Shown here: in pieces, positions 1 through 64,000 of the stretch | Position numbering within the stretch: the first letter of the stretch is position 1 | Layout of the letters: each line of letters starts with the position of its first letter | Source of the DNA: Macrostomum lignano | Taxonomy: Eukaryota | NCBI GenBank assembly: GCA_002269645.1 | Contig: NIVC01000754.1 | Span: 186,001-250,000 of the forward strand | DNA length: 64,000 nt | Reading direction: 5' to 3' | Notes under the pieces: model-generated | Database searches by the model: none | What the model was told of the DNA's origin: nothing | What the model saw: only the letters and a program-made list of their open reading frames with translations | Made by a program: the position numbers and the translations under genes

Positions 1-91
1 TAAAAATGGAGACCTGTCTGTTCGAATTTTTGTCTCACCTAACTTTCTGATTCGTGCATTCAAACTGCATACACCGATTTCGGTTCGAGAC

Positions 92-2095
92 TTGTTGGGA
101 TTTCAACCGACACTCAAGCGCTGGTCGCAACTGGATGCTGTTGTCGTGCGGTGCAAAAATTCCGACGCCAATCCCCAACGTGAGGTCGAAGCGTTTGTTA
201 GTAGAATCAGTGATGATATAGATTCTGACTCTGATTTGGATCCGTCGCTTCAGTTTTTGATTCGACAACTTAGCCTTACATTAGTAAATCGGAACAATCG
301 CCGCTATGACATTTCACTAGTGCGACAGTCAGCATTGCTCTACTTGATCAGTAGTTCGGCTTACTCTTACCTACGGAAGCTATTGCCATTGCCTCATCCC
401 CGAACGCTGCAGCTGCAACTAGCAGGTACAGGAGAAGTTGGCACAGAAACCGACGCAGCCGATGTGATCCAGTCAGTTTTTGCTAGTCTATCAGGAGCTC
501 AGCGAAACTGCGTAATATGTTTGACGAAATGTACATACAACCGTCCGTTCGATATCGATGCCGTCACCTTCTGGGTCGAGCCGTCGACGATCCGGACCAG
601 GTTGCTAGGACAATTTTGGCCATAATGGTAAAGCCATTACTTGGTGGAAAACCGTTTGTAGTCCAACTATTGCCGACATACATTTTGTCTGCGGAGTTTC
701 TGCGAAAATGCGTCAGCCAATGTATTAAAGCAATTAACAACAACGGTGGCCGTGTCGTTGCTCTCGTCAGCGACAATCACCCTACCAACCGCAAGTGTTT
801 TGCTTTATTTAGCGATGGAAGAGAGAAGCCATGGATTGGAACGGATGCTGCACAGGAGTCGGAATTCTTCATGCTGTTCGATTTCGTTCACATTATCAAA
901 TGCATTCGCAACAATTGGCAAATGGAAGCGAATGGAATTCTAAGCATTTAACCTCCTGGCGCTGACAGACAGATATCCGCTAAATGGTCAGACGTGGTAC
1001 GCCTGTACCAAATGGAGAAAGACCACGTAGTCAAGCGCACATGTCTAACTCATGAGGCCTGTTATCCCACAAGCATTCAGAAAACTAGAGTCAGTCTCGC
1101 TCTCCAAGTTCTCGATGAAAGGGTTGCCGCTGCATTGAAGTGTGATGGATACTCAGACACTGCGGAATTTATCAAAACCATAGTGAGATTCTGGAAAATT
1201 GTCAATTGTAAAAATCCTGATCTACACGCACGACTACGGGATCCGGACAGGCGACCAGTCTATTCCGTTCAAGATGAAAGCATACAATTTCTTAGCGCGC
1301 TCGCGGATTCGTTTGATTCGACACATTGTGGAAAAGGCCGAGCTCGCCATCATTCATTGACGCCCGAGACCAAGTCAGCGCTAGTAAACTCACTGCGCGG
1401 AGCCTGTGAGATGTGTGAGGTTCTTTTGTCCGACCCACGAATCAGCTACGTTCTGGCTGGCTGGCTGGCTGGCCAAATGAGCGGCGGCAACTACTACGAG
1501 CGTATGTATCTGTGGAGCAAGTGCTGCTCAGTGCTCGACTCCGACGAATGAAATTATTGGCATCCCTTGAATTAGCAGACTACAAGCACCATCGGAGCAA
1601 ATGTTGGAATGAACAGCTGAATGAAATTGAACTGGCGACCATTGATAATTGTGCTGCTAAATCAGAGGAGCTTTCCATTTCGGAGATGGCTTCGCTCTAC
1701 TATATCGCAGGTAAGCTGGATATTAATTAAAATTTAATTCACAACGAGGTTTTACACAATCTCATAAAAACAATTCAAACCGTGCTTTATTGGAAATTGA
1801 CAGGTTATACAGCGACTAAAGAAGGCATCAAAAGAACAGATTTGATATCAGAGACGAACATTCCAGCCAGCGAATTCACTGAAGAGTTATCTCGCGGAAA
1901 GCTTTGTCATCCTCCACAATGGCTGTTAGACTTATCCTGTCTCTGCTACAGCAGTTTTATTCTGCACTCTCCTACGTGCGCAACTCGCGTGTAGAAGCTG
2001 TTTTATGTTATTAAGGACTTTTACTTTCCAACTAAGACACAGTTCAGCATGGACAGTGTGTCCCGACGGCTAGCCAACGTTTTTTTCAAATGACT
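92..2095 (+). pseudogene. Decayed P-element/THAP9-family DNA transposase
   Basis: Consecutive ORFs 92-625, 517-951, 994-1551 and 1512-1994 carry P-element motifs: LRKLLPLPHPRTLQ, FDEMYIQP, VSDNH, FDFVHIIKCIRNNW, KTRVSLALQV, TAEFIKTIVRFWKIVN, QMSGGNY, YYIAG, GKLCHP. There are several frameshifts and stops. The segment expected to hold the third catalytic residue, just before QMSGGNY, appears replaced by (GGCT)4. No TIRs were found. Confidence 0.85.
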
Positions 2096-2253
2096 AGTAA
2101 GACGCTCGTCAAAACTCCCACCAATACCGACGACATCCCATGATAGAAAGATTCGGAAGTTAGATGCTCAGTAGGTGAAGTTCCAGCGTTTCCTTTATGT
2201 ACGAGCTACTGACTGTTTGTGTCGTCTTGTCCTTGGAGTTCCGTATTTGCTTC

Positions 2254-2438
2254 TATCTTCTTGCCGTTGGAGTTTCATCTTCGCTTTCATCCTTTATCTT
2301 CTTGCCGTTGGAGTTTCATCTTCGCTTTCATCCTTTATCTTCTTGCCGTTGGAGTTTCATCTTCGCTTTCATCCTTTATCTTCTTGCCGTTGGAGTTTCA
2401 TCTTCGCTTTCATCCTTTATCTTCTTGCCGTTGGAGTT
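2254..2438. repeat. 41-bp tandem repeat, about 4.5 copies
   Basis: Unit TATCTTCTTGCCGTTGGAGTTTCATCTTCGCTTTCATCCTT repeated exactly. Confidence 0.95.
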
Positions 2439-2670
2439 TTTTGTTGATATGGCGGTTACTTTATTGTAAATACATTGTAATTATATCACTGGTTCCTATT
2501 CTTTAAATTAAATACTCGACATTGCTTCGCTTTACTATTTAATCTAACCGTTAATGCCTGATAGCAGAGAAGACTTGAAAAAGCCCTAGAACAATACTTT
2601 TAAGCGAGCCCCTCAGATTTTTTGCCATGAATTGGCTCGTTTCGCGTCCCGAGGGTTTTAGTTGTCCCTG

Positions 2671-2707
2671 GGTTAGGGTTGAAGGGTTAGGGTTGAAGGG
2701 TTAGGGT
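2671..2707. repeat. Short interstitial telomere-like tract (GGTTAGGGTTGAAG)n
   Basis: Three TTAGGG hexamers in GGTTAGGGTTGAAGGGTTAGGGTTGAAGGGTTAGGG. Confidence 0.6.
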
Positions 2708-2818
2708 AAATAATTTAATTCGGTACCTTTTGTCTGGCTTAGCTATTTACTCCTCAGGTAGGTCAGAAGGAAAATTCTTTAAAAATAATTGAGTATCTCA
2801 ACGGTTCTGAATTATATA

Positions 2819-3368
2819 CTGTCCGTCAAAAGTTCCGGAACCCTTGCTACGATGTCTTCTAGCGGACATAATTTCAGTCCGTTTCAATTGTAACTTGATT
2901 CAAATGAAAGCTGCGGATTTCAGCTCCATGATGTGGTCAAGAAAAAGTTTATTCGAAGGAGCGCGTGTGAACAGGCCAGTGTTATGTACATAAAGGTTAG
3001 AGAAAAAAAGTGAGGAAAAGACAAACAAGCAATTGACTCTCCCATGAAAACTGACTGCACAAGAATCCATAAGAGCCTGTTGATTTCAACACAAGTTTTG
3101 GCCATAGACTAATGTTAGCCAGGCTGAACACTGCGCGCAAACCGATTCCTTCCCATGTGTGTTTGCTCCATAGACTCAGCAACCATAGACAATTGCTTGT
3201 TTGTCTTTTCCTCACTTTTTTTCTCTAACCTTTATGTACATAACACTGGCCTGTTCACACGCGCTCCTTCGAATAAACTTTTTCTGAATCAAGTTACAAT
3301 TGAAACGGACTGAAATTATGTCCGCTAGAAGACATCGTAGCAAGGGTTCCGGAACTTTTGACGGACAG
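2819..3368. mobile_element. Non-autonomous foldback element/MITE with long TIRs and TA flanks (Tc1/mariner-like)
   Basis: 2819-2902 is the reverse complement of about 3286-3368 (CTGTCCGTCAAAAGTTCCGGAACC...). About 2941-3035 is the reverse complement of about 3190-3285. Both ends are flanked by TATATA. Confidence 0.85.
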
Positions 3369-3741
3369 TATATATCAACTTCAAACGTGCTGCAAATGCA
3401 CGCAACTCAACTTATAGGAGTTGCTTACAAGCGTATGGCAGTAAAACATTTTTCAGGTAGGGGACTCTTTAGAAGATTAGTAGACGTGGCCAAGCAGAAT
3501 TACTCTCAGTAGAGTTACTGGAAGAATAAGCGCCATGTTATTTCCTAGTGCATGATTAAACTACGTGTGGTCTATTGTCTAATGCCGATGTGTCCTTCAA
3601 CCTACCCCAACGACGCATCCTTTAGCTATATAGGCTGTCAACCAGCCACTGAAAAAACCCTATAGAGGGTGACCGCATGGACAGCGCGAAACCACAGTTT
3701 TAAGCCACAATAAGAAAGAAAAGCTACAACAAAATAACAAA

Positions 3742-4497
3742 ATGGACTCAATGACAGCTCAAGTGCCAGCTGGAGAATACCGTTGCGACTTCTACGATTT
3801 CGGCTGCAGATTCGTGTTCAACGGCCCGCAGTCTGAGACCTAACACTATGAGTCCGCTGACGGCAGGCATGAGCACATACGCTTGGTGAGCGACAAGCAG
3901 CGGAATCTTCAAGAGGAAGTCGATCGCTTGAAGCAAAGCGTCAGGCAAAACCAGCAGGAAATTGGTAGAAAACAGTTGGAAATCGACGAGCTCAAGAGGA
4001 AGCTGCATCGATTGGAGGCACACACCGAGCGCGTGATCTCCGTGTTCGAGCTGAGCATCCGGGATCTGCTCGCTGAGAATCCCGGCTGGCACAACTGCCT
4101 CACGCAGCAGTTCGGCTACGGCCTGGATATTCAGACCAGCCTGCTCGAGTCTCCGACTGGCGCCGAGTTTTGCTTCCGGCTGCGGCTGCGACCGACGCCG
4201 TACGACCGAACTCTGCGGTGGCCGTTCCGGTCGACTGTCCGGGTCGCCGTTTTTCCTCCGGACGGCCACCGGGAGCTTCTTCTGGAAGGGAGCTCGGTCA
4301 CTCTGCTTCCGGAGAGACTTCCGGCCGATCAGCGGAGGCTGCTGGAAAGACCGGAGGCAGCTGGAGTTGAGGAACGGGAACGGAATTCCATTGAGATTCG
4401 AGCTCCGGCTCGACTCAGCAGGGCCCAGCTGCTTGGTCTGCCTGATGGAAGCTCCTTCGCTGCTCGGGTGGTCCTGCTGCCGGAAGGAGCTGAATAA
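3742..4497 (+). pseudogene. Intronless TRAF-like gene (TRAF zinc-finger remnant, coiled coil, MATH/TRAF-C-like domain) with in-frame TAA at 3841
   Basis: ATG at 3742 reads MDSMTAQVPAGEYRCDFYDFGCRFVFNGPQSET*HYESADGRHEHIRLV and continues in frame into ORF 3883-4497. That ORF has a heptad coiled coil, then LESPTGAEFCFRLRL...YDRTLRWPFRSTVRVAV, similar to the TRAF-C YDxxLxWPF motif. Confidence 0.7.
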
Positions 4498-4714
4498 ACA
4501 GGGCTGCAAAATGAGCCCTCTCGGTATTCGACAACTTGTCTAACCTAACCTATATTTCATATTCATTCAGTTCATGATTCCGCCTTACTGCTTATCTGCA
4601 TGAGTACAAGCTAGGGAGCACGAGATTTTATCGCGAGAGTTTTCCCGCTGTGCTTTTCCCGCAGGGATTTTTCCAGTCAGAATTTTAAATCAAATCCAGT
4701 CTATAGACAATGGC

Positions 4715-4820
4715 TAGACTAGATTAAAACTAGCCTGGACTAGACTAGACTAGACCAGAATAGACTAGACTACACTCGTAGACATGGAGCTAGACTAAAT
4801 TAGAGCTAGACTAGATTAGA
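4715..4820. repeat. Degenerate (CTAGA)n microsatellite
   Basis: CTAGACTAGACTAGACCAGAATAGACTAGACT... Confidence 0.7.
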
Positions 4821-5345
4821 TTTCATGCAAATCCAATGCGAGTTGGCGCGGTGAGATGTGAAGTTCGTATTTACACTTTTATTCAGCTTTTCAAGTCAGC
4901 ACTGTAATTTTCCTTTGCGCCTATTGCCAATGATACAATTTTTATCATTTCATAGAACTTGTTTGAAGTCACGGTCATGTATAATTTTTACTATCAGAAC
5001 GTTTGAATAATATTTTCGAAAATTTACTTTTTAATTCTTTTCAATTTTTCTATAGGAAAACAGGCTATTCAATAATAATTGAGCAATACCTAGAAGTACC
5101 TATACACATGTAATATTTGTCTGTTCCTTCAGTCGCTGTGAAAACAAAAGCCGGAGAAAACAATATGCAAAGTTATTTGTTCCTCGTTTCACCCTCTACA
5201 GCCGCTCTGCTCCTGTACTCCCGATAGCAGTGAGAAATATCTATGGTAAAAAGCCTACTCAAAAATACAATTATCGGTATCACTCCTCTTGGTCAGAAAT
5301 GAGAGGCTCCTCGGGCACGTACCCCCCTTGGTACAGTCGTATAAC

Positions 5346-8300
5346 CACCCCCTCAGAGTCATCCCCCCAGCATCATCCCCCTCAGAATCTCCCCCTCCAG
5401 CATCATCCCCCTCAGAATCCCCCCCAGCATCACCCCCTCAGAATCACCCCCCAGCATCATCCCCCTCAGAATCTCCCCCAGCATCACCCCCTCAGATTCA
5501 CCCCCAGCATCATCCCCCTCAGAATCTCCCCCCTCAGCATCATCCCCCTCAGAATCACCCCCAGCATCACCCCCCTCAGAATCTCCCCCTCAGCATCATC
5601 CCCCTCAGAATCTCCCTCCTCAGCATCATCCCCCTCAGAATCACCCCCAGCATCATCCCCCTCAGAATCACCCCAGCATCACCCCCCTCAGAATCTCCCC
5701 CCTCAGCATCATCCCCCTCAGAATCTCCCTCCTCAGCATCACCCCCCTCAGAATCTCCCCCAGCATCACCCCGCTCAGAATCTCCCCCAGCATCATCCCC
5801 CTCAGAATCTCCCCCCCCCCATCATCCCCCTCAGAATCTCCCCCCTCAGCATCATCCCCCTCAGAATCTCCCCCAGCATCACCCCGCTCAGAATCTCCCC
5901 CCCAGCATCATCCCTCTCAGAATCTCCCCCTCAGCATCATCCCTCTCAGAATCTCCCCCTCAGCATCACCCCCTCAGAATCTCCCTCAGCATCACCCCGC
6001 TCAGAATCTCCCCCCCAGCATCATCCCCTCAGAATCTCCCCCAGCATCATCCCCCTCAGAATCTCCCCCCAGCATCATCCCCCTCAGAATCTCCCCTCAG
6101 CATCATCCCCCTCAGAATCTCCCCCAGCATCATCCCCCTCAGAATCTCCCCTCAGGATCATCCCCCTCAGAATCTCCCCCAGCATCATCCCCCTCAGAAT
6201 CTCCCCCTCCCAGCATCATCCCCCTCAGAATCTCCCCCCAGCACCATCCCCCTCAGAATCACCCCCAGCATCATCCCCTCAGAATCACCCCCAGCACCAT
6301 CCCCTCAGAATCACCCCCAGCATCATCCCCCTCAGAATCTCCCCCCAGCATCATCCCCCTCAGAATCTCCCCCAGCATCATCCCCCTCAGAATCTCCCCC
6401 CAGCATCATCCCCCTCAGAATCATCCCCAGCATCATCCCCCTCAGAATCACCCCCAGCATCATCCCCCTCAGAATCTCCCCCAGCATCATCCCCCTCAGA
6501 ATCTCCCCCCAGCATCATCCCCCTCAGAATCTCCCCCAGCATCATCCCCCTCAGAATCACCCCCAGCATCATCCCCCTCAGAATCTCCCCCAGCATCATC
6601 CCCCTCAGAATCTCCCCCCAGCATCATCCCCCTCAGAATCATCCCCAGCATCATCCCCCTCAGAATCACCCCCAGCATCATCCCCCCTCAGAATCATCCC
6701 CAGCATCATCCCCCTCAGAATCATCCCCTCAGCATCATCCCCCTCAGAATCTCCCCCCAGCATCATCCCCCTCAGAATCTCCCCCAGCATCATCCCCCTC
6801 AGAATCACCCCCCAGCATCATCCCCCTCAGAATCTCCCCCTCCCAGCATCATCCCCCTCAGAATCTCCCCCCAGCATCATCCCCCTCAGAATCTCCCCCC
6901 CCAGCATCATCCCCCTCAGAATCTCCCCCCCAGCATCATCCCCCTCAGAATCATCCCCCCAGCATCATCCCCCTCAGAATCTCCCCCAGCATCACCCCCT
7001 CAGAATCACCCCCAGCATCATCCCCCTCAGAATCTCCCCCAGCATCACCCCCTCAGATTCACCCCCAGCATCATCCCCCTCAGAATCTCCCCCCTCAGCA
7101 TCATCCCCCTCAGAATCACCCCCAGCATCACCCCCTCAGAATCTCCCCCTCAGCATCATCCCCCTCAGAATCTCCCTCCTCAGCATCATCCCCCTCAGAA
7201 TCACCCCCAGCATCATCCCCCTCAGAATCACCCCCAGCATCACCCCCCTCAGAATCTCCCCCCTCAGCATCATCCCCCTCAGAATCTCCCCCCCAGCATC
7301 ATCCCCCTCAGAATCTCCCCTCCCAGCATCATCCCCCTCAGAATCTCCCCCCCAGCATCATCCCCCTCAGAATCTCCCTCCTCAGCATCATCCCCCTCAG
7401 AATCACCCCCAGCATCATCCCCTCTGAATCTCCCCTCAGCATCATCCCCCTCAGAATCACCCCCCAGCATCACCCCCCTCAGAATCACCCCCAGCATCAT
7501 CCCCCTCAGAATCTCCCCCCCAGCATCATCCCCCTCAGAATCACCCCCCAGCATCATCCCCCTCAGAATCTCCCCCTCAGCATCATCCCCCTCAGAATCT
7601 CCCCCCAGCATCATCCCCCTCAGAATCTCCCCCCAGCATCATCCCCCTCAGAATCTCCCCCAGCATCATCCCCCTCAGAATCTCCCCCCAGCATCATCCC
7701 CCTCAGAATCTCCCCCCCAGCATCATCCCCCTCAGAATCTCCCCCTCCCAGCATCATCCCCCTCAGAATCTCCCCCCAGCATCATCCCCCTCTGAATCTC
7801 CCCTCAGCATCATCCCCCTCAGAATCACCCCCAGCATCACCCCCCTCAGAATCACCCCCAGCATCATCCCCCTCAGAATCTCCCCCCAGCATCATCCCCC
7901 TCAGAATCACCCCCAGCATCATCCCCCTCAGAATCTCCCCCCTCAGCATCATCCCCCTCAGAATCTCCCCCCAGCATCATCCCCCTCAGAATCTCCCCCA
8001 GCATCATCCCCCTCAGAATCTCCCCCCAGCATCATCCCCTCAGAATCTCCCCCAGCATCATCCCCCTCAGAATCACCCCCAGCATCATCCCCCTCAGAAT
8101 CTCCCCCAGCATCATCCCCTCAGAATCTCCCCCAGCATCATCCCCCTCAGAATCATCCCCAGCATCATCCCCCTCAGAATCACCCCCAGCATCATCCCCC
8201 TCAGAATCATCCCCAGCATCATCCCCCTCAGAATCATCCCCTCAGCATCATCCCCCTCAGAATCTCCCCCCAGCATCATCCCCCTCAGAATCTCCCCCAG

Positions 8301-10070
8301 CATCATCCCCCTCAGAATCACCCCCAGCATCATCCCCCTCAGAATCTCCCCCTCCCAGCATCATCCCCCTCAGAATCTCCCCCAGCATCATCCCCCTCAG
8401 AATCTCCCCCCCAGCATCATCCCCCTCAGAATCTCCCCCCCAGCATCATCCCCCTCAGAATCATCCCCCAGCATCATCCCCCTCAGAATCTCCCCCAGCA
8501 TCACCCCCTCAGAATCACCCCCAGCATCATCCCCCTCAGAATCTCCCCCAGCATCACCCCCTCAGATTCACCCCCAGCATCATCCCCCTCAGAATCTCCC
8601 CCTCAGCATCATCCCCCTCAGAATCACCCCCAGCATCACCCCCCTCAGAATCTCCCCCCTCAGCATCATCCCCCTCAGAATCTCCCTCCTCAGCATCATC
8701 CCCCTCAGAATCACCCCCAGCATCATCCCCTCAGAATCACCCCAGCATCACCCCCCTCAGAATCTCCCCCTCAGCATCATCCCCCTCAGAATCTCCCCCC
8801 CAGCATCATCCCCCTCAGAATCTCCCCTCCCAGCATCATCCCCCTCAGAATCTCCCCCCCAGCATCATCCCCCTCAGAATCTCCCTCCTCAGCATCATCC
8901 CCCTCAGAATCACCCCCAGCATCATCCCCCTCTGAATCTCCCCTCAGCATCATCCCCCTCAGAATCACCCCCAGCATCACCCCCCTCAGAATCACCCCCA
9001 GCATCATCCCCCTCAGAATCTCCCCCCAGCATCATCCCCCTCAGAATCACCCCCCAGCATCATCCCCCTCAGAATCTCCCCCCTCAGCATCATCCCCCTC
9101 AGAATCTCCCCCCCAGCATCATCCCCCTCAGAATCTCCCCCAGCATCATCCCCCTCAGAATCTCCCCCAGCATCATCCCCCTCAGAATCTCCCCCCCAGC
9201 ATCATCCCCCTCAGAATCTCCCCCCAGCATCATCCCCCTCAGAATCTCCCCCCCAGCATCATCCCCCTCAGAATCTCCCCCCAGCATCATCCCCCTCTGA
9301 ATCTCCCCTCAGCATCATCCCCCTCAGAATCACCCCCAGCATCACCCCCTCAGAATCACCCCAGCATCATCCCCCTCAGAATCTCCCCCCAGCATCATCC
9401 CCCTCAGAATCACCCCCCAGCATCATCCCCCTCAGAATCTCCCCCCTCAGCATCATCCCCCTCAGAATCTCCCCCCCCAGCATCATCCCCCTCAGAATCT
9501 CCCCCCAGCATCATCCCCCTCAGAATCTCCCCCAGCATCATCCCCCTCAGAATCTCCCCCCAGCATCATCCCCCTCAGAATCTCCCCCCAGCATCATCCC
9601 CCTCAGAATCTCCCCCCCAGCATCATCCCCCTCAGAATCTCCCCCCAGCATCATCCCCCTCAGAATCTCCCCCCAGCATCATCCCCCTCAGAATCTCCCC
9701 CCAGCATCATCCCCCTCAGAATCATACCCCCCAGCATCATCCCCCTCAGAATCTCCCCCTCAGCATCATCGACCTCAGAATCATCCCCCCAGCATCATCC
9801 CCCTCAGAATCTCCCCCCAGCATCATCCCCCTCAGAATCTCCCCCAGCATTATCCCCCTCAGAATCTCCCCCCCAGCATCATCCCCCTCAGAATCATCCC
9901 CCAGCATCATCCCCCTCAGAATCTCCCCCCAGCATCATCCCCCTCAGAATCTCCCCCCAGCATCATCCCCTCAGAATCTCCCCCCCAGCATCATCCCCCT
10001 CAGAATCACCCCCCAGCATCATCCCCCTCAGAATCACCCCCCAGCATCATCCCCCTCAGAATCTCCCCCC
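5346..10070. repeat. About 4.7-kb C-rich satellite, 27-30-bp unit CAGCATCATCCCCCTCAGAATCTCCCCC
   Basis: Continuous array in which unit length varies through the C-run lengths. Rare variants (CAGATTCA, TCTGAATC) recur at about 1.5-kb spacing. Confidence 0.97.
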
Positions 10071-10558
10071 GATTGATTGTTAGATTGTCACCCCGATAGC
10101 GATTGTTCAATAAATATAATTATAGCCACACGTGTATGAAGCTTAGTGTGGCAATATCCAAGTGATAAAAAAATATATATTGCATGTAACTCTTTACATT
10201 GCAGTTGACGTTTCAGTCAGAGAGATTTGCATATTTATCGCAACGAGAAACATAACAGGTTGACCACTTGAAATACTTACTGTAAGTAGTATAGAGAAAT
10301 ATTTTATCGGATAATTCAACCGGTATGGGTTGTAGAGTTCTCCTGTGTTGATTAAATAATATCTTTTTCGAATCGAAATACATTCAGTAATAAAATACCT
10401 GTTTGTTAGGGCTCTGAGGTCCACATTTCTATTAACCAGGGATTATTCAGCGGTGTTGGGCATCGACAGTTGAAAAAGTATTGACCACGTGCGAGGGTCC
10501 CAAACCAAAATTTGAATATCGATCGATGGTTTAGTCCGATACTAAAGCATCAAGTAGA

Positions 10559-11415
10559 TTTAGCACCCAGGAGCTTTAGCACCCAGGAGCTTTAGCACCA
10601 GGAGCTTTAGCACCAAGGAGCTTTAGCACCAAGGAGCTTTAGCACCAAGGAGCTTTAGCACCAAGGAGCTTTAGCACCAAGGAGCTTTAGCACCAGGAGT
10701 TTTAGCACCAGGAGCTTTAGCACCAGGAGCTTTAGCACCAAGGGGCTTTAGCACCAAGGAGCTTTAGCACCAAGGAGCTTTAGCACCAGGAGTTTTAGCA
10801 CCAGGAGCTTTAGCACCAAGGGGCTTTAGCACCAGGAGCTTTAGGACCAAGGGGCTTTAGCACCAGGAGCTTTAGCACCAGGAGCTTTAGCACCAAGGAG
10901 CTTTAGCACCAGGAGTTTTAGCACCAGGAGCTTTAGCACCAAGGGGCTTTAGCACCAGGAGCTTTAGCACCAGGAGCTTTAGCACCAATGGGCTTTAGCA
11001 CCAAGGGGCTTTAGCACCAGGAGTTTTAGCACCAGGAGCTTTAGCACCAAGGGGCTTTAGCACCAGGAGCTTTAGCACCAAGGAGCTTTAGCACCAGGAG
11101 CTTTAGCACCAAGGGGCTTTAGCACCAGGAGCTTTAGCACAAGGGGCTTTAGCACCAAGGAGCTTTAGCACCAAGGAGCTTTAGCACCAGGAGCTTTAGC
11201 ACCAAGGGGCTTTAGCACAAGGGGCTTTAGCACCAAGGAGCTTTAGCACCAAGGAGCTTTAGCACCAAGGAGCTTTAGCACCAAGGAGCTTTAGCACCAA
11301 TGAGCTTTAGCACCAATGAGCTTTAGCACCAAGGAGCTTTAGCACCAGGAGCTTTAGCACCAAGGAGCTTTAGCACCAGGAGTTTTAGCACCAAGGAGCT
11401 TTAGCACCAAGGGGC
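10559..11415. repeat. 15/16-bp tandem repeat TTTAGCACCA(A)GGAGC
   Basis: About 55 copies visible directly. Confidence 0.97.
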
Positions 11416-11688
11416 GCCATCAGGAAAAAAATCTGCAGTGAGGAGTACCAATTCTGCCTGACGTGGCTGGCCACATCATCCTGTGGGAGAGTCGCTACAC
11501 GACTTGCTGTTGTCGAAGGCGCAGGGTCCACACAGACGCGGCCAAGGACGAACGACGCACTACCCGGAGCTGCTTCTGAGGGATGCGAGAGCCCCCGTTT
11601 TGATTTTGACTGGGGGAGTTGAATGTTTGAGAAGTGTGGCCCAAATACGTGCGTTCTGACACATGTACCTCCCAAGTTCTGTGGTCTT

Positions 11689-12142
11689 TTGTTGTTGTTG
11701 TTGTTGTATGCGGGGTGCGGCTCCACCAGATGGGGACCCAATCGAGGGCACCCAGGAGCCGCGCCACCACGTGACCATCGGCCAGGTCGCTAAGGTTCTG
11801 AACTCCATATAAGCGGCGTGTCGAGTCCAGGGCGGGACAGGTCAGAATGTGGAATTGGGTCACCTCGTCCCCGCACAGCCTGCAGGTGGCGTCGTCGGTC
11901 GTCCTGATGCGCTTCTTATAATAAGCCGACGCCGGAGAGTGGCCTGCACGGACTTGCGAGACGAGGACCCTCTGATTTCTGGGGCCATCATGGTAGGTAA
12001 GGCTCCCCGAGTAAACGTCGTCCAGATGTCCCTCCAGGACGGGCTGGTACCGGACGGACCTGCGCAGCAGATTCTTGGACGCGGCGAGTGCAAGCGGAAT
12101 GTGCTGCTGCGGCAGGCCCGCGGCCCGTTTGGCCTCCCGGTT
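11689..12142 (-). mobile_element. 5'-truncated non-LTR retrotransposon (I/Ingi-like ORF2 C-terminus) with (CAA)n tail
   Basis: Minus ORF REAKRAAGLPQ...VLVSQVRAGHSP..YYKKRI...CRLCGDEVTQFHILTCPAL is the CCHC knuckle region typical of the LINE ORF2 C-terminus. It is followed by (CAA)6. Confidence 0.75.
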
Positions 12143-12143
12143 T

Positions 12144-12159
12144 TTGTTGTTGTTGTTGC

Positions 12160-12199
<40 letters not shown>

Positions 12200-12258
12200 G
12201 GTGTTGTTGTTGTTGTTGCTGTTGTTGCTGTTGTTGTTGTTGTTGTTGTTGTTGTTGT
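12144..12258. repeat. (GTT/CAA)n microsatellite, about 38 units
   Basis: Direct observation. Confidence 0.97.
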
Positions 12259-13083
12259 ACACTCTGTTCGCCACCGAATCTTCCTACGCATCCGCATCCG
12301 AATGTTGAAATAGTTGAAGGCCGATTTTCGTTCTCGTATACATTAGTGAGATAGATGAATTGCATGATTTTCAACATAGTATGTGCTGTTTACAGAAGCC
12401 TAGGACTATTTATTCATAAATGTTGCACTATGTAATCAGAAACACTTAGCTAAATTATATTATTTTCTGGCTTAGTCATTATTAGGTAACTAAACTAACT
12501 GACTTACTTGGTAGGGGAAAAATCTGAACAATCTGTCGAAAAAAATCTTCTTCTACATGCAATCGATTCGGAGATACAGACATTTTAATAATCGGCCTTC
12601 AACGATTTTAGTACGATTTACAAGTGTGGCGTCCTTCTAGTCAAGTAGTCCTTGGTGTAGTGTCAGTGGGGGCTCGAAGCCCAGCCCACTGCTACTATTA
12701 GTACAATATAGCTTGCTGTCTCCAGGCATTGGGATGCTCCGGGACGCTCCGCCTATTTTGGCGTTTGAACTCGCAATTTCGGCCAGGTGCAGTGTGGTGC
12801 TGAGCCACTTCAAGCAGGGACTTCGGTCGGCTCGGGAGGTCGGCGACGGGGTCAAAATTGAAGTCATGCTCTTGATTTTAGGGGTCATTTCGGGTCGAGG
12901 TACAGGATTCCAGGTTTTATAAACTTTAGGGTCATTTTAGGTCATTGTTTAGGAATAGATTTGGAATGTCGGGTCAATTAAGGTGAAATTTATAATTTTG
13001 GCTCACTTTAGTTCAGGCATATTTTCAGAATCTTTGAAGTCTGTTTAGGATTCTAGAATCCTTTTGAATCATGTTTCATTTCT

Positions 13084-13245
13084 GTGGGGTCGTCTAAGCT
13101 CACAATTAGGTCTGTGGGGTCACCTAAGCTCATGATTAGGTCTGTGGGGTCATCTAAGCTCACGATTAGGTCTGTGGAGATTATCTTAGCTCACGATTAT
13201 GTCTGTGGGGATTATCTTAGCTCATGATTAGGTCTGTGGGATTAT
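13084..13245. repeat. About 30-bp degenerate tandem repeat GGTCTGTGGGGTCATCTAAGCTCACGATTA
   Basis: About 5 copies. Confidence 0.85.
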
Positions 13246-14139
13246 CTACGAGTAATCTCAATATTATAGGTCTGGTAAGTCATCTAAGGTCATGATTAGT
13301 TCAGGTCAATTCAGAAGCTTCAATGGGGCAGCCCATCCATTGCAGACGTTCATCGGACACCCTGAGCTGATTTGACAGCATTTTTAATCCCGCAGCTGTC
13401 AGGGGAATTCCGAATGAGTTGCTGAGGGCACCGCCTGAGCATCCCGCATTTCACTGACCAAGTCTGCACCCGGTGCACCCAGCTGTGCTACTGCAAGTAC
13501 TGAATATGGCTCGCTTGACTGCATTCTGCATCAATTTGTTTCTGACTTTGCTGCCTTCACTTCACCCTGCTGTGGCACCTCATCAATGGCGCTTTGTGCT
13601 CAAATGCAGTTTATTTATAAATTTAATAATGAGTTTGCATTTTGTACTCACAGCTTATTTTGCTAATCTTATACACAGTTCAGGTGTGCATTTTGTAATC
13701 CACCTTTGATAATCTTTGATCTATTTATCTGGTGCAACAGACTGACACAGCAGTTCTGCATTAATCATTTATATTGACCTGCATTGCTCAGATAAAATCA
13801 TTGCTGTTTCAATTTCTCTGCCACATCAATATTGGATGGCACTTCAGTGCAGCAATGTAAAGTATGTGCAAGTTTACAATTTATTAATTGCGACATATTT
13901 TTGTCTGCTCATCTGCATTTGCCTCTGCTGCCAGCTGAGCTGAATTGAGTTGACAGCCAAGCCTCACACCGTGTTTTCATTTGTGCTCAAATCCCAAATC
14001 ATCAGTGCAATGAGATTTCTCCCATTATTAATAATTTATCTGAATCTGTACTTTTCATGATCTCAAACAGCTCAGCTCATAAAACTGCTTAAAGTTCTCA
14101 GCCTGTGTGTCTGACTTTGTCATTTGGGAGTTGGATTTG

Positions 14140-14906
14140 TGCTCATGTGCCATGACCCATATCATGCACACAGCCATTGCTCATGTGCCATGACCCATAT
14201 CTCATGCACACAGCCATTGCTCATGTGCCATGACCCATATCTCATGCACACAGCCATTGCTCATGTGCCATGACCCATATCTCATGCACACAGCCATTGC
14301 TCATGTGCCATGACCCATATCTCATGCACACAGCCATTGCTCATGTGCCATGACCCATATCTCATGCACACAGCCATTGCTCATGTGCCATGACCCATAT
14401 CTCATGCACACAGACATTGCTCATGTGCCATGACCCATATCTCATGCACAAAGACATTGCTCATGTGCCATGACCCATATCTCATGCACACAGCCATTGC
14501 TCATGTGCCATGACTCATATCTCATGCACACAGCCATTGCTCATGTGCCATGACCCATATCTCATGCACACAGCCATTGCTCATGTGCCATGACCCATAT
14601 CTCATGCACACAGCCATTGCTCATGTGCCATGACTCATATCTCATGCACACAGCCATTGCTCATGTGCCATGACCCATATCTCATGCACACAGCCATTGC
14701 TCATGTGCCATGACCCATATCTCATGCACACAGCCATTGCTCATGTGCCATGACCCATATCTCATGCACACAGCCATTGCTCATGTGCCATGACCCATAT
14801 CTCATGCACACAGCCATTGCTCATGTGCCATGACCCATATCTCATTCACACGGACATTACTCATATGACATGACCCATATCTTATTCACACAGACATTAC
14901 TCATGT
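14140..14906. repeat. 40-bp tandem repeat TGCTCATGTGCCATGACCCATATCTCATGCACACAGCCAT
   Basis: About 19 near-identical copies. Confidence 0.97.
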
Positions 14907-15087
14907 TAAAAAATCTTACTGTCTCTGATTTATTTCTCTCACCCATCCTCTCTCACCGTCACCCCTTCAACTAGCTTCTTCTCACCTCACCTCCCTCTCA
15001 TTCCCGCTCGCCCCACCTGTTTCCTTAATTAGCAACAGTCTCTCAACAGCAGCAAAAGCTCAAACTGGTGCAGTAAAAATTCTGAGC

Positions 15088-18000
15088 TCATTCGGAAAAG
15101 AAAGGCAGGTGCACAGCTTGTAAGATTTGTGCAGGGGCTTTTGGACAATGGGGCAGAGCTGATGAGCTGGGGCTGCTGTGTGCAGCTTGGCTGCTGTGCG
15201 CGGCCTCTGCATCTCTTCCTGTCTCTCCTTCATCTGAGCGGCGCGAGCTGTGAGTTAAAGGGGGGCTGGGGTTGGGTCACAGCCAGTTGGAGCAAACAGT
15301 TGGATTTCATATTCAGTAAAACTCAGCTGCCACAGCAGCCCCACAGATTCCCAGGAACTCCCTCAAACTGTCTAAGTCTGAGCAGGGCGTCTAGTTTATC
15401 AAAGCAATTAAAAAAAAATTTTCTCTGAGCTTCAAGCTAACACCTCTCAATGCAAACCGCTCAATTAAGGTGGCGCATCTTTAGCGTGAGCACAGTGAGC
15501 CCGCATGACTGGTGATAAAATAATGCTACTCCGGTCGCACCTCTGCATGAGCACCATATCGCACGGGTATCTAAGGCTTGCCAAATTACTTTAAATTTGT
15601 ACCTGACGATGAGGAACTCGTGCCCCATCAGCTCCAATGCGGACTTTCTGCTTTTGCGGTCCATGGCGGTGCAGCGGCTGTAGAAGTCTTGCAGCTCCGC
15701 TGAGAAGCCCGTCGGCAGGGCGGGGGCGCCGCTGCTTCTCAGCCTCTCAGGCAGCGTGTACGGCATTTTGTGCTCAGCAAAGGGCCGCCTGCCCGAGGCC
15801 ATCTGGAAGACCGAGCAGCCGAACGCCCAGATGTCCGACTGTCTGCTGTACCACGGGCTGTCCGACTCTCCTGCTCCGAGCAACTCCGGAGCCAAGAAGT
15901 TCAAAGTGCCTTTGGGGGTGGCTTTGGAGTCCGAGACGTGGCTGACTGACTCCAGCTTGACTGACAGGCCGAAGTCGATCAGCTTGATTCGCGTGTTGTC
16001 AGCACAAACAATTATGTTCGAGCAGTTGATGTCTCTGTGGATCACGGGCGGCTTCCGGCTGTGCAGGTAGAGCAGCGCGCGGCAGATCTGCGAGCGGTCG
16101 GTCAGTGAGCAGTCATCATTCATGAGAACATGGAACAGGAGCATCAAGGATGCACAATGCTCACCTGCTCGCTGAAGTCTCGAATCGTCTGCTCGTCCAG
16201 CGGCTTGTTGTCGATAAACTTCTCCAAGCTTCGGCCATCCAGCAGCTCCATGAACACAACGACTGTAGCGGGCTCCGGCTGAGCCATGTGCAAGAACCTG
16301 ACGATGTTGGGATGCCGCAGTCGGCACAGGTTTCTCTCGCTCTCGACAGCTCTGTGGATCTCTTTGCTCACAGAGGTTTGGTCATCACCGAGCTGCACAG
16401 GCAGTTTGAGAGTCTTGGCAGCGCACGTGACGCCCGTGTCAGTTCGAACTTCGTGGACTTCGCCGAAGCCTCCGCGGCCAATGAGGTGAACGGCGTCCCA
16501 GCGTTCGCGGAACGGGGGGTTCGAGTGTCTGAGGGGATGTGAATTGAAGCACTGAGGGGTAATTTGCATGCTGTAGCTGTGTGTGTTGTAGCTGTGTGTG
16601 TTGTAGCTGTGTGTGCTGTAGCTGTGTGTGCTGTAGCTGTGTGTGCTGTAGCTGTGTGTGCTGTAGCTGTGTGTGCTGTAGCTGTGTGCTGTAGCTGTGT
16701 GCTGTAGCTGTGTGTGCTGTAGCTGTGTGTGCTGTAGCTGTATGTGCTGTAGCTGTGTGTGCTGTAGCTGTGTGTGCTGTAGCTGTATGTGCTGTAGCTG
16801 TGTGTGCTGTAGCTGTGTGTGCTGTAGCTGTGTGCTGTAGCTGTGTGTGCTGAAGCTGTGTTGTCTGCGGCCATTGCCTAAGAAGCTACGGCCGCGGCGA
16901 GCAAAATCCTCTGGCGCTGGCTCTCCTGCATCAGCCCACTGAGCGCCTGCGCCGTGGCCAAGGCCGAACTGTGACGCTAAATGATACGTTTCTGACTGAC
17001 TTGCCCTTCTCGGTTGTTCTGCGAACGCGTCCGCGCAAAGACTAGCTAGATGTCTTTTTGTCTGTGCTTCTCTCTGCGTCGCTATATAAATATACCTGGT
17101 ATTTAAGCTTTGTGCTGTAGCTGTGTGTGCTGAAGGAACTCACGGCATCGCCTGAGGCTCGTCGAAGTAGTTCTTGCCGTCGTACCTAAATAGGCAGTGC
17201 GGAGTAAAATTAACTACGAATTTTTAAATACTTTCTGTTTTTTGTAAAAATCTATTATGTTAGCAGAAAAACGCAAAAATTTCAGATGTTTAAATTATAA
17301 CCAACTGTAACAGCAAACTGACAGGTGTCTCACAGCTCGCAGGCAGCTGAACATTAATATTCAACTGGCAATCTGCAGTCAAACTGCACTGCAAAGTCCC
17401 TCAATGCAGCTCAGTCCCTGCTGCCCATTTAAACTACAAAAATGTAAAATTTCACACTCAGAGCAACTGCAGTCAGCTGCTCAATATTCAATCATAAATT
17501 ACAGTGTTTATCGATGATAAATAAAAATCAGAGACACATTCTCAGTTGCCATGGAAACTCACCCACGCAGCAGCTCAGCCAGTTCGCTCTTTCCCTCCTG
17601 TGTGGCCAAATCCAGCGCAGTTATGCCGTCTCTGTCCTTCAGGCTCCAATCCGCCCCTGAGTCCAGCAGAACCCGACCGACTGTGGCGGCGGAGGCGGGG
17701 GGCGCAAATAAGGCTGCCCATCTAAGGGGCGTGGATTCAAACTTATTCCTGGCATTGGCGGAGGCTCCGGCAGCCAGCAGAGCGGAGGCTGCGGCAGAAT
17801 TGCCAGCCTTGGCTGCATGGTGCAGGCAACTGTCAGCCCATTCATCCGAACAGGTGGGGTCACCCAGCTGCACCAGCTTCTCCCACAGAGCCCCATCACC
17901 GCACGAGCTGTTGTGAGCTGCTCGCATCAACGCGGTGAGACCCGCAATGTCCGGCATGTCGCAGCTGTCGCGGGTCGCCGCTCGCCGCAGCCCCGCCGAG

Positions 18001-19716
18001 TCGCCCGCCTCGGCCAGCCGCTCCAGTTCCTGTCGATCCGCCTCCTCCTGCAAAGGCGAGCGGGAATATTGAGTACAGCTGCTCAGCTGCAGCCGCATCG
18101 GCACCGCAGATGCCCCTCACCTGGTCTGTCAGGCCGGAGATCACGCCGCCTTTGATAACAAACAGCCGCATCTCCCTGCAACAGCAACAATGAGCAGCGA
18201 ATTTGCAGTTTGCTTAAATCCGATCACGAAAATAAAATAATTTGTGGGAATAAATTTTCCCGATAAATTCGGTTAACTCCAAAAAGTTTTATATTGAGTT
18301 TCCAAGAGGACTGCAGCAGCTCTGCAACAATCAGCATTGGCGAGAGCGCATCCGACTTCTCACAATCAGCTCATCTTCCATTTCTGCAGCATGAGTTTCC
18401 TTCAGTCTCACAATGTCTCACAAAGCACTCACGCACAGCCTCCCAGTTCTCCATCTGCAGCTCAACCCACACTCTCACTGCACACCGAGGCCCTACAGCT
18501 TCCATTATCGACTGAGATCAACCGGCACCCCATTGGCTGGGAGGCAGCCAGCCAATCACAGCTCTCGCCCATCAAGCAGTCAGCCCGAGACAAGCTCAGC
18601 TGACTGGCTCTGATTGGTTGGCCTGAGACTGCAGCTCTGGCCACCCTAGCCAGCCGAATGCTGCAAAACTTGATGGACACAGCAGCGAACTGCTCACTCA
18701 CCGCTCGATGTAGCTGGCCAGCTCTGAGTGGCCGCTGAGCCTCGCCAGGTCCGACGCCGTCCGACCCTCGCGTTCCTCCAGTCCGAGCAGCCGAGACCTC
18801 TTCGAGTTTCCGTGCTTCTCGCACTCATTGAACCTTTCCTGCCTGAGCAGGTGCAGCAGGTGCTTGGCGCATTTCCAGCTTCCAGTCCGCGCCGCCTCCA
18901 TCAGCGGAGTGGCGCCGTTGTCGTTCCGCAGCCACTTCGCATCGAACGACAGCAGCGTCAGCAGCCGCAGGTGGTCCCGCCGGGCTGCCAGGTGCGCAGC
19001 CGTGTCGCCGTTCGCGTCAGCCGCTTTGGGGTTCGCGCCCAGCTCAAATAAGTACAAGATGCACTTTTCAGTGTGCACGGGAGTTTCAGGAGCGTCGGCC
19101 ACCAGCATGAGGACGGTCCGACGAGCTGCATCAGCGCTGGTGACCAGCTGGCGCGTTGCCAGCCACCGCACCTGGCCGAAGTCACCTCCGATGACGTCGT
19201 GGGCGAGAGTCTTGAGATCGGCTGGTGAGTCTCCGACACTTGCCCGGTTGGTGGGGTCCGGCTTAGTGAGTTCCTGCAACTGCAATTGAGGCACCCAAGC
19301 TGCACATTCAAACATGTGAGTGAGTTCCTGCAACTGCAATTGAGACACCCAAGCTGCTCATTCAAACATGTGAGTGAGTTCCTGCAACTGCAATTGAGGC
19401 ACCCAAGCTGCACATTCAAACATGTAAGTGAGTTCCTGCAACTGCAATTGAGGCACCCAAGCTGCACATTCAAACATGTGAGTGAGTCTTTGCAACTGCA
19501 GTGGAAAAGGTATTAATGTGTTTCAATTTGGTCACTTACTTCTTCAAGTGGTGGCCTTGGTGGCTTTGGTGGTTTTGGTGGTTTTGGTGGCTTTGGTGGT
19601 TTTGGTGGCTCTCCTAGTGAACTTCGTCGTCGTATTGGTGGTGATGATGATGGTGATGGTGGTGGTGATGGTGGTGGTGATGCTGGTGGTGGTGGTAGTC
19701 GCCCTCGCTCTGCCAT
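15088..19716 (-). CDS. Ankyrin-repeat protein kinase, copy 1 (Pro-rich N-terminus, two ANK blocks, STE/MAP3K-like kinase), roughly 780 aa
   Basis: Hand-built exons: 19716-19540, 19273-18702, 18175-18121, 18047-17563, 17185-17144, 16528-16165, 16087-15603 and a tentative last exon 15247-15088. All introns are GT-AG with matching phases (0,2,0,2,2,0,2). The alternative is read-through to the stop at 15461. Confidence 0.75.
15603..16528 (-). CDS. Ser/Thr kinase domain exons of copy 1 (STE11/MEKK-like)
   Basis: Motifs GRGGFG, CAAK, LRHPNIV, HRDINCSN, DFGLS, GTLNFLAPE and DIWAFGC. A 77-nt intron lies at 16164-16088. Confidence 0.92.
16569..16860. repeat. 13-15-bp satellite (GCTGTAGCTGTGTGT)n in intron 5 of copy 1
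   Basis: Direct observation. Confidence 0.95.
16856..17110 (+). mobile_element. 5'-truncated RTE-like LINE fragment flanked by a duplication of about 25 bp
   Basis: Reads CGHCLRSYGRGEQNPLALALLHQPTERLRRGQGRTVTLNDTFLTDL, resembling the RTE C-terminal GHCxR...P...RRGR motif. TGTGCTGTAGCTGTGTGTGCTGAAG lies on both sides. The segment is absent from the paralogous intron near 29070. Confidence 0.6.
17563..18047 (-). CDS. Ankyrin-repeat exon (second ANK block) of copy 1
   Basis: GLTALMRAA, DSCLHHAAKAGN, STPLRWAA, GITALDLA. Confidence 0.9.
18702..19273 (-). CDS. Ankyrin-repeat exon (first ANK block) of copy 1
   Basis: RTVLMLVA, GDTAAHLAA, GATPLMEAA, GRTASDLARLSGH. Confidence 0.9.
19262..19500 (-). 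repeat. 54-bp tandem repeat duplicating the exon-2 splice acceptor, about 4.5 copies
   Basis: On the minus strand each unit contains CAATTGCAGTTGCAG|GAACTCACT. Confidence 0.9.
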
Positions 19717-21039
19717 GGCTGCAAGCTCAGTCCGTCAGTCGCAGGTGTCTCAGCTCAGCCCGAGAGTCCGGCAGGGCAGCGGCCGCCTCTGCAGCAGATT
19801 TTATTGGCCATGGAGCAGCTGCAGCGAATTCCTTCTCACCCTGCCTTTCTGCCTCTCCCATTGGCTCTGAGGGAACAGCAGAACTGCTGCAATGTCAGTG
19901 CGTGGCTACTTGAAGTAGTCAGTGTGCGATAGACGATTTTCTTGCAAACTGGTGAAAATAAAGTTTCAAAATGAATAACATAAATAATTTTTTTTTGAAG
20001 CCAGCTCCATTTATCAATATTGCATTTCGTAATTGGAAAATACGAGCACTTTGTTGCAGTGAAGCAGATCAGTGCAAACATAAATAGTTTGAGTACATTT
20101 TTGTCCATCAAAAGTGTTCTGCTGAGACTCAACTACGAGACTCGGACTGCTACTCAACAGTTTCACAAAGTCACAACTGTTACTTCTGCTCCAAATATGT
20201 CACTGACAAAAAGTGCTTTAAGTCGCAACTGCACTGGCTGGAAACTCTCAGAGCTGCTGCTTGGTAAGTTTGTAAAAGTTGTTTGTAGTAAAATAATTAT
20301 TTTACAGTTTTTTTACTTTGCTGACATAAAGATTGTCAGGGCTGCTGTGGGGCAGATTCGCTGACATAAATATTGTCAGGGCTGCTGTGGGGCAGATTTC
20401 TGGAAAGAGTAGAAACAGAAAATCTCAGAGAAGAGAGGCTGGAGGTAATCTCTGAAGAGGCATAGACATAAACATTCATACACATAAGCATAAAAAGGCC
20501 TAAACAAAAAGAACCACCAGCGTAAACCAAAATAAATTAAAGATGCTTATACATTAAGAAAGGTCAATGCAATTATTTAGAATATCCGACAGCAACTTAA
20601 ATATAATTTCAATCAATGTTTCTGGAAAAGCGAGGGAAGAATTCAACAATGTACTTTTATGAAATATTCTGGAATCTTAAGTGTGGGTTCCTCAGTTTCA
20701 GAGAAGAGCAGCGAGGGCTGCGGTTGAGCGACCCGAGCTGCTGCCGAAACTCTCGAAGGCTTGCCGAATTACAGGCGGATCTACTTTGCCAAATGAAGTT
20801 GGTATTCTTGCACGGTAATTAGCCGAATTGAGGGATTTCGAGCGGAAATTCCATATATATTGCTTCAAGCAGCCACTGTTACCACAACAACCAATTCGCA
20901 GATAAGAAAGCGAACAATTTCTGGCTCTGAGCAATCGACCTGTTCAGTTCAGTGAATTCACAACTGAGCAGCTTGTTTTGCTCCTTCTGGATCGAAATTT
21001 CAGCGACATTCCTGTAAAGCAACTTTTTGATAGGTTGGA

Positions 21040-21980
21040 ACATCACCATGACCCCCTGCTGTTCGCATTTCCTATGCTGGCTGCACTCAGATCAACAATA
21101 GGGAAGGCAATTCAGTAGGGAATGTCCTGGACATAGGCATGTGCTCTCCCAATCTAGTACATTTCGTTAGTGAGATGCTGGTCGGTAAAGACAGTGACCA
21201 TCACCTCCCGATAGTCAATAAGGTATTTTAGACTCCAACTCCAAGTTGCTCCCGAATAAAACTCCCAAGAGTTTCTTGATCACCTAGCTAGTGGGAAGCC
21301 TTTTGGTGTGACCTTCAGGATAATCTAGACAATATTATCAGCAGCATTATCCGCTTCCATATTTCCCCTCAATGACCATTGAAAAAGCCATCGATAATGT
21401 TACAGAGAAAATGCAGAAAACAATTACCGAAGTTGTCTCAGATCGTGAAACCACGGAGCCGCTGCCTCCGGATATTATCTGTAAAATCAAACACAGAAGA
21501 AACCTCAGCAAAACTTATGAAAAAGACCAGGATTGATAATTTTAGAGTTCTGACTAAACAACTTCTAAGGCGATCCTTTAAAGGATGCAGCATTGTGAAA
21601 AATTGAGGACTTACGTAAAACGTCGCTAAAACCAGCTGTAGAATGAAACCCCGAAGATTCTGGGTCAATATCAAAAAGATGACGGAGAGTCCCTCAAACC
21701 CATCTTCTTCTCCACCCTCAGTTACAAGGGAAACTCAGCTGAGACTGAAGAGGAGACTGCACACCTGTTTCAAGATTTCCATGAAGCTCAGATGCAGCCT
21801 CACGCAGCAGGGATTCCAAGCTCTATCAGGAAATCAAGGACATGCATTGAGTCCGAGGAAATATTTCTCCTTCATGATAGCATTATCAGAGCCTCTCTTA
21901 TCACCGGGACAGGCGTGATTCTGATGACCCCGACAGAGAGGACACTGAGTCAGGTATACCGAATATTCTTGACACAGATA
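21040..21980 (+). mobile_element. Decayed LINE ORF2 fragment (AP-endonuclease C-terminus and linker)
   Basis: Translates to GNSVGNVLDIGMCSPNLVHFVSEMLVGKDSDHHLP (xLD...SDHxP endonuclease motif) and later KPRRFWVNIKKM. Many stops and frameshifts. Confidence 0.55.
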
Positions 21981-21983
21981 TAC

Positions 21984-24900
21984 TCATACTAATGCAAATT
22001 TGAAAGCTAAGATACAGAGGAGCTCCGGTGTTAGGCTTTCTGTTCTCCGGGTTCTTAATTTATCCGGGGGACACTGCAAAGCAAAATTATTGTCGCTTTG
22101 CGATAACCTACCCTTCGCCGTGTTGCATGGCTTCAGGCGATTGAAATGCACCACCCTTCGCCGTCGTGCATTGGCCTCGTGCTGAATGCAGTAGGTGACG
22201 TCCGAGATCTGCTTTTTAACGCGCCATGGCCCAGTCCACCACCGATGAAATTTTCGGCTCTCGCCTCGCTTCAGCGCCGGGTTGTGCAGCCAGACCAGAT
22301 CGTCCTCGCTGAATGCCTCGCCGTGGCACCTCCTGTCGTACGCTGCCTTCTGGTGCAGTTGCGCTGCCTCCAAGTTTTGTCGCGCCCTCTCGTGCGATGT
22401 CTGCAGCCGGCTCCGCAGCTCGGCCACACATTCACAAGGACGTTGCCAATCCGGTGCCAGACCTCCGTACGCCAAGTCCAGTGGTAGTCGCAGTTCCCGG
22501 CCGAAATGCATCACCGAAGGTGTCTGACCAGTCGACTTGTGGACTGAAGTGCGGTAGCCCATCAGTGCAATCTGCAGATAAAGATCCCAGTCTCGCTGGA
22601 TTCTCGTTCACCCATGCTCGCAGCAGCTGCACCAGTGTTCGGTTCATCCGTTACGCAACCGCCGTCTCCTTCAGGGTGGTAGCCTGTCGTCCGAGTCTTG
22701 TCGATTTTCAGCAGCCGCATCGTCTCTTGAAACAGCTGCGACTCCCAGTTCCGACCCTGGTCGGTGTGTACTGACTGCGGGACTCCAAAGCGAGCCACCC
22801 ACTCGTTGACAAACGTCCGGGCTGTGGTCTCAGCATCTTGAGACGGTAGTGGAAAGGCCTCAGTCCACTTGCTGAAGGTGTCGATGACTACCAGGATGAC
22901 TGAATTTCCACGATCGGTCCTCGGCAGGCCTCCCATGAAGTCCATTTCTAGTCGCTGTCCAACGCTGCCGACCGCCACGCTCTGTAGAGGCGCCCACCTG
23001 TGCTGGCCAGAATCCTTCAGTGTTGCGCATTCGAGGCACGCAGCACACCAGTCAGTCACATCTGCTGTCATTCCAGGCCAGTAGAGTCGCGCTTTGATCT
23101 TTTCAATGGTCTTTTGCGGTCCGCCGTGGCTGCCGCTCGTTCCAGTATGAGCTTCGACAAAAACATCGCGCTGTAGACTTTCTAGCACCAGCAGCTGCTG
23201 ACAAAAGGCGCTGCCATCTTCGGATTCCCATCGGCGGCACAGCAGTCCGTTCACCAGTGTCAGCCGCTTAAACTCGGACAGCAATTGCCGCTGCCGATTG
23301 CTCCAGCCGTCCCTCTCTGCCTTGTCCGGTGGTTGACCATCTCGCAAGCAGTTCGCCAGCTGCTGCATGCACCGATCCCCTGCCTGTGCTCGTCGAATCG
23401 CGCTGTCGTCATTGAACTCGACAGCGAGCGCAGAGCCACTGCACAGGCAAGGTCCTTTTCGACACGGTCGCCGACTAAGTGCGTCTGCATTTCCATGTTT
23501 CTCGCCCTTGTGGTACTCCGTCTGGTAGTCGAATTCGCTTAGCTTATCCAGCCACCGTGCCAGCTGACCATCGGGATCTCGGAAGCGCAGAAGATGGATC
23601 AGCGAGGCGTGATCAGTACGTAGTGTGAATCTTTTTCCTAACAAGTAGCTGCGATAGTGACCGACGAAGTGCACAATTGCCAGCAGCTCACGCCTCGTTG
23701 TGCAGTAATTTCTCTCTGCTTTGGACAGAATGCGACTGCCGTATGCCACCACCTGCGTCCTGCCACCACGGCGCTCTTGAAGAACTCCGGAGATGGCCAC
23801 GCTAGAGGCATCGGTATCCAGCACGAACTCAGCGACTTCTGCGAATGTCGGCATGATGAGAACTGGGCTGGAAGTAAGGCACTGCTTTAGGCGATTAAAT
23901 GCTGCTGAGCATTCGAGAGTCCAGCGGAAGGTCACGTCCTTTTGCGTTAGCTTGTACAGCGGTTCAGCAATCTCACTGCAGTTTTTAACGAAATGACGAT
24001 AGTAGCCACATAACCCCAGGAATTGTCGCACTTCTGAACGATCTTCGGGCGTTGGCCACTCCTGCACTGCTTTCACCTTGTCCGGGTCAGTGGTCACGCC
24101 ATCTTTTGAGATTCGAAAGCCAAGAAATGAGATCTCCTGATAGCACAAGTGGCACTTGGTTGGCTTCAACTTCAGGTTAGCGGTTCTGAATTTCTGCAAC
24201 ACAAACTCAAGACGCCGCAGATGCTCCTCGAATCCTTTCGAAATGATGACAACGTCGTCAAGAAATGACAGGCACACTTCCCATCGGAGGCCCTTCAGAA
24301 CGAGTTCCATCAGCCTTGAAAACGTGGCAGGACCCTTGCACACACCTTGCGGTAGTCTCTTGTACTGGAATAATCCCTGTGGCGCAGGAAATGCTGCTTT
24401 TGAGCGACTCTCTGAGTCCAGCATCACCTGGGTGTACCCGCTAGTGAAGTCGAGCGTTGAGAACATTGTGGATCCTGCGAGAGCATCGATCTGATCGCTG
24501 GTGTGAGGCAGTGGATGACTGTCTTTGACGGTCACGGAGTTGAGCAGTCTGAAGTCGTTCACGAAGCGCAAACTGCCGTCCTCCTTCTTCACCAGAATGA
24601 TCGGGCTCGACCACGGAGAATTCGAAGGCTCTACGATGTCGTCTCATACCATCTGCTCGACCATCTCTGACACAGCTCGCTGGTTCGGCGGCGACAATCG
24701 ACGAGGAGGCACTCTGTTGGGTTTCGCCGACCCGGTGTCAATTTTGTGGTCAAGGAGTGAAGTGCAGCCCAGGTCGTTTGGACTTTTCGAGAACACATCC
24801 TGGTACTGATGCAGAAGTTCTTTGACACACTGAACTTGATTGGCTGTCAGATGTTTCTCATCAATGTGCACATTTGGTGCACACTCAGCGCTTTGACCTT

Positions 24901-25723
24901 TCACTGTCTCAACTTGCATTGACGACTCTGCATCGGCACCATCAGACATCGGCTCAAAAGTCCCCAGTCTTGTTCCGGGGTAAGATGTATGCGGCTTGGT
25001 GTCCGCATTGACATAGTGAACGGCGATGAGTCCTCCTCGCAACACCGAGAGGCTGCGCGCTCCACACATGACCGTGGATATGTCCTTCGAATTGTCAGGC
25101 TCAAATATGCTGCACTCACCATCAACAGCTGCAGCTGACTCACTTGCCAATCTCGCTGGGAAAACAATTTCGTGAACAGCGGGCACGGTTGTCCTGTCTG
25201 CTACCTCAACGGCGAATACACAGGTGCTGGCTGCCGATGACTCCATTTTTACTTGCTGACCGCACACAGTGAGCGTTTGGCGATTGCAGTCGATGACGCA
25301 GCCACAGTTTGCCAGGAAATCTGCACCCAGCAAAAAATCCTTGGCCAGATTGTCGACAACCAAAACTCTTTGTCGAACCGTTGCCACACCGAAACTTAGC
25401 TGCACTTCCTGCCAACCACAGGCAGCCAAATAGTTACCGTCTGCCAGCTTCAACTGCACCGGAGTCGTCAAAGGCAGGAGCCTCTCATTCAGCTTGCGAA
25501 ACACGGAACTTGACATCAGAGACTGGGAACAGCCAGTGTCAACTAGACAGCTGGCAGGGACACACATCGGCAGGATGCGACAGTTTACCAGCATGTTGGC
25601 ACCAGTGGCTGAGCAGGACACCTCCACGACTGGTTGCGCCGGGATTCTCACTTGCGGAACGGCACCCGGCGGTCGCCGCTCCATCGAAGTTTCCTGACTT
25701 CTGAGTGCAAAATCTTTGAACAT
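21984..25723 (-). pseudogene. pol: pol of gypsy C (protease, RT, RNase H, integrase with GPY/F motif), disrupted
   Basis: LVDTGCS; LPQG...FLDDVV; LDTDAS; H-H-C-C zinc finger; LEMDFMG, HTDQG; WTGPWRV. Confidence 0.92.
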
Positions 25724-26489
25724 GGCCCGGCCTACCGCACTTCCAGCATGTCACAACTTTGCGTCTGTCGCCGCTCTGACGATGATCCTGGTCCTTTGAC
25801 TGCCAGCGGCTGAGCTTGTTGGACAGCTCCTTCAGAGACCGTTGAATTCCGACTGCAAAGGCTTCGGGAACCTCAGCAGCTAGAGCCGTAGTGGTGTCTA
25901 TTTGCGACTGTTTCGATTCCACGAATCGCCCTGTTTCAACTGTATCTGCGAATGTCGCCTTTGGCTGCATCTGCGTCTGCATTCGCACGGCTGGGTCCCT
26001 CAATCCGGATAGAAGCCGACCTTTGAGCAGCTCGTCCTTCGCCGTCACTGACGTCTCCTACTCGGGACCAGCTTTCGTCTCCATCAGACTCGGGAACGCA
26101 CGCTTTGCCGCAACGATCAGGGCATCGGAATAGTCTGCAACCGACTGACCGTCCTTTTGAGTCAGATTGAAGAACTGCGCCTGCAGCTCAGCAGAGGATG
26201 TTGATGGCCGAAATCGATTTTTCAGAGCCTTCTCAAAGTCGTCGTAGGACAGGGCAGCATCCAAATTGCTGGCCGCTTGATATGATTTGTCGTCGAGGAA
26301 TGACAGCAGAGCATTCTTGCGCTGATCCACAGGAAGAGATGATGCAAAATTGTTGAATCGCGCCAGCCAAAGTTCAAAGTCTTGTTCATGCTGGTATTGA
26401 GGCGGCCGCAAAAACATGTTGGCAAAACTAGCTTGGGGCTGAGTCACCGCCACTGTAGGGCTCTCTGCACTGCCTTCATTTTCAGTCAT
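25700..26489 (-). pseudogene. gag: gag of gypsy C with in-frame TAG near 26058
   Basis: ORFs 26058-26507 and 25539-26048 are in one frame. CCHC knuckle CWKCGRPGHVQRFC. Confidence 0.85.
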
Positions 26490-26507
26490 AGCCGCCGCTG
26501 CCACCAA

Positions 26508-26677
26508 TGTAAGAACAAGCGAAAACGAGAAATAGGCTTAAGGCGTAGACCGACTCTTGGCTGCCCCGGGCGCCAAGGCACTGACTTGTATATTATGGTT
26601 GTACAGCGAGCAAATGTACATACGCGTTGAGCTAGTTAACTTGCGCACACACAATTAACTAAGCAAACCATCTTACA
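26508..26677 (-). repeat. 5' LTR of gypsy C (170 bp)
   Basis: TG...CA termini with TGTAAG/CTTACA inverted ends, followed by a PBS. Confidence 0.8.
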
Positions 26678-27224
26678 GTTATATATATTTCACTTTAAGC
26701 AGCTGTTTTGAATTTGATGAATTTCAATTATAGATACGAGTACAAGTGTTTCTAATTTTACTACTTTTCTACATCAAGTTCCTGAAAGTATGTCATGTCA
26801 GCATTTTTTCTACCATGTTGACATGAGATCACCATTTTATCCCCTTTATCCCCTGGGACCCCGATGATGGGACCCGGATGGGATGTCTCGGCGATTCTAG
26901 TCGTCTGGGCCGACAAGTTATCGATTGCAGTCGGTTTGGTCCGGAGCTGAACTTCGAGCTCCATTCTAGTGCTTAAGTTGACATCCCTTTTCAATTCAGA
27001 GGCGTAGAGCATTTTCAGTCCTCATTAGTTGATTAAAAATCCTAAAAACTTACAAAGCACAACAGTAGAGGACGTAAAAATACCTAAGCTATTGTGTAAG
27101 TTTCAGCACTGCAGACGCTCAAAGCAATGGAAACGCTAACAGAAGAACCAGAAGGGACTATGTTGCTTTAAGAAATCATGGGCCAAATACTGTAGACAAA
27201 ACTGTCGAAAACAGAAACCTTAAC

Positions 27225-28253
27225 TTACTCCAATAACTGATCAAATTTCAAAATCCTTGATTCCAAAAAACCTCTCGGCCTAACGCCGCCAGTTATACTA
27301 CTCGAAGTATTTCGAAGTAATACTTTGAAGTGTTCCGTCAGGAACTCGTGCTCCAGCAGCTCCTGTGCTGACTTTCTGCTTTTGCGATCCTTGGCAGTGC
27401 AGCGACTGTAGAAATCCCTCAGCTCTGCGGATCGGCCGTCCGGCAGTGCGGGGGCGCCGCTGTTTGCGAGGCTCCATGCGACTTGATAAACGCTTCGAGT
27501 GCCTCTGAACGGCCTCGCGCCAGACGCCATCTGGAAGACCGAGCAGCCGAACGCCCAGATGTCCGACTCTCTGCTGTACTGCACGCTGTCCGACTCTCCC
27601 GCTCCGAGCAGCTCTGGTGCCATGAAGTTCTGAGTGCCTTTGGGTGACTGAGTGGAGGCTGAGATGTGGCTGACTGACTGCTCCAGCTTGACTGACAGGC
27701 CGAAGTCGATCAGCTTGATTCGCATGTTGTCAGCACAAACAATTATGTTCGAGCAGTTGATGTCTCTGTGGATCACGGGCGGCTGCCGGCTGTGCAGGTA
27801 GAGCAGCGCGCGGCAGATCTGCGAGCGGTCGGTCGGTGAGCAGCCATCATTCATGAGAACATGGAACAGGAGCATCAAGGATGCACAATGCTCACCTGCT
27901 TGCTGAAGTCTCGAATCTTTGGCTCGTTCAGCGGCTTGTTGTCGATAAGCCTCTCCAAGCTTCGGCCGTCCAGCAGCTCCATAAACACAACGACTGTGGC
28001 GGGCTCCGGCTGAGCCATGTGCAAGAACCTGACGATGTTGGGATGCCGCAGTCGGCACAGGTTTCTCTCGCTCTCGACAGCTCTGTGGATCTCTTTGCTC
28101 ACAGAGGTTTGGTCATCACCGAGCTGCACAGGCAGTTTGAGAGTCTTGGCAGCGCACGTGACGCCCGTGTCAGTTCGAACTTCGTGGACTTCGCCGAAGC
28201 CTCCGCGGCCGATGAGGCGAACGGCGTCCCAGCGGAATGGTGAGCCTTCGGAT
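27225..28253 (-). CDS. Ser/Thr kinase domain exons of copy 2
   Basis: GRGGFG, CAAK, HRDINCSN, DFGLS, GTQNFMAPE, DIWAFGC. The 77-nt intron is in the same position as in copy 1. Confidence 0.92.
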
Positions 28254-31200
28254 CTGACAGACGCAAATTGAGGCAATGAGAGACAAATTGCATGCTGTAG
28301 CTGTGTGTGCTGTAGCTGTGTGTGCTGTTGCTTTGTGTGCTGTTGCTTTGTGTGCTGTAGCTGTGTGTGCTGTAGCTGTGTGTGCTGTTGCTGTGTGTGC
28401 TGTAGCTGTGTGTGCTGTTGCTGTGTGTGCTGTAGCTGTGTGTGCTGTAGCTGTGTGTGCTGTAGCTGTGTGTGCTGTTGCTTTGTGTGCTGTAGCTGTG
28501 TGTGCTGTAGCTGTGTGTGCTGTAGCTGTGTGTGCTGTAGCTGTGTGTGCTATAGCTGTGTGTGCTGTAGCTGTGTGTGCTGTTGCTGTGTGTGCTGTTG
28601 CTTTGTGTGCTGTTGCTTTGTGTGCTGTTGCTTTGTGTGCTGTTGCTTTGTGTGCTGTAGCTGTGTGTGCTGTTGCTTTGTGTGCTGTTGCTGTGTGTGC
28701 TGTTGCTTTGTGTGCTGTAGCTGTGTGTGCTGTAGCTGTGTGTGCTGTTGCTGTGTGTGCTGTTGCTTTGTGTGCTGTAGCTGTGTGTGCTGTAGCTGTG
28801 TGTGCTGTAGCTGTGTGTGCTGTAGCTGTGTGTGCTATAGCTGTGTGTGCTGTAGCTGTGTGTGCTGTTGCTGTGTGTGCTGTTGCTTTGTGTGCTGTTG
28901 CTTTGTGTGCTGTTGCTTTGTGTGCTGTTGCTTTGTGTGCTGTAGCTGTGTATGCTGTTGCTTTGTGTGCTGTAGCTGTGTGTGCTGTAGCTGTGTGCTG
29001 TAGCTGTGTGTGCTGTAGCTGTGTGTGCTGTAGCTGTGTGCTGTAGCTGTGTGTGCTGTAGCTGTGTGCTAAAGGAACTCACGGCAGTGCCAGAGGCTCG
29101 TCGAAGTAAATCTTGCCGTCGTACCTAAATAGGCAGGTGAAACTCAGATGAAAGCCCATGCTCTGTACCTTAGTTCTTTCTTTTGTTAAAATAATTTATG
29201 AAATGGAATTCATAAATACATTCTGCTTTATGGTAAAAGTCCGTAATACAAGCGTATTATCAGAAAAGCAAATTTCAGACGTGGAGTTTAAACTCAACTG
29301 TCACAGCAAGAATGCTTGCTGTTGTCTCATAGCTCGCAGGCAGCTGAACATTAATATTCAACTGGAATCTGCAGTCAAACTGCACTGCAAACTCCCTCAA
29401 TGCAGCTCAGTCAGTGTCTGCTGCCCATTTAAACTACAAAAATATAAAAATTCCCACTCAGAGTAACGGCAGTCAGCTGCTCAATATTCAATCATAAATT
29501 ACAGCATGTTTATCAATGATAAATCAAAGTCAGAGAGACATTCTCAGTCGCCATGGAAACTCACCCACGCAGCAGCTCAGCCAGTTCGTTCCTTCCCTTT
29601 TGTGTGGTCAAATCCAGCGCAGTCCTGCCGCTTCTATCCTTCAGACGCCAATCCGCCCCTGAGTCCAGCAGAAGCCGACCGACTGTGGCGGCGGTGGCGG
29701 GGGGCGCAAAGGCTGCCTCCATGAGTGGCGTCAATTCACGCAGACCTTCCCTGGCATTGGCGGAGGCTCCGGCAGCCAGCAGGGCGGAGGCTGCGGCAAA
29801 ATTGCCAGCCCCGGCTGCCCAGTGCAGGCAACTGTCAGCCACTCTATCCGCACAGGTGGGGTCACCCAGCTGCACCAGCTGCTCCCAAAGAGCCTCATCA
29901 CCGCACGAGCTGTTCTGAGCTGCCCACATCAAAGCGGTCCAACCCCAAGAGTCAGGCAGGTCGCAGTTGCCGCGGGTCGCCGCTCGCCGCAGCCCCGCCG
30001 AGTCGCCCGCCTTGGCCAGCCGCTGCAGTTCCTGTCGATCCGCCTCCTCCTGCAAAGACGAGCGGGAAATTTGAGCACAGCTGCTCAGCTGCAGCCGCAT
30101 CGGCACCGCAGATGCCGCTCACCTGGGCTGTCAGGTCGGAGATCCTTCCATCTGCATTCATAACCAGCCGTATCTCCCTGCAACAGCAAAAATGACCAAC
30201 GAATTAGCAATTTTCTCAAATCCAATAATATGCACGATCGCCAAAATCAAAATTTTAGATGTAAGATAGAATTGTCAGGATAGATTTGTGGTGGTAGCTG
30301 CTAGCTAGAGCTAGCGTTGTTGCACTTTACCCAATCATATCCTCGTTTTGTCTCTGGTAGCAACCAGCTATACGTTCTTAAGCTTTCGCTCTCAGCCTCT
30401 CACTCATGTTGTAATTTCCTATGCTTAAATAAACTCTGTGCTGCTTCAACATTATTGCCAAAGTGCCGACAGCTTCGTTCAAACTACGACAATGGCGTCG
30501 CGGCTTGGCAATCTGGATCTTACAGACACGGTTCATGCATTAACCTGGATTAAGGAATTCAAAGCCTTGGCTCGAACCAAGAAGTGGGAAGATAAAGAAA
30601 CAGAATGACAAATCACGGACAACTTTTTAGAGCTCTGTGGTCTAGCAGCTCTCGAAAAAGTTACTCATCTTGTCGCTCCAAAAGAAGTGGAAGCATACAC
30701 TTTTGCGGAGCTAGAGACTGCCATTACGAACTTTCTGCAACCCCAAAAGCACCTTGTCGTTGCTGAGAGAACTGAATTCTTTACGCTACGTTACGCCCAT
30801 AATGAGCCCATTACGAAGTTCCTTTCTCGCTTCAGGAAGGGGACCACGTACTGCGAGTTCGATGCTCTAAAAACCTGCACCAGCCCGGAAGAGGAAATGG
30901 TACGTCTGATGCTCATCTCTGGCCTGCAGGACCCAGAAGATCAACGACGCCTTCTGGGAGCCATGCAAACGAAAGACTTGAAGATCACCGAAATCGTGGA
31001 TATTGTCAGGACTACCGAAAGTAGAAGGCATGAGGGGGCTTTTGGGACAAAATTTTTCACATCCTCCATAATCCCAGTAAATCCATCCATATTATCCCCG
31101 ACAGAATCAGAAAAAAAGGGGGGTCGCACTCGCTCACAAAACGTCCTCCATAATCCCATTAAATCCATCCATATTATCCCTGACAGAATCAGAGCATTAT

Positions 31201-34200
31201 CCCTGACAGAATCAGAGCATAACAGGTGTCCACTAACACCTGTTATGCTCACTGACACAGACATAATCCACCAACATCCACCCATAGCATCTTCGAAACA
31301 ATCAGAAAATAATCTGCATTCTTCTCCCCACATTCAATCCGAAGCGTTGAAACCAGATCCCTAAAACTTTAAATCCCCTAACCCAGGGTCCTTACCCTTT
31401 GAAAAAAAATTAAATTTTCTCTAAAAATGTTTCCAGTTGTCTCTTCAGGTTCCTATTATACTCAGCCTCATCTATTGTATAAATCCAAGTACCGTTGCAA
31501 ACTAGAATGCAGCGAGTACATGAGAAAATATTGGCCCGGCGTTGATGTCAATGTCCCTAATATTAATCAAGCACTTAAATCTCACTGGTTTGAAAAACAC
31601 GGACTATTCATTAACAATTTTGACAGCTATTATAACTTTGCTGAAGTTATAAGGCAGTTGTAGTAGCCAACTAAAAGGTTGTACCCTGTAGAGTGCAGAC
31701 GCAAGATCTAAAAAATACTGACTAAATCATGTGCAGCATAAAGCGGCTCGTATTTGTAAGCGATAGCTTACTGATAGTAAAGCTATTTGAACATGGTGCG
31801 AATTCCTCACATGGTGGACTAGAAAATGTCGCCATGTGCAAGGGCGTATAAATAGCAGTTCCACTCAGCTGGCTAGAGGTGGAGCCGACCTCGCGTGGCT
31901 ATGACTGACTGACGAAAGCAAAAAAAGCCCAAAACCGGTCTCAGTCTGCCCCGCATGGTTCGATTCCCACTGATAACATGATTTTCACGAACGTTCGTAA
32001 AAATCATGTGCAGCATAAAGCGGCTCTCAGTGGTTACATGATTTTTACGAACTTTCGTAAAAATCATGTGCAGCATAAAGCGGCTCTCAGTGGTTACAAG
32101 TTTTCTCGAACGTTCGTGAAAATCATGTGCAGCATAGAGAAAAAAAGCTTGCCCAGCTCAAGGATTCCTAAACTAGCTCAAAGGATCCCTCGCCTAACTT
32201 CACAAACGCCCATTTAGTTCCTTGTTTAAACCCCCAGCCTTCTCAACCCCCAGCTCTTTCAGCAGAACTCCTAGTTTTTTCCTTGGCGCGTGCAGTACAA
32301 AGCCCACCCCGCCCTCTCTCCCCGTACACCAACCCCCGACGCACACCCCCAACCCCAGTTTTGTCTTACCAAAAATAACCGCCTTGACTAATTTCCTAGC
32401 AATAGACTCGCGAAATCCGCTTGAAGCCCCTATATTGTCTAGTCTCCTAAGCATTTCTTTGTCCCAACGATTCTTCTCCTCAGGAAAATCTCTATATTTA
32501 ACATCGTGCCACATGCAGACAGAGTCTAGCTCGTTCACAGGCTCATGCCCAGGATTTGGATTATTGTTTTTATCTAACTGTATTTCAAGTGGATTCAAAG
32601 GCCCGCAATATTTATAGCCGGGAAGTGTCCAGCCTTTGTTTGGATGAGGAAGCTTTTCTATCAGTCCATGTGAATCTATTTTACCACCAGAGCGTTGCAT
32701 TATTTTATTTAAAATTTTCTTTTTAAAAAAATGACAGATCAGAAACTTAAAAAAACTCTACTACAGCGACAAAGGATTCTTTGTAGGAAAAAATGCAGTC
32801 ACCAAACTCACAGAACTAAGTAAGGAACCAAAAGCTAAAGTAGAAAAGTGGCTCTCTAAGCAAGCAGTCTACCAAGTCTATTTCCCACCAGTAAAATTTG
32901 AAAGGCCCCATTTCAGTATTTATAAACCTAATGAAGCGCACCAAGCAGACCTTCTGTTTCTCCCCAATGACTCGGGCTACAAGTATGCTCTCACAATTAC
33001 AGACGTTGCCTCCAGATATAAGGAAGCGAGACCGCTTAAGACGAAGAAGTCAGAAGCAGTTGCAGCCGCCCTTCAAGATATTTATAAAAACTCTCCGCTC
33101 ACATACCCCCAAATCTTTATGACCGACCCGGGTAAAGAATTCTATGGGGCAGTCAAATCCCTTATGGAAAAGAAAAATACAAAAATTCGCTATGGCAGAA
33201 CAAACTTGCACAGAGACCAAGCGTACGTTGAGAGATTCAATCTAACTCTAGCCAAGAGGCTATTCACTAAGCAGTCAGCTGAAGAGCTGAAACTAAAAAG
33301 TGGTCAGTACTATACCAAGTGAACAGACCGGCTCCCCACTGTTATAGAGCAACTGAACAATGAAGTCACGCGCATGACTGGATTGAAACCATCCCATGCA
33401 ATTAAACAAGACACTGTCAAACTTAAGGCAACTCATAGAACAGACAACAACACGACAACCCCACACATCACACGCAACACAAAACACACCTCGAACTACC
33501 CTAAGCTTCCAGCAGTTGAATCACCATACATACTGACAAACTCTGAGGTTCTACGCTTTTTATATCTACCTGGAGAGCTAGAGAAGGACACTAAAAGAAG
33601 AGCTACAGATCCATACTTCAGCCTTGATGTACATAAAATAGACAGACATTTTACCTCCGACTCCAGTGACTATTTCTTTTTATCTCAAGCCTTTAACCCT
33701 AAATTCCCCACACGGTCATTCACTAGAGCTGAACTCCTAGTGATACCAGCTGACACAGAAATTAATTAAAATATTAAAATAAAAAAATGACAAAGATTGA
33801 AACCAGAACCATCAATAAACTCAATAAAATCATTGAATCAAAGAAACCAGGTCTTATATCAATAAAAGGTGTCAAAGTTAAGGTTGATCACACACAGCAA
33901 ATAGTTCAATGTAATGAGCAAAGACACAGCATCACAGATGAAAAGTCAGGAGGAATCCTACCATTAGCAGCTCTTATTCCAATCATTGCAGGCGCTGTAA
34001 GTGCCGCAGGTGGTGTAGCTGGAGGTGTAGCAACTGCTGTTAAAGCTGGGAATGATAGAGCCCACCAGCTGGGATTGCAAAAGATTGCAAGAGATAAAGG
34101 TATAACAATTAAGGCAGGAGAGGGCTGCCCGGATTTTGATGATCGTGATGATTGTGATGATTGTGAGCATGAAAATTATATAAGCAAGTCTGACATTGTC

Positions 34201-37200
34201 AAAGCCATCATGACACTGCACAATGCTGGGTTTACAATAATGCGCATGTGATGAGGTTTAAAACCCCACTTTATCCAGCTTCATAAACCTAACGCTACTT
34301 ATAGGATGTAGAAACAGTTCAACTTTTCTATCAGGGTGGTAACCCTCAAAAAAATTTTTATTTTAGAGAAAAAAAATGCCAAAAGCCAATCCAGCAAAAT
34401 ATTTGGTCAACAAATATTTTTCAAAAGGCGTCTTATTTCAAGACAAAAGTAATTTACTAAGAGAAGCATGTAAACAAAAGTTTAACACCGACCCTGGTCA
34501 CCTGGGAAGCTATGAGAAACAGTTGGAAATCATCAATCAATTAGAATCCAACCAGTATGCGCCTATACAAAATCCTGCAAAGGAACACCAAGAGAGGAGT
34601 CGCAACTTAGTTAACAAATACGAAACTCTCACTGGTGAAAAAGCAAAGTACCCACAAAATAAGCAGGAACAAGAGAAATTAGAGCAATTAATCCATTTAA
34701 AAGAGTCGGAGCTTGCCATTGAAGAGATTAATTTTGCACAGAGGAAGTTTACAGAACATTACATAGAGTACACAATCCCAATAAACGGCACCAACCAAAT
34801 TAACGACACCAACGGCACTACCGCAAACATCTACGACTATAAAGACAGCATCCAATCAGTTGTTGATCACACACTCAAAACACGCAAGACCTTTAAACTA
34901 CAGATATCATTCAAGATTGCGTTTTATATGCCTGCAAAACCCACTGAGCATCTCGAGTATTACATGACAACAAAGGCAAAGCCATTCACCCCAACAGACA
35001 CACTGGATCCTTTCCTTCAAGATGTCACTAAGAAAATTGAAGCGTTTACATCCAGAGGTTCCGGATGGGTCGTGGGAGGGATTCAAAGAGCGACTGTCAT
35101 GGTCATGAAATATGATCCACTTAAAGCCTCCTCTTATATAGAGCTCCCGCATAAGCTAGCCGGCAAAAAAAAGCTTGGATAAATGTTAAAAATAAAGACA
35201 ATTGCTGTGCTCTACGGGCAGTTCTTTCTGCACTTCTTCATGATAGTGTCCTTCACCACCCCGAAAGAACCTCAAATTATCAAAATTATTTCAACTACTA
35301 TCTCATCGAATGCGAAAAGAAGGGAATCAGGTTTGACAAAGGAGGCTTGGCGATCTCTCAGATCCCAAAGCTAGAAGAAGTGTTTAATAACAAAATTAGA
35401 ATCACAGTCTTTGAGTGGAGTGAAAAAACTGAGAAAGTTCAACCGGTCAGATGTAGCAAAGACGTTTTAGATCCTGAGGGGAAAAGGCGGACTGAAGTGG
35501 ATCTTCTAGTGATTGGTAATTTACTAGAGGAGGCTCACTATGTTTGGATTAAAGATCTTTCAAGACTCATTCACAAGCAGTTGAATAATCATCACGAGGC
35601 TGTTGCCATCTGCCGCTTGTGCCTTAAGCATTACAGTGGACCTGAACGCTTTGAAAAACTAGCAGAGCATGAATTATCATGCGAGGATCACCCAACAAAC
35701 TGCTCTCTTCCTTCAGCTGAAGAGAAGTATCTCCGGTTTAAGAACTATCATAAGATGGAGAAGCTCCCATTTGTTGTATATGCTGATTTCGAATGCTCAA
35801 TCATTCCAGAAACTCAAAAACAAACTCAAACTCAAAAACATGTCCCCAATTCAGTAGCATATGCCTTTATTAATACAAAAGGACTTGTTGAGTATAATTA
35901 TTTCTTTGGAGAGCAGTGTTAGAGTTGCAAAGAGTAATTAGCACCCTTCAACCTGTTCCAATAAGTATGTCTGAGGAGGATGAAAGCAATTTCCTATCAG
36001 CAACTCATTGTCACATCTGCAAGAAACAGTTAACTTGCACTAATATTAAAAACCCTACCGTTAGGGACCACTGCCACTTTACTGGGAAATTTAGAGGCGC
36101 CGCGCATAACACCTGTAATCTAAAGCTAAAATCGAACATTCATGATCTAACGATATTTTGTCACAACGCAAAGAACTATGACATGCATTTAATAGTTGAA
36201 AAAATCGGCATGATTCCAGACATACACCTTGATTGCATCGCAGAGAACAAGGAGAAGTTTAAGTGTGTTGATATTAAACAGGATAATTCGGGTACAGGTA
36301 AAATAAGACTGAAGGATTCATATCAATTTCTAGCTGCCAGTCTAGACGAACTAAGCAAGAATCTAAAAGATGAACAATGTACATATACAAATGTTTGCAA
36401 GTAAAATTAACAACAGTGATGAATCATTTAAACTTTTAAGAAAGAAAGGCTTCTACCCCTATGAAATATTACTGGTATCACGTATTTGAAGAAGGTTTAC
36501 CACCACAGGAGAAGTTCTTTTCAAAGCTAACAGACTCTGGAATCTCTGACAAAGACTATGAGCACGCGAAGCATGTCTATAATTACTTTAATTGTCAAAA
36601 CTTCTTCCAGTATCACCTGCTTTACCTCTTCACAGATGTGTTTCTGCTGGCTGATGTGTTTGAAACCTTCAGATACACCTGGTACACAGCATATGGCCTC
36701 GATCCAGCACATTATGTGTCTCTGCCTGCCACTAGCTGGGAATCTTTGCTTAAAATGAAATGGGATCAAGATCCAGATTGGTACATTGAACTTCTTACAG
36801 ACATTGACATGTACAATTTTGTCGAATCGTCAAAGCGAGGGGGATCTCAATTTGCGTTAACAGGTATGCAAAAGCAAACAATCCCTACATTGAATCTTAC
36901 AATAAGGAGCAGCCCTCAAACTACATTACTTACTTGGACGCTAATAATCTCTACGGTGGGCGATGAGTCAAGATCTTCCAGTTAGAGATTTTCGATGGCT
37001 ACCCTCATCAGAACTAAAGTGGGACTTTTCATTGGCTGCCATTTATGAGGTTGATGTTTACATTCCACCAGAGCTTCACGACTATTTCTCTGACTTTCCA
37101 CCCTTCCCAGAGAACATCAAGTGCCCGAAAATAATCGAAACTCCCAATGGAACTTGGCACCTGTCAGGAACAGAAAAAGAACATACAGAGAAACTAACAC

Positions 37201-40200
37201 AGAATCTAAACAACAAGACACGTTACAAAATCCATTACAAACTGCTTCAGTATTTTATCTCACTTGGTTGCAGGGTCACCAAAGTTCACAGGGCTCTTAC
37301 ATTTACAGAGGAAGCGTGGATGAAACCCTACATTGATAAGAACACCCAGTTTAGGACCAAAGCAACCAACGACTTTGACAAGAACCTCTTTAAGTTGGCC
37401 AACAACTCTGTCTATGGCAAGACTCTTGAGAATGAGCGGAAAAGAACAAACCTGAAACTTGTTACCTCATCAGAGCCTGCTGTTATTCAGGCAAATATGT
37501 CAAAGCCAACATTCAAAGAACTCCATATCTTTAATAGCTACTTAGGTGTGATCATATTTTACAAAACCAAGGTGACGCTGCGCAAGCCGATCTATACAGG
37601 TGTCACTGTTCTCGACGAATCAAAACGTCTGATGTACCAGTTCTTCTATGGCATGAAGCAGCAGTACAAGGATAAAATGAAACTCTTGTACACTGACACA
37701 GACAGTTTTATTATGGACATTCAAACAGAAGACATTTATCAGGACATGCTGCAGCAAAAAGATTTGTTTGACTTGTCTGAGTATGATGAATCTTGCAGGA
37801 CACTGAATGGTGATCAAGTTTTTGACGCTACTAACAAGAAAGTGATTGGGAAAATGAAGGACGAGATTGCTGGTGACATAATCACTGAATTCATTGGTTG
37901 AGAGCAAAGTCCTATTTTGTAAAATGTGAGTCGTCAGACCCAATTAAAAAATCAAAGGGAATCCCGAAACGTGTGGTTAGGAAGGAAATTAATGAAGCTG
38001 AATGCAGAGACGCCTTGAATTGCAACAAAAAGACATCTCATGAGTTCTCAAAGCTACAATCTAAAAACCATATTATTCACACAATTCAGCAGAAGAAGAT
38101 TGGACTGTCAGGTGCAGATAACAAGAGATTCATTTGTGATGACAATATCAACAGTCTACCGTTCGGGCACTGGAGATTCGGCTTAGGAGGTTGGGTTTAG
38201 GAGGTGGAGATTAGGAGATTAGGAGGTTAGGTTGAGGTTTAAGAGACTGTTTAATAAAACTCATAAAAATGACGACAAATAACTTTCTTGAAGATTTGGC
38301 TAACGAACTGGAAATCCCAAACTTTAGAGGAATATTTATGAGGGACACTCTGCCTGATTTTCCTCTAAGAAAGGAATGCGGCATCATGAACTTTGACACC
38401 ACTGATAAGCCAGGATCTCATTGGGTTTGTTGGGTGATTGATCCCGATCGCAAGCACAAGTGTTATTACTTCGATAGCTATGGGACGGCAGTACCAGAAG
38501 AGCTAAGAAATTATATGAAGGGGAAAAATAAAAAAAAATGTATCACTCAGACTTTATTCTTCAAGGTCTTAGCAGTGATATTTTCGGTGAGCTGCGCATG
38601 ACTGTTTTGTATGCAATGACCAAAACACGAAAGACCTACAAGGAAATTATTCTTGGCTGTGTTTCATAGGGGTTCATTGTGCATTTCTCGTCGTCCTTCT
38701 TGCCGACTTTCTTTCCGCATAATGTTAAAGAACTTTCTCGAGTTCATTTCTCAGCTGACTCATGTCATCAGTACCGACCATGTTCAAGTTCATTCGAATT
38801 GATTGTTCATAAAGATCCTGAATGGTTTTGAACTCATCCTCTGAAATGAACTTATCCTCGATTGCCCTTGAAATGTACCCTATGATTGAAGTGTGCACCC
38901 CTTTCTCTTTTACTTGCTTCTCCTGTAGCTGCTTTAGTTTTTTTCGCCTGTTTCGCGCTACTGCTCCAGTAATTGCTGAAATAAGTCCACATTCAGCACC
39001 TACTGAACCAAGTGGAATTGCGATTGGGGCTGTGATGACTGGCAACACTGAGACAGCTGCAGCAGACCCAGTTAGAACAGACACAGATCCTAGAATCATA
39101 TTGCTGTAGTCGAAAAATTTACAGTGACTATTATAGCGCTTAATTTTCTTTGTGTTGTGGAAAATATTTTTTTCAAGATCATCGCGCATTTTTTGAATCT
39201 CCACCAGTCGAAACTGTTGAGAGTTACAAGTAATGACGGGGTAGAGTTTTTGCTGCTCATATTGGGGTGCATTCATATTCGGTGCCAGGTTTTGTGTGTT
39301 CGAATTCGGTGCCATTGGGTTTGGTGCTGTCGGTATTTTAGGTTCAGACTGATCGTATAAAGAATTTTGTTGGGCCATTTTTTTCTCTAGAAAAAATAAA
39401 AAATTATAAAACTATCCGGTTGAAATATCTGTTATTTTCTCTTTGGTAATTTCATCTGCAGTAATGATCGAACGAGCAGTAGATTCTGCTTCATCAATAG
39501 CAATATCACGAAGATTGAGTGCTCTCTCCAGACGATTAAGCCTCCTTAGTGTTTTACCCGAAGAGCTATAAATTCCATTTAGATAGCTACTGTGTGATAC
39601 ATCGTTTCTCTTCAATGCTTCAAGTTTTTCTTTTATTCTGTCATGCAACGCTGTTGACTGGTTCATGAACTCTTCTAAATTATTCACTTTAGCTGTGTTT
39701 GTGAAAACTCCTCCTTCAAGAATGCGCATCTGTCTAGCAGTAGAGTTTCTCAGAAGATTAACTGTCGATGCTAACCCATTGATTTGCGTGACTACCGAAG
39801 TTATTTCTGACCTTAGTTCATTAAAGCTGTGATCAAACTGCACATAAATCTTATCACTTTCAAACTTCTGCCTAGCTACTTTAAGCCTGAGATCTTCCAT
39901 GTTTATCTGTAGCTGGTGCATGGAGCGCTCTAATTGTTTCAGTCTGTTTTTATTCAGTTTGATCTCTGGGATCTCTTCATCAGTGTTAATGTAGCGCTTG
40001 TCAAGGAAGGAAGTTGTGAGAGTGCTGTTGCCTGTAGTTGACTCACCTGCAAAATTAATAGACATTTTTTTAAATAAAAAATTAAAGTAAAATTCTTTTC
40101 TCCTTATTAATCATGACAAACTGATAGGGTTGGTTCCACTTTTCATAGCATATGTTAACAAATTCCTCCTGTGATATTGTTCTGTTAGAGTTCTTAGCTG

Positions 40201-43200
40201 GATATGTAATGTGAGCTGGGGCAATGACCTCATTATAAAATCGTTTCAGTCGATCCTGTGGTATGGTTGGGAAAAGGAGAATCAAATTACAGTTACCTCT
40301 AATTGTTTTATTTGACAGTTCAAACCAGTTTTGGGCAATGTAAATAACATTGCAGTTATTGTGTCTACCCCGGGTGAAATAATTTTCTATCTGTTTCTGG
40401 GGACCGGTCATGCAGTCATCAAAGACAATCAGGTGCTTTCTCCCCTTTTCTAGTTCATCAGGTTGAGGTAAGAGTTTAGTTTTAGGATCTATCTGTGGAT
40501 CTCCATAAGTGAAAACTTTAATGTTTTGCCATTTTTCATTGTCTGGGATGTGCTTTGCGTATTCACTGGCTACAACTTCCGGGTTGCTGTTGAGGTCTTT
40601 TTGATGTCTAAAACATTGAATAATATCTTCCTTGTTGAGTTTGTTCTGTAGGCCCGCTACTAGCATTTTATACTCATCTTGATACAGAGTGGGTGAATAG
40701 ATATGTAGTGTGTCATAATCGAGGAATCCAGGTCTGAGGAGCATGTTAAAAACTCTGAAGGTTTTCCCTGACCCAGATGAGCCAACAACAATGCATCGGA
40801 AGTGCCCTGGAATTATCTCGTTGTGAGCAAATTTTATCTGATTGCGTGTCCAGTGGGGATGAAAGTCGTTTGTGAAGTCCATTTTTTTATGTAAAAAAAC
40901 TTTTTCTTTTTAAACTAGTGTATTTAAGACGCGTGTGTCTCTTTGCGGGATGTGTGTGTCTTTTTTTCTGGTTGTGTGTGTCTTTTTTCGACTAGTCCTA
41001 CATCCGACTAGTCCTACACCCTCACACCTCTTTTACCGTCAGGGTGCACCAAATTAGTCAAATTTAAAACCGCCTCCTTTCTTATATTCAGCTCTCGTCT
41101 TTGCGTAGATGGCTGGATCGACACTATCTGCACTCGGTGCAAGGGGTTGAATATCTGGTATTGATTTCCGGGTTTCATGAACCGTATCTTTAATCTTTTT
41201 GGCTGCTGTGACTACACTGCCGGCCGCTTCGGCAACGTTCTTGATGTTCTCTTTGTTCTCTCCAATGACCTTAAAAATCTTGGCCCCCTGAGCGATCAAA
41301 TCGGCAAGGCCATTCCCAGAGCATTCTTTTCTTGGATAGTGGCCTGCAGGGAAAAGTCCAGATCCGCGTTTAATGAGATTAAGTTCCTCTTTGTCATAGT
41401 ATTTGTCAATGTCTTTTTCGAAAATAATTGGCATCTTTTTAAATAGAAATTATTTTTTGTTAAACCGTAAAAGCAAAAGTTCTCTTGCTCTTTTATCGAT
41501 ATATTTTCTCTCAAGCATTTTGTCTAGGATATGAACGAACTCTTTTCTATTCTCATCTTTCATTCCAGTCTTTGCCGCTCCTAGAAGAACAGCTAACCGC
41601 TTGTAGAATTCAGGCATGCCTTTTCCGGAAGAGCTTGGAGGTGATTTGAATGATTGGTCAGAGGAGGAACTGTCATGTGGCGCTTGTCTTTGTTGAGGTG
41701 TGAATACTCTGTTATTGATTCGCTTCATTCGTTCTGGGGAGAGCCGCTCTAATTGTCGCCAAGTATCAGGGTTTGTATCTTTGTACTGCGAAACAAGAAT
41801 CGGTTCTGCGGCGTCAAGTTGATCAAGTACTTGTTCAACCTGGGTTTTTTGTTGCTGTGGAGGTGGTGGTTGCTGTGGTTGTTGCTGTTGTTGTGGTTGC
41901 TGCTGTTGTTGTGGTTGCTGCTGTTGTTGTGGTTGCTGCTGTTGTTGTTGTTCTAGATATTTTATGACTTCCAACTGATCTGGCAAACCAAACCATTGCT
42001 TAAAGTATTTGTATTTTCTAAACCTGTTCAAGTCAATCCTGTTTTCATGTAAAACTTTCAAAACACCGTTGTTCTTGAGAATGTCTATGTCCCTCTCTAA
42101 AGCGAAGGTAACAAGATCTTTGTAATTTTTTAGCTGCTTTCCAGACGTTTTCTCTAGATTTTTAGTCATGTAATCAAGTAAAGTTTTAGTGTAGGGGATT
42201 CTTTTAGTTTCTGCACCTTTATTGATTGAAATATTTTCATTTGTCACTTCAATGTTGTAATCCACCGGTTCCTTGGTAATTTCTTTTCGCCAGGCGCTAA
42301 TTCCAAAAATATATTTTCCATCAACCATTGCGGGGCCAAAAAAGTTATCCGTCACATTCATCTGCACCGGTTGTGCTTCTGGTTGTCCTGGTTCCTGAGC
42401 CTGTGGTTGTCCTGGTGAAGATGGGATTTTACCCAATGTGTTTTGCAACTGGCTCTCTTGAATATCATCAACTGCTTCCTTCACAGTGTCGATGTTTTTC
42501 TTCGCTTCTGTGTATCCGAGTTTATGAAACTCTGTGGCTGCTTGGACAAACTCATTGTAGGATTGTTGCTCCTTATTTATTAGCCCGGTAACTCGTTTCT
42601 CTGCTTGTGCTAGCTTCTCCAATTCAGATATCTGCTGTGTACTTTTTCGCTTTATTTCTTATTTTATTTTATTTTTAGTTAAAAAATGAACGACCCACTG
42701 ACACCAGTTTTCTACAAAATTAACAAGCCTATTTTGAGTGATGATAGCACAATCAAAGCTGTATTTGGAAGTCATTGAGCCAAAGACTGCACTAAAAGCG
42801 GATTATCTCAAGGCAATAGAGAAGGACATTGATGTTGCATACACGGCCTACATGTGTCGAGATGAGCGAAACGAAACTAGAACAAACATCTGCATTAAAG
42901 AGGGATCATGCAGCAATCCACGGTATATTATTATTAACATGAGAAACCCAAATAGCATTATACGCTACATGCATGGAGACGTGCGGTCCATTCAGCATGA
43001 AATCAGTGATAATCTTTACCCTGCACTGCCACAAAATGGAGATTTCACTCAGAACAAGATTAGCAAATTTTACAGCGAGTTAGTCGACTTGGCTGTGAAA
43101 GAGAACAATGGAATTGCTATCACTGCTCTTCAATATGGAACTCTATATCCGATGTTTGGCGCTGATGTGTCTGCCAGACAAATGCCTACTGATAACAGCC

Positions 43201-46200
43201 CTGTGAATATCGTGACTAACATTGAAAGGACTGCCGCAACACCCGTGGACTTGTACATTATCTATGCATTTGAGAGGAAGGTGAAGCTTAACATGATCAA
43301 CAATTCATCCAGTAAAGTTTAAATTTTTTAGGACAAAAAATGGAAGCCATAGCCGAAAGACTAAACAACATTGTTTCACACTCTAAGGAGAGCATTCCTA
43401 TTACAATAACTGGGCGAATTAATGACTCAAACGGGATATTTGTTGAAAAATTAGAGCAGGCGATTCGCCTGGATCCAGGCGCTAATTACCATGTCTATCT
43501 TAACGACTTCACTGGTTGGTCAAACGTTCCTAATGTGACGGCAGCAAATAATTAGTTTTATTACAAATGGAAAGGTGCAGCAGCAGACCCTGTGGTATTC
43601 CATGTGAGCACGCAAAGTGTGGATACCTACAATAACTTTCTAGAAAATGTCTTTACTAAGAGAGGCCATTTTCAGACACCTGATGCGAGTAAGCCAGAGA
43701 AGAAACTGTTCCCTGTCAAACTAACCTATGATCTCACTGTAATGAGAGTGGTCATGCAAGTTCACAAAGATGCGGAGGTTGAGTTTAAAGATGACACTTG
43801 GTATAGGGAACTGGGATTCGAGAAGAAAGTTTATAAGGCAGAATCCGCGGCGCGGACCGCCACTCAAGCATCGGGGACTGTTAGAATGGTCCGGGAAAGT
43901 GTAAGCGGTTTGTTCTTAGCACCCAATATTGCAGACATTGTAAAGGGTTTGAATATTCTAATCAGAAGCAATCTCAGTCTTGATTGGGTATTTAAGGGAA
44001 AGCGAACGAATATTTTGTACAACATCTCCAACTCTGTTGCTGGAGGACAGATGGTGGTAGAGAAACCAAATCCAGTGAAAATAGTTGTATTGAGTAATAA
44101 GGAGATTCACGAGATTGTGCTACAGTTTGAGACTGAAGATGGGGTGGGTGTTGATTTCAACGGTGAAGAGTTTGTATTGACGTTAATCATTGAGAGAATG
44201 TAAGAAATCACAACTGCCTTATAACTTCTGCAAAGTTATAGTAGCTGTCGTAATCTTTTACGTAGGTTACTCCATACTTATGAAACTAGTGTCTTTGGAG
44301 AGCTAGATTAATATTAGGGACATTGATATCAATGCTGGGCCAATATTTTCTCATGTATTCGCTGCATTCAAGTTTGCATTGGTACTTGGATTTGTACAAT
44401 GGATGAGGCTGAGTATAATAAGAACCTGGAGAGACAACTGAAAACATTTTTATTGAGAATTTAGATTTTTTTCAAAGGGTGAGGACCCGGCGTTGATGAT
44501 TTAAAGTCTTAGGGATCTGGTAGCACGTTGCGGATTGAATGTGGGGAGAAGAATGCAGATTATTTTCTGATTATTTCGAAGATGCTATGGGTGGATGTCA
44601 GTGGATGATGTAGGACACCTGTTATGCTCTGATTCTGTCGTGGAGGAAGGAGGATAGGTTAGGAGGATTATGTTCGAAGTTTTGTAAGCGAGTAGGACAC
44701 CTGTTATGCTCTGATTCAGGGATAATATGGATGGATTTAATGGGATTATGTTCGAAGTTTTCGGAGCAAGTAGGACACTTGTTATGCTCTGATTCTGTCA
44801 GGGATAATATGGATGGATTTAATGGGAACCTGAAGAGACAACTGGAAACATTTTTAGAGAAAATTTAATTTTTTTTCAAAGGGTAAGGACCCTGGGTTAG
44901 GGGATTTAAAGTTTTAGGGATCTGGTTTCAACGCTTCGGATTGAATGTGGGGAGAAGAATGCAGATTATTTTCTGATTGTTTCGAAGATGCTATGGGTGG
45001 ATGTTGGTGGATTATGTCTGTGTCAGTGAGCATAACAGGTGTTAGTGGACACCTGTTATGCTCTGATTCTGTCAGGGATAATGCTCTGATTCTGTCAGGG
45101 ATAATATGGATGGATTTAATGGGATTATGGAGGACGTTTTGTGAGCGAGTGCGACCCCCCTTTTTTTCTGATTCTGTCGGGGATAATATGGATGGATTTA
45201 CTGGGATTATGGAGGATGTGAAAAATTTTGTCCCAAAAGCCCTCTCATGCCTTCTACTATCGAACAAGTGACGAAGTTCGTAGACAGCAGGGATCTTCAA
45301 AACGCTGACACAGAGCCTACCCAAGAAGGACACTCCATCAACTTCGCAGGGAAGGGAGCTCGGCAGCATCGAGGCGGTAGCGTGACCATGTCCTATGAAC
45401 GGCATATAAGCGACTGCAAGTTTTGTGGCAGATCTTACCCAGCTGGCAAATGCCCGGCTTACGGCAAGATATGCAACAAATGCAACAAGCGCAACCACTT
45501 TGGATCTGTGTGCCGCTCCAGTGGCGTCAAACAGGTCAACCATATGGACACGAAACTTGTAACCTCAGACTCCGACGCCTCTGAGGTACTCCATCTGACA
45601 GATGTAGATCTCATCCATGCTGTTTCGGTAACTACAGAAACTGTGCTGATCAACGGTGTCGCTATTCCGATGCAGATCGACACCGGAGCTTCAGTTTCAG
45701 TGCTTTCTAGCCACCTATGGGAATCGCTGCAATGCCCTAAATTGGACAAGTATCATCGGCGACTCGAGGCAAATGATGGCCACATTCTGAAGACATTGGG
45801 AAAGCTGTCTACCACTGTCAAGACGCGCGGTCGAATTCATTCAGCTGAGCTGATGGTGGTTTCATCTTCGAAGACATTCGGCCTGCTAGGATGCGATCTT
45901 CTAGATGGCGACGCCGTATTTCACGCAGCCTACACTGCCACAGCGGCGCCTGCCAATGAACCACTGCCGACCATCAAGGGCATCAAAGCACAATGTACGT
46001 CAGTGGGAAAATCAAGTCGGATTCCTATACAATCCTCTCGATTGAGCACCTATTCTCCAAGCTCAAAAACGCAAAAAAGTTGCGGATAGAAAACAGATAC
46101 GAGTATAATAAATTCAGAATTATTTAAGAAACTAAGATGGCAAATTTGGCAAATTTGCCTATTTGGCAAATAGCTTTCGATGAATCTGCGGAGGAGCTAT

Positions 46201-49200
46201 TAGTGATCAATACCTCACACGGCCTCTATCGTGTCGAACGCCTACAAATGGGTATGAAAAATGCCTCTTTTTATCAAAGGGCCATGGAGAATACTCTATC
46301 TGACCTCAAAGGCATCCTTGTCTACCAAGATGATGTCTTTGAAGAGAATTCCGAAGCACTAGGTAAGCGGCTGAAGGCGGTCAAAACCAGGCTCGCAGAG
46401 AAGAAAGTGACCATCAACGAAAGCAAATCTATTAATATGTGCGATGAAATTTCCTTTCTTGGATTCAAAATCTCCGCATCTGGAATTCAGCCTGATGACC
46501 GTCTAGTTGACAAGATCCATCATATCGCCGCTCCCAGCTCCAAGAAGGAAGTTGAGCAGTTCCTTGGCCTAGTAAATTTTTTGCCCGTCTGATACCTAAT
46601 TTTTCCGCCAAAGTCGCTCCATTGAATCGCCTTCAGAAGGCAAACTCGCCCTTCGTCTGGTCCAACGAATGCGTTCACGCATTTGAGGGGCTCAAGCGAG
46701 AAATCTCATCCTGGCCTGTGGTGCAGACATACAGCCTGGAAAAAGAGGCCACTCTAACCACTGACGCCTCCAAAGGTGCGCTTGCGGCTGTTTTGACCCA
46801 GGACGGGCACCCCGTGATTTACATCTCCAGGACTCTCTCATCCGCAGAAGCTAACTACTCAAACATCGAACGAGAGACCCTGGCGATTTTCTGGGCAATC
46901 CATAGGCTGACAAACTACGAGCGTATCTGCAAGGAAGAAAGTTCACCATTCGGACTGACCTCCAACCGTTGCTTTGCCTCTTTGGTGGCCGCATTCCATT
47001 GCGCACCTTTTCCAGAATCAGCCGATGGGCGCTGTTTCTAATGCAATTCGACTTCACTCTGGAATACGTACCAGGGACAAAAATTCCGCATGCCGACGCG
47101 CTCTCCCGACTCCGGTTCGAAAACGCGGATCTTGAGCCTAGCAGTACCTTTTGGGCGATAAACTGCGTTGCCTTTGAAACCCCAACCATCGATCCAATAT
47201 CCGAAATGGAGTCGGACAGACTCCTTCAACGAATAGTTCGCCGCATTCGGTCTAGTGACTGGCGAGACTGCACACAAGCAGAGGCAGCCTTTAAGAAAGT
47301 CGCGGAATGCCTGACCCTAGAGAATGGCCTGATCTAGATGCGCCGCCGAGCATTCATTCCACCAAGGCTCAGACGAGAGGCCTTCGACGCAGTGCATGAC
47401 ACTCGTAGGGGTTCCAACGCAGCGCACAAGTTGCTTTCACAGACCTTTTGGTGGCCTGGTATGCAGAGGGACGTGGAGCAATTCGTTCATCAATGCCAGG
47501 TGGTGTGTCGTGAACTTTAAGTTAATGAATCTGTTTTATATTCTATGGATGAAAGCCATATAAATTCAATTCGCTATTTTATAAGAGCTGCGAGCTAGTG
47601 GAAAACAGAAAAGAGGGAAAAGCTGGCCGCAGGAAATATATATCTGTAGAATGAGCATCGGCTCAATTGTATGAATTAAAGATTGGACTTGGTTATTCCA
47701 CAACAACGACACAACAAATGGCTTCGCAACAGCGAGATAATCTGCGTGATCTGCCCTGGACTGAAGAAAAATTTAACGCCTGGATCGAGCGATTCGAGGC
47801 GATATGCAGATCGGGTGTGAAGGACGAGAAGAAAGACGGGTTCTCGCCCAAAACCGATTTCTTCATCAGTCTGATGGGTGAAACAGCGTACGAGAAGCTT
47901 CGAAATCTGGTGGCACCTGATAAGCCTAACAGCAAGACCTTCGAAGAATTAAAGACGGCAATTGAAAATCACGTTACGCCCAAGAAGCTGATTGTTGCGG
48001 AGCGCTATAAATTCAATCTTATGAAGCAAGAAGAGCACGAGTCTGCGGCAGACTTTGAAAACCGGCTGAGTGCGCAAGCCGACAAATGCGAATTCGATAA
48101 TTTCCTTCTAGAAGCGCTGCGGGACCGATTTGTGGCTGGCCTACGCAACGACAAGATAGTGAAAGAACTCATCGTTAAAGATCCCCTGACTCTAGAACTG
48201 GCAGTCGAGACAGCCACAGCTCAAGAACAAGTGCTCAAGAGCAATATTCCACAACTCGGGAAGATTGCGGCAGTGACGGCTGTCAAAGCAACTGAATTCA
48301 TCAAGCCACGCCGATTCTGCCTGAAGAAGCGCCCTCCAAGATCATGCCCAGCGTTTGGACCCAAGATGAACCACTTTGAAGCAGCATGTAAATCAAGAAG
48401 TTCGGGGTCCAAGAACAACGAACTAAGCTGGAAAGGAGGCCACAAAGAGCGTGTGCAAACACATTTCAAGCGTTTCCAAGGCGAGTGCGCTGGAATCGAA
48501 CTGGGCAACAACAGCGCACCTGGACAGGATCAGGAGCTATTCAGCCTGTCGGATTCTCACACTGAAAGATCGTGCTACCTGGTAAATCTAAAATTAAATG
48601 GCAATGAAGTCAACATGATGGTGGATTCTGGAGCGTCCGTTACTTGTATCGTAAAGACGCTAGCTCAGAAGATTAGACTCAGCTGGGACTACCCGACTTT
48701 TAAACTCACGTCATACGGAGGACAACCACTACCAGTTTTTGGAATGGCAAAGGTGAAAGTGCGTAAGGATAGGCTCGAATTAACACTCCCGGTGGTGATT
48801 TTGGACCTTGACGTCAAGCCTGTCATCGGTCGCGATTGAATTGACTACAGCCCAGTCCCAAGCATCAGTAGAACATCACGGGCAGATTCGAGTGAGACTA
48901 GCACTGTCACCTAATGCCAGGCCCATAGTGTCCAAAGCCCGTCCTCTACCATTTTCGTTGGTTTCACCTGTTCGAAGCAAGCTGGAAGAACTGGAGAAGC
49001 GTGGGATAGTTGAGAAAGTGCAGCGACCATTATTTGCTAGTCCAATCGTGGCCGTTCCAAAAAGCTCTGGTGACATCCGGATTTGCGGTGACTACCGTCG
49101 GATCAATCAGTTTCTGCAATTACCTCCTATCGAAATGCCCACTAGAGCAGACATCCAGCGAGCCATCCATGGCTGCAGTCGATTTTCGGTGCTGGATTTG

Positions 49201-52200
49201 AAGGAGGCATATCACAACCTGGAACTGGAAGACGACTCTAGGGATATTACCACAATAGCAACTCCATTCGGCTACTACCGGTACAAAGTTATGCAGTACG
49301 GGTTATCATCCGCCTCGGGGATTTTTCAGAATGCCCTGACTGAGCTGCTACGAGACATCGTCGGAGTTGTAGTCTTTATTGACGACATCCTGATTTGTGG
49401 TGCAGACAGCCATGATCTTGCTGAGAAGACAGGCGTCATTTTCCAGCGACTAAAGGAAAACGACATCACTCTCAATATGGAGAAATGCCAACTGGATATG
49501 GAGTCTGTCGAATTCCTGGCACTCAAAGTGTCGAAAAACGGCTGTTGCATGAAAGAAGACAAAGTGACCGCGATCAAGGGCATTCCCGATCCGAAGAGTC
49601 CTGAAGAGCTGCGTAAGTTCCTGGGACTGATAATTTTTTTGCACCTTTTATTCCTGACGTGGCTACCAAGACAGCGGAGCTGCACGATTTACTGTAGAGT
49701 GTTCTACCTCCCGTTAAAAAAGGATAAAAGAAGATAATCGTATAATGCTACTATAAGTAAGTAAGTACACGCATGTGCGCCTAAGCTTTGAATGAATCAC
49801 GCTACCAGGAAAAGATGTTACCAAAATGATACGCCATGAGCCATTTTCCCCTTTTAGCGCAACACGTGGATGGTAATAATGCTATTTTGGATCAAAAAGT
49901 TGCCTATAAATACAAGCGATCTGAAGCGGTACCGGAGTCACAATTCCTCCGGAAGGAGAAGAGCTCCGAAGAGGAAGCCACTACAGGACTTCCTACAGAA
50001 GACTCGTCGAGTTCTTGCGGTAAGCCTTACTCATTTGCGCCTGTATTTTGAGACGTCTCGTTGGAGTTTAGGTTGAGTCTGTTGAGACTCTTGAGTCTGT
50101 TTAGACTCCACTGGTTGCAGTCTCCAGAAGGACTGCCCCTGATAGATCTTAGGAGACTATCAGTGGTTTCCGGAGCTATACCTAGAGTGCATAGAGACAC
50201 TGCTAGAAGAAGGAGGCTTAATTCAAACCGCAGTTCGGCGCAGGGTACCCATTGTTGATACGAGGCCTCTGATTGGTCCTGACTGAAGATACCGGCCGGA
50301 GGAACTTATCGGAAGTACAAGAGGAACCAGGACCAGAGCAACTGAAGAATCAAGGCGCCTGATCTACGAGATCACAAAGAGATCCAAGCGAGATCTACTC
50401 GAAGACTACAGAAGAGATATCTCCAAGCGACGTCAAGGTAAGAAGTACCTTTAATTGACTTACTGGGTTGCCTAGCTACTGAGCTAGAAGTGAATGTTCT
50501 TTGATTACCAAAAGTCGGGTAATAAGGAACACATCATTAATCAAAAAGGAGACTGAATGGGAATGGAAAACTAAACACAGGACTGCTGTCAAGCAGTTAA
50601 AGGAGGACATCATTTCACGCCATGTACTGGCACCATACGATCCCAGCAAGGAGCTCACCCTGACTACAGATGCGTCACCGTGTGGAATCGGTGGAGTACT
50701 GGAACAGATGGGAAGGCCGATCGCATTCGTCTCTAAGAAATTGACACCGGCCGAGACCCGATATAGTCAATTGGAGAGGGAAGCTCTAGGTGTCGTCTGG
50801 TGCGTAAAAAAGCTAAACAGGTTTCTAGCCTACAGATACTTTGAGATCGTGACGGATCATAAGCCGCTAGAGTTTATCTTTAATTCGCACAAAGATTTGT
50901 CAGAACGAACTAGCAGACGAGTGCAGCGCTGGGCCGAGTTGTTTTCGGTGTACCAGTACAACATCAGGGGTAAAAGAACACATGAGATACCGCATGCGGA
51001 TGCCCTATCAAGATTGCCCACGGATGGTCATTGTAAGAGTGACAAATCTGCTACTGATGTTGTGAACGAAATAGCTGCCCTGGACCTTGCCTTGTCGGAT
51101 GAGCTGCCACTCACTATGGATCAAGTGGAGCAAGAGTCAACTATAGACCAGGAACTCAAAGAAGTTATATGTTGTGCCCTGAAGAATCGCCCTCACTGTT
51201 ACTTATTATAAATCACTCCCCCACCGTTACTTGTTCTTTCAATGTTAGCCTTAATTCTTTACAGTTATGTCTATGACCTCATTCCCCACGAAAGCAGCTA
51301 AAGACCCAGCTTTCCTCTATTTCTTTCTTTTCTTTCTTTAAGACTTGCTATGCTTGCGACTTATTTCCTAATTTTAAATACAACTGTTATCTGCGAAGCT
51401 TAACACACAACATTATCCGTAGACTGCAACTTGGCGAGGACCCACCAGAGTAATTCGTGAGAGTACACGGCAGGTTGAGCTGCAAGGGACATGTGCTGCT
51501 GTTTGATCAACGTATTGTGATGCCTGTGAAATTGAGGCCGCAGATCATCCGATTCCTGCACAGTTTTCATCCTGGAATTCAGGCGATGAAGGCTTGGGCT
51601 CGAATGTACGTATGGTGGCCCAATTTGGAGAAGGAGATTGTGAATTGTGTGAACCAGTGGAGCACATGCCAGCAAATGAGACCATTGCAGAAACCTGTAT
51701 TGAAGTCTTGGCCAGTACCAAAAGAGCCATGGTCAAGACTACATGCTGATCTTGGACAGCTGGACGGAAGCAACTTCCTAGTGATGCCAAAACAGGTTTT
51801 CTGGCAGCTGAGTTGGTCCACGAAATAGAGTCTGCAACTGTTATCAAAGTGCTGCGTCGGACATTCTGCAACTACGGGATTCCTGAAGTGCTTGTCACCG
51901 ACAACGGAAGGCAGTTCGTTGCTAGTGAAAAGGAGCTTTGGCTCAAAAGAATAGGTGTTTTGCACCTGAAGTCACCAAGATGCCATCCAGCTTCTAACGG
52001 CGCTGCAGAGGCAGCAGTAAAGCGGCTGAAAACGAAACTGAAGCAGCTGAGCGGCACAGATCCAGAGATTCGCATGCAACAGGCTCTCTATGCTCTTCGC
52101 GTCTGTCCAAGAAGCCAAGCAGCGGCACCGTGTCGGGAGATGTTCGGACGCGACTTCAACACGCGAATGACGCTACTTCATCGGCGGTCATACGAGGAGA

Positions 52201-55200
52201 AAACCACTAGCCAGCAGAATTCGCATGTGTGGATCCAGGACCCTTTCAATAAAGAGTGGAGAGAAGGGTTGCTGCGAGAAGCGGTGGGAGACCAGCTACG
52301 GAGAGTGCAGGATCATCAGGGACGAGAACTAACCGTTCACCGAGATCATGTCAAGGAGAGAGCTGGATCTGGTGAACTGGCAGCTGATGACCTGACCGAT
52401 CAAGCGGCAAGTCCAAATAAACTGGAGAGACGGTACCCGGTGCGAATTCGGAGAGAACCTGAGAGGTACACATATACTTAAAGGGAAGAGGGATGGTGTG
52501 TCGTGAACTTTAAGTTGATGAATATGTTTTATAATCTATGGATGAAAGCCATATAAATTAAATTTGTTAGTTTATAAGAGCTGCGAGCTAGTGGAAAACA
52601 GAAAAAAGGGAAAAGCTGGCTGTAGGAAATATATATCTGTAGAATGAGCATCGGCTCAATTGTATGAACTAAAGATTGGACTTGGTTATTCAACAACAAC
52701 GACACAACACCAGGCATGCACTCAGTTAAGACCTCGTCTACAAAAAACTCGGGACACTTGGCCACCTGCCACCGCTCTATTTCAAAGAGTGCACATGGAC
52801 TGGGCTTTTTTACCAGCCGTCAGCAGCATTCTCATCGTTGTTTATGCCTACTCGGGCTGGATAGAAGCTTTCCCCACAAAGGCCAGATCAGCAGACAGCG
52901 TCATCAACTCGCAGCGAACGGTTCTTACTCGCTTTGGCGTTCCGGAGCTGGTTGTTTCGGACAACGCAGCGGAGTTCACCTCAGCTCCACTATTGGCCTG
53001 GTTCGAAAAGAACGTTGCTTGGAGAGATAATCTCCATATTTCCCTCAATCTAACGGTGCAGCTGAGCGAGCCGTTCAGACTATCAAGAAGGCCTTGCAGG
53101 CATGGACCCAGCGTCTAACACATGGCAGCTTTATCGCTTTTTTGCAGAAGGCTCTGCTACATCATCGCGATTCTTCAACTTCACGCGGACGAACTCCTGC
53201 CGAGCTCGTGCTAGGACGGCGTCTTGATGTTCCAGTGGTCTCCACCTCCCAGCAGGGCGACCCGGTGCAGTTCAAGGCCAACGGCGACACCACGAGCTCT
53301 CGAGCTGAGTTCCTGATGTCGCAAGGACGCAACACCTCCTGGCTGCTGACGGGCGCCAAACTACACCTGGCTTCAAATAATCAATTCGGCCCGCTGGCTC
53401 CTGCCTCTGAAGCCGATGAGGAAGAAGAGGAAGTTCACCAACAACCACAAACTAATATGCCTGAGATTCCCCCAAAGATCGCTCCGACAAGAAGTAGCAC
53501 TAGGGTGAGGAATCCCCCAAATCGCCTTGTGTCATAGGCTCAGACTTAGTAAACCGTGATCGCGTTATTTCACTGACTTTGCAAAGTTTACTAGCTAGTT
53601 CTTAAAGTTTGTTTGTTTGACTGTCTTGCGGACGTCGTTATCCATCGTCTTCCTTCGCAGACGGGGACATGTGATAGTAGCTGCTAGCTAGAGCTAGCGT
53701 TTTTGCACTTTACCCAATTGTTCAATGCATGATTTGGCGGTTGCACGAAGAAGTACGAAAGCCACAGTGGGCCGAAGCGATGCTATTTATTCAATATTTT
53801 AGTCGACTACTGCATTGCGTGGGGTGGGGGTCGTAAATGTACACTTTGCTTACTACGAGTACAGATAAGGGGCGAAGAGTTGGAGAGAGAAAACCGGCTG
53901 ACGTACGGAGCCGGAAAATTGGGGTGGGCGCTCTATAGCAAATCAATGGCTCACATCAATCATATCCTCGATACGAGCGTATGTCTCTGGTAGCAACCAG
54001 CTGTACGTTCTTAAGCTTTCGTTCTCAGCCTCTCATGTTGTAATTTCCTATGCTTGAATAAACTCTGTGCTGCTTTAACATTATTGCCAAAGTGAGACAG
54101 CTTCGTTCAAACCACGAAAAAATTTACTAAACAGAAATTTCTAATTATCTGAGCTGCTCACAGAATTTTTTTTGAGGCAGGGGGTTGTTTGCACCCTGGC
54201 GCACTTTAAGCGACATAGGCACACAACCGGCGAGAGGCATTACTGCCCATTCCGCCGACTCCCCTGAGCAGGCATACAAGCGTGCGGATACGTACGCAGG
54301 CACACACTCACACAGGAGTGTACAGCGGCCCTAACTTTATTAATTGTTAGGCATGTACACTTCACTGCGCCTTGGGGGGTTGGCTCTCAAGGCCGTTAAT
54401 TGCACGAGCAGAGCCAAGCCGAGATTCCAATTCAGCCCCAAATTAATGTGACTGCACATGGAATCGAGTCTGGGTCGCTGGCACACCAGAGCAGCTGCGC
54501 TACCGCTGGGCTACAGATAGTGTCCAAGAGGACTGCAGCAGCTCTGCAACAATCAGCATTGGCGAGAGCGCATCCGACTTCTCACACGCAGCTCATTTTC
54601 CATTTCTGCAGCATGAGTTTCCTTCCATCTCAAAATGTTTCACAAAGCACTCACGCACAGCCTCCCAGTTCTCCATCTGCTGCTCAACCCACACACTCCC
54701 ACTGCACACCGAGGCCCTACAGCTTCCATTATCGACTGAGATCAACCGGCACCCCATTGGCTGGGAGGCAGCCAGCCAATCACAGCTCTCGCCCATCAAG
54801 CAGTATGACAGAGACAAGCTCAGCTGACTGGCTCTGATTGGCTGGCCTGAGACTGCAGCTCTGGCCACCATAGCCAGCCGAATGCTGCAAAACTTGATGG
54901 ACACAGCAGCGAACTGCCCACTCACCGCTCGATGTAGCTGGCCAGCTCTGAGTGGCCGCTGAGCCTCGCCAGGTCCGACGCCGTCCGACCCTCGCGTTCC
55001 TCCAGTCCGAGCAGCCGAGTCCTCTTCGAGTTTCCGTGCTTCTCGCACTCATTGAACCTTTCCTGCCTGAGCAGGTGCAGCAGGTGCTTGGCGCATTTCC
55101 AGCTTCCAGTCCGCGCCGCCTCCATCAGCGGAGTGGCGCCATTGTCGTTCCGCAGCCACTTCGCATCGAACGACAGCAGCATCAGCAGCCGCAGGTGGTC

Positions 55201-55655
55201 CCGTCGGGCTGCCAGGTGCGCAGCCGTGTCGCCGTTCGCGTCAGCCGCCTTGGGGTCCGCGCCCAGCTCAAATAAGTACAAGATGCACTTTTCAGTGTGC
55301 ACGGGAGTCTCAGGAGCGTCGGCCACCAGCATGAGGACGGTCCGACGAGCTGCATCAGCGCTGGTGACCAGCTGGCGCGTTGCCAGCCGCCGCACCTGCC
55401 CGAAGTCACCTCGGATGACGTCGTGGGCGAGAGTCTGGAGATCGGCTGGTGAGTCTCCGACGCTTGCCCGGTTGGTGGGGTCCGGCTGAGTGAGTTCCTG
55501 CAACTACAATTGAGGCACCCAAGCTGCACATTCAAACATGTGAGTGAGTTCCTGCTACTGCAATTGAGTCTATTAATATTCTATGTCTCAGTTTTTTCTC
55601 CTTTAGCTTACTTACTTTTTCGTCAGTAAATTGTGTTGGCCCTCGCTTGGCTTTC
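27225..55655 (-). CDS. Ankyrin-repeat protein kinase, copy 2, with a giant TE-filled intron at 54925-30178
   Basis: Exons 55655-55616, 55497-54926, 30177-30123, 30049-29565, 29124-29083, 28253-27896 and 27818-27225. Four internal exons have the same lengths as in copy 1 (572, 55, 485, 42 nt) and the phases match. No stop or frameshift was seen. The true first exon was not located. Confidence 0.75.
28293..29070. repeat. 15-bp satellite (GCTGT[A/T]GCT[G/T]TGTGT)n in an intron of copy 2
   Basis: About 52 copies. Same family and same intron as 16569-16860. Confidence 0.97.
29565..30049 (-). CDS. Ankyrin-repeat exon (second ANK block) of copy 2
   Basis: GWTALMWAA, DSCLHWAA, LTPLMEAA, GRTALDLT. 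Confidence 0.9.
30287..30491 (+). repeat. 5' LTR of gypsy A
   Basis: TGTG...CGACA, aligns with 53670-53718 plus 53956-54119. Confidence 0.9.
30492..31019 (+). pseudogene. gag: gag of gypsy A, N-terminal part (stop near 30606; interrupted by the Polinton)
   Basis: MASRLGNLDLTD...HLVAPKEVEAYTFAEL...HLVVAERTEFF...GLQDPEDQRRLL. Resumes at 45259. Confidence 0.8.
31020..31453 (+). repeat. Left TIR of the Polinton
   Basis: Reverse complement of 44825-45258; only one mismatch noticed (GAGGGG vs GAGAGG). Confidence 0.95.
31427..31663 (+). CDS. 78-aa Polinton subterminal protein of unknown function
   Basis: A-rich start context. A diverged inverted copy at about 44206-44447 conserves YYTQPH, CKLECSEYMRKYWP, NVPNIN and DSYYNFAEVIRQL. 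Confidence 0.65.
   Translation: MFPVVSSGSYYTQPHLLYKSKYRCKLECSEYMRKYWPGVDVNVPNINQALKSHWFEKHGLFINNFDSYYNFAEVIRQL
31855..31985 (+). ncRNA. Candidate RNA polymerase III (tRNA-like/VA-like) unit in the Polinton
   Basis: TATAAAT near 31847, D-arm/A-box-like ACTCAGCTGGCTAGAGGTGG at 31863-31882, exact B-box GGTTCGATTCC at 31957-31967, TTTT at 31982-31985. Confidence 0.3.
31976..32135. repeat. About 60-bp tandem repeat, 3 copies, each with a 34-bp near-palindrome
   Basis: ACATGATTTTCACGAAC|GTTCGTAAAAATCATGT. A partial fourth copy lies near 31722. Confidence 0.85.
32200..32700 (-). CDS. Parvovirus-type phospholipase A2 domain protein (PLA2X-like)
   Basis: LPGYKYCGPLN (Ca-binding loop), EPVNELDSVCMWHDVKY (catalytic HD) and a downstream D. 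The ORF is intact. Confidence 0.9.
   Translation of the reverse strand: MQRSGGKIDSHGLIEKLPHPNKGWTLPGYKYCGPLNPLEIQLDKNNNPNPGHEPVNELDSVCMWHDVKYRDFPEEKNRWDKEMLRRLDNIGASSGFRESIARKLVKAVIFGKTKLGLGVCVGGWCTGREGGVGFVLHAPRKKLGVLLKELGVEKAGGLNKELNGRL
32731..33769 (+). pseudogene. Polinton retroviral-like DDE integrase (frameshift near 32756, TGA near 33320)
   Basis: HQADLLFL, YKYALTITDVASRY, MTDPGKEF, AYVERFN, LNNEVTRMTGLKP. Confidence 0.92.
33787..34251 (+). CDS. Polinton small virion protein with a hydrophobic Gly/Ala-rich segment
   Basis: KSGG-ILPLAALIPIIAGAVSAAGGVAGGVATAV. Intact ORF with A-rich start context. Confidence 0.65.
   Translation: MTKIETRTINKLNKIIESKKPGLISIKGVKVKVDHTQQIVQCNEQRHSITDEKSGGILPLAALIPIIAGAVSAAGGVAGGVATAVKAGNDRAHQLGLQKIARDKGITIKAGEGCPDFDDRDDCDDCEHENYISKSDIVKAIMTLHNAGFTIMRM
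34376..38200 (+). pseudogene. polB: Protein-primed family B DNA polymerase (pPolB), at least 6 frameshifts
   Basis: GSGW; PFVVYADFEC (ExoI); RDHCHFTGKFRGAAH; HNAKNYD (ExoII); TDVFLLADVFE (ExoIII); DANNLYG (A); KLANNSVYGK (B); YTDTDS (C). Confidence 0.95.
38269..38669 (+). pseudogene. Adenain-like cysteine protease (frameshift in A-run near 38535)
   Basis: FRGIFMRD, GSHWVC (His), YFDSYG (Asp). The shifted frame gives LQGLSSDIFGELRM, where the expected catalytic Cys (xCG) reads Phe. Confidence 0.88.
38725..39378 (-). CDS. Conserved Polinton membrane-associated protein (two hydrophobic helices)
   Basis: QFRLVEI, hydrophobic ILGSVSVLTGSAAAVSVLPVITAPIAIPLG, ISRAIEDKFISEDEF. Intact ORF. The family assignment is from recall and needs a profile search. 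Confidence 0.7.
   Translation of the reverse strand: MAQQNSLYDQSEPKIPTAPNPMAPNSNTQNLAPNMNAPQYEQQKLYPVITCNSQQFRLVEIQKMRDDLEKNIFHNTKKIKRYNSHCKFFDYSNMILGSVSVLTGSAAAVSVLPVITAPIAIPLGSVGAECGLISAITGAVARNRRKKLKQLQEKQVKEKGVHTSIIGYISRAIEDKFISEDEFKTIQDLYEQSIRMNLNMVGTDDMSQLRNELEKVL
39412..40065 (-). CDS. Polinton coiled-coil protein of unknown function
   Basis: Intact 217-aa ORF with long heptad pattern and A-rich start context. Confidence 0.65.
   Translation of the reverse strand: MSINFAGESTTGNSTLTTSFLDKRYINTDEEIPEIKLNKNRLKQLERSMHQLQINMEDLRLKVARQKFESDKIYVQFDHSFNELRSEITSVVTQINGLASTVNLLRNSTARQMRILEGGVFTNTAKVNNLEEFMNQSTALHDRIKEKLEALKRNDVSHSSYLNGIYSSSGKTLRRLNRLERALNLRDIAIDEAESTARSIITADEITKEKITDISTG
40082..40882 (-). 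CDS. A32/FtsK-like genome packaging ATPase
   Basis: Walker A IVVGSSGSGKT, Walker B LIVFDD, TRGRHNNCNVIYIAQ. Intact ORF. Confidence 0.95.
   Translation of the reverse strand: MDFTNDFHPHWTRNQIKFAHNEIIPGHFRCIVVGSSGSGKTFRVFNMLLRPGFLDYDTLHIYSPTLYQDEYKMLVAGLQNKLNKEDIIQCFRHQKDLNSNPEVVASEYAKHIPDNEKWQNIKVFTYGDPQIDPKTKLLPQPDELEKGRKHLIVFDDCMTGPQKQIENYFTRGRHNNCNVIYIAQNWFELSNKTIRGNCNLILLFPTIPQDRLKRFYNEVIAPAHITYPAKNSNRTISQEEFVNICYEKWNQPYQFVMINKEKRILL
41054..41434 (-). CDS. Polinton small core/amphipathic-helix protein
   Basis: RGSG, SGNG and KGGG motifs flanking the amphipathic LADLIAQGAKIFKVIG. Intact ORF. Confidence 0.65.
   Translation of the reverse strand: MPIIFEKDIDKYYDKEELNLIKRGSGLFPAGHYPRKECSGNGLADLIAQGAKIFKVIGENKENIKNVAEAAGSVVTAAKKIKDTVHETRKSIPDIQPLAPSADSVDPAIYAKTRAEYKKGGGFKFD
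41450..42622 (-). CDS. Polinton protein with Q/P-rich repeat and conserved-looking C-terminus; no in-frame ATG at its 5' end
   Basis: 390-codon open frame, (QQQQP)n, C-terminal SGKG...KRLAVLLGAAKTG...EFVHILDKML. Confidence 0.6.
   Translation of the reverse strand: MEKLAQAEKRVTGLINKEQQSYNEFVQAATEFHKLGYTEAKKNIDTVKEAVDDIQESQLQNTLGKIPSSPGQPQAQEPGQPEAQPVQMNVTDNFFGPAMVDGKYIFGISAWRKEITKEPVDYNIEVTNENISINKGAETKRIPYTKTLLDYMTKNLEKTSGKQLKNYKDLVTFALERDIDILKNNGVLKVLHENRIDLNRFRKYKYFKQWFGLPDQLEVIKYLEQQQQQQPQQQQQPQQQQQPQQQQQPQQPPPPQQQKTQVEQVLDQLDAAEPILVSQYKDTNPDTWRQLERLSPERMKRINNRVFTPQQRQAPHDSSSSDQSFKSPPSSSGKGMPEFYKRLAVLLGAAKTGMKDENRKEFVHILDKMLERKYIDKRARELLLLRFNKK
42686..43322 (+). pseudogene. Double-jelly-roll major capsid protein, apparently internally deleted, with a frameshift near 42760
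   Basis: N-terminal MNDPL...ILSDDSTIK/LYLEVIEP, then SNPRYIII, LYP..PQNGDFTQNK..KFY and C-terminal DLYIIYAFERKV. Only about 210 codons in total. Confidence 0.7.
43340..44203 (+). pseudogene. Minor capsid (penton, single jelly roll) with in-frame TAG at 43553
   Basis: ORFs 43340-43555 and 43592-44203 are in the same frame. W.NVPNVT..NN; NILIRSNL...ILYNI...GQMVVEKPNP...IHEIVLQFETEDG..VDFNGEE. Confidence 0.85.
44206..44447 (-). pseudogene. Diverged inverted copy of the 78-aa subterminal ORF (TGG>TAG stop)
   Basis: MFSVVSPGSYYTQPHPLYKSKYQCKLECSEYMRKYWPSIDINVPNINLALQRH*FHKYGVTYVKDYDSYYNFAEVIRQL. Confidence 0.8.
44448..44824 (-). repeat. Inner, diverged, truncated copy of the right TIR
   Basis: Shares GAATGTGGGGAGAAGAATGCAGATTATTTTCTGA, GACACCTGTTATGCTCTGATTCTGTC and ATAATATGGATGGATTTAATGGGA with the outer TIR, with many substitutions. 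Confidence 0.85.
44825..45258 (-). repeat. Right (outer) TIR of the Polinton
   Basis: Reverse complement of 31020-31453. Confidence 0.95.
45259..47500 (+). pseudogene. pol: Gypsy A gag C-terminus, protease, partial RT, RNase H and integrase zinc finger
   Basis: CKFC...CPAYGKICNKCNKRNHFGSVC; IDTGAS; LQMG...YQDD; TTDASK; FWWPGM..DV..FV..C. The RT N-terminus is replaced by unrelated sequence at about 45990-46165. Confidence 0.9.
47718..48839 (+). pseudogene. gag: gag-protease of gypsy B
   Basis: ATG 47718; YEKLRNLVAPDKP, KKLIVAERYKF, LRDRFVAGL; MVDSGAS. Confidence 0.88.
49693..50536. mobile_element. 844-bp non-coding insert (probable solo LTR) in pol of gypsy B
   Basis: TG...CA ends with imperfect IR (TGTAGAGTGTTC / GAACACATCA) and flanks TTAC/TTAA. 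Removing it restores the frame HDLIKKETEW. Confidence 0.7.
51170..51412. mobile_element. 243-bp solo LTR in pol of gypsy B
   Basis: TGTTGTG...CACAACA perfect 7-bp IR and TSD TTATA/TTATC. Removing it restores EVIRRLQ. Confidence 0.85.
52710..53537 (+). pseudogene. pol: Integrase core of gypsy A (resumes after gypsy B)
   Basis: FQRVHMDWA, VSDNAAEF, SNGAAERAVQTIKK, GRTPAELVLGR. Confidence 0.9.
53670..54119 (+). repeat. 3' LTR of gypsy A, containing a solo LTR
   Basis: Aligns to 30287-30491 once 53719-53955 is removed. Confidence 0.88.
53719..53955. mobile_element. 237-bp solo LTR inside the 3' LTR of gypsy A
   Basis: TG...CA ends, TSD CCAAT/TCAAT, absent from the 5' LTR. Confidence 0.8.
54168..54518 (-). 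mobile_element. tRNA-derived SINE, about 350 bp
   Basis: Minus strand has A-box TAGCCCAGCGG, B-box-like GACTCGATTCC and a 3' A8 tail. It is absent from the paralogous intron of copy 1. Confidence 0.65.
54926..55497 (-). CDS. Ankyrin-repeat exon (first ANK block) of copy 2
   Basis: Near-identical to 18702-19273 with the same length and splice sites. Confidence 0.9.
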
Positions 55656-55713
55656 CTATAAAATTTATGTTTGGCTTAATTATAACAGCTGAAACTAACC
55701 GATGCGTTTAGAA

Positions 55714-56756
55714 TGTAGCTGTAGCTGTGTGCTGTAACTGTGTGTGCTGTAGCTGTGTGTGCTGTAGCTGTGTGTGCTGTAGCTGTGTGTGCTGTAGCTG
55801 TGTGTGCTGTAGCTGTATGCTGCAGCTGTGTGCTGTAACTGTGTGTGCTGTAGCTGTGTGTGCTGCAGCTGTGTGTGCTGTAGCTGTGTGTGCTGTAGCT
55901 GTGTGCTGTAGCTGCATGCTGTAGCTGTGTGCTGTAACTGTGTGTGCTGTAGCTGTGTGTGCTGTAGCTGTGTGTGCTGTAGCTGTGTGTGCTGTAGCTG
56001 TGTGTGCTGTAGCTGTATGCTGCAGCTGTGTGCTGTAACTGTGTGTGCTGTAGCTGTGTATGCTGCAGCTGTGTGTGCTGTAGCTGTGTGTGCTGTAGCT
56101 GTGTGCTGTAGCTTTGTGCTGTAGCTGTGTGTGCTGTAGCTGTGTGCTGTAACTGTGTGTGCTGTAGCTGTGTGTGCTGCAGCTGTGTGTGCTGTAGCTG
56201 TGTGCTGTAACTGTGTGTGCTGTAGCTGTGTGTGCTGTAGCTGTGTGTGCTTCAGCTGTGTGTGCTGTAGCTGTGTGCTGTAACTGTGTGTGCTGTAGCT
56301 GTGTGTGCTGTAGCTGTGTGTGCTTCAGCTGTGTGTGCTGTAGCTGTGTGCTGTAGCTGTGTGCTGTAGCTGTGTGCTGTAGCTGTGTGCTGTAGCTGTG
56401 TGTGCTGTAGCTGTGTGTGCTGTAGCTGTGTCCTGTAGCTGTGTGCTGTAGCTGTGTGTCCTGTAGCTGTGTGTGCTGTAGCTGTGTGCTGTAGCTGTGT
56501 GCTGTAGCTGTGTGCTGTAGCTGTGTCCTGTAGCTGTGTGCTGTAGCTGTGTCCTGTAGCTGTGTCCTGTAGCTGTGTGCTGTAGCTGTGTGTGCTGTAG
56601 CTGTGTGTGCTGTAGCTGTGTGCTGTAGCTGTGTGTGCTGTAGCTGTGTGTGCTGTAGCTGTGTGCTGTAGCTGTGTGTGCTGTAGCTGTGTGTGCTGTA
56701 GCTGTGTGCTGTAGCTGTGTGTGCTGTAGCTGTGTGCTGTAGTTGTGTGCTGTAGC
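55714..56756. repeat. 13-15-bp satellite (GCTGTAGCTGTGT[GT])n upstream of the 40-nt exon of copy 2
   Basis: Same family as 16569-16860 and 28293-29070. Confidence 0.97.
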
Positions 56757-58309
56757 AGTTGGTTTGTATTGCAGAATTATTTGCAGATACAATTATTTGT
56801 CTTTTTTTGACACTCACGATGATCCTCTTTAAATAGCAATGGCCCCATTTTTGCGGGGTAATATACGCTCGTATAATCTGGGTATTACGAGTACATTAAG
56901 TGAAAACCGTTCGCTACGTGCAACACGGAGCTCATTAAGGTGTCTACAGCAAAGTACTATACGCTCGTAATGTAAGAGTAAATTTTAATTTGCTCGCTAA
57001 AGACAGGGGCGTAGCCAGGATTTCCGATTGGGGAGGCACATCTGCTAGAAGTTGGAGGGCCCAAGCGCCGGATTACAATAACTCTAATTACTCCGCGGGT
57101 CAAAGATTGAATAATAAAAAATTACACTTCTTTCAGAAATGATTTGAATAAAGCAGCATTATTTGATTTGCGCAGTCAAGGATGGCCAAGGATATTTTGA
57201 TAATTATCCATCTAAAGTACGAGTTAGGAAACAATGCAGCGAATTCACTACTCAACTCTGTATTAGCTAATTCACTTACCGAGACTGCATTTTGAACAGA
57301 GTACAGAACTGGGGTCTCCTCAGGTAGAATTCTGTAAGCTTGGTCTTGACAACGAGAGCTTTGCAAGTAGATAGATTATGTAGACTGCGCTGTTTTAGTT
57401 CCTTGTAGACAGAGGGCCCAAAATGGAGGATGGAGGGATGAGGGAAGGTGGCATGAAACACATTGGAGCAATGCACGGGGCGGGCGGACAATCCTCTCTA
57501 CCCGCATTTACCCTGCGCAGCACCAACCCCAGTCGGGGCTGCGGGCGGCAGAGGCAGAGGCGATACGGAAACACAAGAGCTATGTGTAGCCTTTATGGCG
57601 GATAGCTGAAAAAGGAAAAACTTCAAAGTACATTCTTGTAATCGGATCTGAATTGGGTTTGGCTGAATTTGAATTTGAAATTTGAAATTCGAAAAATGAA
57701 GGCGAGACGAGCGACGCTACTAAAAGCGCTACTGGTTTTTCAACGATGTTGTAGCTGTTAAGCGAAGTACGTGACAACTAATTTAGGGTATGAGAGCTCG
57801 TTAGTTCAGGAATGTACGCCAAAGATATGGTACCTTGTTCAGACTTCTTTCCCTAGATGTACACTGATTTATGTCAGACAGTGATTGGGGTGCATGAATA
57901 AAAATGAATAATATAATGTGACCACCTCAAAATTGGGTTGCAGAAAATTACACCAGTTTTCCAGCGTTAAGATTAGCTTAGTAGCGAACTCATTGTAGGG
58001 CGACTGAATTAAACTAGACATTGTTGTCGATGGCCGAAGGTTCTGAGCCAGGGTAAAGAATAAAAACAAAATCAATGCTTTTAACGAACTTTTTAAGCTG
58101 TTTATTATTAATGCTATCAGATTTCAGATTTACTTAATATATATTAAGCAATTGTTTCTGCTTACGATTCATTTTGAGATGTCCTAGGAATCGCTTTTGC
58201 CGCCTCAAAAAGACTATAGCTTATCCTAAGTGAATGTTGCTTAATCTTCAAGTCCTTATGGCAGTATGAATGCCGTAGAACTAATCGAATATTGCACCAC
58301 TTACCGTAG

Positions 58310-58675
58310 GCTTTACGACGAGACATGGGACAAGGTGAAGATCCTCTCGTGAGCAGAGTTCGGCGAAGAGGTGCACGAGGTGCTCGCCGAATTGAAGAAT
58401 GTCTGCGCGGTGGAAATCATCCTCCTGCCAGTCACCGAATCGCATTAGGAGTCGGAAGACTTAAAAAGCATCGATCGTGTAGTGAAAACAACGCAGCAGC
58501 TTTGCCGTCTGCATCAGGACAATGTCATCCGTTTCTACGAAATCAAACACAAGCAGTAGGAGGAGCAGTAGGAACCGTTGAGGTTCTGATGGAACTGATC
58601 ACCGACAAGACACTCGGCGAGTTCATTGGTAGTAAATGTCTGCCGGAAGCAGAAGCTAGGATTTTGTTAAAGCAG
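58310..58675 (+). pseudogene. Decayed kinase N-lobe exon paralogous to the ANK-kinase genes
   Basis: WDKVKILS*AEFGEEVHEV, CAVE, LCRLHQDNVIRFY, VLMELITDKTLGEFI...ARILLKQ|GTGAG. It ends at the same donor position as exon 6 of copies 1 and 2. Confidence 0.75.
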
Positions 58676-58732
58676 GTGAGTGATGCTATTGAGCACACTG
58701 ATCATAGTCTGATATCTCGAGATTACTTGCCT

Positions 58733-58845
58733 ACTACTGACGGGGGCGCAGGCGCCGCGATTAGGCCGCGAGTCCTCTATCGCAACCTCAATGTAAAGGA
58801 GACCAAGGTTTAACCTTGGGGGTGCACCCAGCTCCCGCCAGTAGT
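58733..58845. mobile_element. 113-bp MITE-like element
   Basis: ACTACTGACGGG / CCCGCCAGTAGT inverted ends with 1 mismatch, and internal palindrome CCAAGGTT-T-AACCTTGG. Confidence 0.45.
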
Positions 58846-59078
58846 CGACAAGTTTGCAGAGGAGGCACCGGTCGATATCCTGGACAAAGGCGCGAAGGTC
58901 ACGGATGTTGTCTGGGGTTGGTCAGCACATCCGCTTTATTGAAGTAAGGGTAGAAGATGTCGTGATGCTCCGCGGTCTCCTATTCAATGCCATAGAAACT
59001 AAAAGTGGTAGGGCAACGAGATATGTCTCTAGAAGAATCCATGAACGGTTAGGACCACCATGCAAACCTTTATGAGGA

Positions 59079-60218
59079 ATATAGTCTGGATAATCTCAGT
59101 GAACAGAGACTGGATAATCTCAGTGAACAGAGACTGGATAATCTCAGTGAATAGTCTGGATAATCTCAGTGAACAGAGACTGGATAATCTCAGTGAACAG
59201 AGACTGGATAATCTCAGTGAATAGTCTGGATAATCTCAGTGAACAGAGACTGGATAATCTCAGTGAACAGAGACTGGATAATCTCAGTGAATAGTCTGGA
59301 TAATCTCAGTGAATAGAGACTGGATAATCTCAGTGAACAGAGACTGGATAATCTCAGTGAATAGTCTGGATAATCTCAGTGAACAGAGACTGGATAATCT
59401 CAGTGAACAGAGACTGGATAATCTCAGTGAATAGTCTGGATAATCTCAGTGAACAGAGACTGGATAATCTCAGTGAATAGAGACTGGATAATCTCAGTGA
59501 ACTGAGACTGGATAATCTCAGTGAATAGAGACTGGATAATCTCAGTGAACAGAGACTGGATCATCTCGGTGAATAGAGACTGAATAATCTCAGTGAATAG
59601 TCTGGATAATCTCAGTGAACAGAGACTGGATAATCTCAGTGAACAGAGACTGGATAATCTCAGTGAATAGAGTCTGGAAAATCTCAGGGAATAGAGACTG
59701 GATAATCTCAGTGAACAGAGACTGGATAATCTCAGTGAATAGTCTGGATAATCTCAGTGAACAGAGACTGGATAATCTCAGTGAACAGAGACTGGATAAT
59801 CTCAGTGAATAGTCTGGATAATCTCAGTGAACAGAGACTGGATAATCTCAGTGAACAGAGACTGGATAATCTCAGTGAATAGTCTGGATAATCTCAGTGA
59901 ATAGAGACTGGATAATCTCAGTGAACAGAGACTGGATAATCTCAGTGAATAGTCTGGATAATCTCAGTGAACAGAGACTGGATAATCTCAGTGAACAGAG
60001 ACTGGATAATCTCAGTGAATAGTCTGGATAATCTCAGTGAACAGAGACTGGATAATCTCAGTGAATAGAGACTGGATAATCTCAGTGAACTGAGACTGGA
60101 TAATCTCAGTGAATAGAGACTGGATAATCTCAGTGAACAGAGACTGGATAATCTCAGTGAATAGAGACTGGATAATCTCAGTGAACAGAGACTGGATAAT
60201 CTCAGGTAACAGAGACTG
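59079..60218. repeat. 24/22-bp tandem repeat CTGGATAATCTCAGTGAA(CAGAGA|TAGT), often in 24+24+22 = 70-bp order
   Basis: Direct observation. Confidence 0.97.
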
Positions 60219-61031
60219 AGGATAATTTCGGTCAAGAGCTGCCATTCATAGCATACATAAACATAAGCATTAAAAACGTAAAGATACATTTGCATATATA
60301 AAGGTTTAGAGAGTTCCACATACCCTTTTTGCAGCCCGCAATCGAGATATTTAATAAATTTGGCATTCAAAACAGACTATTGAACCCCCCGATCAGCTGT
60401 TTATCTAAAGTCGAAATAAAACGCCATGGATATTACTCCTGAGGTGAAGAATAAAAAAGTAGTAGTTTTAATAACATTTGAAATTTGCAGAGGACTACAT
60501 AATAATATAGAATTATCTGTGGATACACTTATTTACAGCAAGATTATTGTGACTGGAGGTGGGTTAAGACTAAATTTGAATATTGAACAGCAAACATTTA
60601 ACAATTAAACTAACTGTTAGTAATAATAGATAGGCAGACAAAAAGCAGTTAGCCTCACAAGCAGCTCAATAAGCAATTACAGTAAAGCGAATTGGACAGC
60701 AGCAGGTTACAAAGTGCTCATCAGCCTCATCATTAGACATCCTACATGTCTATGGCAATGCACTTGAGCACTACTCACGAGTTGCTTCACTCCATGAGTA
60801 GCATGTGATGGATTTATTTTGTCGCCAGTGCGGATTTTTATGCAGATGGATCGATTGAGCATTCTGGTGCATTCTGTGCTTTGAGCAGCTGGAGTTGCCG
60901 GCGTCGCTGCGCTGCTCACGACTGCTCGGCCTCTGCACCGACTCAGAGTTGCGGCCTCCTCTCGACTCTTCCGCCTCTCTCGAAAGCTGCATGGTTCATA
61001 GCGAACTCAGCCACTGCGGTGACAGGGGAGG

Positions 61032-62081
61032 CAGCCCATTCACCAAATCACCCCATTCATCAATCCAGCGAATTAACCAATCCAGCCCATTCACCAGTCC
61101 AGCCCATTCACCAGTCCAGCCCATTCACCAGTCCAGCCCATTCACCAAATCACCCCATTCACCAATCCAGCTCATTCACCAATCCAGCCCATTCACCAGT
61201 CCAGCCCATTCACCAAATCACCCCATTCACCAATCCAGCTCATTCACCAATCCAGCCCATTCATCAATCCAGCGAATTAACCAATCCAGCCCATTCACCA
61301 ATCCAGCCCATTCACCAATCCAGCCCATTCACCAATCCAGCTCATTCATCAATCCAGCGAATTAACCAATCCAGCCCATTCACCATTCCAGCCCATTCAC
61401 CAATCCAGCTCATTCATCAATCCAGCGAATTAACCAATCCAGCCCATTCACCAGTCCAGCCCACTCACCAATCCAGCCCATTCACCAGTCCAGCCCATTC
61501 ACCAAATCACCCCATTCACCAATCCAGCTCATTCACCAATCCAGCCCATTCATCAATCCAGCGATTTAACCAATCCAGCCCATTCACCAGTCCAGCCCAT
61601 TCACCAGTCCAGCCCATTCACCAGTCCAGCCCATTCACCAAATCACCCCATTCACCAATCCAGCTCATTCACCAATCCAGCCCATTCATCAATCCAGCGA
61701 ATTAACCAATCCAGCCCATTCACCAATCCAGCCCATTCACCAATCCAGCCCATTCACCAATCCAGCTCATTCATCAATCCAGCGAATTAACCAATCCAGC
61801 CCATTCACCAATCCAGCCCACTCACCAATCCAGCCCATTCACCAGTCCAGCCCATTCACCAAATCACCCCATTCACCAATCCAGCTCATTCACCAATCCA
61901 GCCCATTCATCAATCCAGCGAATTAACCAATCCAGCCCATTCACCATTCCAGCCCATTCACCAATCCAGCCCATTCATCAATCCAGCGAATTAACCAATC
62001 CAGCCCATTCACCAAACCAGCCCATTCACCAAGTCAGCCCATTCACCAGTCCAGCCCATTCACCAATCCAGCCCATTCACC
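61032..62081. repeat. 17-bp tandem repeat CACCAATCCAGCCCATT with recurring variants
   Basis: Direct observation. Confidence 0.97.
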
Positions 62082-62291
62082 TCAGCCTGCGTTGCCCCTC
62101 ATAAAGCTTTCCTATTATTAGTTCGGGCATGGTGCTGTTGTGCTCTAAAATTAAAACGTAGTGCCTGCTACAATAATTATACGAGCGTATGCGCAGTAAT
62201 GAAGTAAAAAATTGGCCGCTTCTCAGCAGCACATGATTTTGACACATCGATATGAGCCCCCAAGATGAGTTTGCAGCCATGCACTGAAGTT

Positions 62292-62925
62292 GCACTGCAA
62301 TGAGAATGAGCACACTGTAGTGAGAGTGAGCGCACTACAGTGAGAGTGAGCACACTGCAGTGAGAGTGAGCACACTGCAGTGAGAATGAGCACACTGCAG
62401 CTAGAGAGAGCACACTGTAGCTAGAGAGAGCACACTGCAGTGAGAATGGGCACACTGCAGTTAGAATGAGCACACTGCAGTGAGAGTGAGCGCACTACAG
62501 TGAGAGTGAGCGCACTACAGTGAGAGTGAGCGCACTACAGTGAGAGTGAGCACACTGCAGTGAGAATGAGCACACTGCAGTGAGATTGAGCACACTGCAG
62601 TTAGAATGAGCACACTGCAGTTAGAATGAGCACACTGCAGTTAGAATGAGCACACTGCAGTTATAATGAGCACACTGCAGTTAGAATGAGCACACTGCAG
62701 TTAGAATGAGCACACGGCAGTGAGATTGAGCACACTGCAGCGAGAGTGAGCACACTGCAGTGAGAGTGAGCACACTGCAGTTAGAATGAGCACACTGCAG
62801 TGAGGATGAGCACACTGCAATGAGAATGAGCACACTGCAGTTAGAATGAGCACACTGCAGTTAGAATGAGTATACTGCAGTGAGAATGAGCACACTGCAG
62901 TGAGAATGAGTGAGCACACTGCAAT
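62292..62925. repeat. 20-bp tandem repeat GTGAGAATGAGCACACTGCA
   Basis: About 31 copies. Confidence 0.97.
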
Positions 62926-62928
62926 GCG

Positions 62929-63212
62929 AGTGAGCTGTGATGTGTCAGCAGCAGTGACTACTCAGTGTCCCCATGCAAATCGTGAGCTGTGATGTGTCAG
63001 CAGCACTGACTACTCAGTGTCCCCATGCAAATCGTGAGCTGTGATGTGTCAGCAGCACTGACTACTCAGTGTCCCCATGCAAATCGTGAGCTGTGATGTG
63101 TCAGCAGCACTGACTACTCAGTGTCCCCATGCAAATCGTGAGCTGTGATGTGTCAGCAGCACTGACTACTCAGTGTCCCCATGCAAATCGTGATAAGCTG
63201 TGATGTGTCAGT
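62929..63212. repeat. 52-bp tandem repeat GTGAGCTGTGATGTGTCAGCAGCACTGACTACTCAGTGTCCCCATGCAAATC
   Basis: About 5.5 copies. Confidence 0.95.
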
Positions 63213-64000
63213 AGTATTAACGGTCGTGATATTTTAACCACTAGAAAATTTCAATTCTGGCAATGGTCTGTGCACCAGAAACTACATCATGTCGAATTGA
63301 ACCCCGCAGCCAGCTGAGCCATGCTGCACAGCATGCATCTCGCCACCCAGACTCGCACAGAGCTTCATCAGGAGCTTAAAGAGATTCCGATCAGACCCGA
63401 TCTGCAGAGGCTGATGAGGCAGCAACGCTACAAGGCAGACCGCAGCGGCCCACCGGAAGAGCGAGTGGCGGTGCAGCTGCGTGAAGCACCTGAGAGGCTG
63501 CACAGGATGCAGAAGCAGAGTTGATGGTGTTTATGGTTCGCTCAGAGCCAGCCAGTGCTTCAGCATTAAAATACTGTAAACAGTTGCCATGGCTTATCTG
63601 ACTGCATCTCTTACTGGCACAAGAGTTGTCCAGCCTGCACTTTGCTGCAATTCAGTCGTGGCTGCAGCTGATTAACTTTATGCCTGCAGCCTTGAGCTGA
63701 GGGTTCAGACCGAATGGATGCAACAGGGACAGGGGATGGAGCTGTATTGGTGACCAGCCTCTGCTCTCCATCATGCAGTCTCGCACACCGAAATTCGAAT
63801 TCTATATTTCTTGGGAGATTTCTGTAATTCCCAGCGTCTCTTCTGCATCAGTCCGCAACTTTGAGTCCTGTAGCTGCGTGACTGAGAGCAAACCCCAGCT
63901 AAGTGTTGAGAATAATGAGTGCTTTGTTTCCGAATATCTGAATTGTAGTTTTTTATTGTTGCTCAGTGAGCTCAGTGAGATGGCATCAGCAGGAACTGGA

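What the first reader, a model, noticed from the sequence alone, without database searches (positions are those of the whole stretch)
15088..30177. Tandem ankyrin-kinase paralogs whose differences cluster on predicted binding surfaces
Seen: the first ANK exon and the kinase N-lobe are almost identical between copies. The second ANK exon differs at the repeat loops and first helices: DIAGLTALMRAAH vs DSWGWTALMWAAQ, SDEWADSCLHHAAKA vs ADRVADSCLHWAAGA, NKFESTPLRWAA vs EGLRELTPLMEAA, DRDGIT vs DRSGRT. The kinase differs in the activation segment (VSDSKATPKGTLNFL vs ISASTQSPKGTQNFM) and the alphaF-alphaG region (AEHKMPYTLPERLRS vs RGTRSVYQVAWSLAN). Established: those ANK positions form the ligand-binding face, and those kinase regions contribute to substrate selection. 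Inference: a diversifying intracellular sensor-kinase family (variable ANK recogniser plus MAP3K-like output), possibly immune or self/non-self. I do not recognise this architecture as a named gene.
Basis: partly seen in the sequence, partly recalled or inferred. Interest (0 to 1): 0.78.

Follow-up and report, generated by a model that had tools for sequence, protein, structure and literature searches.

The report
Flatworm ankyrin-kinase genes with hypervariable binding face
Two neighbouring, unannotated genes of the flatworm Macrostomum lignano belong to a large species-specific family in which one ankyrin domain changes fast at the positions ankyrin repeats use to grip partners, while the attached kinase is conserved, which looks like a germline-encoded intracellular recognition system.

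Summary
The window is Macrostomum lignano contig NIVC01000754.1. It holds two intact minus-strand ankyrin-kinase genes, A (775 aa) and B (720 aa), with GT-AG at every junction.

- **Coordinates:** the span is incomplete. B's first ankyrin exon lies at 54926-55503, behind a 24.7 kb intron full of mobile elements.
- **Block differences:** these reflect mosaic history. Introns track exons: 96-98% identity around exon E1, 84-88% around E2, a 212-bp identical tract in the kinase, and 72-75% in the kinase 3' half.
- **ANK claim:** it holds. Across 12 paralogous copies of ankyrin exon 2, whole-exon omega is 1.2. M2a beats M1a (LRT 199), with 16% of sites at omega about 7. Of the 20 selected sites, 17 sit at repeat positions 2, 3, 5, 10 and 13 of four consecutive repeats, the canonical binding face.
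- **Kinase claim:** it fails. The kinase C-lobe has omega 0.26 and no selected class, and the A/B differences there have dS of 0.8-1.7. They are old cassette types under purifying selection.
- **Family:** it is seen only in Macrostomum. Paralogues fuse the same ankyrin module to a caspase.

An immune or self/non-self role is inference.

The parts
19540..19716 (-). Copy A exon E0 (my model): ATG plus a Pro-rich, repeat-expanded N-terminus (MAERGR...PPLEE)
   Evidence: ORF with ATG and a GTAAGT donor. The start resembles MAQRGK/MAEQ of paralogues P0005 and P0008. No transcript evidence.
18702..19279 (-). Copy A exon E1: first, conserved ankyrin domain (about 4 repeats)
   Evidence: Pfam Ank_2 1.4e-17. 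GT-AG junctions. 97.8% identical to B's E1.
18121..18175 (-). Copy A mini-exon E1b (55 nt), linker between the two ankyrin domains
   Evidence: Needed to keep the reading frame. AG/GT sites. Present in paralogue proteins as REMRLVV...GLTAQ.
17563..18047 (-). Copy A exon E2: second, hypervariable ankyrin domain (cap plus 4 repeats)
   Evidence: Pfam Ank_2 1e-19. 100% identical to the E2 part of P0015. Positively selected sites.
17144..17185 (-). Copy A mini-exon E2b (42 nt, YDGKNYFDEPQAM)
   Evidence: tblastn with the P0015 tail. AG/GT sites. In frame whether included or skipped.
16165..16528 (-). Copy A exon E3: kinase N-lobe
   Evidence: Pfam Pkinase. Contains the 212-bp tract identical to B (16268-16479).
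15461..16087 (-). Copy A exon E4: kinase C-lobe to the stop codon. A conserved phase-2 GT donor at 15603 could splice onward.
   Evidence: Pfam Pkinase 2e-30. The donor sits where tandem-kinase paralogues continue. No second kinase lies downstream in the window.
57280..57290 (-). Copy B first coding exon (ATGCAGTCTCG)
   Evidence: Matches the MQS(R) start of annotated model P0015. GTAAGT donor.
55616..55655 (-). Copy B exon E0 (RKAKRGPTQFTDEK)
   Evidence: Matches P0015. AG/GT sites.
54926..55503 (-). Copy B exon E1: first ankyrin domain, outside the span given in the finding
   Evidence: Pfam Ank_2 3.7e-14. 96.8% DNA identity to the A region including the intron. 100% identical to P0015.
30178..54925 (.). 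Copy B intron between E1 and E1b: 24.7 kb of nested mobile elements
   Evidence: Homology to A breaks at A 18224/18297. RT, PLA2-like and A32-like ATPase ORFs.
30123..30177 (-). Copy B mini-exon E1b
   Evidence: In frame with AG/GT sites. 72.7% identical to A's E1b.
29565..30049 (-). Copy B exon E2: second, hypervariable ankyrin domain
   Evidence: Pfam Ank_2 2e-23. dN 0.147 against dS 0.118 versus A.
29083..29124 (-). Copy B mini-exon E2b (YDGKIYFDEPLAL)
   Evidence: tblastn and splice sites.
27896..28253 (-). Copy B exon E3: kinase N-lobe
   Evidence: Pfam Pkinase.
27225..27818 (-). Copy B exon E4: kinase C-lobe to the stop codon
   Evidence: Pfam Pkinase 1.4e-33. ORF intact.
21984..26507 (-). 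Ty3/gypsy-type LTR retroelement in the spacer between the two genes
   Evidence: RVT_1, RNase H and integrase domains. gag/protease-like ORFs.

Best explanation
The locus holds two intact tandem members of a large family seen only in Macrostomum. No public protein or gene model represents either ANK-kinase gene.

Architecture. Each protein is soluble and has four parts: a conserved four-repeat ankyrin domain (exon E1), a helical linker, a second four-repeat ankyrin domain (exon E2), and a STE/MAP3K-like Ser/Thr kinase. In other paralogues the same ankyrin module is fused to a caspase instead.

Shown:
- The second ankyrin domain evolves under strong diversifying selection at repeat positions 2, 3, 5, 10 and 13. 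These are the beta-turn and inner-helix face that ankyrin repeats use to bind partners.
- Its framework, the first ankyrin domain core and the kinase are conserved.
- The two copies are mosaics shaped by gene conversion or recombination within the family. That explains why some blocks are nearly identical and others old.

Inferred mechanism. The variable ankyrin face binds a variable ligand, perhaps a pathogen, mobile-element or non-self protein. Ligand binding relieves autoinhibition or clusters the protein. The constant kinase (or, in paralogues, the caspase) then signals stress or cell death.
For: Identity and structure:
- The window is 100% identical to M. lignano NIVC01000754.1.
- Both ORFs are complete, with GT-AG at all 13 introns.
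- Pfam finds Ank and Pkinase domains.
- No 19-residue window reaches a Kyte-Doolittle mean above 1.2.
- The AF2 model of the ankyrin module has pLDDT 93.5 and pTM 0.91. Its best fold matches are two-domain DARPin fusions and tankyrase ARCs.

Family:
- More than 80 M. lignano database entries. No named hit outside Macrostomum exceeds 42% identity, and four unnamed short contigs reach 57-72%.
- Paralogues carry a caspase domain (PF00656), tandem kinases or a Ras domain.

Selection (12 E2 copies from 8 contigs):
- M0 omega is 1.20. M2a vs M1a gives LRT 198.8, p = 7e-44, with 16% of sites at omega 7.2.
- The signal holds in three sub-segments, each with its own tree (LRT 49, 77, 88).
- pN exceeds pS over the whole exon in 45 of 66 pairs.
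- Posterior mean omega is about 7 at positions 2, 3, 5 and 13, 4 at position 10, and 0.4-1.6 at nearly all other positions (2.5 at position 1).
- 17 of 20 selected sites fall in the 20 a-priori binding columns (p = 3.6e-17).
- Those positions are the ones randomised in a synthetic ANK library, where they form a continuous binding surface (PMC4308713).
- Trp and Arg dominate at those positions.

Controls: E1 omega 0.71 with only 3.7% of sites selected, in loops. E3 omega 0.46. E4 omega 0.26 with LRT 2.5, not significant.

Mosaic history: intron identity tracks exon identity, and a 212-bp tract is identical (0 of 10,000 permutations reach that length). A and B are not each other's nearest relatives by dS in E1, E2 or E4; in E3 B is A's nearest, but A is not B's.

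Kinase: the Gly loop, beta3 Lys, alphaC Glu, HRD Asp, Asn, DFG and APE are all present.
Against: - No transcript or database protein joins the ANK and kinase exons of these two particular copies. The only annotated model here is a chimera of B's E1 with A's E2.
- Site models assume one tree and a constant synonymous rate. The family clearly recombines. Same-amino-acid codon pairs show about 2-fold more synonymous differences at the selected codons (0.25 vs 0.13).
- The catalytic-loop Lys of HRDxK is replaced by Asn (HRDINCSN) in the whole family, so kinase activity is unproven.
- Ligand, expression pattern and any immune role are entirely untested.
- My codon-model code is home-made. I checked it only against NG86 counts and the internal controls.
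Confidence: 0.62

Rival explanations
1. Same family and same selection, but not immunity. The variable ankyrin face tracks fast-evolving endogenous partners, such as mobile-element proteins, reproductive or germline proteins, or co-diversifying paralogue-specific substrates. The family would then be a regulatory or genome-defence system rather than a pathogen or allorecognition system.
For: - The genes sit in a region dense with transposons and satellites.
- Nothing in the sequence points to a specific ligand.
- The species is a hermaphrodite known (my own knowledge) for rapid evolution of reproduction-related genes.
Against: - No signal peptide or membrane segment, so a secreted reproductive role is unlikely.
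- Fusion of the same module to caspases fits a death or defence output better than housekeeping regulation.
Confidence: 0.2
2. The hypervariability is driven by mutation or gene conversion rather than by selection. Short conversion tracts from the many ANK-only donor modules, or a locally raised mutation rate, scramble the loop codons, and omega > 1 is an artefact.
For: - Clear gene conversion and mosaicism in the family.
- ANK-only E1-E2 modules lie in tandem upstream of a full gene in L002.
- Synonymous differences are about 2-fold higher at the selected codons.
Against: - A 2-fold synonymous excess cannot give omega of about 7.
- Among codon pairs differing at one base, the nonsynonymous:synonymous ratio is 3.3 at the a-priori canonical positions (2, 3, 5, 13, 14, 33) against 1.8 elsewhere in E2. 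At the selected sites it is 11.6 against 1.5, a partly circular comparison.
- Variable codons alternate with invariant framework codons at single-residue spacing, which conversion tracts would not produce.
- Exon E4 is strongly mosaic yet gives no false positive.
Confidence: 0.1
3. Relaxed constraint or decaying duplicates. One or both copies are pseudogenes, and exon 2 drifts neutrally (omega about 1).
For: - The pairwise A/B omega for E2 is 1.24, not far from 1.
- Intron divergence (15%) is similar to exon divergence (12%).
- Neither copy is annotated.
- B carries a 24.7 kb transposon-filled intron.
- A has lost the downstream second kinase that its closest paralogue type has.
Against: - All 13 E2 copies, and both full genes, have intact frames and splice sites.
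- The periodic omega pattern, with the framework at about 0.5 and the surface at about 7, is not neutral drift.
- The kinase exons of A and B are under purifying selection (omega 0.38-0.52).
Confidence: 0.06
4. Assembly artefact. The two 'paralogues' are mis-joined haplotypes or homeologues of one gene in this polyploid-like genome.
For: The M. lignano assemblies are known (my own knowledge) to contain duplicated material. The annotation joins exons across the two copies.
Against: - The copies lie on one contig with different transposon insertions and different 5' and 3' ends.
- They differ by 2-28% block by block.
- Similar tandem arrays occur on other contigs.
Confidence: 0.02

Closest known systems
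Platyhelminth ANK-caspases, and the M. lignano caspase with a kinase-like pro-domain (Genome Biol Evol 2024, PMC11463336)
   Same: Paralogues of these two genes carry the same two-domain ankyrin module in front of a caspase (P0025, P0027, P0040-44), or ANK + kinase + caspase (P0028). That paper reports ankyrin pro-domain caspases as a flatworm-specific clade, and notes one M. lignano caspase with a kinase-like pro-domain.
   Different: The two genes here have no caspase domain and end in the kinase. The paper describes neither ANK-kinase-only genes, nor the size of the Macrostomum family, nor any hypervariability. It treats ANK caspases as a feature of parasitic flatworms.
Ankyrin-repeat sensor domains of fungal NOD-like receptors (Genome Biol Evol 2014, PMC4986451)
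   Same: An intracellular multi-copy family with a repeat domain as presumed recogniser. [quoted passage not shown] There is concerted evolution and repeat or cassette exchange, and effector domains are swapped, kinase included.
   Different: There is no NACHT or NB-ARC nucleotide-binding domain here (Pfam). The ankyrin domain is N-terminal and the effector C-terminal. Variation is between paralogous genes rather than between near-identical repeats within one gene. The host is an animal.
Synthetic ankyrin binder libraries (DARPins; ANK-N5C, PMC4308713)
   Same: The naturally hypervariable positions (2, 3, 5, 10, 13) are the ones chosen for randomisation in the ANK-N5C library, where they form one continuous binding surface. 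The best fold matches of the module are DARPin-DARPin fusions.
   Different: Those are engineered proteins with consensus frameworks and no effector domain. Here the diversity is germline-encoded across paralogues.
MAP3K5/ASK1 and MAP3K2 (STE-group kinases)
   Same: They are the best solved-structure matches of the kinase domain: 104 bits, E = 8e-29, full-length alignment with the catalytic Asp, Asn, DFG and APE conserved.
   Different: The match rests on a single full-length alignment of modest score. WNK, STE20, PLK and PAK kinases follow closely. There are no ASK-type flanking domains. The catalytic loop reads HRDINCSN instead of HRDIKGDN.
ILK and TNNI3K (animal proteins with N-terminal ankyrin repeats and a C-terminal kinase-like domain; my own knowledge)
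   Same: The domain order is the same: ankyrin repeats, then a kinase fold.
   Different: Those are conserved single-copy genes, and ILK is a pseudokinase. Neither appears among the best 60 solved-structure matches. Here the family is species-specific, multi-copy and hypervariable.

Membership tests
Ankyrin-repeat proteins (Pfam clan Ank) | Tandem ~33-residue helix-turn-helix repeats with beta-turn loops | tested here: met
   Ank_2 at E = 1e-17 to 2e-23 in both ankyrin exons of both copies. The AF2 model has pLDDT 93.5 with paired helices at repeat spacing. Foldseek matches DARPins, tankyrase ARCs and ankyrin-B.
Eukaryotic protein kinases, catalytically competent | Gly-rich loop, beta3 Lys, alphaC Glu, HRD Asp, catalytic Asn, DFG, APE | tested here: met
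   GRGGFGEV, CAAK, ESE, HRD, N, DFG and APE are present in A and B. Pkinase at E = 4e-48 and 2e-51.
Eukaryotic protein kinases, catalytically competent | Catalytic-loop Lys (HRDxKxxN, Ser/Thr type) or Arg (HRDxxxRN, Tyr type) | tested here: not met
   The loop is HRDINCSN in A, B and the family consensus. Activity must be assayed.
MAP3K (ASK/MEKK, STE group) | Kinase domain closest to MAP3Ks, and orthology or shared accessory domains | tested here: inconclusive
   The best PDB hits are MAP3K5 and MAP3K2 (E about 1e-28), but WNK1, MAP2K5 and TNIK follow at 1e-24. No phylogeny was made and no ASK-type flanking domains were found.
Platyhelminth ANK-caspases | Caspase p20/p10 (Peptidase_C14) domain after the ankyrin pro-domain | tested here: not met
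   No PF00656 in A or B. It is present in paralogues with the same ankyrin module.
NLR/STAND receptors | Central NACHT or NB-ARC NTPase domain | tested here: not met
   No such Pfam hit in A or B, nor in the precomputed domain lists of the M. lignano family members P0001-P0052.
RIPK4/ANKK1-type kinases | N-terminal kinase followed by C-terminal ankyrin repeats | tested here: not met
   The domain order is reversed here: ankyrin repeats in the N-terminal half (to about residue 430), kinase at 459-726 in A.
Diversifying recognition families (operational class) | Multi-copy, clustered genes, with a site class of omega > 1 on the ligand-binding surface and a conserved signalling part | tested here: met
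Diversifying recognition families (operational class) | Demonstrated ligand, or a response to infection or non-self | not testable with these tools
   No expression or binding data were available.

The most novel reading that the evidence does not exclude
The family could be a combinatorial, ankyrin-based recognition system. Tandem ANK cassettes, including ANK-only E1-E2 modules, would be mixed either by cross-module splicing of read-through transcripts or by gene conversion from donor cassettes. Two independent gene models, P0015 here and P0005 in L002, already join exon E1 of one module to exon E2 of the next. The result would be many receptor specificities feeding a shared kinase or caspase death or stress output: an ankyrin analogue of Dscam- or VLR-style diversity in a flatworm.
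Probability: 0.12. Interest if true: 0.9.

Novelty: new variant of a known kind. Interest (0 to 1): 0.68.

Why it matters
Flatworms lack the classical death-domain and extrinsic apoptosis machinery (PMC11463336), and their intracellular pathogen sensing is poorly understood. This family has dozens of paralogues. Each has one conserved and one hypervariable ankyrin domain, wired to a kinase or a caspase. That makes it a concrete candidate for a germline-encoded recognition repertoire in an experimentally tractable regenerating animal in which, to my knowledge, RNAi and transgenesis are established.

The natural variable positions coincide with those that protein engineers randomise to make ankyrin binders. 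Evolution therefore seems to have arrived at the same library design, and the family offers a natural test bed for how ankyrin surfaces acquire new specificities.

The case also shows that block-wise identity between tandem paralogues can come from gene conversion, while true diversifying selection acts at single-residue resolution inside one block.

Tried and rejected
1. I first assumed both copies lay inside the given span. The self-comparison showed that B's first ANK exon is 24.7 kb upstream.
2. A direct E1-to-E2 splice breaks the frame. The 55-nt exon E1b resolves it.
3. I looked for a second kinase downstream of A, as in tandem-kinase paralogues P0014 and P0001. There is none in the window.
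4. Class-wise Nei-Gojobori pN/pS at the binding codons gave 1.0. Multi-hit codons inflate pS, so this is uninformative. I replaced it with likelihood site models, single-difference counts and same-amino-acid synonymous counts.
5. I searched with exon E1 alone for relatives outside Macrostomum, such as Schistosoma ANK-caspases. Only M. lignano entries and four short unnamed contigs turned up. The word-based prefilter may miss distant relatives.
6. I looked for database proteins identical to A's or B's kinase or to B's E2, as a proxy for expression. There are none above 94%.
7. Pfam gave no hit for the polymerase-like and capsid-candidate ORFs of the DNA element in B's intron.
8. I did not run a full-length structure prediction. 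The tool returns no coordinates or inter-domain error, so ANK-kinase contacts could not be read.
9. Literature searches found the ANK-caspase paper but nothing on ANK-kinase genes or on hypervariability in Macrostomum.

Full report
**What is there**

The window is eukaryotic. It is 100% identical over 56.9 kb to contig NIVC01000754.1 of the Macrostomum lignano assembly GCA_002269645.1, in reverse orientation.

A six-frame ORF list, Pfam and a self-comparison show two paralogous ankyrin + protein-kinase genes on the minus strand. I built exon models by hand from reading frames, GT-AG sites and paralogue proteins.

| Exon | Copy A | Copy B |
|---|---|---|
| E-1 (ATG exon) | – | 57290-57280 |
| E0 | 19716-19540 | 55655-55616 |
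| E1 | 19279-18702 | 55503-54926 |
| E1b | 18175-18121 | 30177-30123 |
| E2 | 18047-17563 | 30049-29565 |
| E2b | 17185-17144 | 29124-29083 |
| E3 | 16528-16165 | 28253-27896 |
| E4 | 16087-15461 | 27818-27225 |

Both give uninterrupted ORFs (A 775 aa, B 720 aa) with canonical splice sites at every junction. In both, the ankyrin repeats occupy the N-terminal half (to about residue 430 in A and 385 in B). The kinase lies at 459-726 in A and 415-683 in B. No 19-residue window reaches a Kyte-Doolittle mean above 1.2.

B's first three exons lie outside the span given in the finding. Its E1-E1b intron (30178-54925) is filled with nested mobile elements. A gypsy-type retroelement (21984-26507) separates the two genes.

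**Check of the observation**

E1 is 97.8% identical between copies, and the kinase N-lobe contains a 212-bp perfectly identical tract.

Per-exon Nei-Gojobori values for A against B:

| Exon | dS | dN |
|---|---|---|
| E1 | 0.042 | 0.017 |
| E2 | 0.118 | 0.147 |
| E3 | 0.10 | 0.05 |
| E4 | 0.41 | 0.155 |

In the alphaF-alphaG part of E4, dS rises to 0.8-1.7 and omega is 0.25-0.4.

The introns tell the same block-wise story:
- E1 block: 96-97% identity.
- E2 block: 84-85% identity.
- E3-E4 intron: 97% identity.

By synonymous distance, A and B are not each other's nearest relatives in E1, E2 or E4. In E3, B is A's nearest copy, but A is not B's. A's kinase tail is 92% identical to the first kinase of the tandem-kinase paralogue P0014 and only about 69% to the rest.

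So the coarse pattern of some blocks identical and others different reflects mosaic history (gene conversion or recombination in a multigene family), not selection. The kinase differences are old cassette types kept under purifying selection.

**The family**

A search of 5.8 billion proteins returned 52 M. lignano proteins, followed by only generic kinases at about 27-31% identity. A second search with E1 alone added about 30 more M. lignano entries and four unnamed short contigs.

Members combine the same two-domain ankyrin module with one kinase, with tandem kinases (P0001, P0014), with a caspase (P0025, P0027, P0040-44), or with kinase plus caspase (P0028). In P0020 a Ras domain precedes the ankyrin-kinase part. 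Other members put a different ankyrin array in front of the same kinase (P0030, P0037).

A 2024 paper describes flatworm ankyrin-pro-domain caspases and mentions one M. lignano caspase with a kinase-like pro-domain. It does not describe the ANK-kinase genes or any hypervariability.

The only gene annotated in this locus is Mlig007725g10 (P0015). It is a chimera of B's 5' exons, E1 and E1b with A's E2 and E2b. Neither kinase is annotated.

**Test of diversifying selection**

I fetched eight further loci and extracted 13 E2, 11 usable E1 and 10 kinase exon copies, all with open frames. I wrote a Goldman-Yang codon likelihood program with F3x4 frequencies, an NJ topology and all branch lengths optimised.

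| Exon | Copies | M0 omega | M2a vs M1a LRT | Selected class |
|---|---|---|---|---|
| E2 | 12 | 1.20 | 198.8 (p = 7e-44) | 16% of sites, omega 7.2 |
| E1 | 11 | 0.71 | 94.9 | 3.7% of sites, in loops |
| E3 | 9 | 0.46 | 20.8 | one linker site |
| E4 | 9 | 0.26 | 2.5 (n.s.) | none |

Further checks on E2:
- Three sub-segments, each with its own tree, give LRT 49, 77 and 88.
- Whole-exon pN exceeds pS in 45 of 66 pairs.
- Among codon pairs differing at one base, the nonsynonymous:synonymous ratio is 397:121 at the a-priori canonical positions (2, 3, 5, 13, 14, 33), against 1304:734 elsewhere.

**Where the selected sites lie**

I put the four E2 repeats into the standard 33-residue register. Posterior mean omega is about 7 at positions 2, 3, 5 and 13, and 4 at position 10. 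It is 0.4-1.6 at nearly all other positions (2.5 at position 1).

Of the 20 sites with P > 0.9, 17 fall in the 20 columns at positions 2, 3, 5, 10 and 13 (p = 3.6e-17). Sixteen of the 34 A/B differences do the same (p = 1.6e-9).

These are the positions chosen for randomisation in a synthetic ankyrin library, where they form one continuous binding surface on the beta-turns and helix 1 (PMC4308713). They are also the region where fungal NLR ankyrin repeats show positive selection (PMC4986451).

An AlphaFold model of the ankyrin module (P0015, which contains A's E2) has pLDDT 93.5. It places helix 1 at positions 6-12 of each repeat, which confirms the register. Its best fold matches are two-domain DARPin fusions and tankyrase ARC clusters. 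Trp and Arg are the commonest residues at the variable positions.

**The kinase**

The best solved relatives are MAP3K5/ASK1 and MAP3K2 (E about 1e-28), followed by WNK, MAP2K5 and STE20-type kinases. All core catalytic residues are present. The catalytic loop, however, reads HRDINCSN throughout the family and lacks the usual Lys. Activity therefore needs an assay.

**Interpretation**

Shown:
- The gene structures.
- Membership of a family seen only in Macrostomum.
- The mosaic history of the two copies.
- Strong, periodic diversifying selection on the binding face of the second ankyrin domain.
- Purifying selection on the kinase.

Inferred: the variable face binds variable ligands, and binding switches on the kinase (or the caspase in paralogues) by relief of autoinhibition or by clustering.

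An immune, allorecognition or genome-defence role is plausible but untested.

**Caveats**

- There is no transcript evidence for these two copies.
- Recombination and a 2-fold synonymous excess at the selected codons could inflate the site-model signal, though they cannot create it.
- The codon program is my own.

**Open puzzle**

Two independent gene models (P0015 here, P0005 in L002) join E1 of one module to E2 of the next. This could be transcript-assembly chimerism or real cassette-like splicing.

Noticed in passing
window 31016-45262: A DNA element of about 14.2 kb, bounded by 443-bp inverted repeats (31016-31458 and 44820-45262, 99.3% identical). It is inserted in the gag-like gene of an LTR element inside copy B's intron. 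It encodes a parvovirus-type PLA2-like domain (32200-32700), an A32-like packaging ATPase (40082-40882) and polymerase-B-like ORFs with a YTDTDS motif (35347-37901). It looks like a recently inserted Polinton/Maverick-like or virus-like element. I examined it ORF by ORF only; the sequence was neither printed nor assembled.
   Followed up: partly
window 30332-54120: An outer LTR-type retroelement with direct repeats 30332-30492 and 53957-54120 (87%). Its gag begins at 30687 and resumes after the inserted DNA element at 45247-47337. A second nested LTR element lies at 47501-52709 (216-bp LTRs, 94% identical; RT at 48808-49737).
   Followed up: partly
window 57290-17140, and L002 10001-17354: Two NCBI gene models join ankyrin exon 1 of one tandem module to ankyrin exon 2 of the next module downstream: P0015 (B's E1 and E1b with A's E2) and P0005 (E1 at 10470 with E2 at 15239 in L002). 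They are either chimeric transcript assemblies or cassette-like splicing of read-through transcripts.
   Followed up: partly
window 16569-16861, 28293-29068, 55718-56756: The same 15-nt microsatellite (TGCTGTAGCTGTGTG)n sits in the E2b-E3 intron of both copies and in B's first intron. It is also fused to the 5' end of an E1 exon in L002 (14028), so the repeat appears to travel with, or seed rearrangements in, this family.
   Followed up: no
window 19265-19500: A 54-nt tandem repeat (4.4 copies) duplicates the E1 splice acceptor of copy A in frame. It offers four alternative acceptors, each adding 18 residues. Copy B has about 1.5 copies.
   Followed up: no
window 15603: Copy A keeps a phase-2 GT donor just after HEFLIV. 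Tandem-kinase paralogues (P0014, P0001) splice to a second kinase domain at that point, but no second kinase lies downstream in the window. A may be a truncated tandem-kinase gene.
   Followed up: yes
window 5348-10070; 10546-11412; 14140-14906; 59081-60218; 61032-62081; 62293-63211: Six satellite arrays, with periods of 27, 16/31, 40, 24/70, 17 and 20/52 nt. The first is 4.7 kb long, C-rich, with a GC skew of -0.76.
   Followed up: no
window 58325-58813 (+): An ORF on the opposite strand has weak (33%) similarity to the family's kinase N-lobe and no Pfam hit. It may be a diverged or decayed kinase fragment.
   Followed up: partly
L002 1-17354: On another contig, three ankyrin modules (E1-E2) stand in tandem, and only the last is followed by kinase exons. 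ANK-only modules therefore exist next to full genes.
   Followed up: partly

What the first reader, a model, noticed from the sequence alone, without database searches (positions are those of the whole stretch)
31020..45258. Complete-length Polinton/adintovirus-like endogenous virus integrated in a retrotransposon gag
Seen: AGTAG/CTACT termini, 434-bp TIRs, a 6-bp TSD and about 14 genes covering replication, integration, packaging, maturation, capsids and membrane entry. Established: this gene set and TSD length define Polintons/Mavericks, and capsid-encoding animal members are proposed to be dsDNA viruses. Inference: probably an uncatalogued family in this host.
Basis: partly seen in the sequence, partly recalled or inferred. 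Interest (0 to 1): 0.8.

Follow-up and report, generated by a model that had tools for sequence, protein, structure and literature searches.

The report
Broken Polinton provirus in flatworm genome
A virus-like jumping element of a well-known kind (a Polinton) sits inside an older retrotransposon in the flatworm Macrostomum lignano, but most of its key genes are broken, so it is an ordinary defective copy whose one odd feature is a doubled right end.

Summary
Real, but not complete. 31020-45258 (14,239 bp) is a Polinton/adintovirus-type provirus. It has AGTAG/CTACT ends, 434-bp TIRs (433/434 identical) and a 6-bp TSD with one mismatch, and it splits the gag of an older LTR retrotransposon. The host is Macrostomum lignano (a neighbouring kinase matches at 100%). 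It carries pPolB, rve integrase, adenain-like protease, A32 ATPase, double-jelly-roll MCP, probable penton, PLA2, a pX-domain protein and five unknown ORFs. 'Complete-length' fails: the MCP lacks about 210 codons. pPolB has 7 frame changes, the integrase a frame change and a stop, the penton a stop and the protease a frame change. Only the ATPase of six core genes is intact, so as assembled it cannot copy, integrate or package itself. That suggests end repair by template switching, or nested insertion plus recombination. Closest relatives are unnamed environmental proteins (61-77% identity). No paper searched describes a Macrostomum Polinton; Repbase/Dfam were not checked. Verdict: new member of a known kind.

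The parts
31014..31019 (+). Left target-site copy ACCGAA
45259..45264 (+). Right target-site copy ATCGAA (5 of 6 match)
31020..31453 (+). Left TIR (outer 434 bp), starts AGTAG; holds short internal repeats
31020..31661 (+). Longer left terminal region; 31072-31661 is mirrored by the inner right relic (inferred older TIR of about 640 bp)
31427..31663 (+). 78-codon ORF of unknown function in the long terminal region, with A-rich ATG context
   Evidence: no Pfam, PHROG or NCBIfam hit
31976..32136 (.). 2.7 copies of a 60-bp repeat with a 34-bp palindrome; non-coding, function unknown
   Evidence: (I14)
32200..32700 (-). Parvovirus-type phospholipase A2 domain protein (membrane entry, inferred); open, 166 aa
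   Evidence: PF08398 E 1.4e-13
32731..33769 (+). rve integrase, broken: frame change near 32750 and in-frame stop at 33320-33322; D, D, E motifs present (read from the translation)
   Evidence: PF00665 E 1.3e-9; lesions
33787..34251 (+). Protein with adenovirus pX (mu core)-like segment; open, 154 aa
   Evidence: PF05829 E 4.9e-7
34376..38200 (+). Protein-primed DNA polymerase B, about 1275 codons in 8 frame segments (7 frame changes, near 35165, 35900, 36410, 36470, 36843, 36957, 37898); vOTU-like Cys/His, exonuclease, HNH/endonuclease VII and polymerase motifs present
38269..38720 (+). Adenain-like cysteine protease, broken by a frame change near 38535; 3' end approximate; no recognisable Cys motif in any frame downstream
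   Evidence: PF00770 E 0.004, below cut-off; adenovirus proteinase 1AVP E 0.047
38725..39378 (-). Open 217-aa ORF with a hydrophobic segment; similar to unnamed mollusc- and virus-associated clusters
   Evidence: score 0.93, recognition below 2300, weak
39412..40065 (-). Open 217-aa ORF, probably coiled-coil (inferred), unknown function
   Evidence: weak hits only
40082..40882 (-). A32/FtsK-like packaging ATPase; the only intact core gene (266 aa)
   Evidence: PF04665 E 2.3e-6; 48 relatives, best 77%
41054..41434 (-). Open 126-aa ORF, candidate small membrane-active or core protein (inference only)
41450..42658 (-). 402-codon open frame, Q/P-rich, unknown; no ATG near its 5' end (first in-frame ATG at 42361 lacks the A-rich context)
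42686..43322 (+). Double-jelly-roll major capsid gene with an internal deletion: about 25 N-terminal codons joined out of frame to the C-terminal about 188 codons; about 210 codons absent
   Evidence: (relatives PF21738)
43340..44203 (+). Probable penton (minor capsid), in-frame stop at 43553-43555
   Evidence: Position next to the MCP; Atlas hit to Sputnik V18/19 cluster, score 0.97, recognition 2270, weak; no Pfam hit
44210..44827 (-). Inner TIR relic: inverted copy of 31072-31661 at 483/556 = 87%, no AGTAG-type terminus, carries a stop-interrupted copy of the 78-codon ORF and 78-bp tandem repeats
44820..44827 (+). Junction between relic and outer TIR: 3-nt exact overlap, 7 of 8 imperfect
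44825..45258 (-). Right outer TIR, 433/434 identical to the left, ends CTACT
30287..54120 (+). Host LTR retrotransposon that received the insertion: LTRs about 30287-30492 and 53670-54120 (190/201 aligned columns identical; 3' LTR interrupted by about 240 bp); gag split at 31019/45259

Best explanation
A defective endogenous Polinton (adintovirus-type provirus, most like the Beta/group 1 polymerase class) in the Macrostomum lignano germline. Its parent lineage worked as Polintons are thought to work (inferred from family knowledge): pPolB primes at the TIR ends with its own terminal-protein domain and copies a linear genome, the ATPase packs it into MCP/penton shells matured by the protease, PLA2 and pX-like proteins aid entry, and the rve integrase inserts it with a 6-bp duplication. 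Shown here: the ends, the TSD, the insertion into gag and the gene set. This copy is young (TIRs differ at 1 of 434, against 5.5% between the host LTRs), but as assembled it cannot replicate, integrate or form a capsid; at most it could move with enzymes supplied by a sister copy. The doubled right end most likely arose outside the chromosome, before integration. A right end that had lost its tip paired with the left end in a panhandle, primed across a short microhomology and copied the terminal 434 bp (inferred; about 0.5 on its own).
For: TIR, termini and TSD. Gene families. pPolB span 1275 codons against a median of 1258 in 71 full-length relatives among the 150 listed; catalytic residues shared with nearly all relatives that cover them, e.g. 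vOTU-like Cys 62 of 63, ExoI Asp 71 of 71, Pol C Asp 71 of 71. MCP deletion mapped with 6 of 6 relatives matching the first 24-25 codons and the C-half separately. Little amino-acid decay: ATPase 3 of 134 otherwise invariant columns changed (relatives 0-12), MCP C-half 8 of 103 (relatives 3-8). GC 40% against 48-50% in the flanks. The TSD flanks the outer TIRs, so the outer right TIR was in place at integration. Panhandles are a proposed homology-restoring mechanism for protein-primed genomes (PMC11886824, passages).
Against: Some breaks may be assembly errors: 4 of 9 frame changes lie near homopolymers of 5 or more (background 14%, P 0.03), and 8 of 9 fall within about 3.4 kb. One TSD mismatch in 6 bp is more than the TIR clock predicts, so the TIR identity may be inflated by gene conversion or polishing. 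PMC11886824 says direct evidence for panhandles is still lacking. The microhomology was noticed after the fact (7 of 8 in 0.2% of random pairs). The penton and protease calls are weak and both folds failed. No reference Alpha or Beta sequences were available for a tree.
Confidence: 0.85

Rival explanations
1. The element is intact in the animal and the breaks are assembly errors.
For: Homopolymer enrichment and clustering of frame changes; catalytic residues present; TIRs almost identical; zero indels in the TIRs is compatible with this indel rate (P 0.2-0.5).
Against: A deletion of about 630 bp in the MCP and two in-frame stops are not typical small-indel consensus errors (general knowledge); 5 of 9 frame changes are not near long homopolymers; six genes totalling about 3.4 kb are fully open.
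Confidence: 0.08
2. The doubled right end arose in the chromosome: a related Polinton (about 87% identical) inserted into the first element's right TIR, the two recombined internally, and a microhomology-mediated deletion removed the second terminus. The interior would then be a chimera of two elements.
For: This locus collects nested insertions (second LTR element 47501-52709). It explains 13% divergence between the left end and the relic, and pN/pS 0.45 between the two copies of the terminal ORF (59 codons, P 0.053).
Against: It needs three events within the short time allowed by 1 difference in 434 bp; no second terminus or second TSD is left at the junction. The pN/pS value also fits one constrained and one relaxed copy in a single lineage.
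Confidence: 0.3
3. All lesions arose by neutral decay after integration of a fully autonomous virus; no helper was ever needed.
For: Two stops are compatible with the TIR clock (expected 0.5, up to 2.9 at the upper bound).
Against: Frame changes are concentrated in pPolB (7 of 9; P 0.008 against length; 0.02 if one more lies outside), and 9 indels plus a large deletion is many beside 1 substitution in 868 TIR bases. Caveat: frame changes in genes without relatives could be missed.
Confidence: 0.45
4. The doubled end is a misjoin of two genomic copies by the assembler.
For: The host is a recent polyploid with repeat-rich DNA (listing); the window is full of minisatellites.
Against: The junction has only a 3-8 nt overlap, too short for a repeat-driven join (inference); the flanks are one gag in register with a TSD.
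Confidence: 0.08

Closest known systems
Polinton/Maverick elements (polintoviruses)
   Same: pPolB + rve integrase + protease + ATPase + MCP + penton, TIRs of 100-1500 bp, TSD of 5-8 bp, 13-25 kb (definition as quoted in 10.1101/2023.08.22.554363, passages; capsids PMC4028283, passages).
   Different: This copy has 5 of 6 core genes broken, about 210 MCP codons missing, and a nested second TIR on the right.
Beta-class adintoviruses (Starrett et al., PMC8502044; parts 1-4 of 6 read)
   Same: Animal host; adenain, FtsK, rve, hexon, penton; polymerase only weakly like pfam03175; pX-like domain gene.
   Different: Carries a PLA2 gene, which that paper calls characteristic of Alpha virion modules; here PLA2 and the pX-like segment are in separate genes. 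GasderminX and cupiennin genes were not identified. No flatworm example appears in the text of Fig. S2.
Planarian (Schmidtea mediterranea) Polintons
   Same: Polintons in a flatworm genome, under piRNA control there (PMC8532177, passages).
   Different: Different flatworm order; no sequence comparison was possible.
Unnamed environmental relatives (P0001-P0006 MCP; P0007-P0014 ATPase)
   Same: MCP C-half 64-75% and ATPase 61-77% identical; same first 25 MCP residues.
   Different: Four of the six MCP relatives are 422-438 aa (the other two 360 and 388 aa); they lie on short contigs (0.9-3.7 kb) with no host or gene order. Best pPolB representatives are only 39-48% identical.

Membership tests
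Polinton/Maverick | [quoted passage not shown] | tested here: met
   11,996 representatives at E<=0.001 for one piece; full span and motifs. Gene broken by 7 frame changes.
Polinton/Maverick | Retrovirus-like rve integrase | tested here: met
   PF00665 above cut-off. Gene broken.
Polinton/Maverick | TIRs of 100-1500 bp and length 13-25 kb | tested here: met
   434 bp, 14,239 bp
Polinton/Maverick | 5-8 bp (usually 6 bp) target-site duplication | tested here: met
   6 bp with 1 mismatch; P about 0.006 by chance
Polinton/Maverick | Packaging ATPase | tested here: met
   PF04665 above cut-off, intact
Polinton/Maverick | Adenovirus-like maturation protease | tested here: met
   Weak: PF00770 E 0.004 below cut-off; adenain structures are 3 of 3 PDB hits at E<=1. 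Gene broken.
Polintovirus (capsid-encoding Polinton) | Double-jelly-roll major capsid gene | tested here: met
   Relatives carry PF21738 above cut-off (2 of 2 scanned; 6 of 6 precomputed); the window piece is 64-75% identical to them
Polintovirus (capsid-encoding Polinton) | Full-length MCP able to form both jelly rolls | tested here: not met
   209-215 codons absent
Polintovirus (capsid-encoding Polinton) | Single-jelly-roll penton near the MCP | tested here: inconclusive
   Position fits; Atlas 0.97 to V18/19 but recognition under 2300; no Pfam/PHROG hit; fold pLDDT 30
Autonomous (complete) Polinton | All core genes open | tested here: not met
   1 of 6 intact
Adintovirus, Beta class | PolB divergent from pfam03175 | tested here: met
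   1 of 7 pieces scanned hits PF03175, below cut-off; 0 of 4 full-length relatives at E<=0.01. No direct comparison with the Terrapene reference was possible.
Adintovirus (Alpha and Beta) | N-terminal OTU domain in PolB | tested here: inconclusive
   A conserved Cys (62 of 63) and His (66 of 69) precede ExoI, as described in PMC11161782 (passages); fold not tested
Adintovirus, Beta class | GasderminX and cupiennin accessory genes | tested here: inconclusive
   A pX-domain gene is present; no profile for either gene was available
Adintovirus, Alpha class | PLA2X: PLA2 fused to a C-terminal pX domain | tested here: not met
   PLA2 ORF hits only PF08398; PF05829 lies in another gene
Adintovirus (Alpha or Beta) | Hexon/penton clustering with Mayetiola or Terrapene references | not testable with these tools
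   Reference sequences not held; PDB and phage searches blank
Adintovirus / polintovirus | Free linear genomes or virions | not testable with these tools

The most novel reading that the evidence does not exclude
The element belongs to a helper-dependent, defective Polinton lineage that kept replicating and integrated recently with enzymes from an intact sister, after losing its polymerase and half its capsid gene. Its right end (an 87% relic capped by an exact copy of the left terminus at a microhomology) would be a genomic fossil of panhandle-templated end repair, a step proposed for protein-primed genomes but without direct evidence. An active helper would then exist in a transgenic laboratory flatworm.
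Probability: 0.25. Interest if true: 0.6.

Novelty: new member of a known kind. Interest (0 to 1): 0.35.

Why it matters
Polintons are found across animals, planarians included, so one more defective copy changes little. It does appear to be an undescribed family in a model flatworm, and its youth points to recently active sisters. The doubled right end gives a cheap, specific test of how Polinton termini are kept identical: if sister insertions share the junction, the repair happened in a replicating extrachromosomal form.

Tried and rejected
Exact look-up of 10 element proteins: 0 of 10 found. A second look-up for source names of relatives could not be made, so their hosts are unknown. AlphaFold of an MCP relative with a 6-row alignment (pLDDT 35) and of the penton read through with X (pLDDT 30): unusable, so no fold search was run. 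PDB sequence searches for the MCP piece, the MCP profile and PLA2: nothing relevant. Phage collection with an MCP relative: no match. GTDB genomes with the MCP alignment: 77 pattern matches, 0 confirmed. PHROGs and NCBIfam on unknown ORFs: only weak or compositional hits. tRNA or VA-like RNA near 31957: ARAGORN found 0 genes in the window, Rfam nothing near gathering scores, 31850-31985 fold z -1.1, B-box-like motif reached by 9 of 100 shuffles; rejected as unsupported. The z -7 fold of 31850-32140 comes from the palindromic repeats. The ATG at 42741 as MCP start: rejected, it lacks the A-rich context and relatives begin at the 42686 ATG. No other copy of the element in the window. Endonuclease VII/HNH as a Beta marker is recalled, not read; 10.1101/2023.08.22.554363 reports an HNH domain in group 2 pPolB2 too, so I do not rely on it.
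Full report
Observation. The element runs from AGTAG at 31020 to CTACT at 45258, 14,239 bp. The terminal inverted repeats are 434 bp with one mismatch and no gap. The flanking hexamers are ACCGAA and ATCGAA, a 6-bp duplication with one change; a match of at least 5 of 6 has P about 0.006. GC is 40% inside and 48-50% outside. That AG-type ends are usual for Polintons is recalled, not tested.

Host and site. A kinase frame 3 kb upstream gave 41 hits at E<=1e-20, all named Macrostomum lignano, one 100% identical over 56% of the query. The insertion splits the gag of an LTR retrotransposon: a weak gag match on the left (E 0.013), an aspartyl protease on the right (E 3e-10), then RT, RNase H and integrase, with the frame in register across the site. 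Its LTRs (about 30287-30492 and 53670-54120) match at 190 of 201 aligned columns. A second LTR element is nested at 47501-52709 (LTRs 94%). The Polinton's TIRs differ by 0.2%, so it is the younger arrival, as the nesting requires.

Genes. From left to right: a 78-codon terminal ORF, PLA2 (PF08398), rve integrase (PF00665), a pX-domain protein (PF05829), pPolB, an adenain-like protease (PF00770 below cut-off; PDB adenain E 0.047), two unknown 217-aa ORFs, an A32 ATPase (PF04665), 126-aa and 402-codon unknown ORFs, MCP and a probable penton. Twelve of these 13 have an A-rich ATG context; the 402-codon frame does not. The pPolB region spans 1275 codons against a median of 1258 in the 71 full-length proteins among the 150 best representatives listed. 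Of 15 motif positions checked, 13 are shared with most relatives that cover them; two positions are variable. A conserved Cys and His before ExoI fit the vOTU domain described in PMC11161782 (passages); the fold was not tested.

It is not complete. Six MCP relatives (360-438 aa, all PF21738) match codons 1-25 at 42686 and, in another frame, a C-terminal block from about 42756. Residues 26 to about 235-240 have no match anywhere in the window, a loss of 209-215 codons. pPolB falls into eight frame segments. The integrase has a frame change near 32750 and a stop at 33320-33322, the penton a stop at 43553-43555, and the protease a frame change near 38535. Only the ATPase of the six core genes is open. 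Amino-acid decay is slight: 3 of 134 otherwise invariant ATPase columns are changed (8 relatives: 0-12) and 8 of 103 in the MCP C-half (5 relatives: 3-8; P0006 left out as it lacks the C-terminus).

How the lesions arose is open. Seven of nine frame changes are in pPolB, which is a third of the coding length (P 0.008). That fits a polymerase relaxed before the last integration. It also fits a poorly polished stretch: eight of nine lie within about 3.4 kb and four of nine lie near homopolymers of 5 or more (P 0.03). Two stops are compatible with post-insertion decay. The large MCP deletion is the firmest sign of real damage.

The doubled right end. Inside the outer right TIR lies an inverted copy of left 31072-31661 at 483 of 556 aligned bases (44210-44827). 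It stops in a tandem repeat, without a terminus, and passes into the outer TIR across a 3-nt exact and 7-of-8 imperfect overlap with the left end; 0.2% of random pairs reach 7 of 8, but the test is after the fact. It holds a second copy of the 78-codon ORF with a stop; pN/pS over 59 codons is 0.45 (P 0.053). The simplest reading is an older TIR of about 640 bp whose right copy lost its tip and was capped by copying the left 434 bp. Panhandles are the usual model for such homology restoration in protein-primed genomes, though PMC11886824 (passages) says direct evidence is lacking. Nested insertion of a relative with recombination and a deletion is the main rival (0.3); a misjoin is less likely (0.08). 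Among the 15 papers listed of 59, none held my phrases for duplicated or embedded TIRs; this is a weak check.

Comparison with known groups. All defining Polinton features quoted in 10.1101/2023.08.22.554363 (passages) are met, with weak evidence for protease and penton. By the criteria of PMC8502044 (parts 1-4 of 6 read) the polymerase looks Beta: one of seven pieces hits pfam03175 below cut-off and none of four full-length relatives does. PLA2 is called an Alpha-module trait there, but here it is not fused to pX. Without reference sequences the capsid class could not be tested. Autonomy and a full-length MCP were tested and not met.

Novelty. None of 10 element proteins is in the collection exactly; these are partly broken genes, so this says little. 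The nearest relatives are unnamed, on short contigs, at 64-75% (MCP) and 61-77% (top eight ATPases); pPolB representatives reach 39-48%. Searches for Macrostomum with Maverick (2 papers) or Polinton (1 paper) returned unrelated titles, seen as listings only; none of the 30 papers listed of 242 mentions Macrostomum. The supplements of the genome paper PMC5730564 (3 files) do not hold the terms, but do not hold 'Gypsy' either, so they may lack a repeat table. The Starrett supplement was cut before Table S1 and the sequence files, and the supplements of the Jeong preprint were closed; both may bear on the claim. Polintons are known in Schmidtea (PMC8532177, passages). PMC11131425 and PMC6431247 were seen as passages only and add nothing specific.

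Verdict. A real, young, defective Polinton provirus; probably an undescribed family in M. lignano; a new member of a known kind. Interest 0.35, mostly for the doubled end and the hint of active sisters.

Noticed in passing
window 47501-52709: A second LTR retrotransposon (gag-protease, RT, RNase H, integrase; LTRs 94% over 216 bp) is nested in the pol of the element that holds the Polinton.
   Followed up: partly
window 53718-53956: An insertion of about 240 bp interrupts the host element's 3' LTR.
   Followed up: no
window 21984-26537 (-): A third, degenerate gag-pol retrotransposon in the opposite orientation (read from ORF translations).
   Followed up: no
window 15461-19357, 27225-30118, 54922-55503: Tandemly duplicated M. 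lignano kinase and ankyrin-repeat genes with 15-bp minisatellite introns; the transposons sit inside this array.
   Followed up: partly
window 31957-31967: An exact RNA polymerase III B-box-like motif just before the 60-bp palindromic repeats; no tRNA or Rfam support, 9 of 100 shuffles have one.
   Followed up: yes
window 31662-31666: A second AGTAG lies exactly where the similarity to the inner right relic ends; 9 AGTAG occur on this strand of the element, so it may be chance.
   Followed up: no
window 31976-32136: 60-bp repeats with 34-bp palindromes form a long hairpin (z -7 with flanks); role unknown.
   Followed up: partly
window 487-1551: Two in-frame ORF pieces that look like a P-element/THAP-type transposase (recalled likeness, not searched), followed by inverted repeats at 2813-3374.
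   Followed up: no
window 3844-4497: ORF resembling the C-terminal part of a TRAF protein (recalled likeness, not searched).
   Followed up: no
window 5300-10100: About 4.8 kb of C-rich 12-15 bp minisatellite giving long spurious ORFs.
   Followed up: no

Follow-up and report, generated by a model that had tools for sequence, protein, structure and literature searches.

How does a transposable element come to end in two versions of its own terminal repeat, one set inside the other? The question is posed by an element in a 64,000-nucleotide stretch of Macrostomum lignano DNA (assembly GCA_002269645.1, contig NIVC01000754.1, positions 186,001 to 250,000; "the window" below, from whose first letter all positions are counted). 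The element spans 31020-45258 (14,239 bp, or 14.2 kb) and carries Maverick/Polinton termini, AGTAG at the start and CTACT at the end. It is bordered by a 6-bp target-site duplication, ACCGAA on the left (31014-31019) and ATCGAA on the right (45259-45264, both plus strand), identical at five of six positions. The insertion site lies inside the gag gene of a gypsy element, whose protease and reverse transcriptase are located downstream; both flanks read as a single gag frame across the insertion. Having AG...CT ends, 434-bp inverted arms and a target duplication within the 5-8 bp range, the element is a Maverick/Polinton by the features listed in PMC10748475 and PMC8097293. More gypsy-like pieces, 87-94% identical to the host gypsy element, are found downstream at 53670-54120 and 52494-52709, and an ankyrin-repeat host ORF lies upstream of it on the minus strand (29561-30100).

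The gene content of the element is as follows. A phospholipase A2-like ORF (32200-32700, minus strand; Pfam PF08398, E 1.2e-13) precedes a retroviral-like integrase (32735-33769, plus strand; Pfam rve, E 1.3e-9, above the cut-off), which is interrupted by an in-frame stop at 33320-33322, and an ORF matching adenovirus protein X, the mu core protein (33787-34251; Pfam E 4.9e-7, above the cut-off). A gene for protein-primed DNA polymerase B (34376-38197, plus strand) matches, at E<=1e-20, 671 longer proteins, of which many carry PF03175; the best identity among the 120 relatives listed is 47%, and the named relatives are mostly from marine invertebrates. An adenovirus-like protease (38236-38601, plus strand) is suggested by a PF00770 match whose E value of 0.004-0.005 falls below the Pfam cut-off, and an A32-like packaging ATPase (40082-40882, minus strand; PF04665, E 2.3e-6) lies above it. 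Two probable capsid genes complete the right half on the plus strand, a major one (42686-43322) assigned from its position and from a likeness of motifs, and a minor one (43340-44203) suggested by position and size. Neither had a Pfam match, and a search of viral contigs with the capsid piece gave 13 pattern matches, none of which was confirmed as a relative. Just inside the left terminal repeat, a 60-bp unit with internal palindromes is present in 2.7 copies (31965-32139), with a 26-bp copy upstream at 31724-31749; the right side has no counterpart.

This Maverick copy is defective. Besides the integrase stop, the polymerase gene contains seven frame switches, the minor capsid gene has an in-frame stop (43553-43555) that is almost never present in contigs of the family, and the repeat-borne ORF near the right end is also interrupted (see below). 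The major capsid gene probably suffered an internal deletion at 42757-42759, as judged from contigs with loose ends on either side; these ends overlap by three letters, a second microhomology join in the same copy. The polymerase shows frame switches and no consistent in-frame stop, whereas the interval 42760-44200 shows stops and no frame switch, a contrast that could reflect either local assembly error or separate histories of the two halves. Frame switches unaccompanied by consistent in-frame stops are typical of long-read consensus errors, and those of the polymerase may be of this kind; there is no clear tie to homopolymers, a run of eight being found at only one of the seven sites. Taken as a whole, the element is an ordinary broken Maverick copy.

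The left terminal repeat (31020-31661, plus strand, about 640 bp; variant A) consists of the AGTAG terminus, subterminal units of about 80 bp, a unique part and a 78-aa ORF. The right end contains two related sequences, both on the minus strand. The outer arm (44825-45258), which ends in CTACT, is a copy of the left terminus: over 434 bp, 31020-31453 and 45258-44825 agree at 433 positions, with a single mismatch (31035/45243) and no indel. The inner repeat (44210-44827; variant B) comprises three subterminal units and lacks its tip. Against 31072-31661 of the left end it scores 77.5% with gaps in blastn (E 2e-142); in the part 44210-44610, 344 of 398 aligned bases match the left copy, leaving 54 substitutions (86% alike). 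The subterminal units differ between the inner copy and the left end in both number and type, and the missing tip amounts to 52-134 bp, depending on the repeat unit to which the end of the copy is matched. These similarities are far beyond chance. They agree in large part with a preliminary description of the locus, which had reported an inverted copy of the 78-aa ORF inside the right end (found at 44447-44208, minus strand), a near-perfect 434-bp copy of the left terminus and, between them, a diverged truncated repeat at 44448-44824, recovered here as the longer inner copy with its tip missing. The outer arms, and not the inner copy, contain a 36-bp imperfect palindrome (31215-31250 and 45028-45063) made of a doubled inverted piece of a subterminal unit; a 23-bp tandem duplication at 31173-31220 is likewise specific to them.

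The two right-hand sequences meet at a junction that is unique in the window. The letters exactly common to both sides are GGA (44825-44827, plus strand), one fewer than the GGGA reported initially; if the comparison is extended, seven of eight positions agree. Since random joins of these two sequences share at least three letters in 6.8% of cases, a three-letter microhomology is only weak evidence for a mechanism. The doubled right end is a feature of the assembly as it stands, and it is probably real in the genome.

Other members of the family were surveyed in contigs from four public runs (X1, X2, X8 and X14) of four studies, one of which may be the source of the assembly; 24 runs were listed, of which 20, from eight studies, contain part of the stretch, and there was no RNA run among those listed. 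The statements below refer to the entries listed, which for variants are 40 of 204, for indels 12 of 21, for joints 15 of 32, for loose ends 24 of 710 and for contig pieces 32 of 8708. The preliminary description had regarded the inner repeat as an old terminal repeat that had diverged. Decay in place is not supported as the source of its 14% divergence and was rejected on three grounds: the left and inner copies of the ORF differ with dS 0.31 and dN 0.13, a dN/dS of about 0.4 (Fisher P 0.024); the substitutions are patchy, with 21 of the 54 falling within 56 bp (P 1e-4); and the left letter is the majority letter at only 8 of the 54 differing places among the 40 variant rows listed (of 204), a count that is no more than suggestive. 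The difference looks like family polymorphism for the most part.

Contigs of the same four runs contain the ends matching the inner repeat that the preliminary description had suggested looking for. Among the loose ends listed, those of five X2 contigs fall at 44210, the boundary of the family repeat, and nine contigs in X1 and four in X14 end at 44771. Among the joints listed, five in X1 lead from inner-type units at 44767/44771 directly into the terminal unit at 45155-45162; two of these recur in X2 and none in X8 or X14. The contigs making these connections are short and of low depth. Most of the 15 joints listed (of 32) lie within the terminal repeat. Summed depth in X1 is about 1e5 in the element versus about 1.5e3 in the gypsy flank, figures that are not copy numbers. 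At least two end variants therefore circulate in a very high-copy family in which rearranged ends are common and locally undoubled inner-type ends exist, and the proposal that the right end is a recombinant of two related Polintons holds to the extent that it is a composite of two terminal-repeat variants. In other family copies the terminal repeats are internally deleted or re-ordered between 44470 and 45162, with skips of 299 and 689 bp, and a 307-bp go-back is present in all four runs. Depth ratios among inner repeat, outer arm and ORF were compared by eye as a gauge of family-wide doubling and dropped, the runs disagreeing and short contigs fitting two places. Terminal-repeat motifs had no match in viral contigs and none in metagenome contigs.

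The ORF borne by the repeats is open at the left end (31427-31663, plus strand, 78 aa); its inner inverted copy (44208-44447, minus strand) has 79 codons with an in-frame stop at codon 54, where the letter of the window occurs only in X1, at a depth of about 256 of 187360. Its nearest Atlas clusters are RNase T2 (score 0.93, 188 shared features, a recognition below the reliable level of 2300), and the three PDB matches (E 0.19-0.21) all belong to the RNase T2 family, being RNase T2 and Actibind, a fungal T2 RNase. Residues 25-66 of the ORF align weakly with the second active-site segment of RNase T2 (PF00445; YWP...H...KHG; E about 0.2) and may correspond to it; unlike RNase T2, the ORF has about one-third of the length and shows no first active-site segment, nor was one seen by eye in the upstream frames. 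PF00445 itself gave no match at E<=10, the only Pfam match being DUF6339 (E 0.096). A word search returned no candidate, two HMMER matches to repetitive proteins were judged spurious, and a single-sequence structure model (pLDDT 48) led to one meaningless match in an uninformative fold search. Judging by these similarities, we would give a derivation from RNase T2 about even odds; RNase activity in a protein lacking the first segment seems unlikely. A literature search on Polintons and RNase T2 returned a single review.

The relative ages of arms and interior were compared by means of rare letters, positions at which 90% or more of the contig depth disagrees with the window in each of the four runs. 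Of the rows listed, 31 lie within the element; among these, seven such letters fall in the body, seven in the inner repeat and none in the outer arm. At the interior rate, about six differences would be expected between the arms and one is observed (P 0.019 at the 90% cut-off; 0.0065 at 80% and 0.078 at 97%), which makes the arms appear younger than the interior, in line with the earlier impression of a fresh outer copy. Contigs drop rare variants, a caveat to any count of this kind. None of the four runs gives any depth to the window's letter at 43048, 43082 or 44082, and some of the rare letters may therefore be assembly errors. The mismatch in the arms and that in the target duplication both lie within the outer 22 bp, and the inner 418 bp are free of mismatches (P 0.0024 for a pattern noticed post hoc). 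A caution follows for dating such elements: near-identical arms can give a Maverick copy a younger look than its interior.

What joined the two variants? The explanation that we put forward, tentatively and with a probability of about 0.42, is that two family variants were combined into a chimeric right end by chromosomal double-strand-break repair, closed by a microhomology join. The element would have been broken close to this end, and repair synthesis would have followed, copied from a homologous template; synthesis would then have stopped without in-register annealing, and the ends would have been joined at a microhomology, by aborted synthesis-dependent strand annealing (SDSA) or by gap filling with alternative end joining. 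Repair templates would be plentiful because the family is very high-copy. The defects of this copy, the three-letter overlap at its capsid deletion, the contrast in rare letters between arms and interior and the frequency of end variants in the family also speak for this reading. Both the outer ends and the target duplication are retained, as SDSA and gap filling would leave them. Precedents can be found in PMC8951532, where aborted SDSA completed by alternative end joining was measured in Drosophila at a transposon gap of 14 kb, and in PMC8277862, where gap filling with a median microhomology of 2 bp accounts for most single-copy captures in animal TIR transposons. Two routes can be imagined. 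By the first, a variant-A insertion would have been patched from an older variant-B copy elsewhere, making the inner part the newcomer and the outer arm the original, which inverts the order of old and new first proposed; for the lesions of the left half, this route has to invoke either a long patch or assembly errors. By the second, a broken variant-B end would have primed on the element's own left arm, copied it and then been joined again to a short terminal stub. The clustering of both terminal mismatches in the outer 22 bp fits this second route, which presupposes an element whose ends were unlike from the outset. By either route the doubled end is a scar without function.

The geometry of the junction bears directly on the mechanism. 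The two sequences are joined 300-382 bp out of register, so that 300-382 bp are duplicated. The inner copy ends in 44 nt that, when inverted and in register, match 31154-31197 perfectly, with a duplex energy of -53.5 kcal/mol; in the register actually used, only 19 of 44 positions match (-8.5 kcal/mol). Panhandle-type repair would be expected to restore an end as an in-register copy of the other terminus, replacing the 52-134 bp that are missing and free of duplication, and the join departs from this on both counts. Simple panhandle repair does not predict a join that is out of register despite a perfect 44-bp in-register partner, and the suggestion that the right end was restored by panhandle copying is not supported by this comparison. 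The observed join looks like an end-joining or microhomology-primed product. The unused 44-bp match is awkward for SDSA as well.

The alternative that survives best, though we consider it doubtful, has the chimera form on a free linear molecule that later integrated with proteins supplied in trans. Either a polymerase starting from a variant-A terminus would have switched out of register to a variant-B template, or a truncated variant-B end would have been capped by a copy of the left end. Arms identical at 433 of 434 positions and a 6-bp target duplication fit a single recent integration of an element whose interior was already damaged, and exchange between Polintons is reported in PMC10748475 and 10.64898/2026.10.13.758929. 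Panhandles, the popular and indeed standard model for restoring terminal homology, would also favor it; according to PMC11886824, however, direct evidence for such structures is still lacking, and they predict in-register copying, for which the perfect 44-bp register was available. In X1 the rare letters of this copy have a depth of about 200-300 versus 1e5, with no sign of amplification, and the mismatch in the target duplication suggests some age. The preliminary description read the doubled end as a trace of extrachromosomal, adenovirus-like replication. Nothing places the event outside the chromosome: repair of an integrated copy yields identical anatomy with the target duplication retained, and from a single copy, chromosomal and extrachromosomal events are indistinguishable. 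A more elaborate form of the idea, in which an out-of-register switch between sub-families on a free Maverick was followed by replication and integration at several sites, the family being one with an RNase T2-derived gene in its terminal repeats as well, we regard as unlikely; if true, extrachromosomal recombination and the renewal of ends in an animal Maverick would have left a direct footprint in sequence.

An assembly error, by which correct flanks and arms were combined with the interior of another copy abutted out of register, is also unlikely. None of the 32 contig pieces listed (of 8708) spans the junction, the best run contains only 0.61 of the words sampled from 43300-45258, and the polymerase frame switches resemble consensus errors. 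Yet the window contains no N, the gypsy reading frame and the target duplication correspond on the two sides of the element, and the arms, 13 kb apart, agree without an indel. Moreover, the inner copy does exist as DNA, given that the window's letter at 44441 is found at low depth in every one of the four runs and that at 44287 in X1; a merge based on overlap would presumably have been made in register. That short-read polishing had homogenised the arms also seemed unlikely, rare letters deeper inside the element apparently having survived.

Slightly harder to sustain is a stable sub-family layout, in which the matched arm was shortened to 434 bp by an ancient out-of-register duplication, after which the inner part diverged from the left end by drift, and in which many copies have the doubled end. 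In its favor, the 14% divergence together with the dN/dS of about 0.4 would mean that both ORF copies were long under selection, and minority letters at 44214-44225 are common to both copies. Against it, the X1 and X2 joints and the loose ends at 44771 put inner-type units straight into the terminal unit, and the patchy divergence fits mosaic sub-families better than steady drift. Insertion of a variant-B element into the right arm of a variant-A element, followed by body-body recombination that removed the middle, finds precedent in the nesting recorded for this class (10.64898/2026.07.28.741278) and is compatible with the retained target duplication, but it needs a third event to remove the 52-134-bp tip of B along with its target duplication and would make B the younger part when B has more rare letters, which renders it very improbable.

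As a single scar the doubled end is of little consequence, rearranged ends being expected in a high-copy and mostly broken family. If the junction recurred at independent insertions, it would constitute rare direct evidence of the free linear phase assumed for animal Mavericks, and the family would allow end repair to be studied from sequence alone.

Adenovirus mutants with embedded or extra terminal repeats are known, and panhandle repair of inverted terminal repeats was reportedly described for adenovirus and PRD1 by Wang in 1991 and Savilahti in 1993. Our literature search, mostly of non-subscription papers, did not find the older adenovirus papers on embedded repeats. The likeness to these replicons, as PMC11886824 discusses them, is that a protein-primed system has one end restored almost exactly from the other; the present case differs in a register shift of 300-382 bp at the join and in an element that is both integrated and defective.

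With the animal Maverick/Polintons of PMC8097293 and PMC10748475 the element shares its size of 14.2 kb, its protein-primed polymerase, integrase, ATPase and protease, an AGT-type terminus, a 6-bp target duplication and terminal inverted repeats inside the known range of 100-1500 bp. Its defective state is also common, 96% of vertebrate loci being defective according to PMC8097293. It differs from them in the doubled right end with two repeat variants and in a polymerase at most 47% identical to the 120 proteins listed; no account of a doubled Maverick end turned up in the literature searched, mostly non-subscription papers without supplements. Mosaicism and nesting are reported for the class (PMC10748475, 10.64898/2026.10.13.758929 and 10.64898/2026.07.28.741278), as are genes within Polinton terminal repeats (10.1101/2025.02.07.637071). 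In C. elegans eri-6/7, too, Polinton terminal repeats are duplicated, partial or re-oriented in chromosomes, and the inversions there may, its authors propose, have been caused by homologous recombination involving the Polintons on either side or their terminal repeats (10.1101/2024.01.15.575659). There, however, host genes were rearranged, whereas here the change is confined to one element within a gypsy copy.

Seen beside these systems, the doubled end appears to behave like known repair scars. As in aborted SDSA and the gap filling of TIR transposons (PMC8951532 and PMC8277862), what is probably templated sequence lies inside intact ends and is closed by a join at which a few letters are shared. 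The Pack-TIRs of PMC8277862 are described as having microhomology of one to a few bp (median 2 bp), as mostly single-copy and as arising independently of transposition. Unlike such cases, in which host sequence is captured, the template here would have been the end of a sister element or the element's own left arm.
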